Shown here: positions 1 to 64,000 of the stretch, in pieces
Layout of the letters: the number at the start of each line of letters is the position of its first letter
How positions within the stretch are numbered: the first letter of the stretch is position 1
DNA from: an uncultured bacterium
GTDB taxonomy: Bacteria > Chlamydiota > Chlamydiia > Chlamydiales > SM23-39
Length of the DNA: 64,000 nucleotides
Reading direction: 5' to 3'
Assembly (NCBI GenBank): GCA_963716985.1
Contig: OY970323.1
Location: forward strand, 1,536,001-1,600,000
Made by a program: the position numbers and the translations under genes
Notes under the pieces: generated by a model
What the model was told of the DNA's origin: nothing
Database searches by the model: none
The model's input: only the letters and a program-made list of their open reading frames with translations

Positions 1-815
1 TCTAGCTTTTGAGGATCGGAAACAAAAGCTCGAACATCTGCTTTCGCACTCTCCCAATCAATGGAGCGAATTTTTTCATGCAACAACTCAATGAGTCGCT
101 CTCGACTGAACGTTTCTTGTGATCCTAGATTCTTGGCTTGCTTCATACAAGCCTCTAAAGAAGAGATGCAAAGAGGGATGTTGTTATGAATATACCAGAT
201 TAAATCGTACCAATCTCTTCCTTTCACTCGTCCCTTCCATGCGCGATACAAAATAGCATGCATTTTCCCAGCAAAGAGATCGCTTTTATGTAGTGTCAAA
301 ACATAAAAAGGGACGGGATTTAAAACGAGCCTATTCTCAAATCGAAAATGGATCGGAGGATCGATATCGATTTCCAGTTTGATATGGATCTCTTCTCTAG
401 GAGGAAGCTGTTTGGTCTTGGCCTCTTCTCCTAAAGCTATGTAGAGCTGAATGGTATTCATTTTCATGAAAGCAGAAACGATTCCCGTTTCAACACTTTT
501 CATTTTTTGGGTAACTGTCGTTTGAAATCCAAAAGACAATAGCTCCTTTTTCATGCCTTCAAGAAAGGGGGTAAAATCAAAAGAAGGATCCGGTTTGATC
601 AAAGAAAAGTCCAAATCCTCACTGAACCGATCCAGACCGTAAAGGACACGCAGTGCCGTACCTCCATAAAAAGCTGCTTTTTCAAAAAAGCCCTGTCTTT
701 CTAAGCCTAAAAGAGCCGTTTGTTGCAGAACTTCTCTAACTTTTGTCTGCTCTCGTATTTTTGATCTTTCATACCGATCAAGCATGCCCTTGATATTGTC
801 ATTTGCCCGGCTCAT
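1..815 (-). CDS. Type IV TA toxin, AbiEii-family nucleotidyltransferase (3' end runs off window)
   Basis: Not in ORF track. Manual translation from ATG 815 gives MSRANDNIKGMLDRYE...VREVLQQTALLGLERQGFFEKAAFYGGTALRVLYGLDRFSEDLDFS (GGT...RFSEDLDF signature). ATGA overlap with upstream antitoxin. Confidence 0.9.
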   Translation of the reverse strand, partial: MSRANDNIKGMLDRYERSKIREQTKVREVLQQTALLGLERQGFFEKAAFYGGTALRVLYGLDRFSEDLDFSLIKPDPSFDFTPFLEGMKKELLSFGFQTTVTQKMKSVETGIVSAFMKMNTIQLYIALGEEAKTKQLPPREEIHIKLEIDIDPPIHFRFENRLVLNPVPFYVLTLHKSDLFAGKMHAILYRAWKGRVKGRDWYDLIWYIHNNIPLCISSLEACMKQAKNLGSQETFSRERLIELLHEKIRSIDWESAKADVRAFVSDPQKL

Positions 816-1432
816 AACAACCCCAAAACATTTACAAGATTAGCCACCGCTTTTGAGCGATAATTTTCTGCTATTTCCAACAAGTGGTTTTTATCCAAAT
901 TTTTTAGCTGCTCTTTGTCTATCCTTCGCGCTTCCACAAGATCGATCAAAAGATCTTTTTCGCTCAGTTTTTTACTTTTACGATGCACAAGGTCTGCAAG
1001 AGCCTTCTCTGGAGTTGCGATCAAAAATCTCCCAGCGCTGTTTTCCTTCTGATCGATTCCTATGGCATAACGCTGACGGCTCAAATAGGTGTAGTCAAAT
1101 GTTCCAACAGGAGAAGAGACGGTTTGTGATTTACCTACCGATGCACTGGTAACTACATACACACCTTCCGGAATCATTTGATAGTAAGAAAGCGCCCATT
1201 CAAAACTGACATAAGAGGGCCCGTAAAGCAAATTTGCGACTTGTTCGTAAGGCACAGGTTGGTCTTTGATCTTCTCGGCAATCAAAAAGAACCCCTTTTT
1301 TAAGCGGATTAATTCTCCGTTTTTTACCATTCTCGAAATAAAATCATCGGGATTTGTATAGGCCTCAAGAAGTGGTTTGAGATTCTTGCTTTCTATGTAA
1401 GCTGTTGTAGCAAAATTTAATAAAGGATGCAT
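812..1432 (-). CDS. Type IV TA antitoxin, AbiEi family
   Basis: N-terminal wHTH-like LIRLKKGFF, PSYVSFEWALSYY, ATPEKALAD; coupled to AbiEii; ATG 1432 preferred over GTG 1441. Confidence 0.88.
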   Translation of the reverse strand: MHPLLNFATTAYIESKNLKPLLEAYTNPDDFISRMVKNGELIRLKKGFFLIAEKIKDQPVPYEQVANLLYGPSYVSFEWALSYYQMIPEGVYVVTSASVGKSQTVSSPVGTFDYTYLSRQRYAIGIDQKENSAGRFLIATPEKALADLVHRKSKKLSEKDLLIDLVEARRIDKEQLKNLDKNHLLEIAENYRSKAVANLVNVLGLL

Positions 1433-1469
1433 CAAAAACACTTTTTCTTTTTAATTTTTATTTTACCAG

Positions 1470-1540
1470 AACCTCCAATATTTTTGGAGAATTAAGCAAA
1501 AATAGTGCAAATTATTTCCAAAACCTCCAATTTATTAGAT
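1470..1540. promoter_or_regulatory. Candidate AbiEi operator
   Basis: Palindrome CTCCAA-N5-TTGGAG (1473-1489); AACCTCCAAT repeated at 1470 and 1522, upstream of abiEi. Confidence 0.5.
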
Positions 1541-1597
1541 ATTGCAAATCAGTCATTTAAAAGCAGTTAGATTGTAAACAGTTACGATTTTTCTCAG

Positions 1598-2629
1598 ATG
1601 ACTTTAGATTGCCTATTCGGTAAAATGCCCTCTTGTATGAATAGACTTCCCTCGCCCAAAGAGCTCAAACAACTCTATCCTGTAGAAAAAAACGATGAGC
1701 TGTTTCTACAAGAGACAAGAGACAATATTCAAAGGATCCTTCGCGGGGAAAAAAAACAAAAACTCCTCATCGCTGGCCCTTGCTCCATCCATGATGAATC
1801 CTCTACCTTAGAATATGCAGATCGATTTTTAGCGCTCTCGGAAAAGGTAAAAAATTTCTTTTTCGTGCTTCGGTTTTTTATCGAAAAACCAAGAACATCT
1901 CTTGGATGGACAGGCTTTTTGAACGACCCAATGCTCGACGGATCTTGCCGGATAGATCGCGGCCTCATGCTTTCGCGCAAACTCTTAAAAGAGCTTGTGC
2001 AAAAAAAGATTCCTTGCGCAATGGAGTTTTTACACCCCTCTTTCGCACCCTATTTTACCGACCTGGTCTCTTGGGGCGTCATTGGATCGAGAACCAGCTC
2101 CTCGCAAATCCATCGGCAGCTCGCCTCTTCTCTGCCCTTTCCCGTCGGGTTCAAAAACAGCCACTTTGATGCGATCGACATCACCCTGCAAAGCATCCGT
2201 GCAGCAAGATCTTCCCATGTGTTTCCCTCGATCGATGAGGAGGGCAGAATTGTTTCTTGCCGCAGCAAAGGCAATCCCTTTGCCCATGTCGTTCTTCGAG
2301 GCAATCGAGAAGGCCCAAACCATGACGAAAAGAGCATTCATGACCTGCTAAAAAAGAGCGCATCTTTGGGATTTGCCCTTCCGATCATCGTCGATTGCTC
2401 CCATGCAAATTCTTCGAAAAACCTCGAGAGGCAAAAAGAATGTTTCCGACGTGTAGTTTTGCAAAAAAATGAAACGATTTTAGGCTATATGCTCGAAAGC
2501 CATCTTTTTTCCGGCAATCAGAGCCTATCTTCCGGCTCGGCGCAGTATGGCATTTCCGTGACCGATCCCTGCCTCGGCTGGGAGGAGACAAAAGATTTGA
2601 TCCTCGCATGCGCACACTCTATCGCATAA
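1598..2629 (+). CDS. 3-deoxy-7-phosphoheptulonate (DAHP) synthase, class I
   Basis: GPCSIHD, EKPRT, IGSRT, GFKN, HVVLRG, VDCSHANS, YGISVTDPCLGW motifs (aroF/G/H type). Confidence 0.93.
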   Translation: MTLDCLFGKMPSCMNRLPSPKELKQLYPVEKNDELFLQETRDNIQRILRGEKKQKLLIAGPCSIHDESSTLEYADRFLALSEKVKNFFFVLRFFIEKPRTSLGWTGFLNDPMLDGSCRIDRGLMLSRKLLKELVQKKIPCAMEFLHPSFAPYFTDLVSWGVIGSRTSSSQIHRQLASSLPFPVGFKNSHFDAIDITLQSIRAARSSHVFPSIDEEGRIVSCRSKGNPFAHVVLRGNREGPNHDEKSIHDLLKKSASLGFALPIIVDCSHANSSKNLERQKECFRRVVLQKNETILGYMLESHLFSGNQSLSSGSAQYGISVTDPCLGWEETKDLILACAHSIA

Positions 2630-3101
2630 CAGGTTTTTCTTGGTTTTCCTTAGAGGACGGCGTCTCTTCTTCAGGAGCTAGCGTAATGAGCTCCGTCCAG
2701 AACTGGTGCTTCCACGTCTCAAAAAGAGAGCCGTCTTTTCTAAAGACCTGCACGCGATAGGTCAAAATTTTCTTCACGGGATCTTGGGTCGGATTGGGGA
2801 AGAAAAAGCTCACATATCCCCTTCGTCTGTCAATAGGAGCTTCGACCTTTTTCTCTTCGTGATTCCAAAAATGGACCGTGACGAGGATATGGTCCATTTC
2901 GCTAAGGAAAAGAGGGCGAGAGAAATCCCAATTCACAATGATTTTTTGGCCCACCGGGGGGTTCTGTCTTCTTGGATCGGGACTGCCGACAAAATAACTG
3001 GCCAGATCCTTTTCATCCACCCATTCTTGCTGTACATAGAGATGATTTTTATAACAGGAGGAAAAAAGCAGGGCCAAACAAAGCAAAAGAAGACTTTTCA
3101 C
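2619..3101 (-). CDS. Putative lipoprotein, resembles chlamydial conserved hypothetical
   Basis: GTG 3101, signal peptide with lipobox LFSSC, PDPR..P..GQ segment. Confidence 0.6.
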   Translation of the reverse strand: MKSLLLLCLALLFSSCYKNHLYVQQEWVDEKDLASYFVGSPDPRRQNPPVGQKIIVNWDFSRPLFLSEMDHILVTVHFWNHEEKKVEAPIDRRRGYVSFFFPNPTQDPVKKILTYRVQVFRKDGSLFETWKHQFWTELITLAPEEETPSSKENQEKPVMR

Positions 3102-3169
3102 GGAGTCGAATCCTATGCTACAATCACTTTCAAACGTTAGCATGCGATGGGTCTTAAGATCAAATTTTT

Positions 3170-3679
3170 ATGGGAAAAAAGAAAGAAAAAAGCGTCGCTG
3201 TTGCCATCTTTTCTCAGGATCGGAAAAAAGTGCTCCTCATCAAGAGAAGAGATATTCCCGTCTGGGTGCTGCCGGGAGGCGGCATCGAAGAGAAAGAGAC
3301 GCCCGAAGAGTCGGCCCTTCGAGAGCTTGAAGAGGAAACGGGATTCCAAGCAAACATCGTTCGGCTCGTTGGAGAATATTTGCCGATCAATCGTCTCTCT
3401 CGACACACCTATCTCTTTGAATGTTCGATCACGGGAGGACATGCCTGCATAGGAAAGGAGACGAAAGAGATTGCGTTTTATTCCATCGAACATCTTCCAA
3501 AACTCCTGCCGCCCCCCTATCAGGAATGGATTTTTGATGCGCATTTTCCCGCAACAGACAGCTTCAAAAAAGAGCTCAAAAGCATCAATTACAAAACATT
3601 TTTCAAAAATTTGGCCCTTCACCCGCTTCTTGTTTTGCGGTTTGTCTTAAACCGATGCCATATGCACATCAACGATTAA
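3170..3679 (+). CDS. NUDIX hydrolase
   Basis: Nudix box GGGIEEKETPEESALRELEEETG. Confidence 0.9.
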   Translation: MGKKKEKSVAVAIFSQDRKKVLLIKRRDIPVWVLPGGGIEEKETPEESALRELEEETGFQANIVRLVGEYLPINRLSRHTYLFECSITGGHACIGKETKEIAFYSIEHLPKLLPPPYQEWIFDAHFPATDSFKKELKSINYKTFFKNLALHPLLVLRFVLNRCHMHIND

Positions 3680-4155
3680 GAAATATCCGTCAAAAGCGCC
3701 TGCAGATCAAATTCGTGCTGAATCTCTTCTTCGAGTATGTCCAAAATCATCTGATAGGTAATGGGATCCTTGTCCTTGACCTTTTTCAAAAGCTCATTAT
3801 AAGTGACAATCGCACACTGCTCGCCCTTAATGTTCTGCTGCAAGATCTTTTTTACATCGGACGAGAGCGGGGCCTCATAGCCGCAATTGGTTTTTTTGTA
3901 CCAATCTTCGGGCTTGAGAATCGGCTTTCCCTGCAGCTTGACGATCCTCTCTGCGATCTTAGTCGCGTGCTTGAGCTCTTCCTTGGCATGTTCTTCCAAT
4001 TCAGCAGCAACCAAACGACTTTCGGCTCCTTGCACCACTTTTGCACCAATCCAATATTGATAATAGGCCAGCCACTCATCAGCCAGAGCTGCATTCAAAA
4101 GCTCCACGAGCTTCTTCACGTCCATGTCAACAATCTCTACTCCTAAGCTCTTCAT
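3676..4155 (-). CDS. Ferritin-like Dps-like (DpsL) protein
   Basis: ADEWLAYYQYW, EELKHA, EQCAI, EEIQHE di-iron motifs and two Cys typical of DpsL; ATG 4155. Confidence 0.85.
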   Translation of the reverse strand: MKSLGVEIVDMDVKKLVELLNAALADEWLAYYQYWIGAKVVQGAESRLVAAELEEHAKEELKHATKIAERIVKLQGKPILKPEDWYKKTNCGYEAPLSSDVKKILQQNIKGEQCAIVTYNELLKKVKDKDPITYQMILDILEEEIQHEFDLQALLTDIS

Positions 4156-4351
4156 AAAAAACACCCCTTTTTTCAAATTTCTATTTTATCGAAACGAAGC
4201 AACGAACTCAAGATCTGTTGTCTCTCTTACAATTTTTGGACCTTAAAAAAAACAAAAAATCGAAGAAGATTTTTTTTTCTTCTTAAACCAGAAGATGATA
4301 AGATAGGTCTTTCCCAAACAGGTAAAATTTTTTCTAGATATAAATCCACAA

Positions 4352-4400
4352 ATCCAATATCTAGTATCTTAAAAGAGAATTGGGATACTAGATGTTGTGC
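4352..4400 (+). promoter_or_regulatory. Tandem NrdR boxes
   Basis: ATCCAATATCTAGTAT (4352-4367) and ATACTAGATGTTGTGC (4385-4400) fit acaCwAtATaTwGtg, 33 bp apart, upstream of nrdD. Confidence 0.8.
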
Positions 4401-4487
4401 CATCCCTCTTATATAAGGACCTGCAGATCCTTGCATAAAAGAGACTCTGCAGGCCAGTGATAACATAAAAAATCGAGGAGTCTTTCT

Positions 4488-6662
4488 ATGAAAAATAAGC
4501 CAAAAGCCGCTCACAAAAAAAATCATGCCTCCCAAGGTTCAGAATTGAAACAGATCCGCAAGCGCACAGGAGAAATCCTGCCCTTTGATGCCCACAAGAT
4601 CACGCTTGCGATCGCAAAAGCCGGAAAAGAAGCGGGAGAGCTGGATGAAAAAGTCGCAAAGACTCTCACAATCAAAGCACTACAACTAATAGAGAAAATA
4701 TCAGCCGAAAACATTCCCACTGTGGAAGAAGTTCAGGATTGCGTCGAAGAAACCCTTTTGAACTCTGCCTACAAAAAAACGGCCAAGGCCTACATCATCT
4801 ATCGAGAGCAGCATGCGAAGATTCGAGAAATTGCCTCCCAGGCAGGAGTCGACCTCATTGATCAATACCTCAACAAACTCGACTGGCAGGTCAAAGAAAA
4901 CAGCAACATGTCCTACTCTCTGCAAGGGCTGCACAACTATGTGGCCTCGGAAACAAGCAAGCTTTATTGGCTCAACAAAATCTATCCCTCCCCTATCAAA
5001 AAAGCCCATATCGAAGGCGCCTTTCACATTCATGATTTAGGGGTTCTTTCCTCCTATTGCGTCGGCTGGGACTTAAAAGATCTTTTGTCGGTCGGCTTCC
5101 AGGGAGTTTCAGGAAAAATACAGAGCAAACCGCCCAAGCATTTGCGCAGCGCTCTTGGCCAAATCGTCAACTTTTTCTACACCCTTCAAGGAGAAGCTGC
5201 GGGAGCACAGGCCTTTTCCAATTTCGACACGCTTCTCGCCCCCTTCATTCGCTATGATAAACTGAACTATGAGCAGGTCAAACAGGCCATGCAAGAGTTC
5301 CTCTTCAATATCAACATTCCCACGCGCGTTGGCTTTCAAACGCCGTTCACCAACATCACGATGGACCTAAAACCCTCTTCCCTCTATGCACAAACTCCCG
5401 TCATCATCGGCGGCGAGATGCAAAAAGAAACCTATGGAGAGTTTCAAGCAGAAATGAACCTCCTCAACCAGGCCTTTTTAGAAGTCATGATGGAGGGAGA
5501 TGCCAAGGGGCGCGTCTTCACCTTCCCCATTCCCACCTACAACATTACAAAAGATTTTGATTGGGAAAATCCAGAGCGCGATCTTCTCTGGAAAGTCACG
5601 GGAAAATATGGCATTCCCTATTTTGCGAATTTCGTAAACTCTGATATGAAGCCGGAAGATACGCGCTCGATGTGCTGCAGGCTCCGGCTCGATCTCTCCC
5701 AGCTCTCCATGCGGGGCGGCGGACTTTTTGGCTCCAATCCCCTCACGGGCTCTATCGGCGTTGTGACCATCAATCTTCCCAGGATCGGATATCTCTCCAG
5801 CAATAAAGAGGAGTTCTTCTCTCGCCTGGGCGATCTTGCAGACATTGCCAAACAAAGTCTCGAGATCAAACGAAAAGTTCTCGAACAGCTCACGGAAACG
5901 AGCCTCTATCCTTACTCAAAATTCTATTTGCGCGCAGTGAAAGAACGCTCGGGCTGCTACTGGAAAAACCATTTTTCCACCATCGGCCTTGTCGGCATGA
6001 ACGAAGCCTGTTTAAATCTTCTTAAAACATCCATTGCCACAGAAGAGGGCAAGGCGTTTGCCGTTGAAGTTCTCGACTTCTTGAGAAACAAGCTCGCCGA
6101 TTTTCAAAAAGAGACGGAAAACTATTACAACTTGGAAGCAACTCCGGCAGAAGGAACGAGCTTTCGCTTGGCGCTCATCGACAAAAAACGCTATCCCGAT
6201 ATCCTCGTGGCCAACGAATCCATGGTCAAAAATGGCGCCGAGCCCTTCTATACCAACTCCACCAACCTTCCCGTCAATCATACCGACGATCTGTTCGAAG
6301 CGCTCAACCACCAAGACGATCTGCAAAAACGCTACACGGGAGGCACCGTTCTTCATGCCTATCTCAACGAGCGCATCGATAACGTGTCTGTGGTCAAAAA
6401 TCTCATTCGAAAAGTCTTCGAAAGCAAATCGCTTCCCTACCTATCTCTGACTCCCACATTCAGCGTTTGCAGCTCTCATGGCTATCTGAACGGAGAACAG
6501 CATTCTTGCCCGCACTGCGGCACCAAATGCGAGATCTATTCGCGAGTGGTCGGCTATTTGCGTCCCGTAGAACAATGGAATGCAGGCAAGCAATCGGAAT
6601 TTGCCATCAAGAAAAACTATAGCATCCCACACAGTGGCCTTTTGCCACAAAACCCTGAATAA
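4488..6662 (+). CDS. nrdD: Anaerobic (class III) ribonucleoside-triphosphate reductase with ATP cone
   Basis: N-terminal ATP cone, HIHDL, SMCCRL, EATPAEG, CxxH/CxxC zinc site, glycyl-radical loop YSRVVGYLRPV. Confidence 0.96.
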   Translation: MKNKPKAAHKKNHASQGSELKQIRKRTGEILPFDAHKITLAIAKAGKEAGELDEKVAKTLTIKALQLIEKISAENIPTVEEVQDCVEETLLNSAYKKTAKAYIIYREQHAKIREIASQAGVDLIDQYLNKLDWQVKENSNMSYSLQGLHNYVASETSKLYWLNKIYPSPIKKAHIEGAFHIHDLGVLSSYCVGWDLKDLLSVGFQGVSGKIQSKPPKHLRSALGQIVNFFYTLQGEAAGAQAFSNFDTLLAPFIRYDKLNYEQVKQAMQEFLFNINIPTRVGFQTPFTNITMDLKPSSLYAQTPVIIGGEMQKETYGEFQAEMNLLNQAFLEVMMEGDAKGRVFTFPIPTYNITKDFDWENPERDLLWKVTGKYGIPYFANFVNSDMKPEDTRSMCCRLRLDLSQLSMRGGGLFGSNPLTGSIGVVTINLPRIGYLSSNKEEFFSRLGDLADIAKQSLEIKRKVLEQLTETSLYPYSKFYLRAVKERSGCYWKNHFSTIGLVGMNEACLNLLKTSIATEEGKAFAVEVLDFLRNKLADFQKETENYYNLEATPAEGTSFRLALIDKKRYPDILVANESMVKNGAEPFYTNSTNLPVNHTDDLFEALNHQDDLQKRYTGGTVLHAYLNERIDNVSVVKNLIRKVFESKSLPYLSLTPTFSVCSSHGYLNGEQHSCPHCGTKCEIYSRVVGYLRPVEQWNAGKQSEFAIKKNYSIPHSGLLPQNPE

Positions 6663-6663
6663 T

Positions 6664-7356
6664 ATGATGAGAATCGGAGCCATTCAGCGTCTTTCATTGA
6701 TTGACTATCCTGGGAAAATCGCAGCCGTGCTTTTTTCCCAGGGCTGCCCCTTCTCTTGCCCCTTTTGCCACAATCCCCATCTCGTCGACTCGAAGCAGTT
6801 CACAAAACCCATCTCCTTGAACGAAGTGAAAAGCTTTCTTTGTTCTAGAAGAAATGAGATTGAAGCGATCGTTTTTTCGGGAGGAGAGCCAACGATCCAC
6901 CTAACTCTTCCTCTCTTGATCCAAGAGGTCAAAGAAATGGGCTTTCTCACCAAATTAGATACGGCAGGGACAAATCCTGAAATGATCGAATCGCTCTTAA
7001 AAAACGATCTTCTCGATTACATTGCCATGGACATCAAAGGTCCGCTTGCCCGCTATGCAGAAATAACAAGAACAGCCTTTCCCTCCGATCACATCGAAAA
7101 AAGCATACGGCTGATTGTAGAGTCGCACATCCCTTATGAATTTCGCTCCACTATCCTTCCATCGCTTCATCAAAAAGAGGATATTCTTGCCATGGCACAA
7201 ATGATATCCCATGCCCGTCTCTATGTGCTCCAAACATTTCGTAATCATGCCACACTCTCTTCCCACTTGAAAAACGCGGCAAGTTTTTCTGAAGAAGATC
7301 TGCTCTTGCTTCAAAAGATGATCTCTCCCTTTGTCCAAGAATGCTACATTCGATAA
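6664..7356 (+). CDS. nrdG: Class III RNR activating radical SAM enzyme
   Basis: SLIDYPG, GCPFSCPFCHN, FSGGEPT; ATG 1 nt after nrdD stop. Confidence 0.93.
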   Translation: MMRIGAIQRLSLIDYPGKIAAVLFSQGCPFSCPFCHNPHLVDSKQFTKPISLNEVKSFLCSRRNEIEAIVFSGGEPTIHLTLPLLIQEVKEMGFLTKLDTAGTNPEMIESLLKNDLLDYIAMDIKGPLARYAEITRTAFPSDHIEKSIRLIVESHIPYEFRSTILPSLHQKEDILAMAQMISHARLYVLQTFRNHATLSSHLKNAASFSEEDLLLLQKMISPFVQECYIR

Positions 7357-7868
7357 AGATAGATCCTCGTTCTTCCAAGATCTTTTGCCTCAATCATTCG
7401 GATGGGAGTCCATCCGCGAAAAGCAAAGGTATGGCTCAAAACATAAGATCCCTTCGGAAGTTCGGCCGTCAGCTTTTCTTTGAGCTTTTCCATAGCCTTT
7501 GGAAAAAGATAGCAAGTCACAAGGCCCGCTTTTGCGAAAGATATCTCAAAAAAATCTTTTCTTTGGATGGACAAGTTCTCTCTTTGCGCCGCTTTTTTCC
7601 AAAGAAGAGACCAAAGATAGGGAACATATGAGAGCTCATAGGCAAAAACTCGGCTCGATGAAAATTTTTTAGAAAGAAAGATGGCCAGATGGCCAAAGCC
7701 GCTTCCCAACTCAAAAATTGTCCCCTCGAATGAAGGGGGCAAAAAAGAGAGCAGCTCTTTTCGCACGCTTCCGGATGTCGGCATGGGGGATATCCCCACC
7801 CGCAAAGTGGTCCAAATAATGGAAAGAGCAGATATCCACAAGACAAGTAGGAAGAAAAAGCAAACCAT
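7344..7868 (-). CDS. Membrane-anchored class I SAM-dependent methyltransferase
   Basis: N-terminal TM, ISPMPTS, ELGSGFG, YLFP motif. Confidence 0.8.
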   Translation of the reverse strand: MVCFFFLLVLWISALSIIWTTLRVGISPMPTSGSVRKELLSFLPPSFEGTIFELGSGFGHLAIFLSKKFSSSRVFAYELSYVPYLWSLLWKKAAQRENLSIQRKDFFEISFAKAGLVTCYLFPKAMEKLKEKLTAELPKGSYVLSHTFAFRGWTPIRMIEAKDLGRTRIYLYRM

Positions 7869-7971
7869 TGTGTTAAAAATTGTTTTGATCCTTTCCCTTT
7901 TTTGAAGGGGCTCTTTCCTTTAAAAAATAGAGGCTCTTTGAGATAATATCCGCAAAAACACAAATTTTTCT

Positions 7972-9204
7972 ATGAATAAAAAGATCGCGGAGGTTTCTGC
8001 GCCCGCGGGATCATTTGCCTCTCTGCAAGCTGCCATTCAGGCAAGGGCCGATAGCATTTATTTCGGCGTCCACCCCTTGAACATGAGAGCGGGCGCTACG
8101 GATTCTTTTACCTTAAATGACATCGCAAAAATCGCCACGATCTGCCAAAGGGAAGGAATCAAAACCTATCTGGTGCTCAACACCATTCTCTACGATGAAG
8201 ACCTCCGTCTGATGCAGCAAATTTGCAAAAAGGCCAAAGAATCCGACATCTCTGCAATCATCGCCTCGGATATGGCAGCCGTCAGTTATGCAAGATCGCT
8301 CGACCTCTCTGTCCACGCATCCACCCAGCTCAACGTCAGCAATAGAGAATCCCTTCGTTTTTTCGCACAGTTTGTCGATGCATGTATTCTGGCAAGAGAG
8401 CTCACGCTTTCTCAGATCGCTTCGATCTGCCACACGATCGAAAAGGAAAAGATTTGCGGCCCCTCCGGAAAACTTTTACAAATCGAGCTCTTTGCTCATG
8501 GCGCTCTTTGCGTGGCAATTGCCGGCAAATGTTATATGAGCCTTGCGCAGTACAACACCTCCGCCAATCGGGGCGACTGTTTGCAAGCCTGCCGGCGCAA
8601 ATATCGCATAGCAGACGAGGATACGGGACAAGAGCTTCTCATCGATAACCAATACGTTCTGTCTCCCAAAGATCTCTCGACCATCGACATTGTAGACAAA
8701 ATCATCCAAGCAGGCGTTTCGATCCTTAAGATCGAGGGAAGAGGAAGAAGCGCCGAGTATGTCTTCACGGTCGTCAAAACCTACAAAGAAGCTCTCCAAA
8801 GCGTCCAAGAGAAAACATTCGGAGAAGAAAAGCGCCTCCTCTGGAAAGAAGAGCTCAAAAAAGTCTACCATCGGGGTTTTTGGGAAAACGGCTATTATCT
8901 TGGCCATCAACTCGGCGCATGGAGCGCCTCTGCCGGCTCGCAATCGACGGAAAAAAAGATTTTTGTCGGGACCGTCGATCACTACTTTGGAAAATCAAAA
9001 ATTGCCGAAGCTCTGATCGAGCGGGATTCGTTAAAAGAAAACGACACCATTCTCATCATGGGGAATACCACCGGAGCTCTCAGGGCTTCCATTGCAAGCC
9101 TCTACTTTCACTCGCCCAAAGAAGAACAAAAGGTGCGCGTCACCTTTCCCCTCGCAACAAAGGTAAGGAAAAATGACCAGATCTATCTTTTGCAAAAGCG
9201 ATAA
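7972..9204 (+). CDS. Peptidase U32 family Fe-S hydroxylase (TrhP/PrtC-like)
   Basis: APAGS, HASTQ, LAREL, HGALCVAIAGKCYMS..NRGDCLQACR (4 Cys), LSPKDL, KIEGR; C-terminal beta-rich extension. Confidence 0.92.
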   Translation: MNKKIAEVSAPAGSFASLQAAIQARADSIYFGVHPLNMRAGATDSFTLNDIAKIATICQREGIKTYLVLNTILYDEDLRLMQQICKKAKESDISAIIASDMAAVSYARSLDLSVHASTQLNVSNRESLRFFAQFVDACILARELTLSQIASICHTIEKEKICGPSGKLLQIELFAHGALCVAIAGKCYMSLAQYNTSANRGDCLQACRRKYRIADEDTGQELLIDNQYVLSPKDLSTIDIVDKIIQAGVSILKIEGRGRSAEYVFTVVKTYKEALQSVQEKTFGEEKRLLWKEELKKVYHRGFWENGYYLGHQLGAWSASAGSQSTEKKIFVGTVDHYFGKSKIAEALIERDSLKENDTILIMGNTTGALRASIASLYFHSPKEEQKVRVTFPLATKVRKNDQIYLLQKR

Positions 9205-9427
9205 AAAAGCCATTCGAAAAAAGATCGACCTTTTGGACGGCAAGATCATCGCGCTTCTGGAAAAACGCTTTTTTCTTGTTTGCCATCTCAAAGATCTCAA
9301 GAAAAAGATGACGGACAGGGAAAGAGAAAATGAGATCCTTGCAACAATCAATTGCCCGTTCATTCAAGAAGTCTATCGCACGATCTTCACATGCTCCAAA
9401 AAAATGCTCAAGAAAATGAGGGGTTAA
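9173..9427 (+). CDS. Monofunctional chorismate mutase (AroQ/CM type II)
   Basis: IRKKIDLLDGKIIALLEKR...DRERENEIL pattern; RBS AAGGA before ATG; overlaps U32 gene by 32 nt. Confidence 0.75.
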   Translation: MTRSIFCKSDKKAIRKKIDLLDGKIIALLEKRFFLVCHLKDLKKKMTDRERENEILATINCPFIQEVYRTIFTCSKKMLKKMRG

Positions 9428-9437
9428 AAAATCTAAG

Positions 9438-10373
9438 ATGGATCCTTATTTTCGCAGCTATAATTCCTATTTGCAAGAGCTTTTCAAAACGCGGGTATAT
9501 AAGATCTCTATCGACGGCGGCTTTTCTTGTCCCAATCGCGACGGGACAAAGGCGGTCGGCGGCTGCATCTATTGCGATGAAAAGGGCTCTTCTTCCCGCA
9601 CGCACTCTTGCGGCGACTCGATTCGAGAGCAGGTGGTGAAAAATATTCAGGTGCGCAAATCCCGCTACAAAGCAGAAAAATTCATAGCCTACTTTCAATC
9701 CTTCTCGAACACCTACGCGCCAGCCACGATGTTAAAAAAACTCTATGATGAGGCCATCTTTTCTTCTCCCGATATCATCGGTCTTTCCATCTCGACCAGG
9801 TCCGACTGCATCGATGAAGAAAAACTCGAGCTAATTGCGAGCTATGAAAAACATCTGCCCTACCTGCAAATCGAATATGGCCTGCAATCCATCCACAACC
9901 GCACATTACATCGCATCAACCGCCAAGAACAGTTCGAGGACTTTCTCTCAGCTCTCTCTTTAACAAGGAAATTCCCCATCCACCTATGCGTGCATGTCAT
10001 TTTGGGCCTTCCGGGAGAAACGAAAGAAGATATGATGCAAACGGCCGAAATGCTTGCAACACTTGCAATCGAGGGGGTAAAGATTCACACGCTCGTTGCC
10101 ATGGAAAAAACGCCTCTTGCAAAGCAGTATCAAGAGGGTCAATGGCAGCCCCTTGGCTTTGAAGAACACATTGCTCTGCTTGCCGACTTTCTGGAAAGAC
10201 TCCCTGCGCATACCATTATCCACCGCCTCTCCGGCAATGGCCATCCACAACATCTCGTAGCTCCTCTCTGGATGAAAGAGAGAAAAAAAGAGATTCTTCC
10301 TTGTCTTACAAAAGAATTTTGTAAAAGAGATACTCGACAGGGATCCCGATCCCCCCCCAGGGAAATTGCATGA
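9438..10373 (+). CDS. TIGR01212 (YhcC/YtqA) radical SAM protein
   Basis: GFSCPNRDG....GGCIYC, AYFQSFSNTY, TRSDC, EYGLQS, HVILGLPGE, GVKIH. Confidence 0.92.
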   Translation: MDPYFRSYNSYLQELFKTRVYKISIDGGFSCPNRDGTKAVGGCIYCDEKGSSSRTHSCGDSIREQVVKNIQVRKSRYKAEKFIAYFQSFSNTYAPATMLKKLYDEAIFSSPDIIGLSISTRSDCIDEEKLELIASYEKHLPYLQIEYGLQSIHNRTLHRINRQEQFEDFLSALSLTRKFPIHLCVHVILGLPGETKEDMMQTAEMLATLAIEGVKIHTLVAMEKTPLAKQYQEGQWQPLGFEEHIALLADFLERLPAHTIIHRLSGNGHPQHLVAPLWMKERKKEILPCLTKEFCKRDTRQGSRSPPREIA

Positions 10374-10477
10374 TAAAGTTCTCGAAAAAACGCTTCATGG
10401 AGAAACGTGATGTTTTGCCGATTCCTTCAAAAAATTGGTCTTACTCCTAGTTAGGCCTAGTACCAGGAGAACTATAT

Positions 10478-10939
10478 CTACGCTGCGGCTTTCCACCCTT
10501 TTGGGGTATCTTTGAAAAGTATCGTATTAGAGTTCAATTGATCTTCCAAATTGGCAATTTTCTTAAGAATTTCTGAGATTTTACCATGTTGATTAACGGT
10601 TTTTTCAGCGTAGAGCAACCTCACCAAAGACTCAGAAGATTTGGGTATATTGGTTTTACCATTTTCCCATCTCCGAATAGCTTGCTCGCTAACTCCCAAC
10701 AAAGAAGCTAAGATATTCTGAGACATCAACATTTCATGCCTAAGAAATCGTAGTTCATCTCCAGACAGATCCTTCTTCAAAGAAACAAGATGCATTCCTA
10801 TAGCGCGATGCAAGCCGTCAAGATCGTGGATAGAAACCGCCTCCCCTCTATCGGTTTTGATAATCTTATAACCATTAGCGAGGTAGATATTATCCAGTCC
10901 ACATTCTTTATACTGGTAAAAACTGTGGTCCATATTCAT
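10478..10939 (-). CDS. XRE-HTH antitoxin-like protein
   Basis: YQYKECGLDNIYLANGY N-terminus, ELRFLRHEMLMSQ..LA.LLGVS...IRRWENG HTH; downstream of DUF4258-like gene. Confidence 0.8.
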   Translation of the reverse strand: MNMDHSFYQYKECGLDNIYLANGYKIIKTDRGEAVSIHDLDGLHRAIGMHLVSLKKDLSGDELRFLRHEMLMSQNILASLLGVSEQAIRRWENGKTNIPKSSESLVRLLYAEKTVNQHGKISEILKKIANLEDQLNSNTILFKDTPKGWKAAA

Positions 10940-10944
10940 TCCTC

Positions 10945-11268
10945 CTATATTACGGTGATGACTTCTAAGTAATCCTTTTTAACGACCACAACTACCTGCA
11001 CCGATCTCCCTGCAGTATAACGTGATAGTTTAATTCTCCAATCACCATATTGGTCAAGACTCGGGCCGTCTATACCTTTTCCCGACCTTAACACATCAAA
11101 AACTTGACGCATCGTCACTTTTCTTTCTCTCATACGCTGCTGATTATGAGGGAAATCGAAAAAGACTCTACTCGAATCCTTTGCCATCTCATGCACCACC
11201 CTAACAAACTCCTCCAACGATTGAGGAAGCTCTTTTGGGGTTGGAAAAGAAAACGCTTCACTCATCAC
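10945..11268 (-). CDS. DUF4258-like putative toxin
   Basis: H.QQRMRERKVTMRQVFDVLRSG and C-terminal VITVI. Confidence 0.72.
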   Translation of the reverse strand: MMSEAFSFPTPKELPQSLEEFVRVVHEMAKDSSRVFFDFPHNQQRMRERKVTMRQVFDVLRSGKGIDGPSLDQYGDWRIKLSRYTAGRSVQVVVVVKKDYLEVITVI

Positions 11269-11277
11269 AATACCTAT

Positions 11278-11316
11278 ATTTTAACACAGAAAAAACAACC
11301 TGTCAATCTGATAGGT
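11278..11316 (-). promoter_or_regulatory. Sigma70-type promoter with overlapping palindromic operator
   Basis: TTGACA (11306-11301), 17-bp spacer, TAAAAT (11283-11278); palindrome ACCTgTCA-N3-TGAtAGGT at 11298-11316. Confidence 0.75.
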
Positions 11317-11750
11317 ATAAATCCTGCCAAATCTTTAATTTACCAGGCAAGATGATAATCGTATTGATTATCAAAACGATAGGATGTTATCAACGCAATA
11401 AACTTGCTATTAATTAGATACAATCTGACTCTACGTGCTCTCCTTTCGGGGCAACAATGATTTGTGCATGAATTTAGCGTTTAGTTTACTCTTCGGGGTT
11501 CTCTTTCGATCTCCTCCAAAATTGCGCGACCTTCTATAGAGTGTTTATAAAGAATTACTTGTCAACGGGCTTCAAAAATTTTCTTGCAATTTCCCTATGA
11601 TTCCCCCAATCCGCTCTTAAGTAAAAACATAAAATTAATTTAAACACTAAATAATATTAAACAAAATCTAGCCTGTTTCTTATTTTCCGTTGCCCAAAAT
11701 CCAATTCTGCTGCTAATATTTCTATTAAAATTTTTGAAAACAAAAGGCTT

Positions 11751-12683
11751 ATGACATCCTCCATTTCCTTTTTTTCTCCCCATCATCTTTCCTCCCTCTG
11801 GCATTTTTCCAGCGCCAAAGAAACGAGAAAGAAGGAGCTCGAGGAGCTTACAAAAAAAGTGGCGCATGACTGCTTCACTGAACTGAGCATAGCTCTTGCC
11901 ATTTGCGGTTTTTCCTGTCTTTTTGTCACATCCCTCTCCGCTATCGCAACCCTCTTGATTGCGACAACCTGCGTTGTGAGTTTCAACGCTCTTTTTCGCT
12001 TCGTTAAACTGCGCGCAACACTCAAGCTCGATAAAGAAGAGCGAATAGGCGCGCAAAAAACCATCTATCGAATGATGGGATGGAATTTTGCCTTTCTGGA
12101 TTCGGGGACAAGAGACATTTTGACCCATGAATTCGGCCATGCTTTTTTCAGCTCTCTCTTCTACAAAAACAGATCGCTAAGCGTTTCTCTTTTTCCTTTT
12201 ATGGGAGGAGTGACGAACTACTTCCCCGAAGCCTTAACGTTTGTCGGAAGCCTCGTTGGAGAAAACGCAGCAGAGCTCATTGTCTCTGCTGCAGGCCCCC
12301 TCACAACGCTCTTCTTTTCGCTCCTTACATTGACCATCGCCCACTTCGTAAAAGAAAGCCATCCACAGCTCAATCAATATTTAAACGCCTGCACTCTCTT
12401 GAGCCTAACGCAACAGATTTTTTATGCGCTTTCCGCTCTTGGGACACCCCTTGAAGAATTGAGTCATGATTTTGTCTATCTATGGGCCATGGGCGGCATC
12501 CACCCCCTAGCTGCCTGTCTTTTTATCTGCCTTGTGCCTTTGATCATAAAAATTATTGTCAGCCAAATCGCGCGGGAAGAGCAAACAGCTCCCTCTCTGA
12601 AGGAAAGAGCGCATCTCTTTTCTACTACCGGCACACTACTCAGAGCTGGTAGAGGAGTAGATCTCTCTACTCCCCCCCATTGA
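11751..12683 (+). CDS. Membrane metallopeptidase, M50-like; C-terminus reads into antisense intron sequence
   Basis: THEFGH zinc motif, SAAGP, HDF, several TM segments; last ~12 codons overlap intron domain VI on the opposite strand. Confidence 0.75.
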   Translation: MTSSISFFSPHHLSSLWHFSSAKETRKKELEELTKKVAHDCFTELSIALAICGFSCLFVTSLSAIATLLIATTCVVSFNALFRFVKLRATLKLDKEERIGAQKTIYRMMGWNFAFLDSGTRDILTHEFGHAFFSSLFYKNRSLSVSLFPFMGGVTNYFPEALTFVGSLVGENAAELIVSAAGPLTTLFFSLLTLTIAHFVKESHPQLNQYLNACTLLSLTQQIFYALSALGTPLEELSHDFVYLWAMGGIHPLAACLFICLVPLIIKIIVSQIAREEQTAPSLKERAHLFSTTGTLLRAGRGVDLSTPPH

Positions 12684-13276
12684 GAACCCGGCGTGCCCAA
12701 TTAAGGCAACGGGCTCCTGATACCATCCTTCACTTGACTCGATGGTTAAAACATTTTATGCACTATCTGGGCTTTCGGTAGAGGATGCGCTCTCATGAAC
12801 AGCACAAACTTTTCCCACGTAAAGCTCTTTCGCTGACTACGCCTGTTCAGCCATTTGTACATGATCTTGGTTGCCTCGCATAGAAACTGTTTTACCTGCA
12901 TTATGTTGTGAGAGACTCCGTAATATTGAACGTGCCCTCTCAGTTTCGCAATAAAGGTTTTCCATATTTCCTTGAGTAGCCTTTTATCCTTTTCCTGCCT
13001 GATCCATTCTTTGACTTTTTTTGAGTTTGGTTCGCATGGTTTTGGCTCTCGTTTTCAGTTTGGGTACTACCCATCCCGATCGAGACTTACTCCAGTAAAA
13101 CGTGAATCCCAGAAAATCAAAAGTCTCTTGTTTTACGCCTCTAGCTGCTGCTCTTTTATCAAAAGCGATCAGCTTCGTTTTCTCTTCGTTGAGTTGAAGT
13201 TTAAACTTTTCGAGCCGTTTCCCAAGAGTTTGTCGGATTCTTTGCGCATCTGCTTCTAATTCACAGCATATTACCG
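12644..13276 (-). mobile_element. Group II intron A, 3' part (RT6-7 and X coding region, DV, DVI); frameshifted and 5'-truncated
   Basis: DV GAGCCCGTTGCCTTAATTGGGCACGCCGGGTTC (12716-12684), then DVI hairpin; IEP VICCELEADAQR..EKTKLI..FDFLGFTF, then after an extra A near 13016-13022 LRGHVQYYGVSHN..WLNRRSQRKSFTW, stop 12746. Confidence 0.85.
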
Positions 13277-14277
13277 GTCGAGTAGCGCAGGGGAATCTCA
13301 CCCCCACGCTCTCACGGAACCGTACGGGAGCCTCTCGGCTCATACGGCTCTTATTATTCAGCCGCTGGGAGTACACCCAGTTGCCAGTGAGCAAACAGTT
13401 TGGGTTCTCGTTTTGCGATTTTACCCATCCAGTGTATTGCTCTCCGACTATGGCCTCTCAGTTTCTTGTATTTCCTCGTCGCCCACCTTGCTAGTGTACG
13501 GTTTACCCTTCTGAACGTTGGATACAACTCCGATTTATAGTATTTACCATAGTGGTTAATCCAACCTCTCATGATTGGATTGAACATCCTCGATAAATCT
13601 CCGAGTGTTTTGTCACTGCGCAGATGCATCCGCCAACTTCTCATCGTGCCCGCCATCTTCTTCTTCGCTTTATTACTCACTGCCGGACTGAAATTGACGA
13701 AGTACTTTCCATAACGATTTTTCGATCGTCTGGCTCTAAAAGTATACCCTAGAAAATCGAACTTTTCATTTGGGTATCTCTTTCTTCTATCGTCATCCTT
13801 GCAATAGACGATTTTCGTCTTCTCAGGATGTAATTCCAGTTTGCATTCCGCTAAGCGTTCTGCGATGGCGATCTTTATTTTGTTAGCTTCTGCCTCTGTT
13901 TTGCAATGTACCACTCCATCATCCGCATATCTTTCAAATGGATTTTGTGGATAATTCCTTTTCATCCATACGTCGAATGCATAGTGGAGAAAAAGGTTCG
14001 CCAATAGCGGGCTTATCACACCCCCTTGCGGCGTTCCTTTATCTCGGCCTATAAGCGCTCCTTCCGCATTTTGAGCTGGTGCTTTTAACCACCGCTCTAT
14101 GTACATCAGGATCCACTTACTATCGGTGTGTTTCTTCACAGCTTTCATCACGAGTTCGTGATCCAAATTGTCAAAGAACCCCTTGATATCCAGATCAATA
14201 ACATAGTTGTATCTCCAGCACCTTTCTCGTGCTTTCCCTACCGCTTCTATTGCTGATTTTCCGGGTCTATATCCAAA
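13277..14277 (-). mobile_element. Group II intron B (class D-like), 5'-truncated, nested in intron A
   Basis: DV GAGCCGTATGAGCCGAGAGGCTCCCGTACGGTTC (13350-13317), DVI ending CTACTCGAC at 13277. Confidence 0.9.
13354..14274 (-). pseudogene. Intron B reverse transcriptase/maturase, N-terminus missing
   Basis: GYRPGKSA, DLDIKGFFDN, GTPQGGVISPLLAN, RYADD, FDFLGY, NPIMRGWINHY; no endonuclease domain. Confidence 0.92.
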
Positions 14278-14407
14278 GGCTGAATTAGATAAGAATGAGT
14301 ATCAGCTGGGAAAAAAAGTAAGCAACGGGCTGATAAGACTGGTAAATATTGCTTATCGCAAGAGTGATGAAAAGTGGAATTATACGATCATTCCACGCCA
14401 CATATGA
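14276..14407 (+). pseudogene. ISAzo13-like transposase C-terminal remnant
   Basis: KAELDKNEYQLGKKVS...EKWNYTIIP resembles the ISAzo13 family C-terminus. Confidence 0.65.
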
Positions 14408-14458
14408 GTCGCGGACGAATTTTTTTTCGAAAAATGGGCAAAGAGAATACTAAAATAT

Positions 14459-15504
14459 ACGCGATGTGCGAGTTTTTCAAAGCAAAAAATCACACGTAAA
14501 AAAATAATTGAAAAATGACAAGTCCTTACTGCACACTGTTTTGCGACAAAACAACAACAGGAGTTCAGGACATGTCGATTGATGATTTTATCATAACCAC
14601 CTTTTGTTTGATAGATGATGAGATGAAGAAGGTTCTTGCAGACGAGAAATTTCGTCAAAGAGGTCCCTCGCCTAGATTGAAAGACAGCGAGGTTATTACG
14701 ATGGAGGTCGTTGGAGAATTTTTTGGAATGGACCGTGACAAAACCATTTGGGAATATTTCAAAAGGCACTGGTTGCATTTCTTTCCAAATATTCCTGCAC
14801 GTTCGAATTTTGTCAGGCAAGCGGCCAACCTTCATGTAGTAAAGCGATTGTTACAAGAGAGTTTAGCAACTGACCTACATGCTCTTTCTGATTCATTGCA
14901 CATAATAGACGGGCTTCCTATTCCAGTTTGCAAATTTGCCAGAGCTCACTTTAGCAAAAATTTCAAGGGCGACGCTGCATATGGATATTGTGCTACAAAA
15001 AAAGAGCACTTTTATGGTTTTCGAGGCCATGTTGTCATCAGTTCAATAGGGGTGGTGACAGCAGCTACATTCGCCAAGGCAAACATTGATGAGCGCGATG
15101 TGTGTCCTGAGATTGTGGAAAAAATCGGAGGGCTTTTGTTGGGAGACAAAGGTTTTATACGACCTGGATTGAAAGAGTTGCTCAAAAAACAAGGGTTGTA
15201 CTTGCAAACTTCGCTGAGAGAAAATATGAAAGATGAAAGACCGAAGAAATTTTTGAAATGGCTGGTAGGGACTCGGCGACTGGTTGAAACAGTTATAGGG
15301 CAGCTCAATGATAGATTTCGGATTGAAAAAGTATGGGCGCGAGATTTATGGCATCAATTTTCAAGATTTTGGAGAAAATTACTGGCGCATACTGTCGGCA
15401 TTAAACTTAATGTAAACGCAGGGAACGAGCCTTTACAGTTTGACCAGTTGCTTTGTTCTTAAAAGCATAGGCGATTTTTCGCTTTATAAACTCGCACATC
15501 GCGT
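14459..15504 (+). mobile_element. IS982-family element, apparently intact
   Basis: 17-bp perfect IR ACGCGATGTGCGAGTTT; 7-bp target duplication AAAATAT (14452-14458, 15505-15511). Confidence 0.93.
14572..15462 (+). CDS. IS982-family transposase
   Basis: DSEVIT, IIDGLPIPVC, FYGFRGH, GDKGF, RRLVETVIGQL. Confidence 0.93.
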   Translation: MSIDDFIITTFCLIDDEMKKVLADEKFRQRGPSPRLKDSEVITMEVVGEFFGMDRDKTIWEYFKRHWLHFFPNIPARSNFVRQAANLHVVKRLLQESLATDLHALSDSLHIIDGLPIPVCKFARAHFSKNFKGDAAYGYCATKKEHFYGFRGHVVISSIGVVTAATFAKANIDERDVCPEIVEKIGGLLLGDKGFIRPGLKELLKKQGLYLQTSLRENMKDERPKKFLKWLVGTRRLVETVIGQLNDRFRIEKVWARDLWHQFSRFWRKLLAHTVGIKLNVNAGNEPLQFDQLLCS

Positions 15505-15766
15505 AAAATATTTATTTATAAATCAAGGGGTTGTGCGACTTAAAATTTGGTTCTTCCTTAACTGTCGCAATTGCTCTGCTGCTTCTATAACTGTTGCTTT
15601 AATGGGCTTTGTAGGGTATTTTTTCATGACGCGTCTCCTTATGATTGCGTTTGTTGATAGCTAGCAATTTTAAAGGCGCGTCATTTTTTTAGCTTCATGA
15701 ATCCCCGTTATTTCCTGTGGCGTAGGGCAAAGCCATTGAGGAGCTTACCCACAACCATTATTTCAA

Positions 15767-16066
15767 CTAAGAAGAACGGCGATCTAAATTAAAGTGAACT
15801 AATATCCCCGATATAATCAGCACAGCAATCATTAGAAAAATCGAACAATTCGTGACCATTGGAAGACCTACTACTACGTTTTTTACTGTATACAACAACA
15901 CTAAAGACGTAAAAGCAGCTCCTGCAACATAGGACATCGTTCGAAATATTTTTTCGGCGAGATCTTTCACACGCCTACTAAAAGAATCTGAGCCAAATCC
16001 CAAAAAAGATTTTAAAGAAGGAATAGTAGTTGTGGATTTATGCGAAAAAACTCCAAATACACTCAT
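15767..16066 (-). CDS. Small protein with bilobed hydrophobic domain (Inc-like)
   Basis: RBS AGGAG; Ser/Thr-rich N-terminus; two adjacent hydrophobic stretches. Confidence 0.55.
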   Translation of the reverse strand: MSVFGVFSHKSTTTIPSLKSFLGFGSDSFSRRVKDLAEKIFRTMSYVAGAAFTSLVLLYTVKNVVVGLPMVTNCSIFLMIAVLIISGILVHFNLDRRSS

Positions 16067-16086
16067 AAAATCTCCTATAATAGAAT

Positions 16087-16503
16087 TTAATCTGAAAACA
16101 TGCTTGACAAACTTTTATACAACAAATATGTCCCACATAAAAAACAACCAACAGAACTAATGAATGCCATTGGTTCGCATATATTTCTTAGATCTGTCAG
16201 TTTACAAGCAGATGCACTATAGAAAAATCCCAAAGAAATAGCAAAAAGCGCCACACCACCAAATAATTTGGCAGTATGATTTTGAGGTGGAGATGGTGCC
16301 TCTTTTGCAAAAAAATAATTATAAGCGCCCACTAAGCTTGAACCAATCCCCACTACAACCTGATACCTATCTACAAAATCATTTATCGTTTTAAATGCCG
16401 TCCATGCAACCCTGAAAGCAGTTTTCAATGCATCGAAGATTGTTGCAACGACTATTTCCGTGGGATGCGTTAAAGCTCCTAAACTATTTAACGACACAAC
16501 CAT
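16087..16503 (-). CDS. Hypothetical membrane protein (Inc-like)
   Basis: RBS GAGG; about three hydrophobic segments; co-oriented with 15767-16066. Confidence 0.55.
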   Translation of the reverse strand: MVVSLNSLGALTHPTEIVVATIFDALKTAFRVAWTAFKTINDFVDRYQVVVGIGSSLVGAYNYFFAKEAPSPPQNHTAKLFGGVALFAISLGFFYSASACKLTDLRNICEPMAFISSVGCFLCGTYLLYKSLSSMFSD

Positions 16504-16581
16504 ATGCCCTCGCTTTTTTTAGAATTAGGAAAACTTTTAAAGAGTTTATCTTTAATTAAAAATTTATCTCCACAAATTTTT

Positions 16582-17188
16582 GTAACTTCTCAAAAAGATC
16601 TTGTAACTAGCTAAGGACCAGATGGTAAAACTCGAGATTTTTGATCAATAAGATCTTTCAGGCGAGGAATTCCCTTTGCATTTAAAAGCCTATCTTTCAA
16701 ATAGTCACAAAAACTTACACCTAATTTCATGCAGGTTTTCTTGAGACTGGCAAAGGCGTCTCTTGCTTTGCGGCCAGCTTCACTCCGTGTGCTACCTGAG
16801 ATTTTTCTTCGCTTCGCATATTCACGGATATCCCTTTCGCAGTCATTGTTGTGCAGAGGAATGAACGGATACTGAAGAATAAGCAAGAGCCCTTCTCTTC
16901 TTGATCGAGTATTTGCAAGGAGTGAATTTAGAGCCGCACTTCTATATGCTTTGCCAAAAATTTGATCGAATTTTTCTGATAGCTTTTTCTGCAGAAGAAG
17001 GGTCGGATTTTTCTTATATTTTTTCAGTGCTTCATAGAAATCCCAAATATCCGCACGAACTATTTCGATCTCTGTTTTCTCAGCATCTGACAGAGGAATT
17101 AGTTTTCGATAAAGGCGTTCTTCATGGACCCAGCAGAGTCCATTTAGCAAGATGGCAAATTGTCTAGCAGCATCACTTATCGTAATTA
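16582..17188 (-). mobile_element. IS66-family remnant (3' end of transposase plus one IR)
   Basis: Terminal GTAACTTCTCAAAAAG resembles the 29117 copy; ISDAARQF..LCWVH..PLHNNDCERDIRE; cut off at the IS630. Confidence 0.88.
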
Positions 17189-18306
17189 TTAACCCGACAG
17201 GCAAATAAGAGACTCAAGCAGCGTACTTAACCGCTGAAGCTCGAAACAAATTTCGGATCGTCTCTGGTTCTTTTTGCAGCTTGGCGAGAGTCGAATGCAA
17301 ATGCCCCGATAGTTCCTTCTGATTTCTTGACATCTTTTTCCGATGAGTTCTCCCCTTCACCGTGTTGTTCAGATACTCATCTGGGTTATATTCAGGAGCG
17401 TAGGGAGGAAGAAAAAACAACTCGATTTCATCTTTATGCTTGTTTACCCAGGACTGAACTTTCTTTCCATGATGCACCTTCAGGTTGTCTAGGATCAAAA
17501 ATATCTTTCTGTCTTGGCCTTTGATCAGTCTTCGTAAAAATTTCAGAAAAATTGCAATGTTCATGCCCCCTTCGTAAACCATGAATCGAAGATCTCCTCG
17601 ATTTGTTACGGTTGAGATCATGCTCACTGAAAATCGTTTTCCTTTCTGATTGAGAACAGGAGTTTTTCCCTTCGGCGCATAACTCTTGCCTACCTGGCAA
17701 GTGGAACATACTCTGGCTTCATCCCCCCATTGTATTTCAGCGTTTTCCACTTTTGCGCGAGAGGAAATGGACGGATATTCTTCGTTGAGCCATTTCTCTA
17801 TTCGTTGTGGCTGTCGCTCATAGAAGCGCCCTAAGGGTTTTTGAGCCGTATCGCCCCATGCGCGCAAGTAAGCACCGACCGTGGATTTAGCTAATTTGAT
17901 CCCAAAGCAATGTTGAATGAGATGCTGCACAGACTGCCGAGTCCAAAGTACGAACGACATTTTGAGTTGTTCGGGACATTTATCCGTGATGAATCTTTGA
18001 ATGATTTTGCAGTGAAGAGCCGATAATTTCGCCTGATCTCCGGAGCGCCGGCCTCGACGCTTTTTTTTAAGCCCCGATTCTCCCTTTGTGCGATAAGCAG
18101 TTATCCATCGATAAACCGAAGTTCTTAGCACTCCCAGAGCCTGAGCTGCTTCTTTCACAGGCTTACGATCTACAACGACCATTTTGATGGCACGTCTGCG
18201 AAGAGCTTCCTGTGTGTCTTGACCTAATTTTCTCCTATCGCCTAATTGCATGAAGAATTGCTAACACACTCTTCAATTTTTGTCTCTTATTTGTTTAGCG
18301 GGTTAA
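17189..18306 (-). mobile_element. IS630-family element
   Basis: Imperfect IRs TTAACCCGacaggCAAATAAGAGAC / TTAACCCGctaaaCAAATAAGAGAC flanked by TA on both sides. Confidence 0.9.
17214..18251 (-). CDS. IS630-family transposase
   Basis: N-terminal HTH, WGDE, LILDNLKVH, LPPYAPEYNPDE. Confidence 0.93.
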   Translation of the reverse strand: MQLGDRRKLGQDTQEALRRRAIKMVVVDRKPVKEAAQALGVLRTSVYRWITAYRTKGESGLKKKRRGRRSGDQAKLSALHCKIIQRFITDKCPEQLKMSFVLWTRQSVQHLIQHCFGIKLAKSTVGAYLRAWGDTAQKPLGRFYERQPQRIEKWLNEEYPSISSRAKVENAEIQWGDEARVCSTCQVGKSYAPKGKTPVLNQKGKRFSVSMISTVTNRGDLRFMVYEGGMNIAIFLKFLRRLIKGQDRKIFLILDNLKVHHGKKVQSWVNKHKDEIELFFLPPYAPEYNPDEYLNNTVKGRTHRKKMSRNQKELSGHLHSTLAKLQKEPETIRNLFRASAVKYAA

Positions 18307-18436
18307 TAATATGCGCTTGTGGCGCACCATGCAATTTTCCCTGCACACTACCGGCTTAAAAAGCGCGAAAGTTTCTTATTTTGCAAACTTGCCAAAATCC
18401 TGTGCAACTTTTATAAGGGTTAAAAAGAGGCAACCG

Positions 18437-19114
18437 ATGCACCATACGATTCCCACCCTTTTTCAGACAGGAACCCTTCCTTCTTTCCTCCAATGTCTTT
18501 ACGAGGGGGATACGGAACTTCAAGTATTGCTCTCTCATGGAGATTTTGGAATTGGAACCTATAATTGTCTTGACGGAGAGCTCATTTTGCTAGATGGGCA
18601 GTTTTATCAGACAAATGAAAACGGAAGGGTGACAAAACCCTCCTTGCAAATGAAAACTCCTTTCAGCAACGTTCTTTTCTTCCAAAAAATAAAGGAACTT
18701 CCCCTGCAACAGATCTCATCTGTTCAAAATTTAGAAAAGGAGCTGTCTCTCCATCTAAAAACAAAAAATTATATCCACGCATTTCGCATCGACGGCAAGT
18801 TTCAGGAGGTCAAAATCCGAAGTGTTCTCAAGCAAAAGGCTCCCTTCCGTCCTTTTCAAAGTCAGCCCCATGCAGTTTCCGAAACGAGTTTGCAAGAAGC
18901 GCGGGGAACCATTTTAGGCCTCCGATTTCCCTCCTATCTGCGCTCTTTAAACGTCGAGGGATACCATTTTCATTTCATCGATGAGAAAAAAGAATACGGC
19001 GGCCATCTTTGTGCCGCAAAAATTGTCAAAGCTGCCGCGCACATCTGTCCGATTGAGAATTTTCAACTCCACCTTCCCGACACGAAAGAATTTCAAAAAA
19101 TGAATTTACCTTGA
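18437..19114 (+). CDS. budA: Alpha-acetolactate decarboxylase
   Basis: HGDFGIGT..LDGELI, GYHFHFI, GGH zinc motifs; ATG 18437 with GAGG RBS. Confidence 0.9.
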   Translation: MHHTIPTLFQTGTLPSFLQCLYEGDTELQVLLSHGDFGIGTYNCLDGELILLDGQFYQTNENGRVTKPSLQMKTPFSNVLFFQKIKELPLQQISSVQNLEKELSLHLKTKNYIHAFRIDGKFQEVKIRSVLKQKAPFRPFQSQPHAVSETSLQEARGTILGLRFPSYLRSLNVEGYHFHFIDEKKEYGGHLCAAKIVKAAAHICPIENFQLHLPDTKEFQKMNLP

Positions 19115-19157
19115 CATTTGATTGCGTTTAAGAAAGATTGAAAAATAAAAATTTGTC

Positions 19158-19823
19158 ATGAAAAAAGCCCTTTTTTTGGTTTTTCTTTTATCCTGCTCTT
19201 TTTTATCGCAGCTGCTTCCATCCACTTCTTTGATCTACGAAGAAAGCATAGGGGAGCAAAAACTCAAAACCACCTATCACATCTCCGAAAAAGATGGCAA
19301 GCGCATCATCGAAAGCGACGATGCAAAAGAGAGCTATTCCATGACATTCTCGACAAACTATCAGATCGAGAAAATGGTCTATTCCTCCAAAGAAAATGAC
19401 AATCAATATCAAATCTCCTTGCAAAACTCCGTCGTCTTTTTTGAAGGAAAAGTCGATGGAAAACAAAGAGCGAAAAGCTTCCCCCTGACCAATAGACCGT
19501 GGATGCAAAATTTTATCTTTGGACTCCTCCCATTTGCAGCATCCAACCAAACCTCCTACTCGTTTTTTATCATTAACACAAAAGATCTTCTGGCCTATCA
19601 AATGCGCGCAAAAAAAATGGAAATGGCAACGATCACCGTCCAAAATCAACCCTACAAAGCGCAGAGGATCGAAATTCGCCTTGCCGGATTTAAGGGGCTT
19701 TTCTGGAAAGCAGAGCTCTGGTTTGATACGGAAACACATCAAATGATCCTCTATCAGACAAACGAAGGGCCCAACACTCCGATGACCACGCTCGAATTTG
19801 TCTCAAAACATCCTTCTTTATAA
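19158..19823 (+). CDS. Secreted hypothetical beta-rich protein
   Basis: Signal peptide MKKALFLVFLL; long clean ORF. Confidence 0.7.
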   Translation: MKKALFLVFLLSCSFLSQLLPSTSLIYEESIGEQKLKTTYHISEKDGKRIIESDDAKESYSMTFSTNYQIEKMVYSSKENDNQYQISLQNSVVFFEGKVDGKQRAKSFPLTNRPWMQNFIFGLLPFAASNQTSYSFFIINTKDLLAYQMRAKKMEMATITVQNQPYKAQRIEIRLAGFKGLFWKAELWFDTETHQMILYQTNEGPNTPMTTLEFVSKHPSL

Positions 19824-19867
19824 CTCTCTTTGGTGCTATGTTTATTTTTATTTAACGAGCTTGCTCG

Positions 19868-21007
19868 ATGAAGATCCTGATACTCAAAGAAAAAGACTTC
19901 CCCCAAGAAAAAAGAATTGCCATCACACCTGAAAATGGTAAAAAGCTCAAAGATCTCGGAGCGGATCTTTTGATCCAGCAAGGACTCGGCGAGCATCTCA
20001 ACATTTCCGATGAACAATTTGTCAAAGCCGGATCCACCATTTTTTCCGACCCAATACCCGCTCTTGCTTCGGCCGACATTCTCCTCGGCGTACAAAAACC
20101 TGCCCTAGACACACTCTCCCGATTAAAGAAAGATGCTCTTGTGATCTCATTTCTCGACCCCTATCAAGAAAAAGATCTCGTCCAAGAATTGCTCTCGCGC
20201 GGTCTTTCGTCGATTAGTCTGGAGCTCATGCCCAGAACAACTCTTGCCCAAAAAATGGATGCGTTAAGCTCGCAGGCCAACCTTGCCGGCTACGTTGCGG
20301 TCATCACCGCAGCCTCCCTGCTTCCCAAGATTTTCCCCATGATGACAACTCCCGCAGGAAGTCTTTCTCCCGCCACCGTTTTCATTATCGGAGCGGGCGT
20401 GGCGGGACTGCAGGCCATTGCCACTGCCAGACGCCTCGGTGCTCGCGTAGAGGCCTTCGACACTCGTTCGATTGTGGAAGAACAGGTCAAATCATTAGGT
20501 GCGAAATTCATCAAAATCGATTTGGGAGAAACGCAAGCTACAAAAGAGGGCTACGCAAAGCCATTGACGGAAGAGCAGCTCCAAAAACAGAGAGCTGCAA
20601 TGGAAAACGCCTGTGCAAGTGCCGACGTTGTCATCACAACCGCCCAGACATTTGGGAAAAAAGCGCCTCTGCTCTTGACGCGTAAAAATCTAGAATCGAT
20701 GAAACCTGGCTCCATTCTCATCGATCTTGCCATTGACAGCGGCGGAAACATCGAGGGATCAAAACCCAATGAAATCGTCGAGCTTCATGGAGTCAAGATT
20801 CTCGGGCTTAGCAACCCTGCCAGCAGAGTCGCTCTTCACGCCTCGCAAATGCTCTCTTCCAATCTCGTCCACCTCTTGAATCATTTCTGGGATAAGCAAG
20901 AGAAAAAGTTCCGGCTCAATCTCGAAGATGAAATATTAAAAGGATGCCTATTGACCCACCAAAAGCAGATCATCAACGAAACCATCAAAAAACTTTATTC
21001 TGCATAA
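19868..21007 (+). CDS. pntA: NAD(P) transhydrogenase alpha subunit (soluble domain I only)
   Basis: EKRIAITP, AQKMDALSSQANLAGY, PMMTTPAG, IGAGVAGLQAIATARRLGA, DLAIDSGGN; no TM segment. Confidence 0.9.
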   Translation: MKILILKEKDFPQEKRIAITPENGKKLKDLGADLLIQQGLGEHLNISDEQFVKAGSTIFSDPIPALASADILLGVQKPALDTLSRLKKDALVISFLDPYQEKDLVQELLSRGLSSISLELMPRTTLAQKMDALSSQANLAGYVAVITAASLLPKIFPMMTTPAGSLSPATVFIIGAGVAGLQAIATARRLGARVEAFDTRSIVEEQVKSLGAKFIKIDLGETQATKEGYAKPLTEEQLQKQRAAMENACASADVVITTAQTFGKKAPLLLTRKNLESMKPGSILIDLAIDSGGNIEGSKPNEIVELHGVKILGLSNPASRVALHASQMLSSNLVHLLNHFWDKQEKKFRLNLEDEILKGCLLTHQKQIINETIKKLYSA

Positions 21008-21075
21008 GAGTTCTTTAACAAAGCGGCTCTTGCAAATTGGGCCAATCGCCTCTTTGTTTGATAAAGGAGATTTTC

Positions 21076-21585
21076 ATGAACACGTTAGACGCAATTTATA
21101 CTCGCAGAAGCATTCGTAAACTTTCCAATGAAAAAATTGCTCCCGAAATCGTAAATGAGCTACTCAAAGCCGCCATGAGCGCTCCTTCAGCGCATAATGA
21201 GCAGCCCTGGCAATTCATCCTGATTGACGACCCAAAACTTCTTGTCGCAATTCCCAAATTTCATCCCCATTGCGCCATGGCCCCCTCTGCCTCTTTGGGC
21301 ATTTTAATCGCAGGAGACTTAAGAGTTCAAAAAGCCGATGGTCTTTGGCCGCAGAGCTGCTCTGCCGCGACCCAAAACCTTCTTCTCGCTGCCCATGAAA
21401 AAGGTCTTGGGGCCGTATGGACGGGGGTCTATCCCAACGAAGAGAGGATAAAAGGCTTTCAAAAGCTCTTATCTCTTCCCAAAGAGGTCATTCCTTTCTC
21501 TTTCGTTCCCGTTGGACATGCCTTGGAGAAACCCCCTCTGCAAAATCGATTTCTCAAAGAGCGGATCCACCATAATCAATGGTAG
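21076..21585 (+). CDS. Nitroreductase family protein
   Basis: RRSIRK, APSAHNEQPW, GLGAVW; RBS AAGGAG. Confidence 0.9.
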   Translation: MNTLDAIYTRRSIRKLSNEKIAPEIVNELLKAAMSAPSAHNEQPWQFILIDDPKLLVAIPKFHPHCAMAPSASLGILIAGDLRVQKADGLWPQSCSAATQNLLLAAHEKGLGAVWTGVYPNEERIKGFQKLLSLPKEVIPFSFVPVGHALEKPPLQNRFLKERIHHNQW

Positions 21586-21693
21586 ATTATTAAATCACTA
21601 TGAACTGAAGCTCATAGAATTAAGAAAAATGACTGAAAGTCAAGAACTAAAGTCTTGGACTGAAAATCCAGAGATTTGACTAACGATATGAGA

Positions 21694-21771
21694 CATTAAA
21701 TCTACGTCTTGAGCTTCCCCCTCTTTGAAGCGAAAGACTATCGCCCAATTACCGTTAACATGAAGTAACCA
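21694..21771 (-). pseudogene. HigB-type toxin C-terminal remnant
   Basis: Manual translation WLLHVNGNWAIVFRFKEGEAQDVDLM resembles the HigB C-terminus (VNGNWR..F.F..G.A..VD). Confidence 0.6.
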
Positions 21772-21787
21772 ATTACATTACATCATG

Positions 21788-22084
21788 TCAACAAATGCTG
21801 CATGTGACTGACTCCCCGAGAACTGACGATAAACGACAGCCCTCTTCTTCTAATCTTCTTTTTTGGGCATCTTTCCCTCCAAAGGCATAGGAGGAAGAGA
21901 GAGATCCATCTTGAAAGACTACGCGATGGCAAGGAATTTGGGAAGGCTCGGGATTCCGATGCAGAGCAAAACCTACAATGCGCGCAGAGGTCTTTGCTTT
22001 TTTTGCAATATCCCCATAGGTGGCAACGCTTCCTTTGGGAATCTTCTTCACCTCTTCATAAATACGATCAAAAACCTTTCCCAT
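21788..22084 (-). CDS. MGMT/Ogt-family alkylated-DNA protein (single domain)
   Basis: IPKGSVATYGDIA, ARIVG, IPCHRVV. Confidence 0.88.
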   Translation of the reverse strand: MGKVFDRIYEEVKKIPKGSVATYGDIAKKAKTSARIVGFALHRNPEPSQIPCHRVVFQDGSLSSSYAFGGKDAQKRRLEEEGCRLSSVLGESVTCSIC

Positions 22085-22092
22085 AAGAACTC

Positions 22093-22911
22093 CTATTCAG
22101 AAAATTTAATTTCCTTTCTCCAAGGAAATGAAAAAACAAAGCAAAGAGCTGCAACCAAAATGATCGTAGGCCCCGAAGGAAGATTGGCGTAAAAGGAGAG
22201 AACAAGCCCGAAAAGTGAAAAGATAGAGCCAAAAAGACAGGAGGTGAAAATCATCTTGGCAATCGATCCTGCCCTATGCCGCGCGATCGCGGCCGGAAGA
22301 GTGAGTAGAGCAATGACGAGGATCAGGCCAACGACCTGAATCAGCAAAACAACGATCAAAGCGATCATGCAAAGAAGAAATAGGTAAAAAAACGTCGTGG
22401 GAACGCCCCGAACATAGGCAAATTCCATATCAAAGGAGAGCGCAACGAACTCCTTGTAGAAAAGAGCGACGAAAAAACCAATTGCCGCCGTCAATATCCC
22501 CATAAAAATCAACGATTGGGTAGGGATCATAAGAACATTGCCAAAAAGATAGCTCATCAAATCGCTATACCCCGATGTTTTTGAAAGGAAAAGAATACCG
22601 ACTGCCATGCCGATCGCCCAAAGGGCATTGATCATCACATCTTCATAGTGCTTGATTTTGAGGCTGACAAACCCCAGCGCCAAAGCGACGAAGAGCGCGG
22701 AAGCAACTGCGCCCACTAAGGGACTTGCATGAAGGAAAAAGGCGATCCCCATTCCTCCTAAAATTGCATGGGCGATCCCTCCGGCAATAGAACTCATCTG
22801 CCGAACCACAACAAAGGGCCCCACAATCCCGCAGGCAATGCTTGCGATCATTGCGCCGATCAGGGCATTCATGAGAAATTCATGGGTAAAAAGAAGGGCG
22901 ATAAAGTTCAT
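22093..22911 (-). CDS. Zn/Mn ABC transporter permease (ZnuB-like)
   Basis: IAHAILGG, YLFGN, VGLILVIALL, PSGPTII. Confidence 0.9.
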   Translation of the reverse strand: MNFIALLFTHEFLMNALIGAMIASIACGIVGPFVVVRQMSSIAGGIAHAILGGMGIAFFLHASPLVGAVASALFVALALGFVSLKIKHYEDVMINALWAIGMAVGILFLSKTSGYSDLMSYLFGNVLMIPTQSLIFMGILTAAIGFFVALFYKEFVALSFDMEFAYVRGVPTTFFYLFLLCMIALIVVLLIQVVGLILVIALLTLPAAIARHRAGSIAKMIFTSCLFGSIFSLFGLVLSFYANLPSGPTIILVAALCFVFSFPWRKEIKFSE

Positions 22912-23651
22912 TTTTTTTCTCTCGTATGGTGATGGATCAACTGCACGGGCATTTGATAGAGCTCTTCAATTCTTTCCTGCGATAAAGGTGCCGTTTGATG
23001 ACAGATCAGCTTTCGATAAATACAGGCAACTCTTGTGATGTAGTGAGAGATGAAGCCGATATCGTGGGAGACGATCAAAATAGTGTACTGTTGGTTCATT
23101 TCCTTTAATAAATCGAAAAGATTTTCTTCTGCCAGAGGGTCTGTACTACTGGACGGCTCGTCCAAAAGAAGGATCTCCGGGCTCGAAGCGAGCGCCCTTG
23201 CAATCATCACTCGTTGCAGCTCTCCTCCGGAAAGAGTCCCAATTGCCCTTTTTCCCAAATGGGGGATCTGCAATTTTTGCAAAAGCTCTTTTGCAATTTC
23301 TCGGTCTTTTCTCGTGTAATTTCCCATCCATCTCGTTTTTCCGAGACGCCCCATCAAAACCGTCTCTTCGACCGAAATGGGAAAGGTGCGGGAAAAGGTC
23401 TTGAATTGAGGAACGTATCCAATTTTTACGCGCCCCTCTTTTGGAGGCAGGCCCAATACCTTTATGGAGCCGCTATTGGGAGTGAGCAGCCCTAAAATCA
23501 ATTTAAGAAGAGTGCTTTTCCCTCCCCCATTAGGTCCAATGATCCCGAGAAAATCCCCCTTTTCGACACACAGGGAAACATCCTCCAGGACAGGACAGCC
23601 CTCTTCATAAGAAAAGTTCACATTTGTACATTCAATGACCGGTGCTTGCAT
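22908..23651 (-). CDS. Zn/Mn ABC transporter ATPase (ZnuC-like)
   Basis: GPNGGGKST, LSGGELQR, LLLDEP, VSHD, His-rich tail; ATG 23651. Confidence 0.9.
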   Translation of the reverse strand: MQAPVIECTNVNFSYEEGCPVLEDVSLCVEKGDFLGIIGPNGGGKSTLLKLILGLLTPNSGSIKVLGLPPKEGRVKIGYVPQFKTFSRTFPISVEETVLMGRLGKTRWMGNYTRKDREIAKELLQKLQIPHLGKRAIGTLSGGELQRVMIARALASSPEILLLDEPSSSTDPLAEENLFDLLKEMNQQYTILIVSHDIGFISHYITRVACIYRKLICHQTAPLSQERIEELYQMPVQLIHHHTREKK

Positions 23652-24489
23652 TCGACATAGCCCTTTGTATTTTCGTTGCAACTTTTCGCATATTGGAAAA
23701 ATAATCCTCTTCCAAAGGATCAATTTCTTCTACTCTTCCTTGAAAAGCCAGCGCTACAGCGTCGGCGCTCTTGCGGCTCACTCCTTTTTGAATGAATATG
23801 ACTTGGATGTGTTCTTTTTTGGCAGATTCGATGATCGAGGCCAGATCTTGCAGCGAGGGCTCTTTGCCCTCTCTTTCCAAGGCTACCTCTTCGATCCCAT
23901 AATCCTTGGCAAAATAGTCCCAGGCAGGGTGAACGACATAAAATTTCTCCCCTCTAAGCGGCGCAAGCCGGGACGCGATTTCCCGATCGAGTATCTCAAG
24001 ATCCCGAATGAGACTCTCATAGCCGGATCGGTAGAGCCGCTCATTTGCAGGATCGATTTTACCAATATTTTCTACCATAACTCTTGCAATTTTTTTGGCA
24101 AGACTAGGAGATGTCCAGATATGAAGATCTCTCCCTTCTTCTCCCGGAAAAAGCTCCTTTTGAAGATCGACAAGTGTGATTTTTCGGCTCAAGTGCTGCA
24201 CTTTTTCTATCCATCTTTTTTCAAAGGGAAAGTCGGTAGAAAAATAGAGCTTTGCTTGCATCAAAAGAATCATTTCTTGGGGAGAAATTTCATAGGTTTC
24301 ATGATTCTGCCCCGCATGGACAAGCGCGCTAACCGAAATTTTTCCCTGAACAATGCGCTCGGCAAAACATTTTAAGGGCGCAACGCTTACCATAATCTGC
24401 GAAAGCGGCTCTTTTTTTGGCGTATAGAGATAAAAAAGGGCCATGAGAGCTAAGAGAAAAGCAAGCGTGATTGTAAAAAAAGCCTTCAT
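23632..24489 (-). CDS. Zn/Mn ABC substrate-binding protein (ZnuA-like)
   Basis: HETYE, DLHIWTSP, HPAWDYFA, DPL. Confidence 0.88.
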   Translation of the reverse strand: MKAFFTITLAFLLALMALFYLYTPKKEPLSQIMVSVAPLKCFAERIVQGKISVSALVHAGQNHETYEISPQEMILLMQAKLYFSTDFPFEKRWIEKVQHLSRKITLVDLQKELFPGEEGRDLHIWTSPSLAKKIARVMVENIGKIDPANERLYRSGYESLIRDLEILDREIASRLAPLRGEKFYVVHPAWDYFAKDYGIEEVALEREGKEPSLQDLASIIESAKKEHIQVIFIQKGVSRKSADAVALAFQGRVEEIDPLEEDYFSNMRKVATKIQRAMSNASTGH

Positions 24490-24651
24490 TCAGGAAAAAT
24501 CGAGTTATCGTTGATTAAGATTATCTACAAGAGGAGATTTTCACAAAAGGAAAGTCTGAAGCGATCCGTTCCTAGCTTCTTGCTTTTGGCATCGATTTTC
24601 CTATTTGCATAAATAACAAAAGTTGACGCATGCTTTTCATTCGGGGGCCCT

Positions 24652-25248
24652 ATGATCGAAGTTGAAAAAAAGTTTTTTATCGAAGAAAAGGAGCTTCTTC
24701 TTTTGCAACAGATGGCAACGTTTGTGAAAAAAAAATCTTTTACCGATATCTATTTTGACACGAGCGACTACCGCCTTACCTTAAAAAATATGTGGCTGCG
24801 AAAAAGAGATGATCTGTTCGAGTTAAAAATCGGCCTTAAGGAAAAAAGAGATTTCATCGACCAGTATCTCGAAATCGACAAAGAAGAAGAGATTGCAAAG
24901 AGACTCTCTCTTCCCCTCGCATCCGGCTTAGAAAAAGCTCTTAAAGAGGATGGTTTTTTCCCTTTCTGCACCTTTTCCACCACGCGAACAACCTATCGTC
25001 TGAAAGATCTCACGCTTGATTTCGATATTGCAAACTTCGGCGACATGACCTACCGCGTGATGGAGTGCGAGCTTATCGTCCCTCATGCAGACGACATTCC
25101 CTTGGCAGAGCAAAAAATCCACCACTTTTTACAAGAGCATCAAATCATAAGTGCAAAGCCCGCCCTTGGCAAAATTTCCGTCTACCTTGCGCATAAAAGA
25201 AAAGACCACTACCAAGCACTTGTCGATGCGGGGGTCCTTCATGAATAA
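24652..25248 (+). CDS. CYTH-domain (triphosphatase-like) protein
   Basis: EVEKKF (ExExK), DIYFD, WLRKR, ECE. Confidence 0.85.
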   Translation: MIEVEKKFFIEEKELLLLQQMATFVKKKSFTDIYFDTSDYRLTLKNMWLRKRDDLFELKIGLKEKRDFIDQYLEIDKEEEIAKRLSLPLASGLEKALKEDGFFPFCTFSTTRTTYRLKDLTLDFDIANFGDMTYRVMECELIVPHADDIPLAEQKIHHFLQEHQIISAKPALGKISVYLAHKRKDHYQALVDAGVLHE

Positions 25249-25687
25249 GGAAACGCCCCCCTGCCTCTGCGCTGTCGGAATCGTCATCTTTCACAATCAG
25301 TGTCTTTTCCTCGAGCGAAAAAAACCACCTCTTCTTTGGTGCCCTCCTTGCGGAAAAATGGAAGGAAAGGAATCGCCTCTCGCATGCGTCAAGCGCGAGG
25401 TCAAAGAAGAAACCGCTCTTGAAGTCGACCCTCTTCTTTGCATCCATGTATGGCGTGGGGTAGTTTTGGGCAATGACGTGCTCAGCTTTTCCTATGTTTG
25501 CAGAGCTTCTTCTTCAAAGGTCACACTTTCCGAGGAGCATTCCGCCTACCAATGGATCGACATTTCCAAACTCTCTTCCTACTCGCTTCCCACCGATTTT
25601 GATCTTTCCCTCTGGCCGCTTTGGATCGAATCGGCGCTTTTTTTTCAAAAAAACAGGGACCGGCTGGAAAAAAAGAGCCATTCATAA
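25241..25687 (+). CDS. NUDIX hydrolase
   Basis: GKMEGKESPLACVKREVKEETAL, LSEEH; overlaps CYTH stop. Confidence 0.85.
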   Translation: MNKETPPCLCAVGIVIFHNQCLFLERKKPPLLWCPPCGKMEGKESPLACVKREVKEETALEVDPLLCIHVWRGVVLGNDVLSFSYVCRASSSKVTLSEEHSAYQWIDISKLSSYSLPTDFDLSLWPLWIESALFFQKNRDRLEKKSHS

Positions 25688-25734
25688 TACATTTTGTGCA
25701 GATTCCTCTCAAAAAAATTTGAATATTTGTTATC

Positions 25735-26319
25735 ATGCATTCTAAAATGGTGGAAAACTTTATGATCGCTGCCCAAATCAAGATTCCTTTCTTTGAACCT
25801 TTAAAAAAGAGTCTATTTTTCTCGGTTCTGCAAATTTTTGGAGCCTCTCTATTGCTGGCTCTTTTTTCTCAAATTTGCATTCCACTCGGGTTTAGTCCCA
25901 TACCGATTACTGGGCAGACATTTGGAATAATGCTGATCGGCGCTACTATGGGAAGCCGCAAAGCTTTTTTTAGCGTTATTGCTTATCTTATTGAAGGAAC
26001 CTTGGGATGCCCTTTTTTTGCAGGCGGAAGTTCTGGACTCATCTGTCTTCTTGGCCCATCAGGAGGATATTGGTTGGGATTTATTTTTCAGGCCTATTTC
26101 GTAGGAAGATTCACCGAAAGGCAAATTTCATTTCAAGGAATAAAAATTTTGTCTATCCTTTTACTCTCCTCCTCTCTTCAATTAGGCCTGGGAGTATTAT
26201 GGCTTTCATTCTTTGTCGGTTTTGGCACAGCCGTAATCATCGGCCTTTTACCATTTCTCTTAGGCGATATTATGAAATCGATCGTTCTAACGCTCTATTT
26301 GAAAAAGCACTATCGATAA
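25735..26319 (+). CDS. bioY: Biotin transporter BioY
   Basis: PIPITGQT, YLIEG..G.PFFAG, GPSGGY, PFLLGD..K. Confidence 0.9.
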   Translation: MHSKMVENFMIAAQIKIPFFEPLKKSLFFSVLQIFGASLLLALFSQICIPLGFSPIPITGQTFGIMLIGATMGSRKAFFSVIAYLIEGTLGCPFFAGGSSGLICLLGPSGGYWLGFIFQAYFVGRFTERQISFQGIKILSILLLSSSLQLGLGVLWLSFFVGFGTAVIIGLLPFLLGDIMKSIVLTLYLKKHYR

Positions 26320-26345
26320 AAAAGGCTATTTATTAAAAATTTTTT

Positions 26346-27131
26346 ATGAAAAAAATTCTCATTTACGCCGGATCGGGAGTAAACCCTGTTTGCATAAAGA
26401 CGCTTTTATGGGCTTTGAAGCTTGAAAAACTCGATTCTTTTTACTCTCTCTCTTTGGTCGATCATAACAATTTTCTCGGAACCCAATGGCAAAAAGAGAC
26501 CCATTTGGTCATTTTTCCTGGTGGAAGAGACATCCCCTATCATGACGCATTAAAGGGCGCTGCTAATCGCCAACTTTCTGAGTTCGTTTATCAAGGCGGG
26601 AACTTTCTCGGCATCTGTGCAGGTGGTTATTATGGATGTGCATCGATTGAATTCGAGAAAGGAGGCCCCTTAGAAATTGTACAAGATAGAGAGTTGCAAT
26701 TCTTTCCTGGCATCGCCCGCGGACCTGCCTACGGTCTTGGGAAATTTCGATATCAAAGTGAAAAAGGTTCGCAAATTGCGCAGTTAACTCTTTTTCCATC
26801 ACCCTCTAGCTTAAGTTGCCCCTCTTCCGCCTATTACAATGGCGGATGTTCTTTTGTGAAAGCTGAACAGTATGAGAACGTTTCCATTCTTGCGCAGTAT
26901 GCAAATATCAAAGGCAACCCAGCTGCGATCGTAAAGTGTTGTGTTGGAAAAGGGATTGCAATCCTTTGCGGAGTTCATCCCGAATATAGCGCTTTTTATT
27001 CCGATGCGAAAAATCGCTTCAAAACAAATTTCTTTTTAGCCATGCAAAAAATAGAAAATCAGAGAAGAGCTCTTTTTCAAACAATTTTAAAACTTTTAAG
27101 CTTGCCAAACGGTTCTAAAGAGACTCATTAG
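26346..27131 (+). CDS. Biotin-protein ligase N-terminal (BPL_N, glutamine amidotransferase-like) protein
   Basis: FPGGRDIPY, LGICAGGYY, YYNGG, GVHPE; adjacent to bioY. Confidence 0.85.
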   Translation: MKKILIYAGSGVNPVCIKTLLWALKLEKLDSFYSLSLVDHNNFLGTQWQKETHLVIFPGGRDIPYHDALKGAANRQLSEFVYQGGNFLGICAGGYYGCASIEFEKGGPLEIVQDRELQFFPGIARGPAYGLGKFRYQSEKGSQIAQLTLFPSPSSLSCPSSAYYNGGCSFVKAEQYENVSILAQYANIKGNPAAIVKCCVGKGIAILCGVHPEYSAFYSDAKNRFKTNFFLAMQKIENQRRALFQTILKLLSLPNGSKETH

Positions 27132-27141
27132 GAGTTTCTTA

Positions 27142-27477
27142 TCAAGCGAGGCGGGTGCCATTGGGAACTTTTCTCTCGGGAGAGGCAAGGACAACGCTAT
27201 CGCCGAGGATAAATCCGCAAACGAGCACCTCTGAGACAAAAGGGCCGATCCTCTTTGGCGGGAAGTTGACAACGCAAATCACCTGCTTTCCCACAAGATC
27301 TTCCTTTCGGTAGAGTTTTGTGATTTGAGCGCTTGAGCTCTTGACGCCCATTTTCTCTCCCAAATCCACCTGGAGCCGATAGGCGCTTTTTTTTGCCTCG
27401 GGAAACTCTTCTGCCGACACAATCGTTCCTGAAAGAAGGACCACCTTTTCAAAATCACTCCAATGGATCTCATCCAT
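27142..27477 (-). CDS. csaA: tRNA-binding/export chaperone CsaA
   Basis: SSAQIT, VVNFPPKRIGPFVSEVL, VPNG. Confidence 0.88.
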   Translation of the reverse strand: MDEIHWSDFEKVVLLSGTIVSAEEFPEAKKSAYRLQVDLGEKMGVKSSSAQITKLYRKEDLVGKQVICVVNFPPKRIGPFVSEVLVCGFILGDSVVLASPERKVPNGTRLA

Positions 27478-28102
27478 TTGCAAACCCTCCTGAAAAAACA
27501 TCTGACGAGCGAATAAATTTTGCCCCTTTCCTTTTCATATCATTCAATGCCCACTCTTCCTCTTTCTCCCCAGGATAGACGGCGGCTATTGCATCTTGAA
27601 TGACAAAAACCGAAAAGCCCAAAGAGAGCGCATCGAGGACCGAAGAATGGACGCAATATTCCGTTGTAAGTCCCGCAAAATAGAGTGCAAAAAGATCTTT
27701 TTTCAGAAGATACTCAAAAAGATGCGTCGTCTCCCCACCTTCATCAAAAAAAACGCTGTAGCTATCAAATTCCAGATCCCGTCCCTTATAAACAGTAAGT
27801 TCGATCTTTTTTGTGTCCAAATAGGCGCTCACTTCCGCCCCTTTGCTAAACTCTACGCAATGAACCGGCCAAAGCCTCTGTTTCCTGCCATGCACCAGGA
27901 TCGTCTCACCCGCACTCTTTCCATGACGGCTAGCAAAGCTTATGTGATTGCTCGGATGCCAGTCTTGGGAGGCAATGACATGATCGAAAAAAGGAATCAA
28001 GGAATTGATGACGGGGATCAGCTCATCGCCCCCTTTGATTTTTAAAGAGCCGTTTGAAAGAAAATCATTTTGCATGTCAACGATGATGAGTGTTTTGTCC
28101 AC
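27470..28102 (-). CDS. pncA: Nicotinamidase/pyrazinamidase
   Basis: VDMQNDF, QDWHP.NH.SF, WPVHCV, DSYS.F, GLTTEYCV. Confidence 0.92.
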   Translation of the reverse strand: MDKTLIIVDMQNDFLSNGSLKIKGGDELIPVINSLIPFFDHVIASQDWHPSNHISFASRHGKSAGETILVHGRKQRLWPVHCVEFSKGAEVSAYLDTKKIELTVYKGRDLEFDSYSVFFDEGGETTHLFEYLLKKDLFALYFAGLTTEYCVHSSVLDALSLGFSVFVIQDAIAAVYPGEKEEEWALNDMKRKGAKFIRSSDVFSGGFANG

Positions 28103-29116
28103 AAAAAACTCTTCCGCTTTTCTTTAAAAAAACCAAGACTAATCGAAGGCAATGAAATTGCCTACATTTTTTCTTGATGAATCGGAAAAATTTCTCGCGG
28201 CTTGTCAAAAAAACCATCTGAATAAAAAATTTCTTGGGTTGGAATTGCGAAAACCATAGACTCCGATTTTTAGGGTTTTTTTAAGAAAAATTTGCTCATG
28301 GACGTTAAGAAAAAAGCGCTCAGTTTTATCATACTCCTTGGCATCGTCAGCTGCTTTGCAGACATTGCCTATGAAGGAGCGAGGAGCATTGTAGGCCCCT
28401 ATCTCTCTCTTTTGGGCGCCACCGGCGCCATTGTCGGCACCGTCGTGGGGTTGGGAGAATTCATCGGGTATAGCCTTCGGGTAGTTTTTGGGTATTGGAG
28501 CGACCGGACACAAAAATATTGGATCATTACCTTCCTTGGCTATGCGATCAATCTCATCGCCGTTCCTCTATTTGCCTTTGCAGGGAGTTGGCAGACGGCC
28601 TCATTTTTGATCATCCTGGAAAGACTCGGCAAAGCCATCCGCTCACCCGCACGAGATGCCATGCTCTCTTATGCTACGAAAGAAGTGGGGCGCGGATGGG
28701 GATTTGCTCTCCATAATGCCATGGATCGGGTCGGTGCAATTGTAGGACCCTTGGTCATTTCTCTGTTTTTTCTTTTCAAGCAGAGCTATTTTTACGCATT
28801 TCTATCTCTTGCCCTTCCCGCCTTCATTGCACTTCTTGTTCTGGGGTTGACTCGTTTCTTCTATCCGAAACCTCAAGAAATGGAAAGCAGCATCTCTTTG
28901 GAAGCCAAAGGGCTGACCCGCGTTTATTGGATCTATATTTTTTCTGTCGGGCTTGTCGCTACGGGATATGCGGATTTTGCCTTCATCGCCTTTCACTTCG
29001 GAAAAACCTCTCTCTTATCTCCGCTCATGATTCCTCTTTTTTACGCAATTGCCACCGGAGCTGACGGAATGACAACGCTCTTCATCGGACGCATCTTTGA
29101 CGTGAAGGGAATTTCG

Positions 29117-30835
29117 GTAAGTTCTCAAAAACGTCTGGGAAAAACTAAAAACTTGCCGGCGATGCCTGTGATTTTTGTTCAATAAGATCTTTCATCCGGG
29201 GAATTTTTTTTGCATTTACAAGCCTGTCTTTCAAATAGTCACAAAAACTGATGCCTAATTTCATGCAGGTTTTCTTGAGACTTGCAAAAGTGTCTCTGGC
29301 TTTGCGGCCAGCTTCGCTTCGTGTGCCTCCAGAGATCTTTCTCCGCTTTGCATATTCACGGATATCTCTTTCGCAGTCATTGTTATGAAGAGGAATAAAT
29401 GGATACTTAAGGACGAGCAAGAGCCCGTCTTTTCTTGACCGGGTATTCGCAAGAAGTGAATTTATGGCTGCACTTTTGTATGCTTTGCCGAAAATCTGAT
29501 CGAATCGATCTTCAAGAGTTTTCTGCAGGACAAGAGTCGGTTTTTTCTTGTATTCTTTCAGCGCTTCATAAAAATCCCAAATATCTGAACGAACCATTTC
29601 AAGCTCTATTTTTTCAACATCTGATAGAGGAATCAGTTTTCGATAATGACGTTCTTCATGGACCCAACAAAGCCCATTTAGAAAAATTGCAAACTGTCTT
29701 GCAGCATCACTTATCGTAATCAGAAATGGGTTGACTCCTTTTTCCAAAGCCCCGCCTAAAAGAGCCGCTTCAGTAGCAATTCTACGATCTTTTTCAGATT
29801 CGATTTTTTGTTTTTTAAGAAAATTTTCCCAAAAAGCGCTTTCTTGAAATTGTTTACCTTTATGCTTCTCCAGAGCTGCGAGAGATTTTTCTCCAATCCC
29901 ATGCTCGAAAGCATAATTTATGGCCTCTTCCGTTAGAGCATACAATTCTTCCTTGCCCTGCAAGATTTTTAAAAAATTGATTCGACTTTTAGAACCTGTG
30001 CTTTCAAAGTAGGTAAACAAAGGACTGCCGATGGCTGTGCAGTATCCGTTCTTCCCATCGTGTCTTGCACCCGTATCATCTGCATTAAGAAATTTACTGA
30101 AAACCAGGCCGGCTTTGAGAATCTCTTCTTTTTCTTGGTGAAAGCTTTCTTTGTTCTGAATCAGAATATTGCTGAGTTGCGCCGGGGAAATGTCGATTCC
30201 CATTTCATAAAGCTGTTCTAACAAAAGAGGCTCTGTCACATGGCATTGATGATATTGCGAAAGGCAATAAGCAATCAGTTCCGCCCCAAAATGACCTTGT
30301 TGATATTCCGGGGGAAGTTCTCCACGAATACGTGACCCGTCAGGACTCAAATAGACCGCAAGGCGAAATTGTATTTCAAGAGACTCTATGCGGAGATCTT
30401 GAACGTTGTAGGTATCATAGCCCTTAAAAATCGATCCGGCAGGAATATTGTTGGGCAAAACTGTCTTTTGCTCTTTTTTTCTTTGTCTGCGAGAAGAAGA
30501 ACGATGAATATCAGAGTTTTTGGGAGGCGGCTTATTTTTTGCATCATCAGCTGTTCTTGAAGGGGATAATTTTGGCCGTGGTTTTTGACCTTTAAGTTTT
30601 GCAATTTCATCTTTGAGATGAGCGTTTTCTTCCGTCAATTCCTGAATGATCCTAAGGCAAACCTGAAGCAATTCGACCAACTTGTTGATGGTTGGATCTA
30701 GAACAAGATTCTCGGGAATTTCAGGAATTTGCAGTTTCATTCCTGAAATCATATATGGAAATAGCCTTAAAGACAAAATAAAAATTTAAGTTTACTTGAG
30801 GCGTTATGCTTTACCAAGGGTTTTTGAGAACTTAC
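29117..30835 (-). mobile_element. IS66-family single-ORF element (ISBst12-like organisation)
   Basis: 16-bp IR GTAAGTTCTCAAAAAC; 8-bp duplication GAATTTCG (29109-29116, 30836-30843). Confidence 0.93.
29145..30776 (-). CDS. IS66-family transposase
   Basis: N-terminal coiled coil, ADDTGARH, ISDAARQF, LCWVH, PLHNN..ERDIR. Confidence 0.9.
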   Translation of the reverse strand: MSLRLFPYMISGMKLQIPEIPENLVLDPTINKLVELLQVCLRIIQELTEENAHLKDEIAKLKGQKPRPKLSPSRTADDAKNKPPPKNSDIHRSSSRRQRKKEQKTVLPNNIPAGSIFKGYDTYNVQDLRIESLEIQFRLAVYLSPDGSRIRGELPPEYQQGHFGAELIAYCLSQYHQCHVTEPLLLEQLYEMGIDISPAQLSNILIQNKESFHQEKEEILKAGLVFSKFLNADDTGARHDGKNGYCTAIGSPLFTYFESTGSKSRINFLKILQGKEELYALTEEAINYAFEHGIGEKSLAALEKHKGKQFQESAFWENFLKKQKIESEKDRRIATEAALLGGALEKGVNPFLITISDAARQFAIFLNGLCWVHEERHYRKLIPLSDVEKIELEMVRSDIWDFYEALKEYKKKPTLVLQKTLEDRFDQIFGKAYKSAAINSLLANTRSRKDGLLLVLKYPFIPLHNNDCERDIREYAKRRKISGGTRSEAGRKARDTFASLKKTCMKLGISFCDYLKDRLVNAKKIPRMKDLIEQKSQASPASF

Positions 30836-31279
30836 GAATTTCGGTACTGATCCTCATCACCTTTATTTCCTCTCTTTTTGCGCCTCTCGTCTTTTTGGCA
30901 GGTTTTTGGGGAGCTTTGATCGGCATCATTCTCTGGGGCATCGGAATCGGATCCCAAGAAACGGTCATGAAAGCGCTTGTTGCTATTTTTGTCGCCCCGA
31001 ACAAAAGAGCTTCCGCCTATGGTCTTTTGAATTTCGTCTTCGGGTCCCTCTGGTTTATAGGAAGCGCTTTAATGGGTATTCTCTATGATTACTCTCCCCT
31101 CTATGTCGTCCTCTTTTCCCTCTTCACGCAGCTAGCGTCTCTTCCCCTTCTTTTCTGGGTCAAAAGACAAAAAATGTAAACCTTCTTTCTTTCGCAATCA
31201 TTCTCCCAATAAAACGACCTATGTCTTGACGGAAATACCAGTTCCTTTTATTAGGAAATCAGAATCTTTAGGAGATGTT

Positions 31280-32998
31280 ATGCAACGTTTTTCCCTTTTC
31301 TTGATCGCCCTGCTTTTATGGCTGGGAAATCCTCTTTTTTCTTGTACCACTATTCTGGTCACGAGGGAAGCGACTGCCGATGGCTCTTGCTTTGTCACCC
31401 ATTCTGACGATAACGAATTGCAAGATGAACGCATTATCTATGTTCCTGCCCAAGATTACCCCGAAGGGTCCAAAAGAGAGCTCTATCCTTATCTGGAAAA
31501 TTATCCCCGTTATGTAGGCAAAAGCAGAGGGCCGAATTACGAAAACCCCTCCTTCCCTCCAACGGAATCTCTCGGATCGATCGACCAGGTTCCCCACACT
31601 TATGCCTATTTTGACGCTGGCTACGGGATCATGAATGAACACCAGCTTTCCATCGGCGAAAGTACCTGCGTTGCAAAATTTTCTTTCGACCCGGAAAAGG
31701 GCAAGCGCATCATCGACATCGCAGAAATGTCGCGCATTGCTCTCGAGCGCTGCACCAATGCAAAAGATGCGGTCCTGCTCATTGGCCCTCTTGCCGAAAA
31801 ATATGGTTATTATGGCTGGGGAGAATGCCTCTTGATTGCGGATAAGACGGAAGGATGGGTCTTTGAAATCTGCTCGACTCCGAGCGGAACCGGTGCGATC
31901 TGGGTTGCAAAAAAGGTTCCTGACGGGGAGGTTTTTGTGAGCGCAAATGAGTTTCGCATCCGAGAAATCGATCCGAAAGATCCGAACATCCTCTACTCTT
32001 CCAACCTTTTTCAAGCCATTCAAGAAGCAGGCTGGTGGAGTCCTGATAGCAAAAAATCCTTGGATTGGCTAAAAGCGGTCAGCCCCGGAGAATATAATCA
32101 TCCCTACTACTCTCTTCGACGCATTTGGCGCGTACAAACCCTCCTCAATCCTTCTCTTCACCTAAGTCCTTGGGTCGAAGACGGATTTACCAAAGACTAC
32201 CCTTTTTCCATAAAACCCGCTCACAAACTCTCCCTGCAAGAGGTGATCCGCCTTCATCGAGACTACTATGAAGGTACAGAATTTGATCTGAGAAAGGGCC
32301 TTGCGTCCGGACCTTTTGGCTCTCCCTATCGCTGGATGGGAAAAGAAGATCACTATCATGAATTTGGCGTTTTAAAGGAAAATCCTATGGCTGAATCTAC
32401 GTTGAAAAAAGAGGGTGCTTGGGAAAGACCTATTTCCGTCTACTATATTGGCTATTCCTGGGTGTGCCAAATCCGTCCCTGGCTTCCGGATGCAGTCGGC
32501 GGCATTGCCTGGATCAGCTTGGATCAGCCGGCCACAAGCTATTACACGCCTTTTTACGCAGGAATTCAAAACCTTCCCGATTGCTACCAGAAAGGAAGCC
32601 CCTATTCTCTCAAGAGAGAGTCGGCTTGGTGGGCAGCCAATGTTGTCTCTAACTGGGCAGATGTCAAATTTTCTTATATCTATAAAGACATCCAGGCAAA
32701 GCAAAAAGAAGTGGAAAGAAAAATCTTTACCGCCATTGCCGCCGTTGATAAAAAAGCCATGGCCCTCTATCAGAAAGATCCCAAAGCCGCGCGAGAATAT
32801 CTGACCGGCTATTGCAATACAACCGCCAGCGAGATGAGCAAGACCTGGTGGTCTTTTGCCGATTTTCTTGTCGAAAAATATATCGATGGCTACGTCAATA
32901 AACCCAACATACGAGACCGGGTGGGCTATCCAAAAGAATGGGAAAAAGCGGTTGGCTACGGGAAGGGCCCCATTTCTTACCAAAAAAATATGCAATAA
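31280..32998 (+). CDS. Secreted C69-family dipeptidase (Ntn hydrolase)
   Basis: Signal peptide then CTTILV...DGS, MNEHQLSIGEST, YSLRRIW, ERPIS. Confidence 0.9.
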   Translation: MQRFSLFLIALLLWLGNPLFSCTTILVTREATADGSCFVTHSDDNELQDERIIYVPAQDYPEGSKRELYPYLENYPRYVGKSRGPNYENPSFPPTESLGSIDQVPHTYAYFDAGYGIMNEHQLSIGESTCVAKFSFDPEKGKRIIDIAEMSRIALERCTNAKDAVLLIGPLAEKYGYYGWGECLLIADKTEGWVFEICSTPSGTGAIWVAKKVPDGEVFVSANEFRIREIDPKDPNILYSSNLFQAIQEAGWWSPDSKKSLDWLKAVSPGEYNHPYYSLRRIWRVQTLLNPSLHLSPWVEDGFTKDYPFSIKPAHKLSLQEVIRLHRDYYEGTEFDLRKGLASGPFGSPYRWMGKEDHYHEFGVLKENPMAESTLKKEGAWERPISVYYIGYSWVCQIRPWLPDAVGGIAWISLDQPATSYYTPFYAGIQNLPDCYQKGSPYSLKRESAWWAANVVSNWADVKFSYIYKDIQAKQKEVERKIFTAIAAVDKKAMALYQKDPKAAREYLTGYCNTTASEMSKTWWSFADFLVEKYIDGYVNKPNIRDRVGYPKEWEKAVGYGKGPISYQKNMQ

Positions 32999-33108
32999 GA
33001 AAAAGGCTGAAAAAGTGCCCGCTCTCAAGTTCATGTGCACCTCGTAGCGCACGTTGCAATCGCTATAGAGCAAAAATCTCTTCTTTTTTCGATCCTTTTT
33101 TCCATAAT

Positions 33109-34630
33109 CTCGACTTTGTACATTTTTCGATCTGATAGCCCAAAGTCATTTGCTTCAATCTGTAAAATAAAAAGTTGATAGAGAGTGCCGCTTCGCGCAT
33201 ACTATTTGGTTCAGTAAAACAAAATGGTAGGCTCTCATGGACTCTCTATCGTCAAACATTTTAGCAGTACTCATCCCTTTTTCAGTACTTTTTTCAAATC
33301 CTTCTTGGAAAAAAGCTCTGACCTTATTACTTGGCACGCTTTTATGCACTGGCAAGAGAACCGTGTGCGCGGCTCTGCGCGCAATGGGTCTTGAGCATCA
33401 GGCGGGTTTTTCAAAGTACCATCACCTTTTAAACCGGGCGGAATGGTCGTCACTCAAGGCAGCGAAAATCCTATTCTTTATGTTGCTTATCTTTGTCTCC
33501 GATCAGCATCCTTTGGTTCTGCTCATTGACGAGACATTGGAGCGCAGGCGTGGCAAGAAGATAAAAGCAAAGGGCTATTATCGAGATGCGGTTCGATCGT
33601 CACAGTCTCGAGTGGTCAAAGCCATGGGTTTGAAGTGGCAGGTTATGGCGCTCTCTGTGAAATTGCCGTTTATGTCGAGAGCACTTGCATTGCCTTTTTT
33701 GAGTGCACTGGAGCCTTCTAAAAAATGTGATGAAGCGAAGAAACGTCGGCACAAAACCTCATTAAAATGGGCGAGTCAGATGATCTTACAGGTGCGTCGA
33801 TGGGTAGGTAAGGCGCGATCACTAATTCTTGTTGGCGATGGAGGATATGCTGCGGGACAGTTGGCTCTGAACTGTATCTGTTCTGGGGTGACTCTTGTTT
33901 CGCGACTGAAAATGAATGCAGCCCTGTTCGATTTCCCGGCCGAAAAGCGTCCCGGTCAAAGGGGACGTACAGCACAGAAGGGCGTCAAATTGAAAAATTT
34001 TAAAGAGATGCTATCTCTGAAGGGATTGCCCTGGAAAGAAATGGAAGTAGTCGGTTACGGCGGAGAGAAACGGGTAGCTCGCGTGCTGTCTAACACATGT
34101 ATGTGGGGAGCCGATGGAGTGACTCCTATTCCCATCCGATGGACTTTGGTGGTGGATCCTACAGGAAAACTTGATCCTCTACCTCTTATGAGCACAGATC
34201 CACTCATGACGGCAGAACGTATGATAGAATTATTTATCGATCGCTGGGGACTTGAGGTCACATTCGAGGAAACACGTGAACATCTTGGCGTAGAGACCCA
34301 GCGGCAATGGTCGGATCGAGCAATAGCCCGATCGACTCCCATACTGATGGGGCTATATAGTTGTGTATGCCTAATGGCAAATCGATTGGGACAGGTAAAG
34401 TTGCTGAAAGTAGAGGCAACTGCTTGGCACCAAAAAGAGCACGTCACATTTTCCGATATGTTGAGGGCCGTGCGCATGGTAATATGGAGGGATAATTTAA
34501 TTTCCGGGAAGGCTAAAATCACCCCTTCCGTGGAAAATATTACTCCGGAAATGGTGGATTGGATGGATGATATAGTAAGGCGAGTGCTTCAGGCGGCCTG
34601 AGCTAAGCCGCTAAAAGTTGCAAAGTCGAG
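33109..34630 (+). mobile_element. IS701-like DDE element, apparently intact
   Basis: IR CTCGACTTTG/CAAAGTCGAG; 5-bp duplication ATAAT (33104-33108, 34631-34635). Confidence 0.88.
33237..34601 (+). CDS. IS701-like transposase
   Basis: LIDETLERR, LVGDGGYA, RWGLEVTFEE. Confidence 0.88.
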   Translation: MDSLSSNILAVLIPFSVLFSNPSWKKALTLLLGTLLCTGKRTVCAALRAMGLEHQAGFSKYHHLLNRAEWSSLKAAKILFFMLLIFVSDQHPLVLLIDETLERRRGKKIKAKGYYRDAVRSSQSRVVKAMGLKWQVMALSVKLPFMSRALALPFLSALEPSKKCDEAKKRRHKTSLKWASQMILQVRRWVGKARSLILVGDGGYAAGQLALNCICSGVTLVSRLKMNAALFDFPAEKRPGQRGRTAQKGVKLKNFKEMLSLKGLPWKEMEVVGYGGEKRVARVLSNTCMWGADGVTPIPIRWTLVVDPTGKLDPLPLMSTDPLMTAERMIELFIDRWGLEVTFEETREHLGVETQRQWSDRAIARSTPILMGLYSCVCLMANRLGQVKLLKVEATAWHQKEHVTFSDMLRAVRMVIWRDNLISGKAKITPSVENITPEMVDWMDDIVRRVLQAA

Positions 34631-34770
34631 ATAATGTTTTTTTATAAAATAATATTTCTAATTATTTATCCAAAAATCCATTTTTTTTCTCAAAAATCTG
34701 TAAATCACATATCTTTTATGCCCTATTCATGGTATAACAAAACCCTCTTACAACCAAAACCGATAGAACT

Positions 34771-36036
34771 ATGCATTTTAAAGATTTAATTTCTCATCCG
34801 AAAATTCTTCAAGCCATTGAAGATGCAGGACATACACTACCTACGCCCATTCAGAAAGAGGTCATTTTAAAGGTTGCCGAAGGACGGGATATCCGCGCAT
34901 CTTCTGAAACCGGATCCGGCAAAACCGCGGCCTTTATCCTTCCCGCTTTAGAAAAGCTTGCCAACCACTCTCCTCTGCCGGGAAAGGGCCCAAGGGTTTT
35001 GATTTTAGTTCCCACGCGCGAGCTTGCCTTGCAAGTCTCTGCCGAGGCAAAAAAGTATGGAAAGCATCTTCCAAAGATCACTACCATCTGCATTTATGGA
35101 GGAACTCCCTATCCAAGACAGCTGCAAGAACTTTCTCGCCCTTATGACATTCTCGTCGCAACTCCAGGACGCCTTCTGGACCATATAGAAAGAGGCCGCA
35201 TACGTTTTTCAAGAACGGAGCTTTTCATACTGGATGAAGCAGACCGCATGCTCGATATGGGCTTCATCGAACCCGTTGAAGAAATCGCCGCCCTTCTTCC
35301 TCAAAAGCACCAAACACTCATGTTTTCTGCCACATTGAAGGGAAGCGTTCTGAAGCTCTCTGAAAAGCTTCTCAATCACCCCGTCGAAGCGATCATCGAG
35401 CGCGACAGGTCCCAAGAAGAGCAGATCGAACAACGCCTTTTCCGCGTCGATAACCTCGACCATAAATATCGCCTTCTCGACCACCTTTTAAAAATCCCGG
35501 AGATGAAACAGGCCATCGTATTTACGGCAACCAAACACCAAGCAGACCAGATTACAAGGAAGTTAATGGGACAGGGCCATGATGCCGCAGCGCTTCACGG
35601 AGATATGAACCAACGACAAAGAACGCGCACCATGATGAGAATGAGAAAAGAAGAGGTGCGCATCCTCGTTGCCACCGACGTTGCCGCAAGAGGAATTGAC
35701 ATTCTCACGATCAGCCATATCATCAACTTTGACCTTCCGAAGATCGCAGAAGATTACGTACACCGCATCGGCAGAACGGGCAGGGCCAGCAACAAGGGCA
35801 CCGCCTTTTCCTTTGTCGCGCCAAACGATCGGTCTTGCCTCAAAAAAATTGAGCAATTTACGGGTCGAAAAATTGTCCATGACACCATTCCCGGAATAGA
35901 AGCTAGAAATCAAGGGGAAGATAAAGGCAATCGCTCAGGCGAGGGAAATTTCAATCGCCATAGACGAAGTCGTTTTCCGGGGCAGGGAAAATTCAAGCCG
36001 AAACGATTTTTTGGAAAGAGACGCCCCTCCTATTAA
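34771..36036 (+). CDS. DEAD-box RNA helicase (RhlE/CshA-like)
   Basis: TGSGKT, PTRELA, DEAD, SAT, ARGID, HRIGRTGR. Confidence 0.95.
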   Translation: MHFKDLISHPKILQAIEDAGHTLPTPIQKEVILKVAEGRDIRASSETGSGKTAAFILPALEKLANHSPLPGKGPRVLILVPTRELALQVSAEAKKYGKHLPKITTICIYGGTPYPRQLQELSRPYDILVATPGRLLDHIERGRIRFSRTELFILDEADRMLDMGFIEPVEEIAALLPQKHQTLMFSATLKGSVLKLSEKLLNHPVEAIIERDRSQEEQIEQRLFRVDNLDHKYRLLDHLLKIPEMKQAIVFTATKHQADQITRKLMGQGHDAAALHGDMNQRQRTRTMMRMRKEEVRILVATDVAARGIDILTISHIINFDLPKIAEDYVHRIGRTGRASNKGTAFSFVAPNDRSCLKKIEQFTGRKIVHDTIPGIEARNQGEDKGNRSGEGNFNRHRRSRFPGQGKFKPKRFFGKRRPSY

Positions 36037-36089
36037 TTTCTGATAGAGCAAACTTGCATGCCGACCGACTTCCTTGCTACAATCATTTT

Positions 36090-37877
36090 ATGACTTTGTT
36101 ATGCAGCTGTCAGTCGATTGCGAAATCCTATAGCACGCGCGTGCTCTTTCAGGATTTGTCTTTGAGCATATTCGCAAAAGACCGCATCGGCTTGATCGGA
36201 CCTAATGGATCGGGAAAAACGACTCTTTTGAACATTCTTTCCGGACGGGAATCTCCCGATAGCGGAACCATTTCTTATCAGCGCGGACTTAAAATCGGCT
36301 ATCTTCCCCAATCCTGCGACCATCCGGATAAAAAACCCGATCAAATCCTCTTCGATGCCCTAAAGCAAGATGGTGAAACACCCGATTATGAAAAAGAAAG
36401 GATCGTGCGCACATGGCTCTCAAGGTTCGGCTTCGGCGGCCACGAACCTTCCGCCGCCCTTTTGTCGGGCGGATGGAAGAAAAGGCTCTCTTTAGCCAAG
36501 GAGTTGATCACATCTCCGGATCTGCTCCTTTTGGACGAGCCCACCAACCATCTCGATTTAGAAGGAATACTCTGGCTTGAAAAATTCCTCTCGAAAGAAA
36601 AGATCACCTATCTTCTCGTAAGCCATGATCGCTATTTTTTACAAAATACCATAGAGCGGATCATTGAAATCGATCCGGCCTACCCAAAAGGAGTCTTTTC
36701 CATCGAAGGCTCCTATAGCTATTTCTTGGAAAAAAAAGAGGCATTCCTAGAAGGGCAGCTGACCATAGAAAAATCCCTCGCATCTAAAGCAAAAAGAGAA
36801 GAAGAGTGGCTCCGTCAATCTCCGAAAGCCAGAACCACAAAATCCCAATCGAGAATGGATGCAGCGCAAGCTCTTGCGCAAGAACTGAAGCGGGCCAAAG
36901 AAAGAAACCGGCAAAGACGGGCACAAATTGATTTTGCTTCGACCGAGCGTCAAACGCGGAAACTGCTCGTCGCAAAAAACCTCTCCAAGCAGATCGGCCA
37001 AAAGCCCCTGTTTTGCCATTTGGACTTTACCCTTTCCCCCTCTTCCCATCTGGGACTCATGGGGCTCAATGGGTCGGGAAAAACAACACTCCTCCGCCTT
37101 CTTGCCGGCGAAATTCTTCCGGATGAAGGAACGATCAAACAAGCCGACGGGCTAAAAGTTGTTTATTTTGACCAGCATCGCATGCAGCTTGCCCCTACAA
37201 TTTCATTAAGAGAAGCGCTCTCACCCCAAGGAAATTTTGTCTTTTTTCGAGGGCATCCCGTTCATGTCAATGGCTGGTGCAAGCGTTTTCTCTTCTCTCC
37301 CGACCTTCTCGATATGCCTCTTGGCAAACTCTCCGGCGGGGAAAGGGCCCGCATCCATATCGCACATCTCATGCTGCAGCCGGCCGACGTTCTTCTTTTG
37401 GATGAGCCGACCAATGACCTTGACATCCCGACCCTTGAAACTCTTGAAGAAGGTCTTTTGGATTTTCCGGGGGCCATTGTCTTGATTACCCATGATCGCT
37501 GCATGCTCTCTCGTCTGTGCAACTCTCTTCTCGTCCTGGGCCGCTCAGAAACACCTACCTTCTATGCAGACTATGCCCAATGGGAAGCCTCTCTGGAAAC
37601 AACGCTTTCCAAAAGCGGGGAAGAAAAGAAAAAAGAAGGCCTTTCCGCAAAAGAAAAAATCTCTTCTTCGGAAAAAAAAGAACGGACGCAAATCGAGAGA
37701 AAAATTTCTCAATTGGAAGAAGAGGTAAGAGATCTCAATACCCTGCTCGAAGATCCTTTGATTGCGCAAAACCATGAAAAACTCGAAGAGATTTGCGCCT
37801 CCGTTTCTCTCAAAGAAAACCAGATCGAGCAGCTCTATATTCGCTGGGAAGAGATAGAAAAAAAAGCATCGCAATGA
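36090..37877 (+). CDS. ABC-F family ATPase, Uup-like
   Basis: Two Walker A motifs, LSGG and LDEPTN twice, PKARTTKS linker, C-terminal coiled coil. Confidence 0.9.
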   Translation: MTLLCSCQSIAKSYSTRVLFQDLSLSIFAKDRIGLIGPNGSGKTTLLNILSGRESPDSGTISYQRGLKIGYLPQSCDHPDKKPDQILFDALKQDGETPDYEKERIVRTWLSRFGFGGHEPSAALLSGGWKKRLSLAKELITSPDLLLLDEPTNHLDLEGILWLEKFLSKEKITYLLVSHDRYFLQNTIERIIEIDPAYPKGVFSIEGSYSYFLEKKEAFLEGQLTIEKSLASKAKREEEWLRQSPKARTTKSQSRMDAAQALAQELKRAKERNRQRRAQIDFASTERQTRKLLVAKNLSKQIGQKPLFCHLDFTLSPSSHLGLMGLNGSGKTTLLRLLAGEILPDEGTIKQADGLKVVYFDQHRMQLAPTISLREALSPQGNFVFFRGHPVHVNGWCKRFLFSPDLLDMPLGKLSGGERARIHIAHLMLQPADVLLLDEPTNDLDIPTLETLEEGLLDFPGAIVLITHDRCMLSRLCNSLLVLGRSETPTFYADYAQWEASLETTLSKSGEEKKKEGLSAKEKISSSEKKERTQIERKISQLEEEVRDLNTLLEDPLIAQNHEKLEEICASVSLKENQIEQLYIRWEEIEKKASQ

Positions 37878-37882
37878 TGCGT

Positions 37883-38272
37883 TTATTTCTTCGTTTTTGC
37901 AATACAGGAAATTTCCACAAGCGCATCCATGGGAAGCTTTCCTACCTGCATCGCCTGCCGTGCCGGCTTTATCGGACAGGAAAAGGTTTGCGCATAGATC
38001 TTGTTCATCTCCTGAAAATCTCCCATGTCTTTCAAATAGACCTCCGTCTTCACCACGTCGGCAAATCCGAGTCCCGCTTTTTTCAAAATCGCCTCGATAT
38101 TCTCAAGGACCTGCTTCGTCTGCCCCTGAATGGTTAAATCCACAATTTTTCCCTCTTTAGGATCGATGGGAATTTGCCCGGAAACAAACAGAAATCCCCC
38201 TGCTACGACTGCTTGCGAATAGGGTCCGATGGCTTTTGGCGCATCTGGTGTTTCAATCTTTTGAACGTCCAT
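37883..38272 (-). CDS. ridA: RidA-family enamine/imine deaminase
   Basis: [20 protein letters not shown]. Confidence 0.9.
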
Positions 38273-38413
38273 AAAAAAAAGTCCTTTTTTCTTGGATTCT
38301 CTTCTTTAGGTTTATCAGAATCGGCAAAAAAGCGCTTAAGATTTATCGCGAGTGGCTAGGGGAAAAACCGAGGGAAAATCTCTTTTGCTCCAAGAGATAG
38401 GTCCATAGCAAGT

Positions 38414-39682
38414 CTAAATTTCATCGAGATTGATCCATTTCTTTTTCTTTCTTTTTCGATGCAAACTAGAGGAAAGATAAATGGTAATCAAGAGCATAAG
38501 GGCTGCGCAAATGAGGGCATAGACAAACTGATGCTGCACAATTGTTTTCGAAAGCGGATTTTTTGTTTCGACCGCGAAAGCAACCATCCCAACGCCAATG
38601 ACATATCCGATGATCATCCAAGCAATTCCCATTTCCATATAGGGCAAAATCTTCAATTGAAAACGCGAGCTTTCCTGCAACTCTTTGAGCTCTTCTTCCA
38701 TCATAGAGAAAAGAATGGGAGAAATAGCCGAACAGGCAATCCCTCCAAGCGCGAGGCGAGAAACAAATCCCGTCCAATCTTCTTGTGCCGGGAAGGAAAT
38801 CAGCACTAAGATCAGCAAGAAAACAAGAAAGAAAAACACGTTGCGGGCCGCGAAAAAATAGAGAGGGGCCAAAATCAAAAACTGTCCGACAATCAAAAAT
38901 ATCCAGAATATGGAAACCACGCCGCCAGAGACTTTTGGCTCAAAAAAGAAATCAAGAAATTTTTCCCCCCAAAGAATCATCGTATTTTCACAAATGCCAT
39001 AGAAAATAATCAGCAGAAAAAACAAAAAAAAGCGATAGTGCAATTCTCTCCATATCAGTGTGGATTTTCCCAAATGAATCAAATGTTTGGGATAGGGCGG
39101 CGAGAAAAAATATTCGCGAATAAAAATAATCGAAAATATAACCAAGCTTTCCACCAAAATCAAAAAAAACATCTGTTCTTGCCAGGAATCAAAAAATTTC
39201 GCAACTATGGAAGCGAGCATAACTCCGATGTTCGTAAAAGCAAACAGGGCCGTAAGCGCCAGTCCCAAAAAACGGGGAATTTCAATGATCACATAGGTGA
39301 TAAGAGCAATGAATACAACAGCAAAAGCAATTCCGCAAGCAACCATTCCCAGAATTAAAAAAGAATCGGCAACAATGAGGCTTCCTCGAAAAAACTGGGA
39401 AATGAACAACAAAACCAGACCCCAAAAATAAAAAAGAAACCCACTGATCAAGAGATTTTTTACCCCATATTTCCGAGTAAAAAATTGGTTAAATAAAGAC
39501 ATCAAGACCACAGAGCCATACAAAATAACCACCAACGACACATGAAACGTGCGAGAAAAACTCGTGAAGAAAAAATCAGATAGATTTTGGGCCATGCAAA
39601 AAGTGATCGCATGCAGAATGGCAAACAAGAACATGCTCAAGACAATTCGATGGCGAAAAGAAAAAATTTTCTCGATCCACAT
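38414..39682 (-). CDS. MFS-like multi-pass membrane transporter
   Basis: About 12 hydrophobic segments, 422 aa. Confidence 0.7.
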   Translation of the reverse strand: MWIEKIFSFRHRIVLSMFLFAILHAITFCMAQNLSDFFFTSFSRTFHVSLVVILYGSVVLMSLFNQFFTRKYGVKNLLISGFLFYFWGLVLLFISQFFRGSLIVADSFLILGMVACGIAFAVVFIALITYVIIEIPRFLGLALTALFAFTNIGVMLASIVAKFFDSWQEQMFFLILVESLVIFSIIFIREYFFSPPYPKHLIHLGKSTLIWRELHYRFFLFFLLIIFYGICENTMILWGEKFLDFFFEPKVSGGVVSIFWIFLIVGQFLILAPLYFFAARNVFFFLVFLLILVLISFPAQEDWTGFVSRLALGGIACSAISPILFSMMEEELKELQESSRFQLKILPYMEMGIAWMIIGYVIGVGMVAFAVETKNPLSKTIVQHQFVYALICAALMLLITIYLSSSLHRKRKKKKWINLDEI

Positions 39683-39760
39683 GTAAATGTCTCTTCTTTT
39701 TTCGATGTATACAAGAAAAAAAAATTTTCTAATATTAGAATCTTAAGAACCACTCGTTTA

Positions 39761-40423
39761 ATGGTTATGCAAATCTTTTCTAAAGAAATAACAATTTTTC
39801 TACCGCAAGAAAAAATCTCTCTTCAAGGAATTTTGACCCTTCCTGAAAAAGCGACAAAAATCATCGTTTTCGCCCATGGCAGCGGAAGCAGCCGCCATAG
39901 CCCGCGCAATCGCTTTGTCGCAAGCCACCTAATCCATGAACACCTGGCCACTCTGCTTTTGGACCTCTTGACGGAAGAAGAAGAGCTGATCGATGAAACG
40001 ACAGCGCAGTTTCGTTTCGACATTCCTCTTTTGGCAAAACGCCTAGAAGAAACCACCAAGTGGCTTTTTCTCAATGAGGCAACAGGGCATCTGAAAATAG
40101 GATATTTTGGAGCCAGCACGGGATCTGCCGCCGCCTTGATTGCCACGGCACGAGAAAAAGACAAGATCTTTGCAGTCGTATCTAGAGGCGGGAGGCCCGA
40201 TCTTGCAGCAAGCTATCTTCCAAAGGTACAAGCACCAACCCTGCTTATCGTGGGAGAAAATGACCCCGATGTCCTTTTGCTCAATCAAAAAGCTTTGGAA
40301 CTATTGCCGGGAGAAAAAAAGCTGGAAATAATTCCCAACGCCACCCATCTCTTCGAGGAAAAAGGCGCTCTTGAAAAGGTCGCACTTCTTGCCGCCTTAT
40401 GGTTCAAAAACCACTCTTCTTAA
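39761..40423 (+). CDS. Dienelactone hydrolase-like alpha/beta hydrolase
   Basis: FAHGSGSSRHSPRN, GYFGASTG, VSRGGRPDLA, ATHLFEE. Confidence 0.88.
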   Translation: MVMQIFSKEITIFLPQEKISLQGILTLPEKATKIIVFAHGSGSSRHSPRNRFVASHLIHEHLATLLLDLLTEEEELIDETTAQFRFDIPLLAKRLEETTKWLFLNEATGHLKIGYFGASTGSAAALIATAREKDKIFAVVSRGGRPDLAASYLPKVQAPTLLIVGENDPDVLLLNQKALELLPGEKKLEIIPNATHLFEEKGALEKVALLAALWFKNHSS

Positions 40424-40514
40424 AAAATCTTTTATTTTTATTCAGAGTTTCTTGATTAAAATATCTTCATTTTCTATGAAGAAGGAAAAGATCATTTCTC
40501 ACAAGGAGGAGACA

Positions 40515-40634
40515 ATGGCAAAGAAAGCAAAAAAGAAAACTGCAAAGAAAAGACCCGTTAAAAGAAAGGTCGCTAAAAGAAAAGCGAAGATGAAGAAAAG
40601 CGGAACCGGTGGAGTCTGCACCTGCGGTCAATAA
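40515..40634 (+). CDS. 39-aa Lys/Arg-rich histone-like peptide with Cys tail
   Basis: RBS AAGGAGG, then MAKKAKKKTAKKRPVKRKVAKRKAKMKKSGTGGVCTCGQ. Confidence 0.7.
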   Translation: MAKKAKKKTAKKRPVKRKVAKRKAKMKKSGTGGVCTCGQ

Positions 40635-40651
40635 GTTTGTAAAAAATTCCA

Positions 40652-41698
40652 TCAAACGATGGTCAGCAGTCTTCTGACGGCAACCATCGTTTTCTTTTTA
40701 TAAGGTACAATCCATTTTTTCACCTCTAGCATCTCGAGAGCCTCACAGTCGCTTTTTAATTGCTCCCATTTTTCTTTTTTCATGATGGGCATGGTAAAAA
40801 GAAGCTCGAGTTTTTTTCTATGATCTAGAGAATCGCCCATCTCTTTGAGCATGTCTTCATATAGGGAGCGAATAGCCCCTATCTTTTGGATCGATTGCTC
40901 CGCAGATTCGATCACCCCCTTGAGGAAAAAACGAATCCAGCCCTCCCAATCATTCTCCTTGGTGATGGCAAATAGCCTTTCAAAATACTCCAATCGATGT
41001 TTTTTAAAATATACGCTCATGTAAAAGAGCGGAGAAGAAATCAGCTTCTTCTTAAAGAGAAAAAACGGAATCACGGCTCTGGCAAGACGTCCATTTCCAT
41101 CCATGAAGGGGTGAATGATGAGCAGCTGCGCGAAGAAAATAGAGAGCTGCACCAAAGGATCCTTTTCCCGGTAAATGGCATATTTTTTCAGGTTCTTGAG
41201 ATTTGCGGCCAGCTGCGAGGCGGCCGGCGGATAAAAATAGGCCTCTTTTCTCCCCCTACCTTCGGGGCCAATCCAATTTTGCCGGTCTCGAATCCGTCCC
41301 ACCTGGCTCGGAATTTCTCTTGCGTCTTTTTTTATGATGCCATGCAATCTGCAAAGAAACGCAAGAGAAATCTTCTCTCTTTCGGAACACTCCCCCACCA
41401 TGACGAGGGCATTTCGATCATTGAGTATCCATTGGATCAATGGATTCGAAACTTTTTCGGGAAAGACTTGCCCTATGAGGACCTCTTCCAAAGTAGGAGA
41501 TTTTGGCTGCTTTTCGAGCGAGTCCAAGGCTTCCCTCGTGACAAGAAGAGAAAAAAGAGAGCGGGGATGCGGCACACGTTTAATCTGTTCCTCATATTGC
41601 GCAAGTTTGCGATGCGCCCTTCCTAAACTATCCACAAACTTTTCCCAATCCAGTTTTCGCAAGGGAAGTTTCTTCGGACGGCAAGGCTTGATCTTCAT
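40652..41698 (-). CDS. Fic-family protein
   Basis: HPFMDGNGRLAR, QNWIG, WIRFFL. Confidence 0.9.
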   Translation of the reverse strand: MKIKPCRPKKLPLRKLDWEKFVDSLGRAHRKLAQYEEQIKRVPHPRSLFSLLVTREALDSLEKQPKSPTLEEVLIGQVFPEKVSNPLIQWILNDRNALVMVGECSEREKISLAFLCRLHGIIKKDAREIPSQVGRIRDRQNWIGPEGRGRKEAYFYPPAASQLAANLKNLKKYAIYREKDPLVQLSIFFAQLLIIHPFMDGNGRLARAVIPFFLFKKKLISSPLFYMSVYFKKHRLEYFERLFAITKENDWEGWIRFFLKGVIESAEQSIQKIGAIRSLYEDMLKEMGDSLDHRKKLELLFTMPIMKKEKWEQLKSDCEALEMLEVKKWIVPYKKKTMVAVRRLLTIV

Positions 41699-41852
41699 TT
41701 CCCTCCTACAATCTTATTCCCCAACTTAAGTACATACAATATTGAGAAAGCTCTGTCAAGCAGCGCCAAATGGGCACCTGCTGACAAAACCCTTTACTGC
41801 TGCTCTTCTTTTTAGTAGAAGGAAGAAAAAACCATTTCTTTTAGGAGGATGC

Positions 41853-42128
41853 ATGAATACAAAGAGAATCATCGGGATAGTCATTCTGGTCTTGGGACTT
41901 TTCCTCATTGCTTTTTCTGCCTATGCCAAAATGCGCATCGAAGAAGCCAAAAAAGTTGTCCATGAAACCACCAGTCCTTTTTCGAGCAATCCCATCGGTA
42001 AAATGCTCGGAGGCGCCGTAGAGCAAAAAGCAGCGCAATATGATCGAATGGTCATCGTAAGTCTCGTCGGTGGAATCCTTTTGTCGCTCGCTGGCGGGGG
42101 AATGCTCTACTTTTTCAGAAAAAAATGA
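41853..42128 (+). CDS. Small two-TM membrane protein
   Basis: RBS AGGAGG; two hydrophobic helices. Confidence 0.7.
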   Translation: MNTKRIIGIVILVLGLFLIAFSAYAKMRIEEAKKVVHETTSPFSSNPIGKMLGGAVEQKAAQYDRMVIVSLVGGILLSLAGGGMLYFFRKK

Positions 42129-42164
42129 CCCTCTTCGTTCATTTTTTCACAAATGCAATATCCC

Positions 42165-42194
42165 AAAACGGCCTCGCTTAGCGGCCGTTTTTTT
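42165..42194 (+). terminator. Intrinsic terminator
   Basis: AAAACGGCC...GGCCGTTTT hairpin plus T run. Confidence 0.6.
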
Positions 42195-42345
42195 AAAGAT
42201 TCCTGCCGCCAAGGAATTTTTTTCCTTTTTCGCTCCATTAATAATAGCCTCCCGCTCTTCTCCGAGAAAAGAGGCCATTTACACATCGGTCGAAGAAGTG
42301 AAAATCTCGCCTTTCTCAGAGAAAACCGACGATTCAACGGCGGCG

Positions 42346-42681
42346 ATTCTGCCCGGTTTAAAAGATGATGGTACTTTGAAAAACCCGCCTGATGTTCAAG
42401 CCCCATTGCGCGCAGAGCCGCACATACGGTTCTCTTGCCAGTGCATAAAAGCGTGCCAAGTAACAAGGTCAGGGCTTTTTTCCAAGAAGGGTTGGAAAAC
42501 AGTACAGAAAAAGGGGTGAGTACTGCTAAAATGTTTGACGATAGAGAGTCCATGAGAGCCTACCATTTTGTTGTGGTAACCCAAATAGTATGCGCGAAGC
42601 GGCACTCTCTATCAACTTTTTATTTTACAGATTGAAGCAAATGACTTTGGGCTATCAGATCGAAAAATGTACAAAGTCGAG
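42346..42681 (-). mobile_element. Truncated second copy of the IS701-like element (left end plus about 69 codons)
   Basis: Nearly identical to 33109-33444 including IR CTCGACTTTG; homology stops at LLNRAE. Confidence 0.92.
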
Positions 42682-42732
42682 ATCTATAACAGAAAACGCA
42701 ATAGAGAAATACTGTAGAAAACTTTGTCAAAA

Positions 42733-43071
42733 TTAGCAGACGGCCAAACAGCCCTTGTTTCTAAAAATACCTACTCGAGAACGAGGACTCTCTATGTGAA
42801 TTTTGATATCGCATCCCAAAATTGTCAGGTAATGTAGAAGAGCGTCGGTGCTGAATTCTGATAAGTGTCCATTAACAAGTAGGGAAACCTTTGATTGAGT
42901 TATTTCCAATTTTTTTGCTACTTCAGTTTGGGATAGGCCGCTTTTTTCAATTAAATCTCCAATTTCGCTTAAAAGCTCAGATTTTGCTACTAGTTCGTTC
43001 GCATTTTCTTCCCCAAGTGCGGAAAAAACATCTCCTTCGGTGACTTCGAAGTCAGTTTCTTTTTTAGCCAT
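42733..43071 (-). CDS. XRE-HTH antitoxin (HigA-like)
   Basis: GDVFSALG, LSQTEVAKKLEITQSKVS.L.NG..SEFS. Confidence 0.85.
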   Translation of the reverse strand: MAKKETDFEVTEGDVFSALGEENANELVAKSELLSEIGDLIEKSGLSQTEVAKKLEITQSKVSLLVNGHLSEFSTDALLHYLTILGCDIKIHIESPRSRVGIFRNKGCLAVC

Positions 43072-43450
43072 TTTTTTCTCCTTTTTCTTTCCATATTTTA
43101 TACATTTCTTCTGCGCGCTTCAGCCTTGAGCGTATAAGCTCTATTTCTTGTTTCGGAGTGCTGATTCCTTTTTTACTTTTCTTCTTGAATGCATGCAATA
43201 CTGCAATCACTTCTTTAAGCCTAATTGTATAGACAACGCGAAACGTTCCTTGATCATCATCTCTCCTCAGCTCTGTTATATGAGCTCCTCCAAATCCAGT
43301 AAAGATTTTTGCATTTGGGACTGTTTCTCCTTTTTGAGCGAGAAGTAGCCAGTGGCCGAAGTCCTCGCGCACATCTTTTGGCATATCCTTAAGGTCTTGT
43401 TTTGATGAAGCAACCCAAAGGACAGGTCGCAAAGCTGGCGTTTCGTTCAT
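43064..43450 (-). CDS. RelE/ParE-superfamily toxin (Gp49/HigB2-like)
   Basis: ELR.DD..GTFRVVY, VLHAFKKKSKKGISTPKQEIELI. Confidence 0.88.
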   Translation of the reverse strand: MNETPALRPVLWVASSKQDLKDMPKDVREDFGHWLLLAQKGETVPNAKIFTGFGGAHITELRRDDDQGTFRVVYTIRLKEVIAVLHAFKKKSKKGISTPKQEIELIRSRLKRAEEMYKIWKEKGEKNG

Positions 43451-43547
43451 TTTCTTTTCTCCATTATACCAATAATGAAATGGCATTGTCTATGAAAATG
43501 TTGTTAGTTTCTAGCAAAAATTAATTAATGTCTTAACGAGCTAATGC

Positions 43548-43724
43548 TCAGCAGATTGAGTTTTGTTTTTGTAAATATTGATATACTGTTTCTCGGCTGA
43601 TACCAAAGAATTTCGCTACCTTTGCCTTTGGAATCCCTTGGCCTATCTTCGATTTCAGCTCTAGCACCTGTTCTGGAGATAGTTTTGGCTTCCCTCCTCG
43701 ATACTTGCCCTTTGTTTTAGCAAG
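43548..43724 (-). pseudogene. Serine resolvase C-terminal HTH remnant
   Basis: AKTKGKYRGGKPKL...KAKVAKFFGISRETVYQYL; catalytic domain absent. Confidence 0.75.
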
Positions 43725-44041
43725 AAAGAAAGTTTGTGTAACCATGGACAGGAGACCCACATGTGAACTTATTTAGAAGGGTATTCGCAATTGCCCAAAC
43801 TATCCCTGATAAGGCCAAGCGAAAAAAAACTTTCGAACGCATGGACAAGATTTTAGATTGTCAAGAATAGACTTGATAAGCCTATATAGTTTTTTTCTTT
43901 CCTTTGGCGATAAAAGCCTTTCTTGCCATAAAAATGATGACCAGGCGACCCCATCCCCGCTCCTTCCAAGGAATTCCTTGCCTTTCTTTTAGTCGACAGA
44001 AGTTCTTTTTCCGCTAAAAAGAGAAAAAACCTCCTTCTATT

Positions 44042-45298
44042 TCACGCTCTCACGATAGCGATCTCTTCCCATGAGGTCGTACTACGCGGCGAGCGCTTCT
44101 CCGAGAGCATTTTCCAGGAAGGATCCACTCCTTCTGCCGCAAAAAACAGGCGCTTCTTCCCCATTTGCGCATTCAAAGCGTCCATGGTTTGTAACGCGAT
44201 GCGCCTCTTCGCACTCATTTGCAAAAACAGATCGGTCTGTCTATTTTTTTCTAACGCCAAGTCCAAGAGAATAACTCCGCATTTTTTATACCTTTTTGTT
44301 TTGCAATACAATTCGTTCAAACAGCTTTTCGCAAGAGAGATCATTTGCGAGGTATCGCTTGTCGGTATGGGAAAGGAGAGTAGTTTAGAAACACTTTGAC
44401 GATTGTATGTCTCTGTCAAAAATTCCAAATAGACGAAAAGAGCCCCTGCACAACATCCTTGTGCGCGCAGCTTTTCTGCAGCAGAGGCCACATGGGTCGC
44501 CAAAGCTTCAGACAGATCTTTCTTCTCTGTCACCACCTTGCCGAAAGATCGCGAGCAGGTCAGACTCTTTTTCGCCCCTGCTTCTTCCAAAGAAAGACAG
44601 CTCTTTCCCCTCAATTCCCAAAGAATGCGCTCTCCCACAACGCCCATCAATTGCCGCATGAAGTAGGGATCATGTTCTCGAAACTCCTTTGCCGTATGGA
44701 TATTCTTCGCACGTAATTTCTCCTCCCATCGAGAGCCAATGCCCCAAACATCGCCGATCGGAAACTTCTCTAACACTTTTTCCTGCACATCTGCAGAGCA
44801 CAGAGAGAAAATACCCGTGGAAGAGTCTTTTTTTGCGCATGTATTGGCCGCTTTCGCCAATGTTTTGGTCGGAGCGATCCCGCAGGAGACGGGAATCCCG
44901 ATCCATTTCCCAATTTTGCGCCGCATCTCTTTGCAATGCTCCAAAACCTCGTCAGAGCGGACCGTTGCCGGATAATACAAAAACGCTTCATCGATCGAAT
45001 AGATTTGAAAACACTCTGCCTCCTTTGCAAGAAGGTCCATGATTCTCCGAGAAATATCGCCATAGAGCTGATAGTTCGAAGAAAAGACGGAAACAAAGCG
45101 ATCTTGGCAAAAATCCTTGATTTGAAAAAAGGGCTCTCCCATGGCAATGCCCATCTCTTTTGCCTCCTGGGAGCGCGCCACGACGCATCCATCGTTATTG
45201 GAAAGAACAATCACCGCCCGTTTTTCTAACTGCGGCGCAAACAACCGCTCGCAAGAGACGTAAAAATTGTTGCAGTCCACCAAAACAAAACTGCCCAT
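44042..45298 (-). CDS. umuC: Y-family DNA polymerase V subunit
   Basis: LVDCNNFYVSCER, VLSNNDGC, YSIDEAF, TKTLAK, SRSFG. Confidence 0.93.
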   Translation of the reverse strand: MGSFVLVDCNNFYVSCERLFAPQLEKRAVIVLSNNDGCVVARSQEAKEMGIAMGEPFFQIKDFCQDRFVSVFSSNYQLYGDISRRIMDLLAKEAECFQIYSIDEAFLYYPATVRSDEVLEHCKEMRRKIGKWIGIPVSCGIAPTKTLAKAANTCAKKDSSTGIFSLCSADVQEKVLEKFPIGDVWGIGSRWEEKLRAKNIHTAKEFREHDPYFMRQLMGVVGERILWELRGKSCLSLEEAGAKKSLTCSRSFGKVVTEKKDLSEALATHVASAAEKLRAQGCCAGALFVYLEFLTETYNRQSVSKLLSFPIPTSDTSQMISLAKSCLNELYCKTKRYKKCGVILLDLALEKNRQTDLFLQMSAKRRIALQTMDALNAQMGKKRLFFAAEGVDPSWKMLSEKRSPRSTTSWEEIAIVRA

Positions 45299-45308
45299 AG
45301 GTTCCCTT

Positions 45309-45821
45309 TTAAAGAGGATGGATCACGTGAGTCACAACACCCCAAATACGCAAGTCGGCCCCTTCTTCGATTTCAATGGGAGCATCGGCATCGTTTTCTG
45401 CAACCAGCCGGATCTTTTTCTCTTTTCGATACAAACGCTTTACGGTCAGCTCCCCATTGACAACGGCAATGACGACTTTGCCATGTACGGGCTCTTGGCT
45501 TCGATCCACAACCAAAAGATCATCGTGATGAATGCCTGCCTTGATCATCGAAGAACCGGAAACTCGTACAAAAAAAGTGGCTTGGGGATGCTGTATCAAC
45601 AACTCGTTCAAATCCAGCGACCCTTCCTTCTCTCCGTCTGCCGGAGATGGAAAACCGGCCGCCACCGCACTCTGGTACAAAGGGAGAGCATACAGACGCT
45701 CCGCAATCCAATGCATCACTTTTGCTACCTGACTTTCCGGAACGCGAACCGCTTTTGTCGGCTCTCCAAATTTTCCACTTCCGCTTCTCCTACCGGCTCC
45801 TTTTCTCGCGCCGCCTCTCAT
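45309..45821 (-). CDS. umuD: UmuD with N-terminal extension (UmuDAb-like)
   Basis: VAAGFPSPA cleavage site, VSGSSM Ser, TVKRL Lys; extra RGGARKGAGR..EPTKAVRVPESQV. Confidence 0.9.
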   Translation of the reverse strand: MRGGARKGAGRRSGSGKFGEPTKAVRVPESQVAKVMHWIAERLYALPLYQSAVAAGFPSPADGEKEGSLDLNELLIQHPQATFFVRVSGSSMIKAGIHHDDLLVVDRSQEPVHGKVVIAVVNGELTVKRLYRKEKKIRLVAENDADAPIEIEEGADLRIWGVVTHVIHPL

Positions 45822-46410
45822 GCACCCACCCCCCTACACTCCCTTTATGATTAACGTACAAAATTCAAACAAAAAAAACAACTCCATAGATTTGCAGCAA
45901 GAAAGACCTACATTCTCTTATGCAGTAGACAACGCAGAGCATTGATGTCGGATGGTGGAAGAGAATGGTTTTTACCCAAAGGCTTAAACTTATTCAATTC
46001 ATTTTTAAACGCTTAAGAAAACTCTATCAAAACAAAGAGCTTTTTTAAAGTGCAAGAACCCCTCTATTGCAAAAATAGAGCCGTAAAGCGCCATGCTTTT
46101 AAGCAATTAGCGCACAAACCAAAAAGCTTTTTTTTATATAAAAAAGGGACTTTTCACAAAAAAAGCCTTTGCAGAAACACTCGTAAAAGAACAATATTTT
46201 ACCGCAAGTCGCTTATCATAAGAAGTTTAAATCGCGCTTGAGAAAAGTTGATTAAATAAATTCAGAAACACTGTATAATTCGAAGGTGTTTTAACTTTTA
46301 TCCTAGTGTGCAATGTGCATTCTCCTAAGGATATAAGGGTAAAAAAACTTAAAGATCCAAAATAAGTTAGGATTTTTAAGGAACTTAACAAAAAAAAAGA
46401 GGAAGTAGTC

Positions 46411-46626
46411 GTGTCAAATTCCAAATCAAAAGGTACAATTAAGTTTTTCAATTCACAAAAAGGCTTTGGTTTCATTACACCCGATAATGGAGGCAAAGAT
46501 CTGTTTGTTCATGCAAATAATGTCGAAGGAGACGCAAGAGCATTGCGCGAAGGACAAAAAGTGAGCTATGTAGAAGGACCCGGACGTAAAGGCCCCGAAG
46601 CTACACAAGTATCATTGTTAAGCTAA
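46411..46626 (+). CDS. Cold-shock protein (CspA family)
   Basis: KGFGFI (RNP1), LFVH (RNP2); GTG start; TATAAT about 135 nt upstream implies a long 5' UTR. Confidence 0.93.
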   Translation: MSNSKSKGTIKFFNSQKGFGFITPDNGGKDLFVHANNVEGDARALREGQKVSYVEGPGRKGPEATQVSLLS

Positions 46627-46633
46627 ACTTAAC

Positions 46634-46685
46634 AAAAGCGCCTAATATCTAAGGATTTATCCAAGGAATTTCAGGCGCTTTTTCT
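46634..46685 (+). terminator. Intrinsic terminator after csp
   Basis: AAAAGCGCCT...AGGCGCTTTTT. Confidence 0.6.
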
Positions 46686-46816
46686 TTTTCCCTCCCCCAT
46701 TTTCAACATTCATAGTTTTTTAAATTAAAATTATCTTTATATTTAAAAAAGATTTTAACGTCGATATTATCTAACGCCTGTGTTATTATATATAAAATCA
46801 AAAAAATATAAATAAA

Positions 46817-47512
46817 ATGAAAAAAGAAACTATTTTGTTTTCTTTAAAAGATGTAAATTTCTCCTATTTGATCGGTTCAGAAAAAATCCCTGCCCTTCAC
46901 CAACTCGACCTCGAGATTCCGGGCAGCTCTCTTATCACCATCTCCGGGCCTTCGGGCTCCGGAAAGTCCACCCTTTTGAACCTTCTTGGATTATTAGAGC
47001 CCCTGCAAGAAGGCGAAATTTTCTTTCAAAACGAACGCCTCTCCTCCATGAGCCCAAAAAGACAAAACGAGGTCAGAAAATTTAAAATCGGTTTTATTTT
47101 TCAACAGTTTCATCTCATTCCGGTTTTGACGGCAGAAGAAAACGTAGAGTATTTTCTCAAACGTCAAAACCTATCGCCGGAAGAAATTAAAGAACGCACA
47201 CAAGAGGCTCTAACTGCTGTCGGGCTCTGGGAACATCGGGGAAAAAAACCGGGCCAGCTCAGCGGCGGGCAAAAGCAGAGAGTTGCGATCGCAAGAGCGC
47301 TGGCAAAAAAGCCGGACGTAATCATCGGAGATGAGCCGACGGGCAGCTTGGATCAGAAAACGGGCCGCGAGATCATGAAAATTTTTGCCAAGATCGTGGA
47401 AGAGAAAAAAATGTCGATCATCCTCACAACGCATGATCCCATGGTCCTCTCCTTTTCGCATCAAAACTTTCATTTTCATGAGGGGCGCTTGATCAAGGAT
47501 GCAAAACCATGA
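46817..47512 (+). CDS. ABC ATPase, LolD/MacB-like
   Basis: [32 protein letters not shown]. Confidence 0.9.
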
Positions 47513-48717
47513 TGTTTTTCAAACTGGCATTTAGAAATCTTTTCCGCAACATTCGAAGGTCGATTGCAATTCTTTTAACGGTAGGGCTCGGCGCCGGCGC
47601 TCTTTTTTGCTTTCAAGGATTCATTCAAGGCGTATTGAACGACTATCGAGAAACAACGATCCATGCCCATTATGGAAACGGACAGTTCAACCAAAAAGAG
47701 TATCGTCAAACCGTTTATAAAGAACCCTGGAAGCATTGGATTTCCAATTGGCAGCAAGTCAAATCTTTTGCTTTAAAAAATTCTCATGTCCGGCACGTCT
47801 TTCCAAGGGTTTCGATCGGAGGAATGCTGATTCATGGCAAGGTATCCATCATAGGACAAGGACAAGGAATCGACGCGAAAGAAGAGGTTACCTTCTTCAA
47901 TGCTTTGAATATAGTTGAGGGAAAAAATCTTCAATTAGAATCCAATGGAATCGTATTAGGACAGGGAGTTGCAAAAGCTCTCGGCGTGCATCCGGGAGAT
48001 GCGGTGACTCTTTACACAAAGTCTACCCATGGCGGCATCACAAAGGGAAAATTTATCGTCACCGGCATTTTCCATACGGGAATGGTGGATTTTGACAATC
48101 ATATTTTTCGCATCCAGTTAGACCAGGCGCAGAGGTTATTAAAAACCGATCAGGTGGAATCGATTTCACTCGGCCTTACGGATTATAAAGACTGGGAAAA
48201 AGCATCTCTTAATATCCAAGCGGCATTTCCCTCTTTGGAGGCCGCATCGTTCGCAGAACTGGACCAGGTCTATTATCAGAATTCCGTCGACTGGCTAAAA
48301 ATGCAGTTCTATATCGTGCAAGTCATCATTATTTCCATTGTGCTGCTCGGCATTTTCAATACGATTTCCTCCTCCATCTTGGAAAGAAAACAAGAGATCG
48401 GCAATCTGCGGGCCAATGGCGAGTCGACATGGGATGTGATGAAGCTCATTTTATGGGAGGGCGCTTTTTTAGGGATCATGGGAAGCCTGGCCGGCCTTGG
48501 CTTAACCTATATCATCACCAAAGGATTCCTGCATCAAGGTATATTAATGCCTCCGGGACCCGGATCCTCGCGTCAATTTTTCATCTCTTTTTATTTTACG
48601 CCGGGCATGGCATTGCAAACGTTTGCCCTCAGTATCATCTCCTCTTTAATTGCATCCCTTTTAGCAGGGATTCGAGTGGCCAGAATGCAAATCACAAAAG
48701 CTCTGCGCGCCTATTAA
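47509..48717 (+). CDS. ABC permease, FtsX/MacB (LolC/E-like)
   Basis: LAFRNLFRN, periplasmic domain, ERKQEIG.LRA.G. Confidence 0.88.
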   Translation: MMFFKLAFRNLFRNIRRSIAILLTVGLGAGALFCFQGFIQGVLNDYRETTIHAHYGNGQFNQKEYRQTVYKEPWKHWISNWQQVKSFALKNSHVRHVFPRVSIGGMLIHGKVSIIGQGQGIDAKEEVTFFNALNIVEGKNLQLESNGIVLGQGVAKALGVHPGDAVTLYTKSTHGGITKGKFIVTGIFHTGMVDFDNHIFRIQLDQAQRLLKTDQVESISLGLTDYKDWEKASLNIQAAFPSLEAASFAELDQVYYQNSVDWLKMQFYIVQVIIISIVLLGIFNTISSSILERKQEIGNLRANGESTWDVMKLILWEGAFLGIMGSLAGLGLTYIITKGFLHQGILMPPGPGSSRQFFISFYFTPGMALQTFALSIISSLIASLLAGIRVARMQITKALRAY

Positions 48718-48855
48718 TCCTTGGCGTCCGTCCGGCGGAGAGATTTTTTTCTCCAGCGAAGAGAGCCTGTGAACTTCCTCACATCGAATGAATTTGTTTC
48801 GTTTTTTCTTGACTCTAGTAGAAAATAGCCATTTCTAGAGCCCCAAGGATTTTCT

Positions 48856-50079
48856 ATGCGCCATCTTCTTCTCTCTTGCCTAAGAACTTTCCGCCGTCGA
48901 GCCGTCCAGGTATTATTTACCTTAACTCTCTATTTTTTTTGCGCAGATCTCTTGCCTCTTGCCGTCCATCAAGGACTATACACCATCAGCCTCTTCATTC
49001 GAGACCTTCTCATCTGGATGCTCCCCCTCACGGTTGGATTTTTCATCGCAGACACCATTTGCGCCTTTGAGCGCAAAGCCCCTCTCTTCATCGGATGTCT
49101 TTTGCTTTTCGAGGCTTTTTCGAACATGGGAGGCGTTTGGTATGCGTTTGTCAGCGGGAAGATCGCCGCAGGATCTCTGCCCTGCCTCCAGCTTCCCTCT
49201 TTCCATGAGAATTTTTCTCCCCTCTGGCGCTTGCCGCTGAATCGGCCCGGATGGTGGTCAGCCGACAAGGGGGCCATCGCAGGGGTTGTGATCGGATTTT
49301 TAGGAGCTATCTTCCACAGAAGCCATTATCGACAAATCATTCGACACGGGAAAACGATCGCACAGTGGGGTTTGACCCATCTTTTTTCGAGGCTGATCCC
49401 TGTTTTTGTTCTGGGCTTTGTCGCCCGCATGATGCAAACAAAGATTCTCCATCAAGTCGTTTCCCATTATGGAGAGCTTTTGATCTGGCTGGTCTTTTTT
49501 TTAACGCTCTATCTTCTTTTTCTCTTCTTTTTGGGAAGCGGTTTTTCTTTTTCCCGTCTTGCGCGCTCCATAAAAAACCTGCTTCCTGCAGGAGCCATCT
49601 CCTTCAGCTCCGGATGCAGCCTCTCCACCATGCCCTGGACGATCGAGGGAACGTCAAAAAATTGTCAAAATCCGGATCTTGCCAAAGCCGTAATCCCCGC
49701 AACGACAAACATCCAACAAATCGGCGATTGCATCACCAATGCCTTTTTGTGTTTTCTGATTTATCGGCATTTCTATGGGACTAGCCCGGATCTTGCGACC
49801 TGGCTCCATTTTAGCATCATTTTTGTCTTGAGCCGTTTTGCAACGGCAGCAGTACTCGGCGGCGCCATTTTCATCATGCTGCCGATTTATGAAACCTATC
49901 TCTCATTCAATGCAGAAATGATTGCCGTCATTCTGGCTTTCAACGTCATTTTAGATCCCATCGTTACCTCCTGCAATGTTCTGGCAAACGGCGCGCTTTG
50001 TCCGATTTTTGAAAGGGTTTGGATGGCTGTCAATCGAAAGCAGGCAAAGAAAGAAAAAAACGAAGAGCTCTCCGATTGA
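48856..50079 (+). CDS. Dicarboxylate/amino acid:cation symporter family
   Basis: SSGCSLSTMP, PATTNIQQIG, DPIVTSCNV..NG. Confidence 0.8.
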   Translation: MRHLLLSCLRTFRRRAVQVLFTLTLYFFCADLLPLAVHQGLYTISLFIRDLLIWMLPLTVGFFIADTICAFERKAPLFIGCLLLFEAFSNMGGVWYAFVSGKIAAGSLPCLQLPSFHENFSPLWRLPLNRPGWWSADKGAIAGVVIGFLGAIFHRSHYRQIIRHGKTIAQWGLTHLFSRLIPVFVLGFVARMMQTKILHQVVSHYGELLIWLVFFLTLYLLFLFFLGSGFSFSRLARSIKNLLPAGAISFSSGCSLSTMPWTIEGTSKNCQNPDLAKAVIPATTNIQQIGDCITNAFLCFLIYRHFYGTSPDLATWLHFSIIFVLSRFATAAVLGGAIFIMLPIYETYLSFNAEMIAVILAFNVILDPIVTSCNVLANGALCPIFERVWMAVNRKQAKKEKNEELSD

Positions 50080-50101
50080 TTTCTTTAAGAGTGTTTTTGA
50101 C

Positions 50102-51931
50102 CTATTTCAAAATGGCTTTCATGCGCCTGACTCCCGCGCTAACCGCCTCTTCTTTTACAATCTTAAAAGTACCAAGGAGTCCCGTGTGCGCCGCGTGGGG
50201 GCCTCCGCAGACCTCGCAACTGAAGGGAGGCTGGCCTTTGAGGCCAATGGTAAAAACCTTGATCTTCTCGCCATATTTATGGCCAAAGAGTCCAATCGCA
50301 CCTCTCTTTTTCGCCTCTTCGAGAGTCATCTCGTCGCAAACAACGGGATAATCTTTTTGAATCATTTCATTCACGAGGTTTTCCACTTGCCGGATTTCTT
50401 CCGGCGTTACTTTTTGGGGATGGGCAAAATCAAAGCGCATGCGCTCATGAGTGATGTTGCTCCCTTTTTGCGTTGCATGGGGACCTAAGACTTTGAGCAA
50501 GGCCGCATGGAGTAGATGGGTGGCCGTATGGTACTTAGTGACAATTTCACTATGATCGGCAAGGCCTCCTGCAAACTTTTGCTCGGCGCCGATTCTGGAC
50601 AATTCTTGATGCGCCTTAAATGCTTTGTGGAAACCCTCCTTGTCGACAGTCAGGTTGTTTTCTCTTGCCAGCTCTTCGGTCATTTCCAGGGGAAAACCAT
50701 AGGTGTCATACAATTTAAAGGCGAGCTTTCCCGAAATTTCCGAAATCTCCTCGCCCGTTTTTTCCAAGGCAATTCGAAAACCTCGCAACAGCTTCTCAAA
50801 TTCTTTCAGCCCTTGTTCGATCGTGCTGCCGAACTTTGTCTCTTCTCGTAACATTTCCGTAAGGATAAACTGTTTATTTCTTTCCACTTCGGGATAGACG
50901 TTTTTGAACATGGCGATGACTCCCTCTGCAATCCTGGCACAAAAATCCGCTTGTTTTCCAAGAAGATATCCATGGCGAATCGCGCGGCGAATCAACCGGC
51001 GAACGATATATCCTCGCTCCTGATTGCTAGGAACAATCCCCTTATCATCTCCCAGCACCATCGTTGCCGTGCGCAAATGGTCTGCAACGATGCGCATCGA
51101 GCGGGTCACCTCTTTATTTTCCTTATAAAGACGTCCGGAAATATCCTGGATCAATTCAATGAGCGGCCAGAAGGTATCGATTTGAAATACATCTTCATAT
51201 TCGTTGAGCGCCATCAACGTGCGCTCAAGCCCCATTCCGGTGTCCACATTCTTTTGTTTGAGGAGTTCGTATGTGCCCTCTTTCGTCTTGTTGTATTGCA
51301 TGAAAACATCATTCCAAATCTCCAGCCAATGCTCTTCATCATTCCCGGGATTGCTATTGGGCGGGGGAAGTTCGCTTTTTTTTCCTTTCCAATAAAACAT
51401 CTCGGAATCAGGTCCGCAGGGTCCGGTTTGTCCTGCAGGGCCCCACCAGTTGTTCTTCTTCGGCAAAAAGGCAATCCGCTCTTCCGGGACGCCAAGAGAT
51501 TTCCAAATATTTGCCGATTCCATATCGCGAGGCGCATCCGCATCTCCCGAAAAAACGGAAACTGCCAACTTCCTCGGATCGAGCCCTAAATATTTTTTTG
51601 ACGTTAAAAACTCCCAGCTCCATTCGATCGCTTCTTTTTTAAAATAATCGCCCAAAGACCAGTTCCCCATCATTTCAAAAAAAGTATCATGCCGCTCATC
51701 TCCGACCTCATCGATATCCTGGGTCCGAATGCACTTTTGCACGTTTGCCAAACGTGTTCCCGCGGGATGTTTTTCCCCCATCAGAAAGGGAACGAGCGGA
51801 TGCATACCGGCCGTCGTAAATAGGACGGTGGGGTCATTTTCGGGAATTAAGGAAGCGGACGGCAAGATCACGTGGTTTTTGGACTGAAAAAATGCGAGAT
51901 ATTTTTTTCGAAGTTCTAAAGAAGTGATCAT
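50102..51931 (-). CDS. alaS: Alanine--tRNA ligase, short form (no C-Ala domain)
   Basis: LFTTAGM, FFEMMGN, DTGMGLER, YDTYGFP, editing HTATHLLH and CGGPH; ends GVRRMKAILK. Confidence 0.95.
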   Translation of the reverse strand: MITSLELRKKYLAFFQSKNHVILPSASLIPENDPTVLFTTAGMHPLVPFLMGEKHPAGTRLANVQKCIRTQDIDEVGDERHDTFFEMMGNWSLGDYFKKEAIEWSWEFLTSKKYLGLDPRKLAVSVFSGDADAPRDMESANIWKSLGVPEERIAFLPKKNNWWGPAGQTGPCGPDSEMFYWKGKKSELPPPNSNPGNDEEHWLEIWNDVFMQYNKTKEGTYELLKQKNVDTGMGLERTLMALNEYEDVFQIDTFWPLIELIQDISGRLYKENKEVTRSMRIVADHLRTATMVLGDDKGIVPSNQERGYIVRRLIRRAIRHGYLLGKQADFCARIAEGVIAMFKNVYPEVERNKQFILTEMLREETKFGSTIEQGLKEFEKLLRGFRIALEKTGEEISEISGKLAFKLYDTYGFPLEMTEELARENNLTVDKEGFHKAFKAHQELSRIGAEQKFAGGLADHSEIVTKYHTATHLLHAALLKVLGPHATQKGSNITHERMRFDFAHPQKVTPEEIRQVENLVNEMIQKDYPVVCDEMTLEEAKKRGAIGLFGHKYGEKIKVFTIGLKGQPPFSCEVCGGPHAAHTGLLGTFKIVKEEAVSAGVRRMKAILK

Positions 51932-52099
51932 AGCGTTTCCCGCCTTTTGATTTTTTAATAATTCTACACTTCTTGTTTTTTTTGTTTTAGTGCAAAGATC
52001 GACGAAAAAATCGAGAGGATCCTGTGATGAGAGAGCTATTTGCCCAAGGTCTTAATGCAGGATGTTTATTGCACGATCATTCTGTAGAGGAAAATTTTC

Positions 52100-52518
52100 C
52101 ATTCATCGGCTTATGTTATGTTTTTCAGACAGGTATTCATGAGCAAGAGCAGGTCCAAAATCAATGTAATGATCTTGGATCAATCCTAAGGCTAATTCCT
52201 TTAATCCTGCTGGCAATCGGCGGTTTCCTGATTTTCCGACCTTTTGGGATATAAGCCCTGATGGCCCTTTCATTTTGAGTCTTTTGGACAGTCGTTTGAC
52301 TTGTCTTGGGCTCAAGTTCAAATTCTGGGCTGCTTGGGCAATTGTCTGTCGTTTTTCATGAACTTGTTGAAGTTCATGATATCAAGATAACTCATTGTCA
52401 CTCATTGACATACGCTCCTCCATTTGATCGCCTCCTCATTGGTAATCAACAACTTGTGATTACCAGAAAGAGGACATTTCTAAAAAACGGAAAGCGGACA
52501 TTTTAAAAAAACGCTAAT
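52100..52518 (-). mobile_element. Degenerate ISNCY/IS481-like element: end plus N-terminal transposase fragment
   Basis: MSMSDNELS*YHELQQV..AAQNLNLSPRQVKRL..G.SGL..DFGPALAHEYL with internal TGA; repeated GGACATTT at 52472 and 52496. Confidence 0.75.
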
Positions 52519-52520
52519 AG

Positions 52521-53993
52521 GCAAAAAAAGTAGATGAAGTAGCTAAGGCCAAACTTCGAGTTTTGACAGCCCAGGCTGACAGCGGTGTAATAGAAGCGGA
52601 TTTTCAAGAAGCGCTTAAAAGCGCAAAAGAACAAGAAGAGCACATGTTCCATATCACAGCTCCTCCCGGCCTCACTCTCGCTTCTTTACAAAAGGAACAA
52701 TCATTGAGCTCTAATCAGTCTATTATGCGTCATAGCGCCCGGTCTCCGAAGGAATTAATCTGTATTGCTCAGGCATTTCGAGTACCCGACGCAATCCGCG
52801 GCATTATTCCCCTCAGGACAGATCGTCTGGTCATGCATAATTTGACTCGGCGCTTTATGTTAAATTTCTCTCTTCAGGGAGAGCTGAGTTGCGAACTGCA
52901 AAAAATCATACCGCCTCTCACAAAAAGAGCTCTCTACGAGATGAATCTTGCCCAAATGGAAGAGCCTCGCCTCGAATTACAAAAACAGGCTCTGAGTTAT
53001 TTACAAGGGGAGCACACAACAATCAATTCAAAATTTCAACAATCGATAAATGAACTCCAAAAACAAGCTGGAGTAAAGCCTGCTGAATTGACTGCTGAGG
53101 AGTTTCAAAATGCCATTGCTATGAGAGCCGCTGATTTAGCTATGGAAACATGGGTCAAAGAGCTCGTTGACAAATATGACATGGCAAAAGCTCCAGAACT
53201 TGCCGAATATGAAGCGCTTCCCCCTCAAACTCGAGACACACGCCGTATTTTTATGATCAATGGCGGTGTAGCTTCGGGAAAAAGCAGCGCACAAGCACTA
53301 GAAGAAGAAAGAGCAAAAAAAGAGGGGGTAGACTGGAAACATATATGCCCCATCAATAGAGACGCATTTAAGCCAATGCTTCTAGACTTAAGGGAAGTGG
53401 ATAAGGATTTCAGAGGGTTTTTTGCTTCCTTTACGGAAGATGAGGCCTATCTTTTGCGCGATGCAATTTTAAGAGAATACAAAGAGCGTCTTGATGCAAA
53501 TACCGCTCCCCATCTCTATATTGACCAGGTATCGCCGACAATCGACATGATGCGCATGGCGGGCATTCCTGGAACGAAAGGATTGGATGTAACGATTGTC
53601 TACACTCCCGTGGAGACCTCGTTTTGCATGGCATATGGAAGAGAAAGAGAGACAAGCTATGGCGCTGTAACGCAAGGCGTACTCGATACACATGCTAAAG
53701 TGCCCACTCAATTACTTACCTCTCTGGGGACCGCTCAGAAAGAAGGCAAGACGAATATCCGCATTAGAATAGTAGCTAATGTTGCCAAAGGGGTCATTCA
53801 ACCTGTTGCTACAATCGACCTTTCCTCTAGAAAAGGCGCTATTGAAGACCAGAATCGCTTACTGCTGTTTTTCCATAAAATCCATATCAATCCCAAAGCA
53901 CGAAAATTTAGCGAACTCTACGATGCCACCCTGCCTCTTCCTGAGGTATGTTGTAGGTCTAAGGTAGAGCAATTACGCAGTTATATTAGGTAA
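52521..53993 (+). CDS. Zeta-toxin-like P-loop kinase protein, probably 5'-truncated
   Basis: NGGVASGKS, INRDAFK; frame open back to the IS end with no ATG/RBS. Confidence 0.6.
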   Translation, partial: AKKVDEVAKAKLRVLTAQADSGVIEADFQEALKSAKEQEEHMFHITAPPGLTLASLQKEQSLSSNQSIMRHSARSPKELICIAQAFRVPDAIRGIIPLRTDRLVMHNLTRRFMLNFSLQGELSCELQKIIPPLTKRALYEMNLAQMEEPRLELQKQALSYLQGEHTTINSKFQQSINELQKQAGVKPAELTAEEFQNAIAMRAADLAMETWVKELVDKYDMAKAPELAEYEALPPQTRDTRRIFMINGGVASGKSSAQALEEERAKKEGVDWKHICPINRDAFKPMLLDLREVDKDFRGFFASFTEDEAYLLRDAILREYKERLDANTAPHLYIDQVSPTIDMMRMAGIPGTKGLDVTIVYTPVETSFCMAYGRERETSYGAVTQGVLDTHAKVPTQLLTSLGTAQKEGKTNIRIRIVANVAKGVIQPVATIDLSSRKGAIEDQNRLLLFFHKIHINPKARKFSELYDATLPLPEVCCRSKVEQLRSYIR

Positions 53994-54040
53994 TCGAAAG
54001 ATAAGAGAAGTCTGAATGATCTTAAGGAGAACTTTGATCT

Positions 54041-54244
54041 TCAGACCTTTTTGTATTCAAAAGCGACAAGCATCGTAATTGTCAGAGCAGATGGAGCCGG
54101 CTCTACGATCGTTGGTGGAGGTAGAATGCCTGCTTGAGCTTGTTGAACTCTTCTTAATACGTCATTAAATACGGTATCCGGAATCTCTAGAATTTTTGCC
54201 GTCGGGCTGCTTACTTTCTTGCTTTCGTTAACGACAATTACCAT
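54041..54244 (-). CDS. Small hypothetical protein
   Basis: 67 aa with GAGG RBS; no recognised motif. Confidence 0.4.
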   Translation of the reverse strand: MVIVVNESKKVSSPTAKILEIPDTVFNDVLRRVQQAQAGILPPPTIVEPAPSALTITMLVAFEYKKV

Positions 54245-54440
54245 AATGCATCCTCATCAAATTTTGATTGTAAGAAACAAAATATTCTTTTTGGACAGAC
54301 TTTAATTATACCATTTTCCGACGCTATTGAGCACCAAAATTGAATCCTTAACGTCCGATTCTATCAAAAAGTATTTATATTTTCCACTCAACGGCTTAGA
54401 CAAATGGTTGAGTTACTTATGCAAGCCGCTTGTTATTAGA

Positions 54441-54503
54441 ATGATAACGCAATATTTGCATGATAATATAGAAAATGTTATCGTGCAAATATAATGTTAT
54501 CAT
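54441..54503. promoter_or_regulatory. 29-bp-arm inverted repeat (operator)
   Basis: ATGATAACGCAATATTTGCATGATAATAT-N5-ATGTTATCGTGCAAATATAATGTTATCAT, 6 nt before ATG 54510. Confidence 0.75.
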
Positions 54504-54509
54504 GCCCCT

Positions 54510-55508
54510 ATGCAAAAAATGATCGAAGACCTCAATAAATATATTCTAGAAACCCTTGGTTTTACAATTGACCCAAAACTTGTCGATCTGACAAATAGCT
54601 TACCGGTTTTTCTTAAAAACTCTTATTTTGTTTACTCTGCGTCGATTTTTAACAAACACTATGTTCTCGCTGTTGCAAGAGATCCTGAAACAAATACCCC
54701 CGCACAAATTGCAAAACAGATGGAGCTATTCGAGAAAATAGAAGAAAAACCTTGTATTTACGTAGCAAACAATTGCCCTGCATATAACAGGCAACGTTTA
54801 GTGATCCATAAAGTCCGTTTTATCATTCCCGGCGTTCAAATGTATTTGCCCGATTTATGCATTGATTGGCGCAAAACATCCTCAAAACACCCTCTTTCCC
54901 CCCGAACTTTAACGCCCGCTGCTCAGGTTGTCTTAATCTACGCCCTAACGAATGGTTGCTCCGAACCATTTACTCCTTCAAAATTGGCAGATAAACTGGG
55001 GTATACTCGTATGACCATGACCAGAGCTCTTGATACATTGGAAGCACTCGGAATTGGGAAAAGCGTCCGAAAAAGTAAAGAAAGGCTTTTTTACTTCCAG
55101 GAAAACCAATATTTTCTTTGGAAACAAACCTTGCCATTTATGCAAACTCCTGTAAGAGAAACCCGCTGGATTCAAGCCGATGCACTAACTAAAGATATCA
55201 TCAGGGGCTTGGGAAAGATTGCCGGGCTTTCAGCGCTCGCACGACAGTCCAAGCTAATCCATCCTTCTTGTCCCATTTATGCAGTTCATTCTGTTCAATG
55301 GAAAATCTTACTTGAGACTCGCTTTATTCGAATCTTGCCCATCGCTGAGGGTGCGCAATTGCAAATCGAAGTTTGGAGTTACGATCCCAGCCTTTTTGCC
55401 AAAGATGATGTCGTTGATGATTTTTCACTCTATCTTAGCTTGAAAGATCAAAAAGATGAGCGCATTGAAAAAGCCCTGGAAAACTTGCTGGCGGATAGAA
55501 AATGGTAA
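54510..55508 (+). CDS. wHTH-containing AbiEi-like antitoxin/regulator
   Basis: FIIPGVQMYLP, central HTH LADKLGYTRMTMTRALDTLE, AGLSAL, SLYLSL..DERIE. Confidence 0.7.
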   Translation: MQKMIEDLNKYILETLGFTIDPKLVDLTNSLPVFLKNSYFVYSASIFNKHYVLAVARDPETNTPAQIAKQMELFEKIEEKPCIYVANNCPAYNRQRLVIHKVRFIIPGVQMYLPDLCIDWRKTSSKHPLSPRTLTPAAQVVLIYALTNGCSEPFTPSKLADKLGYTRMTMTRALDTLEALGIGKSVRKSKERLFYFQENQYFLWKQTLPFMQTPVRETRWIQADALTKDIIRGLGKIAGLSALARQSKLIHPSCPIYAVHSVQWKILLETRFIRILPIAEGAQLQIEVWSYDPSLFAKDDVVDDFSLYLSLKDQKDERIEKALENLLADRKW

Positions 55509-56269
55509 AAGGTCTGGATCTATTCAAAAAACACTTCGCTTCTTTTCAACAAAACTATTCTCTAATCGGCGGCGTCGCCTGTATGTTAGCCTTTGAAAAG
55601 GCGGGGCTTGCGTTTCGCGCAACCAGAGATCTGGACATTGTTGTGTTTGTTGAAGCGCTGGATAGAAGGTTTGCAACTGCTTTCTGGGATTTTATTAAGC
55701 AAGGCAACTACGAATCTCGTCAAAGAAGCACCGGCAAAAAACTGTTTTACCGATTTCACAATCCGTCCCATTCTTCCTACCCGGATATAATTGAATTATT
55801 TTCGCGCGCTTCGGCTAAGGTTTTCCATCGAGAAGGAAGCCATTTAACACCCATTCCAATTACCGAAGAAATCTCTAGCCTTTCAGCTATTTTATTGAAT
55901 GATGATTATTACCAATTTATCCATGACGGAAAGATGGCAATTGATGGAATATCAATCATCAATCCGGCCCATATCATTCCCTTAAAAGCAAAGGCTTATT
56001 TAGATCTTTCCGCTCAGGCCAAAGGAGGTGCTCATGTCGATGAAAAAGACATTCGCAAGCATCGCAATGATATCCTCAGATTGCACCAATTGCTTTCCCC
56101 CGCCACACCCATACTTTTGCCCAAATCAATCCGACAGGATATGCAAGAGTTTCTTGATCAAATAGAAGATTGCTCTTTAACCAATCTAAAAGACCTGGGA
56201 TTAAAAAACACGAATTTGTCTGAAGTGTTGAGCATCATAAAACAGATCTATTGTTCTTTAGAAAAATAA
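55502..56269 (+). CDS. AbiEii-like nucleotidyltransferase
   Basis: LIGGVAC..FRATRDLDI, LKAKAYLDL, KHRND; overlaps upstream gene. Confidence 0.75.
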   Translation: MVKGLDLFKKHFASFQQNYSLIGGVACMLAFEKAGLAFRATRDLDIVVFVEALDRRFATAFWDFIKQGNYESRQRSTGKKLFYRFHNPSHSSYPDIIELFSRASAKVFHREGSHLTPIPITEEISSLSAILLNDDYYQFIHDGKMAIDGISIINPAHIIPLKAKAYLDLSAQAKGGAHVDEKDIRKHRNDILRLHQLLSPATPILLPKSIRQDMQEFLDQIEDCSLTNLKDLGLKNTNLSEVLSIIKQIYCSLEK

Positions 56270-56467
56270 TGAAAAACACCATATAATTTGAGGCATCCCG
56301 AAAAAGAGCTAAATATTCGAATCAAGGGGTTGGGATGTCGTGCAGGCCTTAAAATGACCCCGATTATGCTGCGAAAATCAATCGAACTGCCCAGCTGTCG
56401 AAGGAACCTAAACCAAACGAGTCAATAAAAAGTAAGTTGCTGACAATGACATTGTTACATTTTTTTG

Positions 56468-56496
56468 TAGACTCAAAATTGTTACTTTGTTACAAT
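56468..56496 (+). promoter_or_regulatory. Promoter with overlapping palindrome
   Basis: TAGACT-17bp-TACAAT; ATTGTtAC-TTT-GTtACAAT covers spacer and -10. Confidence 0.6.
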
Positions 56497-56521
56497 ATAA
56501 GTATATAGAGGAAGTAAAAGA

Positions 56522-56836
56522 ATGAGCGCAAAAGAGCCAGATTGGATTGAAAATGTTGTTGAGGAGGTCAGAAAGCACATTAAGGCTGGAAAATATCGAA
56601 TTACCAATCATGCTCTAGAGCGCCAAGAGAAACACAGGATTACCTTACCTGATCTTCTTCACGCCTTATCGAACGGATTTCACGAAGAGGACAAAACGAT
56701 ATTCGACATAAAGCTTCAAACTTGGAAATATGCAATCAGGGGAAAGGCAATAGATGTTAAGGAATTGCGAATTATTGTGGCGTTTGAGAAGGAAATGGCT
56801 GTGATAACAGTAATTCCAATTAACAAGAGAGGATGA
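56522..56836 (+). CDS. DUF4258-like putative toxin
   Basis: YRITNHALERQ..HRIT, WKYAIRG, LRIIVAF, VITVI. Confidence 0.8.
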   Translation: MSAKEPDWIENVVEEVRKHIKAGKYRITNHALERQEKHRITLPDLLHALSNGFHEEDKTIFDIKLQTWKYAIRGKAIDVKELRIIVAFEKEMAVITVIPINKRG

Positions 56837-57309
56837 AAATGAGCGAAAGAAAAAAAGAAACCATTATTTATAAAGGACTCGGCTTCCCAATCAAGCTCAT
56901 TGATGTTCCCATGAAGAAAATGTTCGGTGATTGGGTAATCGATATTGATATGACCGTGCTTCAATTAGTTGTTCTCAAGTATTTGGCAAGCAAACCAACA
57001 CGCCTTACAAAAAACGAACTGAGATTCATCAGGCATTTTTTAACAATGACCACCACTGAGTTTGGAAAAACATTTGGCGTAACTCATAGCGCTGTTATTC
57101 AATGGGAAAAAGGAAATAGAAACGCAAATCCTGCAACTGAATTTTGCATTCGCTTGTATGTGCTGAATTATCTGCGTGTCAAAGATAAGGAATTTCGAAG
57201 TCTCTACAAAAAAATCAGCATAGAGAAACTCTCCCAAAGTGTCGAAAAACGAGTTTGTCCTGTTGAAATCGATGCTTCACAAGATCTCTACATGGCAATT
57301 GCCACTTAA
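56833..57309 (+). CDS. XRE-HTH antitoxin-like protein
   Basis: YKGLGFPIKL, ELRFIRH...FGKTFGVTHSAVIQWEKG; ATGA coupling. Confidence 0.8.
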   Translation: MKMSERKKETIIYKGLGFPIKLIDVPMKKMFGDWVIDIDMTVLQLVVLKYLASKPTRLTKNELRFIRHFLTMTTTEFGKTFGVTHSAVIQWEKGNRNANPATEFCIRLYVLNYLRVKDKEFRSLYKKISIEKLSQSVEKRVCPVEIDASQDLYMAIAT

Positions 57310-57437
57310 TTTGCCCTATAAGCGAAATATTTTATGGCCGGATACTAGAGCCACTCTGCAAGCATTTGGTATTTTTTCCAAAAAATCGCTTCCCTAAAGA
57401 CTCCTTTCGCTTGTATGATCTTTTCGAAGAGAACTGT

Positions 57438-59036
57438 ATGGACCTACAAGAGCTGATTCAAGAAGAAATTGCCAAACGGCGCACATTTGCCATTATTAGC
57501 CACCCCGATGCAGGAAAGACAACGCTCACCGAAAAGCTCCTCCTCTATTCGGGAATGATCCAGACCGCAGGGATGGTGAAGGGCCGAAAGGGCCGCAAAG
57601 CGGCCTCTTCCGACTGGATGGCGATGGAACAGGAAAGAGGGATTTCTATCACCTCTTCTGCTCTGCAATTTACCTATAAAAATATCATTGTCAACGTCCT
57701 CGACACCCCGGGCCACGAAGATTTTTCGGAGGATACCTACCGCACGCTCACCGCTGCCGATTGCGCGATCATGGTCATCGATGCCTCCAAGGGCGTGGAA
57801 AAGCAAACGCGCAAGCTGTTCGAGGTCTGCCGTTTCAGAAAAATCCCCGTTTTAACCTTTATCAATAAAATGGACCTTCCCGCAAGAGATCCTCTCGATC
57901 TGATGAACGAGGTAGAAAATGTGCTGCAAATCCATTCCTATGCCATGAATTGGCCGATCGGCGAGGATCGCGAATTCCAAGGAGTGGTAGATCGAACAAC
58001 TCAAGAATGTGTTTTTTTCACGAAAACATCCCTCGGCGGTGCACAAAAGGCAGCCATAGAGCGTCTGTCGCAAAACAGCGAGGGGGCCAAGCGTAAAATC
58101 GGCGAGCCGTTATACAAAAAAATTCGGGAATCGCTTGACCTTCTGGACTCTGCAGGAAACACCTTCTCGAGGGAAGATTTTCTGGCAGGAAAGGTCACTC
58201 CCATCTTTTTCGCATCCGCCCTGACGAATTTTGGCGTCGAGCCCTTTTTCGATGCCTTCATCCATCTGGCGCCGCCTCCGGGACAGCGGATGGCCAATCG
58301 GCTCGATGGAAGCGAGATTGCGATCGACCCCATAAAAACTCCTTTTAGCGGCTATGTGTTCAAGCTGCAAACCAATATGGACCGCCGTCATCGCGATAGC
58401 ATGGCCTTTATACGCATCTGCTCGGGCCGCTTTGAAAGAGATCTCGTGGTCAAAAATATTCGATTAAAAAAAGAGATTCGGCTCTCTCGACCCCATGCAA
58501 TGATGGCAGGAGAAAGGGCCATGCTTGAATATGCTTATCCCGGCGATATCATCGGAGTCATCAACTCCTCTCTTTTCGCAATTGGCGACACGCTCTCGAT
58601 CAGCGGGGATTTTCAATTCAAGCCCCTGCCGCAATTTCAACCTGAGATCTTTGCAAGGATCTATCCGAAAGACGTCGCCAAAAGAAAATCGTTCGACAAG
58701 GGAATTTTACAGCTCACCAATGAGGGGGCCATTCAGATGCTCCACACTTTTGCACATGAGGGAGATATTATTTTTGCCGCAGTGGGGCAATTACAATTCG
58801 AAGTGATGCAATATCGTCTGAAAGACGAATATGGAGTGGATACGATTCTCACTTCCCTCCCCTATCAATGTTCCGCTTGGATATTAGGAGATTTGAAAAC
58901 GTTTAGTAAGACCACCACGTCTCTCATCGTTCAGGATCGAAAAAATCGTCCCATGGCCTTGTTCACCAGTGAGTGGGATAAACAGTATAGCGTCAAACTC
59001 AATCCGAAAAATGAACTGGTCGATGTTCTTTTCTAA
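57438..59036 (+). CDS. prfC: Peptide chain release factor 3
   Basis: RRTFAIISHPDAGKTT, DTPGHEDFSEDTYR, NKMD, AVGQLQFEV. Confidence 0.96.
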   Translation: MDLQELIQEEIAKRRTFAIISHPDAGKTTLTEKLLLYSGMIQTAGMVKGRKGRKAASSDWMAMEQERGISITSSALQFTYKNIIVNVLDTPGHEDFSEDTYRTLTAADCAIMVIDASKGVEKQTRKLFEVCRFRKIPVLTFINKMDLPARDPLDLMNEVENVLQIHSYAMNWPIGEDREFQGVVDRTTQECVFFTKTSLGGAQKAAIERLSQNSEGAKRKIGEPLYKKIRESLDLLDSAGNTFSREDFLAGKVTPIFFASALTNFGVEPFFDAFIHLAPPPGQRMANRLDGSEIAIDPIKTPFSGYVFKLQTNMDRRHRDSMAFIRICSGRFERDLVVKNIRLKKEIRLSRPHAMMAGERAMLEYAYPGDIIGVINSSLFAIGDTLSISGDFQFKPLPQFQPEIFARIYPKDVAKRKSFDKGILQLTNEGAIQMLHTFAHEGDIIFAAVGQLQFEVMQYRLKDEYGVDTILTSLPYQCSAWILGDLKTFSKTTTSLIVQDRKNRPMALFTSEWDKQYSVKLNPKNELVDVLF

Positions 59037-59130
59037 AAATACCAAGACTCTTTTCGAAAGCTTTGTCTTCTAATTTGAACAGAAATATGGTAATTGTGAA
59101 AAAAAATCAACCGCAAAAAAAGAGCGTCTC

Positions 59131-61641
59131 TTGCTAGATTCCCTTCAAACAAAAACAGTTAAAGAGCTCTTTCAACTACTCGACACATCGCCGGATGGTT
59201 TGCACCCGGATGAGGCCAAAAAAAGAGCGCTTATTTTTGGAAAAAACGCTTTAAAAGAAGAAAAGGCATCTCTTTGGCACATTTTTTTTCGTCAATTCAA
59301 CAACCTTTTGATCTATATCCTTTTGGCCGCCTCGATCATTAGCATTTCGCTTAGCCAATGGACCGATTTTTTTGTGATTTTTTTCCTTATTACGCTCAAT
59401 GGAGTCATCGGATTTTGGCAAGAGGTTAAAGCCGAAGAATCGATCGCATCGCTGAAAAAAATGACGGAAAGTCAAAATAAGGTCATGCGCGAGGGCCATC
59501 CGATCTACCTCCCTTCTTCTGATCTGGTACCCGGCGACTACCTTCTTCTTCACGAGGGAGATCTCGTCACAGCAGATATTCGGGTCTGCGAGAGCTCCGG
59601 TTTGATGATCGATGAATCTTCGATCACCGGAGAGTCCATGCCCGTCACAAAAGATCCAAAGGCCATTCTGACAGAGGACTCGCTTCCCTTCGAGTGCAAA
59701 AATATGCTCTTTGCCGGCACCTATGTCGTGAGAGGTGCCGGAAAAGGAGTGGTTGTCCGCACCGGGAAAAACACCTATCTTGCGCAGATTGCCGAAAAAG
59801 GAAAAGAGACCTCCCCGCCAACACCTCTGACAAAAGCGCTGCATTTTTTTACCAAACGATCGATCGGCCTGCTCTTGGTTCTCTTTTTTTTCCTGGAAAT
59901 TGTGGGATATCTCCAGGGCAGATCTCTTTTAGATCTCTCCTATATTTTACTCACGAGCCTGGTTTCCGTGGTTCCGGAAGGGCTTCCGATCGTAGTCACA
60001 TTGGTCATGGTCCTTGGAGCCGCTCTTCTGAGCAAAAAGCAGGCGCTCGTCCGCTATCTGCCCTCTGTAGAAACCTTGGGCAGCGTCACGATCATTGCCT
60101 CGGATAAAACAGGAACCATCACGAAGGGCCAACTAATCGTAAAAGAGGTCGTCTCTCCCCATCTTGAAAAACTCAAGCTCATCGCCGCTTTATGCAATGA
60201 CGCCCATGAAAGATTCGGAGATCCTCTCGACGTCGCTCTTGCAAATTGGGTAGAAGATTTCGAAGAAATGCAAAAAAAATACCCGCGAAAATGGTCTTTT
60301 TCTTTCGAAAGCCGGCACATGTTCATGGCAACGGTCCACCTGGCCTTCGGGGAAGACCTGCTTTTCATCAAGGGGGCTTTCGAAGCTCTTAAGGAAATGA
60401 GCGAGAATACAGAAGAGGTTGCCCTGTTCGAAAAGGCATTCCATCTGCTCTCGCAAAAGGGGCTGCGTGTTCTTTCCTTTGGGATGGGCAGATGGGAAAA
60501 CAAGGATCCTTCCCTTTGGAAAATCCAAATGATCGGCCTGATCGGCTTTCTCGATCCTCCCAAAGAGGGGATCAAAGAAGCGGTCTTGGCAGCAAAAGGA
60601 GCGGGCATCCGCGTTTTGATGCTCACCGGCGATCACCCGACAACGGCAAAGGCAATCGCAAGAGAGGTCGCCATTTTCACAGACGAAGACTCCTTTCTTT
60701 CGGGGAAAGAATTACAAAAACTTTCCGATGCCCATCTCTTTGAAGCCCTGCAAACCACTACAGTGCTCGCAAGAGTTCTGCCCGAATATAAATACCGAGT
60801 GGTCAAAGTGCTCCAAGAAAGCGGGGAAATTGTGGCGGTCACGGGCGATGGCATCAACGACATACCCGCACTGCGAGCGGCCGACATCGGAATTGCGATG
60901 GGAAGCGGATCGGAAGCGGCAAAGAGTGCATCGAAAATCATTCTGACGGACAACAATTTAAGAGTGATTGTCGACGCGATCAAAAATGCACGGGTCATTG
61001 CGGACAATATTCGCAAAGCCATTTATTATTTGACTGCCACCGGTCTGCAAGAGAGTTGCTTGATCTTTTTGGCCATCCTCAGTTTTCTTCCCCTTCCCCT
61101 ATCCGCTATTCAGATACTTTGGCTCAATCTTGTCACGGCAGGCGTTCAAGACAAAACCTTTCCTTTCGCAAAAGAAGAGGGAAACGTCATGAATCGAGCC
61201 CCGCGCAAACCAGAAGAGCAGTTTTTTGGAAAAAAACAAATCTTCAAAATACTCATCTACGGCATTCCCGTCGGCACTTTTTGTTTCTTTCTTTATCGCT
61301 ATCTTTTAACAGAGTACTCCTTCGAAATTTCCTCCACCATTCTTTTCACATCGGTTGTGATGTCCGAGTGGGCCAATGGCATCCAAGCACAAAAAGAATC
61401 AGAGCCCTTCTTTAAAAACATGCGAGCAAGTTTTACGATCAATCCCCTCATCTTTCTTGGCACGGGGGTGGGATTTGTCCTGCAATGCTCTGCTATTTAT
61501 TTTCTTCCCACGCTATTTCATGCAACGCCGCTTAGCCTGGAGCATTGGAAATATCCCTTTTTTGTTTTCCTTACTGTCTTTGGTTTTATTGAAATGACAA
61601 AATGGTGCGCATCCTTCTTTAGAAAAAAGAGGCCGGGATGA
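59131..61641 (+). CDS. Cation-transporting P-type ATPase (type II)
   Basis: TGES, PEGL, DKTGT, KGA, TGD, GDGIND. Confidence 0.93.
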   Translation: MLDSLQTKTVKELFQLLDTSPDGLHPDEAKKRALIFGKNALKEEKASLWHIFFRQFNNLLIYILLAASIISISLSQWTDFFVIFFLITLNGVIGFWQEVKAEESIASLKKMTESQNKVMREGHPIYLPSSDLVPGDYLLLHEGDLVTADIRVCESSGLMIDESSITGESMPVTKDPKAILTEDSLPFECKNMLFAGTYVVRGAGKGVVVRTGKNTYLAQIAEKGKETSPPTPLTKALHFFTKRSIGLLLVLFFFLEIVGYLQGRSLLDLSYILLTSLVSVVPEGLPIVVTLVMVLGAALLSKKQALVRYLPSVETLGSVTIIASDKTGTITKGQLIVKEVVSPHLEKLKLIAALCNDAHERFGDPLDVALANWVEDFEEMQKKYPRKWSFSFESRHMFMATVHLAFGEDLLFIKGAFEALKEMSENTEEVALFEKAFHLLSQKGLRVLSFGMGRWENKDPSLWKIQMIGLIGFLDPPKEGIKEAVLAAKGAGIRVLMLTGDHPTTAKAIAREVAIFTDEDSFLSGKELQKLSDAHLFEALQTTTVLARVLPEYKYRVVKVLQESGEIVAVTGDGINDIPALRAADIGIAMGSGSEAAKSASKIILTDNNLRVIVDAIKNARVIADNIRKAIYYLTATGLQESCLIFLAILSFLPLPLSAIQILWLNLVTAGVQDKTFPFAKEEGNVMNRAPRKPEEQFFGKKQIFKILIYGIPVGTFCFFLYRYLLTEYSFEISSTILFTSVVMSEWANGIQAQKESEPFFKNMRASFTINPLIFLGTGVGFVLQCSAIYFLPTLFHATPLSLEHWKYPFFVFLTVFGFIEMTKWCASFFRKKRPG

Positions 61642-61718
61642 AATTTTTCTAATCAGAAAATCTCTTTTTTTGCTAATACTATTAAAACAGTAAAACAACA
61701 CTCTACAAGGAAGGTTTT

Positions 61719-62327
61719 ATGAATCCAGGAAGCGGATCCACATCTGTATTTTCGCTCGCTCTTTCTATCTTTGTTGTATTTAACGCACTCGGTTTTATGC
61801 CGATCGTCATGGCCCTTTTGGCCCATTACGATACACATCGTCAGAAAAGGATTATTACACGCGAGTGCCTGATCGCTTTGGGCATTTTGCTGCTTTTCGG
61901 CTTCTTTGGCAACAAAGTTTTAGAAGTCATTGGAGTTCCTGCCGCTATTGTGACTGTTGCCGGCGGAGTTCTTCTTTTTCTGATTTCCTTAACAATGATC
62001 TTTCCCCCCAGCCCTGCCGATACAAAAGGGCTGCCCCACCACGAGCCCTTCATCGTTCCGATCGCCATGCCGGGTTTGGCCGGACCGGCATCGATTGCCA
62101 CCGTGGTCGTGTTTACAAACCAGGTAGGTGCGATGGAAACCGCTTTGGCCACGCTGATTGCTTGGCTCCCCTCCTTTGTCATTCTCTATCTCTCTTCTTA
62201 CATTCGAAATTTTCTTGGAGATAAAGGGATTCAAGCAGTGGAACGCCTCGGTGGTTTTCTCATCTGCTTAATCGGAACAAAAATGGTTCTTTTAGGAACT
62301 TTTTCTATGATCAAGGAAAACTTCTAA
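61719..62327 (+). CDS. MarC family membrane protein
   Basis: AGGVLLF, FIVPIAMP..AGPA, ERLGG. Confidence 0.9.
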   Translation: MNPGSGSTSVFSLALSIFVVFNALGFMPIVMALLAHYDTHRQKRIITRECLIALGILLLFGFFGNKVLEVIGVPAAIVTVAGGVLLFLISLTMIFPPSPADTKGLPHHEPFIVPIAMPGLAGPASIATVVVFTNQVGAMETALATLIAWLPSFVILYLSSYIRNFLGDKGIQAVERLGGFLICLIGTKMVLLGTFSMIKENF

Positions 62328-62351
62328 ACCAAAAAGAACTTTCGGACTTAT

Positions 62352-62385
62352 AAGCGGAAGAAAGATTTTTCTTCCGCTTTTTTTT
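62352..62385. terminator. Terminator hairpin between convergent genes
   Basis: AAGCGGAAGAAA-GATT-TTTCTTCCGCTT followed by a T run. Confidence 0.7.
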
Positions 62386-62457
62386 CACCACATACTTTCA
62401 TAACATTGCAAAGCTGGCCCTATTTCATTTTGCCAACGCCGCAAAAAACGGACATCC

Positions 62458-62772
62458 TTAGCGATGCCCGCCATGCCCGCCATGCCCTCCATGGCCGCTA
62501 CCGCCATGGCCATCCCCGCCATGCTCGCCTCGATGTTCTCTCCGATGCTCTCCCCGATGGCCTCTGAGATGGTCTCTGTAATGGCGGCGATGCCAATCGT
62601 GAAACTCATCTTCATCCTCGATCCAAATTCCTCCGTACCATCCCGGACCTATCCAAATTACCTCATCATCATCCTCTTCATAAACGTATTCCGGCCGGCC
62701 TCCTGCTGAAAGGCTCGAAAAAGGAGCCGTAGAGGTAATGATAAATGCCATAAAAAACAAAAACTTCTTCAT
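62458..62772 (-). CDS. Secreted acidic then His/Gly-rich small protein
   Basis: Signal peptide, EEDDDE, WIGPGWYGGIW, RGEH and GGH repeats. Confidence 0.7.
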   Translation of the reverse strand: MKKFLFFMAFIITSTAPFSSLSAGGRPEYVYEEDDDEVIWIGPGWYGGIWIEDEDEFHDWHRRHYRDHLRGHRGEHRREHRGEHGGDGHGGSGHGGHGGHGGHR

Positions 62773-63049
62773 AAACACCTTTTTTTTAATAACATTGTAT
62801 ATTTTTTAATTAGCATTTGCTCGAATTTGTTTTCATTAACTTTCTTAATCATTTGTGAGTTGTGAAAAAAAAGACCGGAAATCATCTCATTATTTATTCA
62901 CAACTTGAGATTGCAAGAAGAGTGCGATTAAAAAAACAGCAATTAGACTTAATTTTTTTGCTATGGGCGCAAAATCCCGTTGGATTTTACGCAAGCAATT
63001 TAAAATCATACGGTTAAGCTAAGTTGCAGATCCTGGTTGTAACATTTTT

Positions 63050-64000
63050 ATGTCGCAAAAAGAAAAATTGGAAATCCTAAAAACCTCGTTGAACAAACAT
63101 CGGGTTGTGACCATTGAGCAAATCTGCAAGATTCTGGGGGTTAAATCGCGCATGAGCGCGCACCGCTATTTACAGCAGATAGACTATTTGACAAGCTATT
63201 CACATGGAGGCAAGTACTACACCCTGCGAAAAACGGCAGAATTCGATCAATTCGGCTTGTGGTATTCCGGAGATATTGGATTTTCCACACATGGCACTCT
63301 GCTTGAAACCATTGTTCATTTAGTTGCTGACTCAGAAAAAGGGAAAACCACCGAGGAACTAACTCGCCAGTGTAGATTGCGGGTGCAAAACGCCTTGCTC
63401 CAACTGGTGAAAGAAAAAAAACTCTCTCGAGAAAAAACAGGTAACATCTATCGTTACCTCGGTGAACATGATCTGCACAAAAAACGACGGCAGAAAAAGC
63501 ATACTACTGACTCGGCACAGGATTCTCTTTCAGAGTGGATCGTGATTGATGTGTTAGTGGAGATCATTAGAAAATCGAAAGAAATCATTCATCCCACAGA
63601 GATCGCTGCCAGCTTACAAAAAAGAGGGTCATCAATTTCCCTGCATCAAGTACAGCAAGTGTTTCAGCTCCATTCATTGGAAAAAAAACACCGGATTTCG
63701 CGCTCTAACATTACTGATCACCTTGCGCAGTCGGGTGATTACGCAAATCAGCTCATTGAATCTTTTTCCTATCAGTCCAACAATTCGGGCGGAGTCGGAA
63801 CAAACAGACTGCTGTGGCGAGCTACTCCTCACGCAAAAAACAGAAGGACGAAGTATCATCACGCTGAGCATTGGCAAAATCCATATTCACGAAACGATAA
63901 AACAATGCAGAATCTGCAAAAAAATCTACGCCTCCGAACAACCAAGTCAATTGGCGCCTCAATGCTGTAATTTTGGCTTCGACATAATAGTGTACGCAGG
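63050..64000 (+). mobile_element. Unclassified two-frame transposon-like element (partial)
   Basis: ORF1 with HTH-like segments and LTSYSHGGKYYTL..GLW..FS.HGTL; A8 run at 63681-63688; second frame from about 63690 open to the window end with CRIC and NFGFDIIVY. Confidence 0.55.

Follow-up and report, generated by a model that had tools for sequence, protein, structure and literature searches.

A block of neighbouring genes in the window, i.e., the whole stretch of 64,000 nucleotides that was analysed, is in the reading towards which we lean an anaerobic retooling of a chlamydial cell: oxygen-independent enzymes of the Fe-S or radical type, with adjacent genes, would have replaced three oxygen-dependent housekeeping reactions. 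NrdDG would take the place of aerobic ribonucleotide reduction. A Fe-S hydroxylase of the U32 family would act on the C5 of a pyrimidine, most likely of U34 in tRNAs of four-codon boxes with ho5U as product, and would stand in for the oxygen-dependent TrhO carried by nearly all other chlamydiae. Chorismate from a complete shikimate pathway would be turned by a small, translationally coupled AroQ chorismate mutase (CM) into prephenate on the spot for this hydroxylase. The third enzyme, MnmL (TIGR01212), would strip the carboxymethyl group of cmnm5s2U34 without oxygen, and MnmM, encoded elsewhere, would then form mnm5s2U. The host seems to be an environmental chlamydia living without oxygen.

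The gene identities were obtained directly from family scores. The nrdD gene for a class III anaerobic ribonucleotide reductase (4488..6662, + strand) matched Pfam NRDD with 651 bits, together with an ATP-cone, and NCBIfam NF006126 with 1063 bits against a cut-off of 548. It is followed by nrdG for the radical-SAM activase of NrdD (6580..7356, + strand; NCBIfam TIGR02495, 204 bits, cut-off 131), which probably starts later than the first ATG of its open reading frame. Directly downstream on the + strand are the genes for a U32-family Fe-S protein of 410 aa (7972..9204; Pfam Peptidase_U32, PF01136, 201 bits, gathering cut-off 22.4), a short AroQ (CM_2) chorismate mutase-like protein of 84 aa (9173..9427) and a TIGR01212 radical-SAM protein of the MnmL/YhcC type with 311 aa (9438..10373; NCBIfam TIGR01212, 325 bits, cut-off 180; domains Radical_SAM and Radical_SAM_C). 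The U32 and CM genes overlap by 32 nt (9173-9204) and a gap of 10 nt (9428-9437) separates CM from TIGR01212; coordinates and sequence agree exactly with the tight coupling of three genes described in the original prediction, and we infer co-transcription. A type I DAHP synthase (AroFGH type; 1598..2629, + strand) is also encoded upstream, with 370 bits against a cut-off of 343 for NCBIfam NF009395 and 190 bits for Pfam DAHP_synth_1. Both neighbourhoods named earlier, nrdDG next door and DAHP synthase upstream of U32, were recovered by Pfam and NCBIfam scores. A promoter-like site (TTTAAA, 17 nt, TG-GATAAT; 7919..7947, + strand) is located 25 nt ahead of the U32 start; it is a putative and tentative promoter of the U32 gene, and such sites were not enriched in the region (8 versus 6.7 expected from shuffles). 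The divergent open reading frame of 174 aa with a GxGxG SAM-type motif (7344-7868, - strand) had no Pfam match and reached only 59 bits for an NCBIfam protein-lysine methyltransferase with a cut-off of 200. This methyltransferase had been counted as part of the picture; it does not co-occur with U32, was rejected as a module member and is probably unrelated to the U32-CM-TIGR01212 module.

The U32 domain is a TIM-barrel and is followed by a predicted C-terminal beta-barrel (residues ~327-409), for which the AF2 model showed a confident barrel at 327-409. Four cysteines (C180, C187, C203 and C207, spacing CX6CX15CX3C) were invariant in 23/23 U32 homologues and align with cysteines of RlhA; they are the predicted ligands of a 4Fe-4S cluster. 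All 23 homologues exceeded the Peptidase_U32 gathering score, and PF16325 (Peptidase_U32_C) matched four of them and not the protein of the window. The original prediction had set this protein beside TrhP, RlhA and UbiU. It proved to belong to a subfamily forming its own clade, apart from E. coli TrhP, and by family cut-offs it is none of the three: NCBIfam NF011996 for TrhP gave 143 bits (cut-off 534), UbiU and UbiV gave 137 and 59 bits (NCBIfam cut-offs 440 and 275), and RlhA was rejected on account of DUF3656 (PF12392), absent from the window's protein and all 23 homologues. Judged by its sequence, the protein is a member of an uncharacterised U32 subfamily whose architecture appears to resemble that of TrhP and whose catalytic domain is closest to RlhA. 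Genome G000 and four relatives have one U32 gene each, and a U32-CM fusion protein was not found. Going by the names of the matches, members of this subfamily abound in DPANN archaea.

The chorismate mutase-like protein matched CM_2 (PF01817) with 31.5 bits (cut-off 27), as the original prediction demanded of a mutase at 9173-9427; the match covers profile positions 1-50 of 80 only, and the proteins of relatives scored 36-66 bits over the full profile. A profile of 18 CM homologues, 29-59 % identical to the window's CM, matched the chorismate mutases 1ybz (1.7e-19) and 1ecm (2.7e-9) of the PDB. The active-site residues of EcCM, which we take to be R11, R28, K39, D48, R51, E52, S84 and Q88, were mapped by alignment with 1ecm. 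The equivalents of R11, R28, K39, D48, R51 and E52 were invariant in 18/18 homologues, which at this level of identity argues for purifying selection. The window's CM keeps seven of the eight residues and has a leucine at the position of Gln88, where 11/18 homologues have glutamine. Family score and residues suggest a mutase; given the leucine and the 1-50 match, its catalysis may be weak or lost.

A CM gene directly follows U32 in 21 of the 25 assessable chlamydial loci, and the whole nrdD-nrdG-U32-CM-TIGR01212 block was observed in 16 of these 25, thus the linkage is not due to chance. The 32-nt overlap of U32 and CM is repeated in L041 and L038, and homologues of the DAHP synthase are present upstream of nrdDG-U32 in L041, L036, L038 and L047. 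At four chlamydial loci (L015, G123, G110, G225), no CM gene lies close to U32. The conservation in relatives on which the original prediction depended extends to a second phylum: Fermentibacterota carry U32-aroA-aroC-CM on one strand, confirmed by Pfam in L018, L027 and L034 and recognised by gene order and gene sizes only in L019, L021, L023, L024 and L032. In L029 and L033, the U32 and CM genes overlap. A literature search found no paper describing the pairing of U32 and CM. For the supply of chorismate the genome encodes aroA-aroK-aroC-aroB-aroDE and the DAHP synthase of the window, the first step towards chorismate and prephenate and the single tblastn match in the genome. G000 and four relatives have one CM_2 match each, the U32-linked copy. 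Prephenate dehydratase (PDT) and prephenate dehydrogenase (PDH) were found in 0/11 U32-bearing relatives, PDT in 0/5 Fermentibacterota genomes carrying the cluster and CmoA above the cut-off in 0/5 genomes searched. In relatives with PDT (G002, G016, G029, G033), its gene adjoins a separate, high-scoring canonical CM_2. As PDT, PDH and CmoA were not found in the genome, no consumer of prephenate other than the U32 hydroxylase can be recognised in it. The small CM is the probable source of the prephenate that would serve the adjoining hydroxylase as oxygen donor. This use of prephenate, rather than Phe/Tyr synthesis, was already part of the original prediction and gains support from the CM_2 match, the kept linkage and the lack of pheA/tyrA-type genes in the U32-bearing relatives. 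On the genomic association with CM, aroA and aroC, we propose that the U32 protein is an oxygen-independent, prephenate-dependent hydroxylase. The adjacency might also be meaningless, the small CM being a remnant or an ordinary enzyme of the aromatic pathway whose product U32 does not use: biosynthetic enzymes of the CM_2 family are common, the CM of the window is degenerate at the Gln88 position and a CM is missing altogether beside or in the genomes of some U32 orthologues. The linkage in two phyla, in the second within a unit with aroA and aroC, the missing alternative consumer and the six invariant catalytic residues make this very improbable. Among five archaeal genomes of unestablished completeness with U32 orthologues of ~50 % identity, CM_2 and chorismate synthase were each found in 0/5, so the subfamily is not always accompanied by an endogenous prephenate supply.

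The presence and absence of TrhO (PF17773) is the observation that points to a target of the proposed hydroxylase. TrhO occurred in 0/11 U32-bearing and 28/30 U32-lacking relatives; for pheA/tyrA, trhO and cmoA, which were among the genes that the original prediction had singled out, the genomes agreed with it. In a sample of 400 genomes of the phylum, TrhO was present in 8/29 U32-bearing and 348/371 other genomes and absent from 21/29 and 23/371, respectively, that is, eight genomes had both and 23 had neither; the genomes behind these counts are related and not independent. U32 and TrhO are nearly complementary, a new observation, and this points to tRNA U34, the most likely target of U32. 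The complementarity could arise from lifestyle alone, because anaerobes lose oxygen-dependent enzymes anyway. A prephenate-fed hydroxylase with a substrate other than tRNA U34, which could be a 23S rRNA position of the C2501 type, some other site in RNA or a small molecule, is possible, if clearly less probable than the tRNA reading. The catalytic domain has its best pairwise and profile match in E. coli RlhA (34 % identity, 153 bits, E 4e-45; hhalign 1.6e-43) and is more distant from TrhP (25 %, 97 bits), so that an rRNA target is conceivable. The frequency of the subfamily in DPANN archaea fits a different substrate as well; to our knowledge, xo5U is not known from these archaea. An enzyme for the processing of ho5U was not found, with no CmoA over the cut-off and only weak partial matches to Methyltransf_3. 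However, DUF3656, the defining domain of RlhA, is lacking, the match to RlhA ends at residue 306 of 653 while TrhP aligns end to end, and the complementary partner TrhO is a tRNA enzyme.

The TIGR01212 protein exceeded the family cut-off in 10/11 U32-bearing genomes, the eleventh copy being cut by a contig end, and in 0/30 others; nrdD was present in 11/11 U32-bearing relatives and 2/30 others. MnmM (PF06962, 134 bits) is encoded at G000:C1:1018973-1019374 and occurs in 34/41 genomes, with or without MnmL, and a methyltransferase domain of MnmC was not found in G000. YtqA, named in a 2023 bioRxiv preprint (10.1101/2023.12.21.572861), is reportedly MnmL. The family scores are best read as those of MnmL, which would provide a separate oxygen-free step of mnm5s2U synthesis. 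The original prediction had joined U32, CM and TIGR01212 in one module for wobble-uridine modification. The oxygen-independent character and the U32-CM core of this module are supported, whereas TIGR01212 is best explained by a parallel MnmL pathway and not by a step downstream of U32. One pathway for a single new modification would agree with the perfect co-occurrence of U32 and TIGR01212 among the 41 relatives, the putative operon in 16/25 chlamydial loci and the work of known relatives of both enzymes at the C5 of U34. We regard it as improbable: the protein scores as an MnmL equivalog and its partner MnmM is present, which is a full explanation; the two modifications are known from different substrate tRNAs, xo5U from those of four-codon boxes and cmnm5s2U from those of the Glu/Gln/Lys type; TIGR01212 does not adjoin the U32-CM unit outside Chlamydiota, and in G013 and G035 U32 and TIGR01212 are unlinked. 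The almost identical distribution of nrdD implies that a common anaerobic lifestyle is enough for the co-occurrence.

As an extension of the retooling by separate enzymes, which we prefer, the trimmed CM might be a dedicated, perhaps bound, prephenate-generating subunit of a very widespread U32 subfamily that took over the hydroxylation of U34 from TrhO as lineages turned anaerobic. This is a speculative proposal that we consider rather unlikely. If true, a CM without the Gln88 equivalent may depend on its U32 partner or act as a module binding prephenate or chorismate, and DPANN orthologues without a chorismate pathway would use host-derived prephenate or another oxygen donor. The AroQ-delta CM of M. 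tuberculosis (PDB 2w19, 5ckx) becomes fully active only together with a partner enzyme. The window's CM shares the three-helix CM_2 fold, by profile, with EcCM (1ecm) and the short archaeal form 1ybz, and its group has the short H2-H3 loop of the latter. The chlamydial forms differ from AroQ chorismate mutases by a further deletion of four residues in the H1-H2 loop, and the window's CM differs from EcCM by the leucine at Gln88. Unlike these enzymes it is a stand-alone protein, translationally coupled to U32, in a genome without enzymes of the Phe/Tyr branch.

MnmL/YhcC has been described as a radical-SAM enzyme demodifying cmnm5s2U to nm5s2U at the tRNA wobble uridine, an oxygen-free substitute for MnmC; the accessible part of this preprint makes no mention of U32, TrhP or prephenate (bioRxiv 10.64898/2026.05.18.725915). 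The window's copy resembles MnmL in its equivalog score, in the same two domains and in the presence of MnmM in the genome; it differs by its position in a putative operon with U32-CM beside nrdDG, and in these chlamydiae TIGR01212 is confined to the nrdD-bearing subset. Among U32 enzymes, prephenate is the oxygen donor for UbiUV, the oxygen-independent ubiquinone hydroxylases acting with UbiT and the only known case in which the transfer of oxygen from prephenate was demonstrated by labelling (PMC10990095). UbiU and UbiV belong to the same superfamily and have the same Cys motif as the window's U32, yet the identity is 25 %, and the single U32 gene per genome leaves no partner for a heterodimer. 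RlhA (YdcP), the 23S rRNA ho5C2501 synthase, depends genetically on Fe-S and prephenate and is defined by DUF3656 (Kimura et al. 2017, PMC5727448), which our scan recovered in the E. coli protein. It has the closest catalytic domain (34 % identity over residues 7-302), but the window's U32 lacks DUF3656 and the long C-terminal extension (410 versus 653 aa). TrhP (YegQ) of E. coli, like TrhP1/TrhP2 (YrrN/YrrO) of B. subtilis a tRNA U34 hydroxylase, genetically requires prephenate and works independently of oxygen beside the oxygen-dependent TrhO (Sakai et al. 2019, PMC6599085). The window's U32 shares with TrhP the four-Cys U32 domain and probably the C-terminal beta-barrel; in hhalign its profile aligned over 387 columns with residues 1-437 of 453, including the PF16325 region of TrhP. 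A prephenate dependence is proposed for it too, and the complementary distribution suggests that it is the functional counterpart of TrhO. Besides the low identity, it differs from TrhP by the lack of an insertion of about 55 residues and by a dedicated CM gene in its own putative operon. TrhP coexists with TrhO, whereas the subfamily of the window would replace TrhO in most genomes.

The operon lies in a one-contig genome of 2.07 Mb (G000), and its three open reading frames agreed with the original prediction in coordinates and family scores. They encode a U32 protein of 410 aa (7972-9204, plus strand; Pfam Peptidase_U32, 201 bits), a chorismate mutase-like protein (CM) of 84 aa (9173-9427, plus strand; CM_2, 31.5 bits versus a cut-off of 27, covering profile positions 1-50 of 80) and a TIGR01212 protein of 311 aa (9438-10373, plus strand; 325 bits versus 180, with Radical_SAM and Radical_SAM_C domains). 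The 32-nt overlap of U32 and CM and the 10-nt gap before the TIGR01212 gene were both confirmed in the sequence. A scan for promoters and terminators yielded site counts no higher than in shuffled sequences. Upstream of U32 are located a type I DAHP synthase (1598-2629), nrdD (4488-6662) and nrdG (6580-7356), while a toxin-antitoxin-like pair of an MqsA-type HTH and a DUF4258 protein on the opposite strand (10478-11268) closes the block right behind the operon. Divergent from U32, a 174-aa SAM-motif protein with weak family matches is encoded on the minus strand (7344-7868). This divergent methyltransferase was ruled out as a part of the module by its occurrence in U32-lacking relatives: homologues were present in six of these, and none turned up in five relatives that have U32. 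The small, membrane-anchored protein probably has no tie to U32. Elsewhere in the window, mobile DNA is dense at 13354-18251, with a 5'-truncated group II intron reverse transcriptase/maturase (13354-14166, minus strand), an IS982 transposase (14515-15462), an IS66-type fragment (16611-17204) and a DDE_3 transposase (17214-18251), and at 29145-34601, with IS66-type fragments (29145-30776) and a DDE_5 transposase (33237-34601). Toxin-antitoxin-like genes were also seen at 812-1441 (AbiEi-like antitoxin) and 42733-43486 (HTH_37 protein beside a Gp49-like protein).

The window-type U32 was found in 11 of 41 related genomes, directly followed by CM in all nine whose contig runs on downstream. Of fifteen additional chlamydial loci that belong to this subfamily and extend downstream of U32, drawn from a 400-genome sample of the phylum, 12 had the CM gene and three lacked it (G123, G110, G225), as did one MAG contig (L015). 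The predicted linkage was thus conserved in 21 of 25 assessable chlamydial loci, a count that leaves out four loci cut by contig ends (G018, G008, G387, L030). Sixteen of the 25 have the whole block nrdD-nrdG-U32-CM-TIGR01212, and some loci have an opposite-strand alpha/beta-hydrolase gene preceding TIGR01212 (Pfam-checked in L036, L039 and L040). The block is preceded by a DAHP synthase gene in the window, L041, L036, L038 and L047. Loci outside Chlamydiota were chosen by U32 similarity alone. Those of Fermentibacterota presented a unit U32-aroA-aroC-CM on one strand, Pfam-confirmed in L018, L027 and L034 and judged by gene order and size in L019, L021, L023, L024 and L032; U32 and CM overlap in L029 and L033. 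No CM was present near U32 in six archaeal loci and in L022. Fusions of U32 and CM were absent from the Pfam annotation of the best 120 U32 matches and from 57 longer CM_2 proteins, all of which were CM-PDT, CM-PDH or CM-aro fusions (PDT and PDH, prephenate dehydratase and dehydrogenase); this argues only weakly against their existence. In three loci of Fermentibacterota type (L027:7247-8686, L028:397-1929, L029:4464-5930) the U32(-CM) unit is bordered by a gene for a radical-SAM protein with a B12-binding domain, about 480-510 aa long; it was dropped as a recurring partner outside Chlamydiota, being absent from the remaining Fermentibacterota loci.

The CM_2 identity of the small protein, on which the prediction depended, rests besides its family score on a profile of 18 homologues that matched chorismate mutases in the PDB (1ybz, 1.7e-19; 1ecm, 2.7e-9). 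Residue equivalents of EcCM were mapped through the 1ecm alignment: R11, R28, K39, D48, R51 and E52 are invariant in 18/18 homologues, the S84 position is Ser in 15/18, and the Q88 position is Gln in 11/18 and Leu in the window protein. Gln88 matters for chorismate mutase catalysis. The H1-H2 and H2-H3 loops are shortened in the chlamydial forms, which have the short H2-H3 loop in common with 1ybz. Judged from these residues, mutase activity of the window CM is plausible, yet unproven.

In G000 and four relatives each genome contained one U32 and one CM_2 match, always the U32-linked copy. Chorismate can be synthesized in G000: aroA-aroK-aroC-aroB-aroDE are located at ~709-715 kb, and the DAHP synthase of the window is the sole copy. 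Upstream of this aro operon a protein with a PARP catalytic domain, a eukaryote-like domain, is encoded (L045:2359-3858; G000:C1 ~705.4-706.9 kb). A mutase serving the hydroxylase rather than Phe/Tyr synthesis, as had been proposed, agrees with the absence of pheA/tyrA-type genes: PDT and PDH were each detected in 0/11 U32-bearing relatives by searches that scored 14/14 control genomes. PDT in the relatives G002, G016, G029 and G033 adjoins another, high-scoring CM_2, a PheA-type arrangement. Five Fermentibacterota genomes with the cluster, of unknown completeness, gave no PDT match either. Among the known prephenate users searched for, U32 is the only one present. Evidence against a universal prephenate supply came from five archaeal genomes of DPANN type (G041-G045; loci L016, L017, L020, L025, L031), which encode U32 orthologues at ~50% identity and, at unknown completeness, had no match to CM_2 or chorismate synthase.

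In a tree that included four E. coli paralogues, 26 members of the subfamily to which the U32 protein belongs formed a clade of their own (SH-aLRT 81); the branches to the paralogues were too long to show which of them is nearest. NCBIfam scores were far under the cut-offs (TrhP 143, UbiU 137 and UbiV 59 bits). By BLASTP against E. coli the protein was closest to RlhA (34%, 153 bits, residues 7-302), followed by UbiU and TrhP (25% each). DUF3656 defines RlhA (PMC5727448) and was seen in the E. coli protein, but neither in the window U32 nor in any of 23 homologues. Profile alignment to RlhA covered only residues 5-306 of 653, whereas that to TrhP ran end to end over 387 columns (TrhP 1-437 of 453), the C-terminal barrel included. 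The AF2 model (mean pLDDT 77.9) presented a TIM barrel and a confident beta-barrel at 327-409, the Cys loop 177-235 having low confidence; C180, C187, C203 and C207 are invariant. A PDB sequence search had no match, Foldseek of the model against the PDB returned 5d88, a U32 fragment, besides TIM barrels of a generic kind, all uninformative on the substrate, and the ESM Atlas gave nothing beyond generic 'U32 peptidase' or 'collagenase' clusters. Viral contigs contained no relative of this subfamily. The best 120 matches were 50-78% identical, and among the matches with a named source many were Woesearchaeota or Nanoarchaeota.

Most telling as to the target was TrhO (PF17773), the O2-dependent tRNA U34 hydroxylase, whose distribution was nearly complementary to that of U32. 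As expected for the proposed anaerobic wobble-uridine modification, TrhO was absent from 11/11 U32-bearing relatives, but present in 28 of the 30 that lack U32. In the 400-genome sample U32 occurred in 29 and TrhO in 356 genomes: 21 had U32 alone, 348 TrhO alone, 23 neither and eight both. Half of these eight belong to the family f27 (4/4 sampled: G089, G107, G194, G315), with U32 frames of 693-895 aa. Since the G089 copy (L062, G089:C21), the one of the four inspected, is long, ~875 aa, and only weakly similar to the window U32 (3e-39), the f27 genes are probably another subfamily, perhaps RlhA-like. The U32 of G258 is a fragment, that of G120 is split by a palindromic MITE-like insert of ~140 nt (L051, G120:C22, ~6150-6289) and may be a decaying copy, and that of G123 has no CM nearby. 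The pattern looks like a non-orthologous replacement of TrhO, with the caveat that the genomes are related and that anaerobes would lose TrhO anyway. Because of this pattern and the TrhP-like architecture, ho5U34 is our best guess for the product, although RlhA is the nearer match to the catalytic domain. A further caveat is that CmoA, named in the prediction as a gene to look for, was not found above cut-off in G000 and four relatives, and that no clear TrmR was found. The 41 tRNAs of G000 read the Ala, Val and Pro boxes by GNN and UNN only, which fits xo5U and is not discriminating.

MnmL/YhcC, the TIGR01212 enzyme, strips the carboxymethyl group from cmnm5s2U without O2 in place of the MnmC oxidase (bioRxiv 10.64898/2026.05.18.725915); the available text of that preprint does not mention U32 or prephenate. 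G000 also encodes MnmM (PF06962), the methylase that partners MnmL; it scored above cut-off in 34/41 relatives, with or without MnmL. TIGR01212 was above cut-off in 10/11 U32-bearing genomes (a contig end truncates the copy of the eleventh) and in 0/30 others; nrdD had nearly the same pattern (the 11 U32-bearing genomes plus G004 and G026). G013 and G035 have kept both U32-CM and TIGR01212 on separate contigs. In view of the MnmL/MnmM assignment and these matching distributions, we read nrdDG, U32-CM and TIGR01212 not as steps of a single pathway but as three O2-free replacements that run in parallel and were selected jointly. In G012 a RING-finger protein, with a eukaryote-like domain, adjoins MnmL (L039:3270-4385).

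Apart from U32 proteins, no enzyme is known that is thought to obtain a hydroxyl oxygen from an organic compound, here prephenate. The evidence for this has so far come from genetics in E. coli and a single labelling study, and no function has been assigned to most of the twelve U32 subfamilies (PMC10990095). We infer function here from sequence and distribution. A CM kept welded to U32 in genomes that lost Phe/Tyr synthesis, together with a second phylum heading aroA-aroC-CM with U32, is independent natural evidence for prephenate as co-substrate of a further subfamily; the archaeal orthologues without a chorismate pathway make the question of a universal donor directly addressable. The near-perfect swap with TrhO offers this subfamily a concrete, testable function and flags chlamydiae living without oxygen. 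This assignment may apply widely, since >8000 protein clusters, a part of which belongs to the subfamily, match the window U32 at E 1e-20 or better. In the passages of PMC10990095, PMC6599085, PMC5727448 and PMC11574389 consulted and in literature listings, no U32 gene with a linked CM gene is described. New in comparison to these known systems would be a further U32 subfamily that has a prephenate source of its own and that we propose as an anaerobic stand-in for TrhO.

Follow-up and report, generated by a model that had tools for sequence, protein, structure and literature searches.

A decayed pair of nested group II introns joined at the expected position of reverse transcriptase YADD codons in a chlamydia-like genome

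Two tandem intron remnants and their junction

The window, the whole 64,000-nt stretch of DNA analysed, contains on its minus strand the 3′ parts of two group II introns in tandem, an inner intron B and its host, intron A (Table 1). The original prediction of two different domain V and VI (DV/DVI) ends and two different reverse transcriptase (RT)/maturase C-termini in this arrangement was confirmed by Rfam, by Pfam and by alignment to a full-length A-type intron found in G008.

Table 1. Features of the nested-intron locus, in window coordinates
Feature	Position	Strand	Evidence or content
Intron B 3′ remnant	13277..14277 (end at ~14277)	minus	blastn + Pfam
B truncated RT/maturase ORF	13354..14292	minus	312 codons, without start or stop
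B domains V and VI	13277..13352	minus	RF00029, 58.2 bits, E 7.7e-09, model 1-77 of 77
B 3′ end/A RT junction	13276..13277	minus	1 nt after expected position of A's YADD codons
Intron A 3′ remnant	12644..13276 (633 nt)	minus	homology to full-length G008 intron
A domains V and VI	12644..12718	minus	RF00029, 22.2 bits (gathering score 40), E 0.39 in 5-kb search
ISAzo13-type transposase C-terminus (42 residues)	14279..14404	plus	DDE_Tnp_ISAZ013 270-308 of 308
Complete 1,048-bp insertion sequence	14457..15504	plus	DDE_Tnp_1_3 transposase at 14515-15462 (Pfam)

Remnant B has a DV/DVI end and, in domain IV, an ORF with the RVT_1 and GIIM domains of a group II intron. It aligned by blastn over 1001 nt (77% identity) to the full-length intron in G192, covering positions 874-1872 of that intron's 1872 nt, and the RT of B shares 80% amino acid identity with the G192 copies. 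The remnant keeps the RT from around residue 114 through to its stop, followed by the X/maturase domain and DV/DVI. It lacks domains I-III and roughly the first 113 RT codons; the RT of full-length relatives is 425 aa. The open frame holding the RT/maturase is 315 aa long and includes the motif RYADDGVVHC, and the ORF matched RVT_1 positions 38-205 of 205 (E 1.4e-32) and GIIM (E 6.6e-14). Pfam detected only these two domains and no DNA-binding/endonuclease domain in the B ORF, which has no space for a further domain because GIIM extends to residue 284 of 312. The DV/DVI of B was the sole Rfam match above the gathering score within the window, and the last base of the intron, which ends ...CUACUCGAC, is 13277.

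Remnant A aligned to the full-length A-type intron of G008 over 626 nt (75% nucleotide identity, E 7.8e-117) and contains the RT from the residue after YADD, a frameshifted X/maturase domain and DV/DVI, with nothing left of A 5′ of the junction. A run of A residues carries a +1 frameshift that interrupts the maturase, with a stop at 12984. The RT tail (12987-13274) matched RVT_1 positions 157-205 with 27.4 bits, just below the cut-off of 29.6, and GIIM in the shifted frame (12749-13042) scored 21.7 bits, below the cut-off of 23. The DV/DVI is a weak Rfam match alone, yet it aligns to the DV/DVI of the G008 intron. Although all three signals are sub-cut-off, homology to that full-length intron, which has a 437-aa RT, identifies A at the level of sequence as a group II intron remnant. 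A belongs to a different RT class from B. Both are fragments, neither having a complete ribozyme with a 5′ GUGYG and domains I-IV.

Across 13277/13276 the window reads ...CGCTACTCGAC followed by CGGTAATATGCTGTGAA, and the B terminus CTACTCGAC abuts A as CTACTCGAC/CGGTAATATGC (slashes mark the junction). The 3′ exon in the window, /CG GTA ATA TGC TGT GAA or x-VICCE, follows position 13277 just as originally described. At the same place the uninterrupted G008 A-type intron has TATGCGGATGATG/GAGTAATATGC, namely CGC TAT GCG GAT GAT G/GA GTA ATA TGC, coding for RYADD-G-VICC(Q), and the candidate target in the A-type RT spans CGCTATGCGGATGATG/GA. The 3′ exon therefore corresponds to RT sequence directly after the YADD codons, the post-junction A sequence expected there being GTAATATGCTGT. 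Since A homology begins at GTA, 2 nt past the junction, the junction sits 1 nt past the YADD codons, and the uninterrupted A-type RT agrees with the insertion point first proposed. The A tail opens at RVT_1 profile position 157; the hosts of B relatives are split in the same way, with 155 as the last position of the 5′ exon and 157 as the first of the 3′ exon. The two bases past the junction differ (CG in the window, GA in G008) between A copies that are 75% identical, and the boundary of 'CTACTCACC'-type 3′ ends could move by 1 nt. With A's YADD codons deleted, as had been recognized from the start, and B's own EBS deleted as well, we infer the YADD target of the window copy.

Repeated mobile elements commonly cause misjoins and this genome has 16 GIIM and 16 DV/DVI matches, which could favour a chimeric contig of two separate intron fragments. 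However, neither the A nor the B fragment has a second, confusable copy in the genome, and contigs identical to the window (0 differences) from three public runs in two studies span 13276/13277 (X1, 13082-13324; X2, 13069-13378; X4, 13138-13379). These contigs may derive from the sample behind the assembly and thus test the assembly rather than the biology; the public runs X1-X4 cover the stretch in short pieces, with no contig over the whole 2.3 kb. In addition, the same layout recurs in relatives at L081, L112 and L171, with an inner 3′ end, post-YADD RT sequence and an outer DV/DVI ~650 nt downstream. Misassembly, the hazard named in the original prediction, was not borne out by the bridging contigs, and we consider it very improbable.

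Insertion sites of intron B and its relatives

The RT of B has 599 relatives among the sequences searched. For the survey, 107 relatives (28 + 79) were retrieved and 3′ ends were located by nhmmer profiles; the 5′ end was resolved in 58 and only the 3′ end in 43. The 5′ exon ends in [YF]xDD plus 1 nt in 27 of the 58 (26 distinct flanks), and these loci, from many phyla, hold full-length B relatives that begin with GUGYG after ...TAYGCNGAYGAY plus 1 nt. The remaining resolved 5′ ends follow K[YF]xDH (2/58) or other sequences (29/58). As read from the individual rows, RT sequence continues past the intron at 12 or more of the 43 loci for which a 3′ end alone was available. GIIM was present in six of the seven host 3′ exons tested, indicating that most hosts are RTs of other group II introns. 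Together, the 27 [YF]xDD loci and the GIIM-containing hosts favour the early suggestion that B may home to conserved RT sequence and parasitise other introns.

Full copies of B relatives are mostly 1864-1944 nt, and their RT-gene insertions were found in Acidobacteriota, Chloroflexota, Planctomycetota, Bdellovibrionota, Bacillota, Alpha- and Gammaproteobacteria, as well as in obligate intracellular Chlamydiae, Rickettsia and Holosporaceae. Four of the six introns examined on named plasmids sit after RYADD (Sinorhizobium meliloti pMl3, A. pseudofirmus pBpOF4-01, V. parahaemolyticus pVPH2 and a Rickettsia endosymbiont plasmid); the RT of B is 63% identical to that of an S. meliloti plasmid intron, which sits after LIRYADD. 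Close relatives lie after RYSDD (G104) and RYQDD (G185) or have the 3′ exon xVLGFQYESDAIRF (G240), and one of the five G192 copies follows WCRYADD. Since the other four G192 copies lie outside RT genes and 29 of 58 resolved insertions are off YxDD, it is only part of the clade that habitually homes to RT genes.

Pairing of EBS1 and EBS2 with YADD-coding sequence, proposed originally as a check, was found in full-length relatives of B. Their domain I contains EBS2 5′-GCGUA and EBS1 5′-NGUCGUU, which pair with 5′-TAYGC-N-GAYGAYN-3′ at −13 to −9 and −7 to −1, respectively; the paired target comprises the Y-A-D-D codons and extends to the first base of the codon after them, within the target site consensus CGN TAY GCN GAY GAY N. 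A G facing the Y positions accepts both synonymous codons. Across the 47 unique intron/exon rows, pairing was seen in 462 of 564 cells; 2000 permutations of the exons averaged 327 paired cells and never exceeded 372. The 24 rows with an EBS1 other than NGUCGUU gave 202 of 288 paired cells (permuted mean 127, maximum 163). Compensatory changes were seen in EBS2, with GAGUA facing TATTC (YSDD) and UGGUA facing TATCA (YQDD), and in EBS1, with CUUAGUU facing GACTAAG and AGUGGUU/GGUGGUU facing GATCATC/GACCACT. The −1 base is Watson-Crick to the first base of EBS1 in 19 of 26 YxDD rows, with three pair types, and mispairs in the other seven. On these comparisons it holds that the predicted EBS1 and EBS2 of B's full-length relatives match the YADD code and covary where the target differs. 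The YADD-coding sequence with which B's EBS1 and EBS2 would pair is TAYGCNGAYGAYN.

We propose, with a probability of roughly 0.9, that B is an endonuclease-less, RYADD-homing group II intron, that it inserted by retrohoming in the RT gene of A, an intron of a different class already in residence, and that the resulting twintron later decayed. EBS2 and EBS1 of the intron RNA would base-pair with the YADD-coding DNA of the host RT, and the RNA would reverse-splice after the first base of the codon following YADD. As the RT lacks an endonuclease, the primer for cDNA synthesis would come from a replication fork, as proposed for the RYADD-homing lineage and shown for RmInt1-type introns. A and B could instead have been juxtaposed by chance insertion or by recombination at similar YADD-coding stretches, and B's own ORF does hold TATGCGGATGATG, a short identical stretch common to both introns. 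Recombination at YADD, however, would fuse B RT upstream of YADD to A RT downstream, whereas here the terminal DVI base of B meets A, and the join lies at the exact base used by 27 independent relatives. Chance insertion or recombination is therefore hardly credible as an alternative to site-specific homing.

Decay of the locus

The search for full copies that had been recommended found none of either intron elsewhere in the genome; full-length relatives are present in G008 (A) and G192 (B). The A remnant matches itself alone, as does the B remnant save for 60-142-nt stretches (66-82% identity) in three other intron fragments, which have no RT sequence after them. Besides A and B, the genome contains several intron 3′ fragments, with DV/DVI ends only, at 329927-330012, 385087-385487 and 1915083-1915487.

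The 5′ break of B is directly adjoined, on the opposite strand, by the tail of an ISAzo13-type transposase, with a Pfam match (E 0.0004) whose 19.9 bits fall short of the 26.9 cut-off. A public contig identical to the window runs across the break, from 14225 to 14424. Because this tail abuts the break, it marks the rearrangement that removed the 5′ part of B. The complete insertion sequence in Table 1, present in eight copies of 99.8-100% identity in the genome, lies outside the twintron but in the same heap of mobile-element debris. A later IS-associated deletion would have removed domains I-III and the RT start of B together with everything in A 5′ of the junction, its YADD codons among them.

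Retroelement insertion is known to yield 5′-truncated copies, and the several other 3′ fragments consisting of DV/DVI ends would be compatible with a B copy truncated at insertion by abortive reverse transcription, the 5′ part of A being lost later and no IS-linked deletion lying behind the truncation. However, abortive insertion should leave the 5′ exon of A (...YADD) directly upstream of truncated B, where there is instead the opposite-strand transposase tail, and no A-type 5′ half is present anywhere in the genome. We therefore consider truncation at insertion unlikely and favour the IS-associated deletion. A functional twintron needs two complete introns and an outer ORF that splicing can restore; here both 5′ splice sites are gone and A is frameshifted. 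The window copy is thus dead, and neither splicing nor mobility would be possible now.

Relation to known nested introns and wider reading

The remnant is an ordinary new example of RYADD homing as described by Tourasse and Kolsto in 2008 (PMC2504315), who cite Dai and Zimmerly (2003). In that account, the RYADD code serves as IBS1/IBS2, with the target AGGTATGCTGATGACT, for the endonuclease-less introns B.th.I3 (Bacillus thuringiensis), M.a.I5 (Methanosarcina acetivorans), UA.I3 (an uncultured archaeon) and P.l.I2 (Photorhabdus luminescens), which form twintrons and share 58-67% nucleotide identity over 1.8 kb. The original statement that nested introns are known in a few archaea and cyanobacteria was correct that nesting is known but understated it, given this published RYADD-targeting lineage. 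Going by the same description, RYADD-homing introns and the B lineage share the RT active-site IBS2+IBS1 target, contain RT and X domains with the endonuclease domain absent in both, and nest in the RT genes of other group II introns and sometimes in other RTs; RYADD-homing introns and B's full relatives are ~1.8-1.9 kb (PMC2504315). Unlike B.th.I3-type introns, the window copy belongs to a chlamydia-like genome and is reduced to a dead 3′ fragment, and its host, A, differs from it in RT class.

Other systems resemble B in part. RmInt1 of S. meliloti, an endonuclease-less IIB intron homing into ISRm2011-2, and the B relatives both have a 7-bp EBS1/IBS1 pairing at −1 to −7 and a 5-bp EBS2/IBS2 pairing at −9 to −13 and no endonuclease, although the natural target of RmInt1 is a transposase gene (IBS1 GATGAGA) and not an RT gene (PMC4075523). 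TeI3 in TeI4 of Thermosynechococcus elongatus likewise homes to a conserved site inside another intron and multiplies with it (Mohr, Ghanem and Lambowitz 2010, PMC2882425). B does not fit the T. elongatus type of twintron: the inner intron there is ORF-less and, within domain IV, separates the first ATG of the outer ORF from the second, whereas B encodes an RT and sits at YADD (PMC2882425). The nested arrays of M. acetivorans arose by repeated site-specific homing into introns, with deletions as a balance, and their flanks lack a host gene, as here, but they are up to five deep with intact copies, whereas the window has one nesting level with both partners truncated (Zimmerly and Semper 2015, PMC4424553).

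More tentatively, and with some doubt, RYADD-homing introns might be viewed as a cosmopolitan clade of retroelement hyperparasites that repeatedly leaves its niche through compensatory changes of one or two bases in EBS1/EBS2. Its new targets would be YQDD-type RTs (Legionella norrlandica, G185), YSDD, GACTAAG sites (Neochlamydia-like genomes) and the site between K(Y/F)xDH and LPLYRQ in IS66 transposase genes. The DNA of this IS66 motif resembles the YADD code. Retargeting to IS66 and YQDD may be undescribed; within the limited literature collection searched, we found no paper on IS66 as a group II intron homing site.

The window remnant itself is of little weight, but it explains two tandem RT fragments that would otherwise be annotated as pseudogenes of unknown history. 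That the YADD code, the most conserved stretch of RT genes, is a safe, ever-present landing site for a group II intron lineage was known already. What the survey adds is the extent of the YADD homing habit, together with natural compensatory EBS/IBS changes that back the base-pairing mechanism without recourse to experiment. The target shifts to IS66 transposase and YQDD-type RT genes could be natural examples of group II intron retargeting.

Two nested intron remnants and their junction

Re-reading of the window bore out every coordinate and letter that the original prediction had given for the tandem ends of two group II introns, the inner remnant B and its outer host A, and this observation is confirmed. 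The open frame of B lacks a start and carries nothing past the X domain in Pfam. The intron ends in ...CGCUACUCGAC, with its final base at 13277, and is followed at once by CG GTA ATA TGC TGT GAA..., which reads x-VICCELEADAQRIRQ in the RT of A. This RT tail covers RVT_1 positions 157-205 (Pfam) and, after a +1 frameshift within an A-run, gives way to a GIIM-like domain and a weak DV/DVI. No second copy of A or B was found in the genome (one contig, 2.07 Mb).

Features in and around the intron remnants (window positions unless G000:C1 is given)
Feature	Position	Strand	Remarks
DUF4258 protein (107 aa) and HTH_3/MqsA-like protein (153 aa), small gene pair	10478-11268	minus	
310-aa membrane protein	11751-12683	plus	weak Peptidase_M50 match, 19.9 bits, below cut-off
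A domain V/VI	12644-12718	minus	Rfam, weak, 22.2 bits, E 0.39
B domain V/VI	13277-13352	minus	Rfam, strong, 58.2 bits
B RT/maturase open frame, 312 codons	13354-14292	minus	RVT_1 from profile position 38 to end, GIIM
ISAzo13-type transposase, last 42 residues	14279-14404	opposite to B	Pfam profile 270-308 of 308, below cut-off
Complete 1,048-bp IS, 8 copies	14457-15504		beyond transposase tail
Transposase-like ORFs, 197 aa and 345 aa	16611-18251	minus	just past IS
Another group II intron, five copies	G000:C1 730538-731692, 756222-757376, 1122662-1123816, 1328493-1329647, 1970473-1971627		

The prediction that the junction lies about 1 nt past the YADD codons of A was borne out by an uninterrupted, full-length A-type intron in G008, a genome of the same family (75% identity to A over 626 nt; RT of 437 aa, ...LFRYADDGVICCQYEADAVRIRQTLGKRLEKFKLQLNEEKTKL...). 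Alignment of CGC TAT GCG GAT GAT G/GA GTA ATA TGC in G008 with CTACTCGAC/CG GTA ATA TGC in the window (slash, junction) placed it one base past these codons; the CG in place of GA just after the junction is unremarkable given 75% identity. A misjoin between B and A is very unlikely because contigs identical to the window span the join in three public runs from two studies and, in one public run, bridge the break in B, even though the source sample may be among these runs.

B matched a related intron of genome G192 only at positions 874-1872 (77% over 1001 nt), and at its break, at about 14277, it directly adjoins the ISAzo13-type transposase tail. No A-type 5' half was found anywhere in the genome. 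The simplest history is that B would have inserted into A and that an IS-linked deletion would then have removed the 5' 870 nt of B together with all of A upstream. An abortive insertion that left B truncated at its 5' end is less likely, since the 5' exon of A is missing.

The entire stretch from 12.6 to 18.3 kb consists of piled-up mobile-element remains. The last 40 nt of the membrane protein frame lie antisense to the 3' end of A, so intron insertion may have replaced the original C-terminus of this protein, and the adjacent pair at 10478-11268 looks like a toxin-antitoxin module. The five-copy intron in G000:C1 encodes a 486-aa RT, identical in all five, with FCDD in place of YADD; an IS200/IS605-like transposase sequence (HSRWDCKFHVVFIPKCR) is shared by the downstream flanks of two copies, and others run into different transposase-like frames. 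A single intron at G000:C1 751509-752584 has its RT fragments nearly touching on opposite strands (RVT_1 37-135 minus, 130-205 plus), an arrangement that suggests an inversion within the intron ORF.

Insertion sites of relatives of B

When 401 genomes from the phylum were searched, B-type RTs were present in 17 of the 400 scored; the best matches were five in G192 and a single one in G104, all with 80% identity and an RT of 425 aa. A species-genome scan yielded 599 relatives, some labelled Simkaniaceae and Neochlamydia, of which 79 loci were kept. With intron ends placed by nhmmer profiles built from the opening 130 nt and the final 95 nt, 58 of 107 loci in total had a resolved 5' end and flank and 43 a 3' end only.

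The proposal that B's type homes to the RT YADD code is supported by these sites: the 5' exon ended in [YF]xDD plus one base, followed by GUGYGCC, at 27 of the 58 resolved loci (26 distinct flanks), in K[YF]xDH at two and otherwise at 29, and RT sequence (e.g. xNIYVRSERAA, xVLGFQYESDAIRF) was recognized by eye past the 3' end in at least 12 of the 43 3'-only loci. The closest relatives of B conform to the YxDD rule, with insertions after WCRYADD (G192 copy L081), CRYSDD (G104) and IRYQDD (G185) and an A-type-like 3' exon in G240. Four of six named plasmids examined carried the intron after RYADD (S. meliloti pMl3, Alkalihalophilus pseudofirmus pBpOF4-01, Vibrio parahaemolyticus pVPH2 and a Rickettsia endosymbiont plasmid). 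In most cases the host is another group II intron: of seven host 3' exons tested, six carried GIIM; the two 5' exons tested from hosts both ended at RVT_1 position 155; and one host 3' exon began at position 157, as does A.

Head-to-tail tandem copies occur in pMl3 (L168, 645-2624) and the Rickettsia endosymbiont plasmid (L172, 628-2652), with GUGUGCC of the second copy directly after the last base of the first, a layout expected if a site that is already occupied keeps its 5' exon intact and the second copy homes to it.

Pairing between intron and exon

Aligned domain I of the relatives contains two short loops, GCGUA (EBS2) after UCGAAA and, some 30 nt further downstream in the loop of a hairpin, NGUCGUU (EBS1), complementary to TAYGC at -13 to -9 and GAYGAYN at -7 to -1, respectively; with G opposite each Y, both synonymous codons are tolerated. 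Pairing occurred in 462 of 564 cells over 47 unique intron/exon rows, compared with a mean of 327 and a maximum of 372 in 2000 permutations of the exons, and in 202 of 288 cells (permuted mean 127, maximum 163) for the 24 rows with an EBS1 other than NGUCGUU, a significance that is overstated because the rows are related. Individual compensatory changes are telling: EBS2 GAGUA with TATTC (YSDD) and UGGUA with TATCA (YQDD), and EBS1 CUUAGUU with GACTAAG (four G192 copies and Neochlamydia pS13), UAUAUUG with CAATATA, and AGUGGUU/GGUGGUU with GATCATC/GACCACT. By eye, the -1 base formed Watson-Crick pairs of three types with the first base of EBS1 in 19 of 26 YxDD rows and was mispaired in seven. 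RmInt1 and M.a.I5 are assigned to bacterial class D. The register is the same as that described from experiment for RmInt1, with 7 bp at -1 to -7 and 5 bp at -9 to -13 (PMC4075523).

Changes of target and place in a described lineage

A sub-branch of the B family (L122:1405-4954, L154:1916-4903 and L143-L145) lies in IS66-family transposase genes (Pfam DDE_Tnp_IS66, zf-IS66), with K(Y/F)xDH plus 1 nt upstream and LPLYRQ downstream, a site whose DNA sequence is similar to the YADD code; a C-to-G change in its EBS1 pairs with GATCAT/GACCAC. A limited literature search, on IS66 only, found no paper on this retargeting, which is weak evidence of absence. Two loci follow RYQDD (L079 in G185:C16 and L102 on a Legionella norrlandica contig; 76% and 72% RT identity to B), where the host RT is unlike a group II maturase in appearance and EBS2 is UGGUA, not GCGUA, fitting TATCA. 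Sister copies of the L081 intron (L059, L075, L085 and L087 in G192, and L167 on Neochlamydia sp. S13 plasmid pS13) have EBS1 CUUAGUU, EBS2 GCAUA and TATGCAGACTAAG-like sites outside RT genes; the G192 copies compared with L081 look like a recent target change within one genome.

Homing into other introns in general is described in reviews and in a T. elongatus paper (PMC4424553, PMC2882425), the T. elongatus site lying between two ATGs rather than at YADD (PMC2882425). The YADD-homing idea is correct yet already in print: Tourasse and Kolsto (2008, PMC2504315) describe B.th.I3 in an RT gene, within a lineage 58-67% identical over 1.8 kb that targets the RYADD code, lacks an endonuclease domain and probably uses replication forks. 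The window copy is thus of low novelty, a dead new example of that lineage in a genome labelled chlamydia-like, in part from the relatives labelled Simkaniaceae and Neochlamydia; what might be new is confined to how widespread the lineage is and to its change of target to YQDD RTs and IS66 transposase genes.
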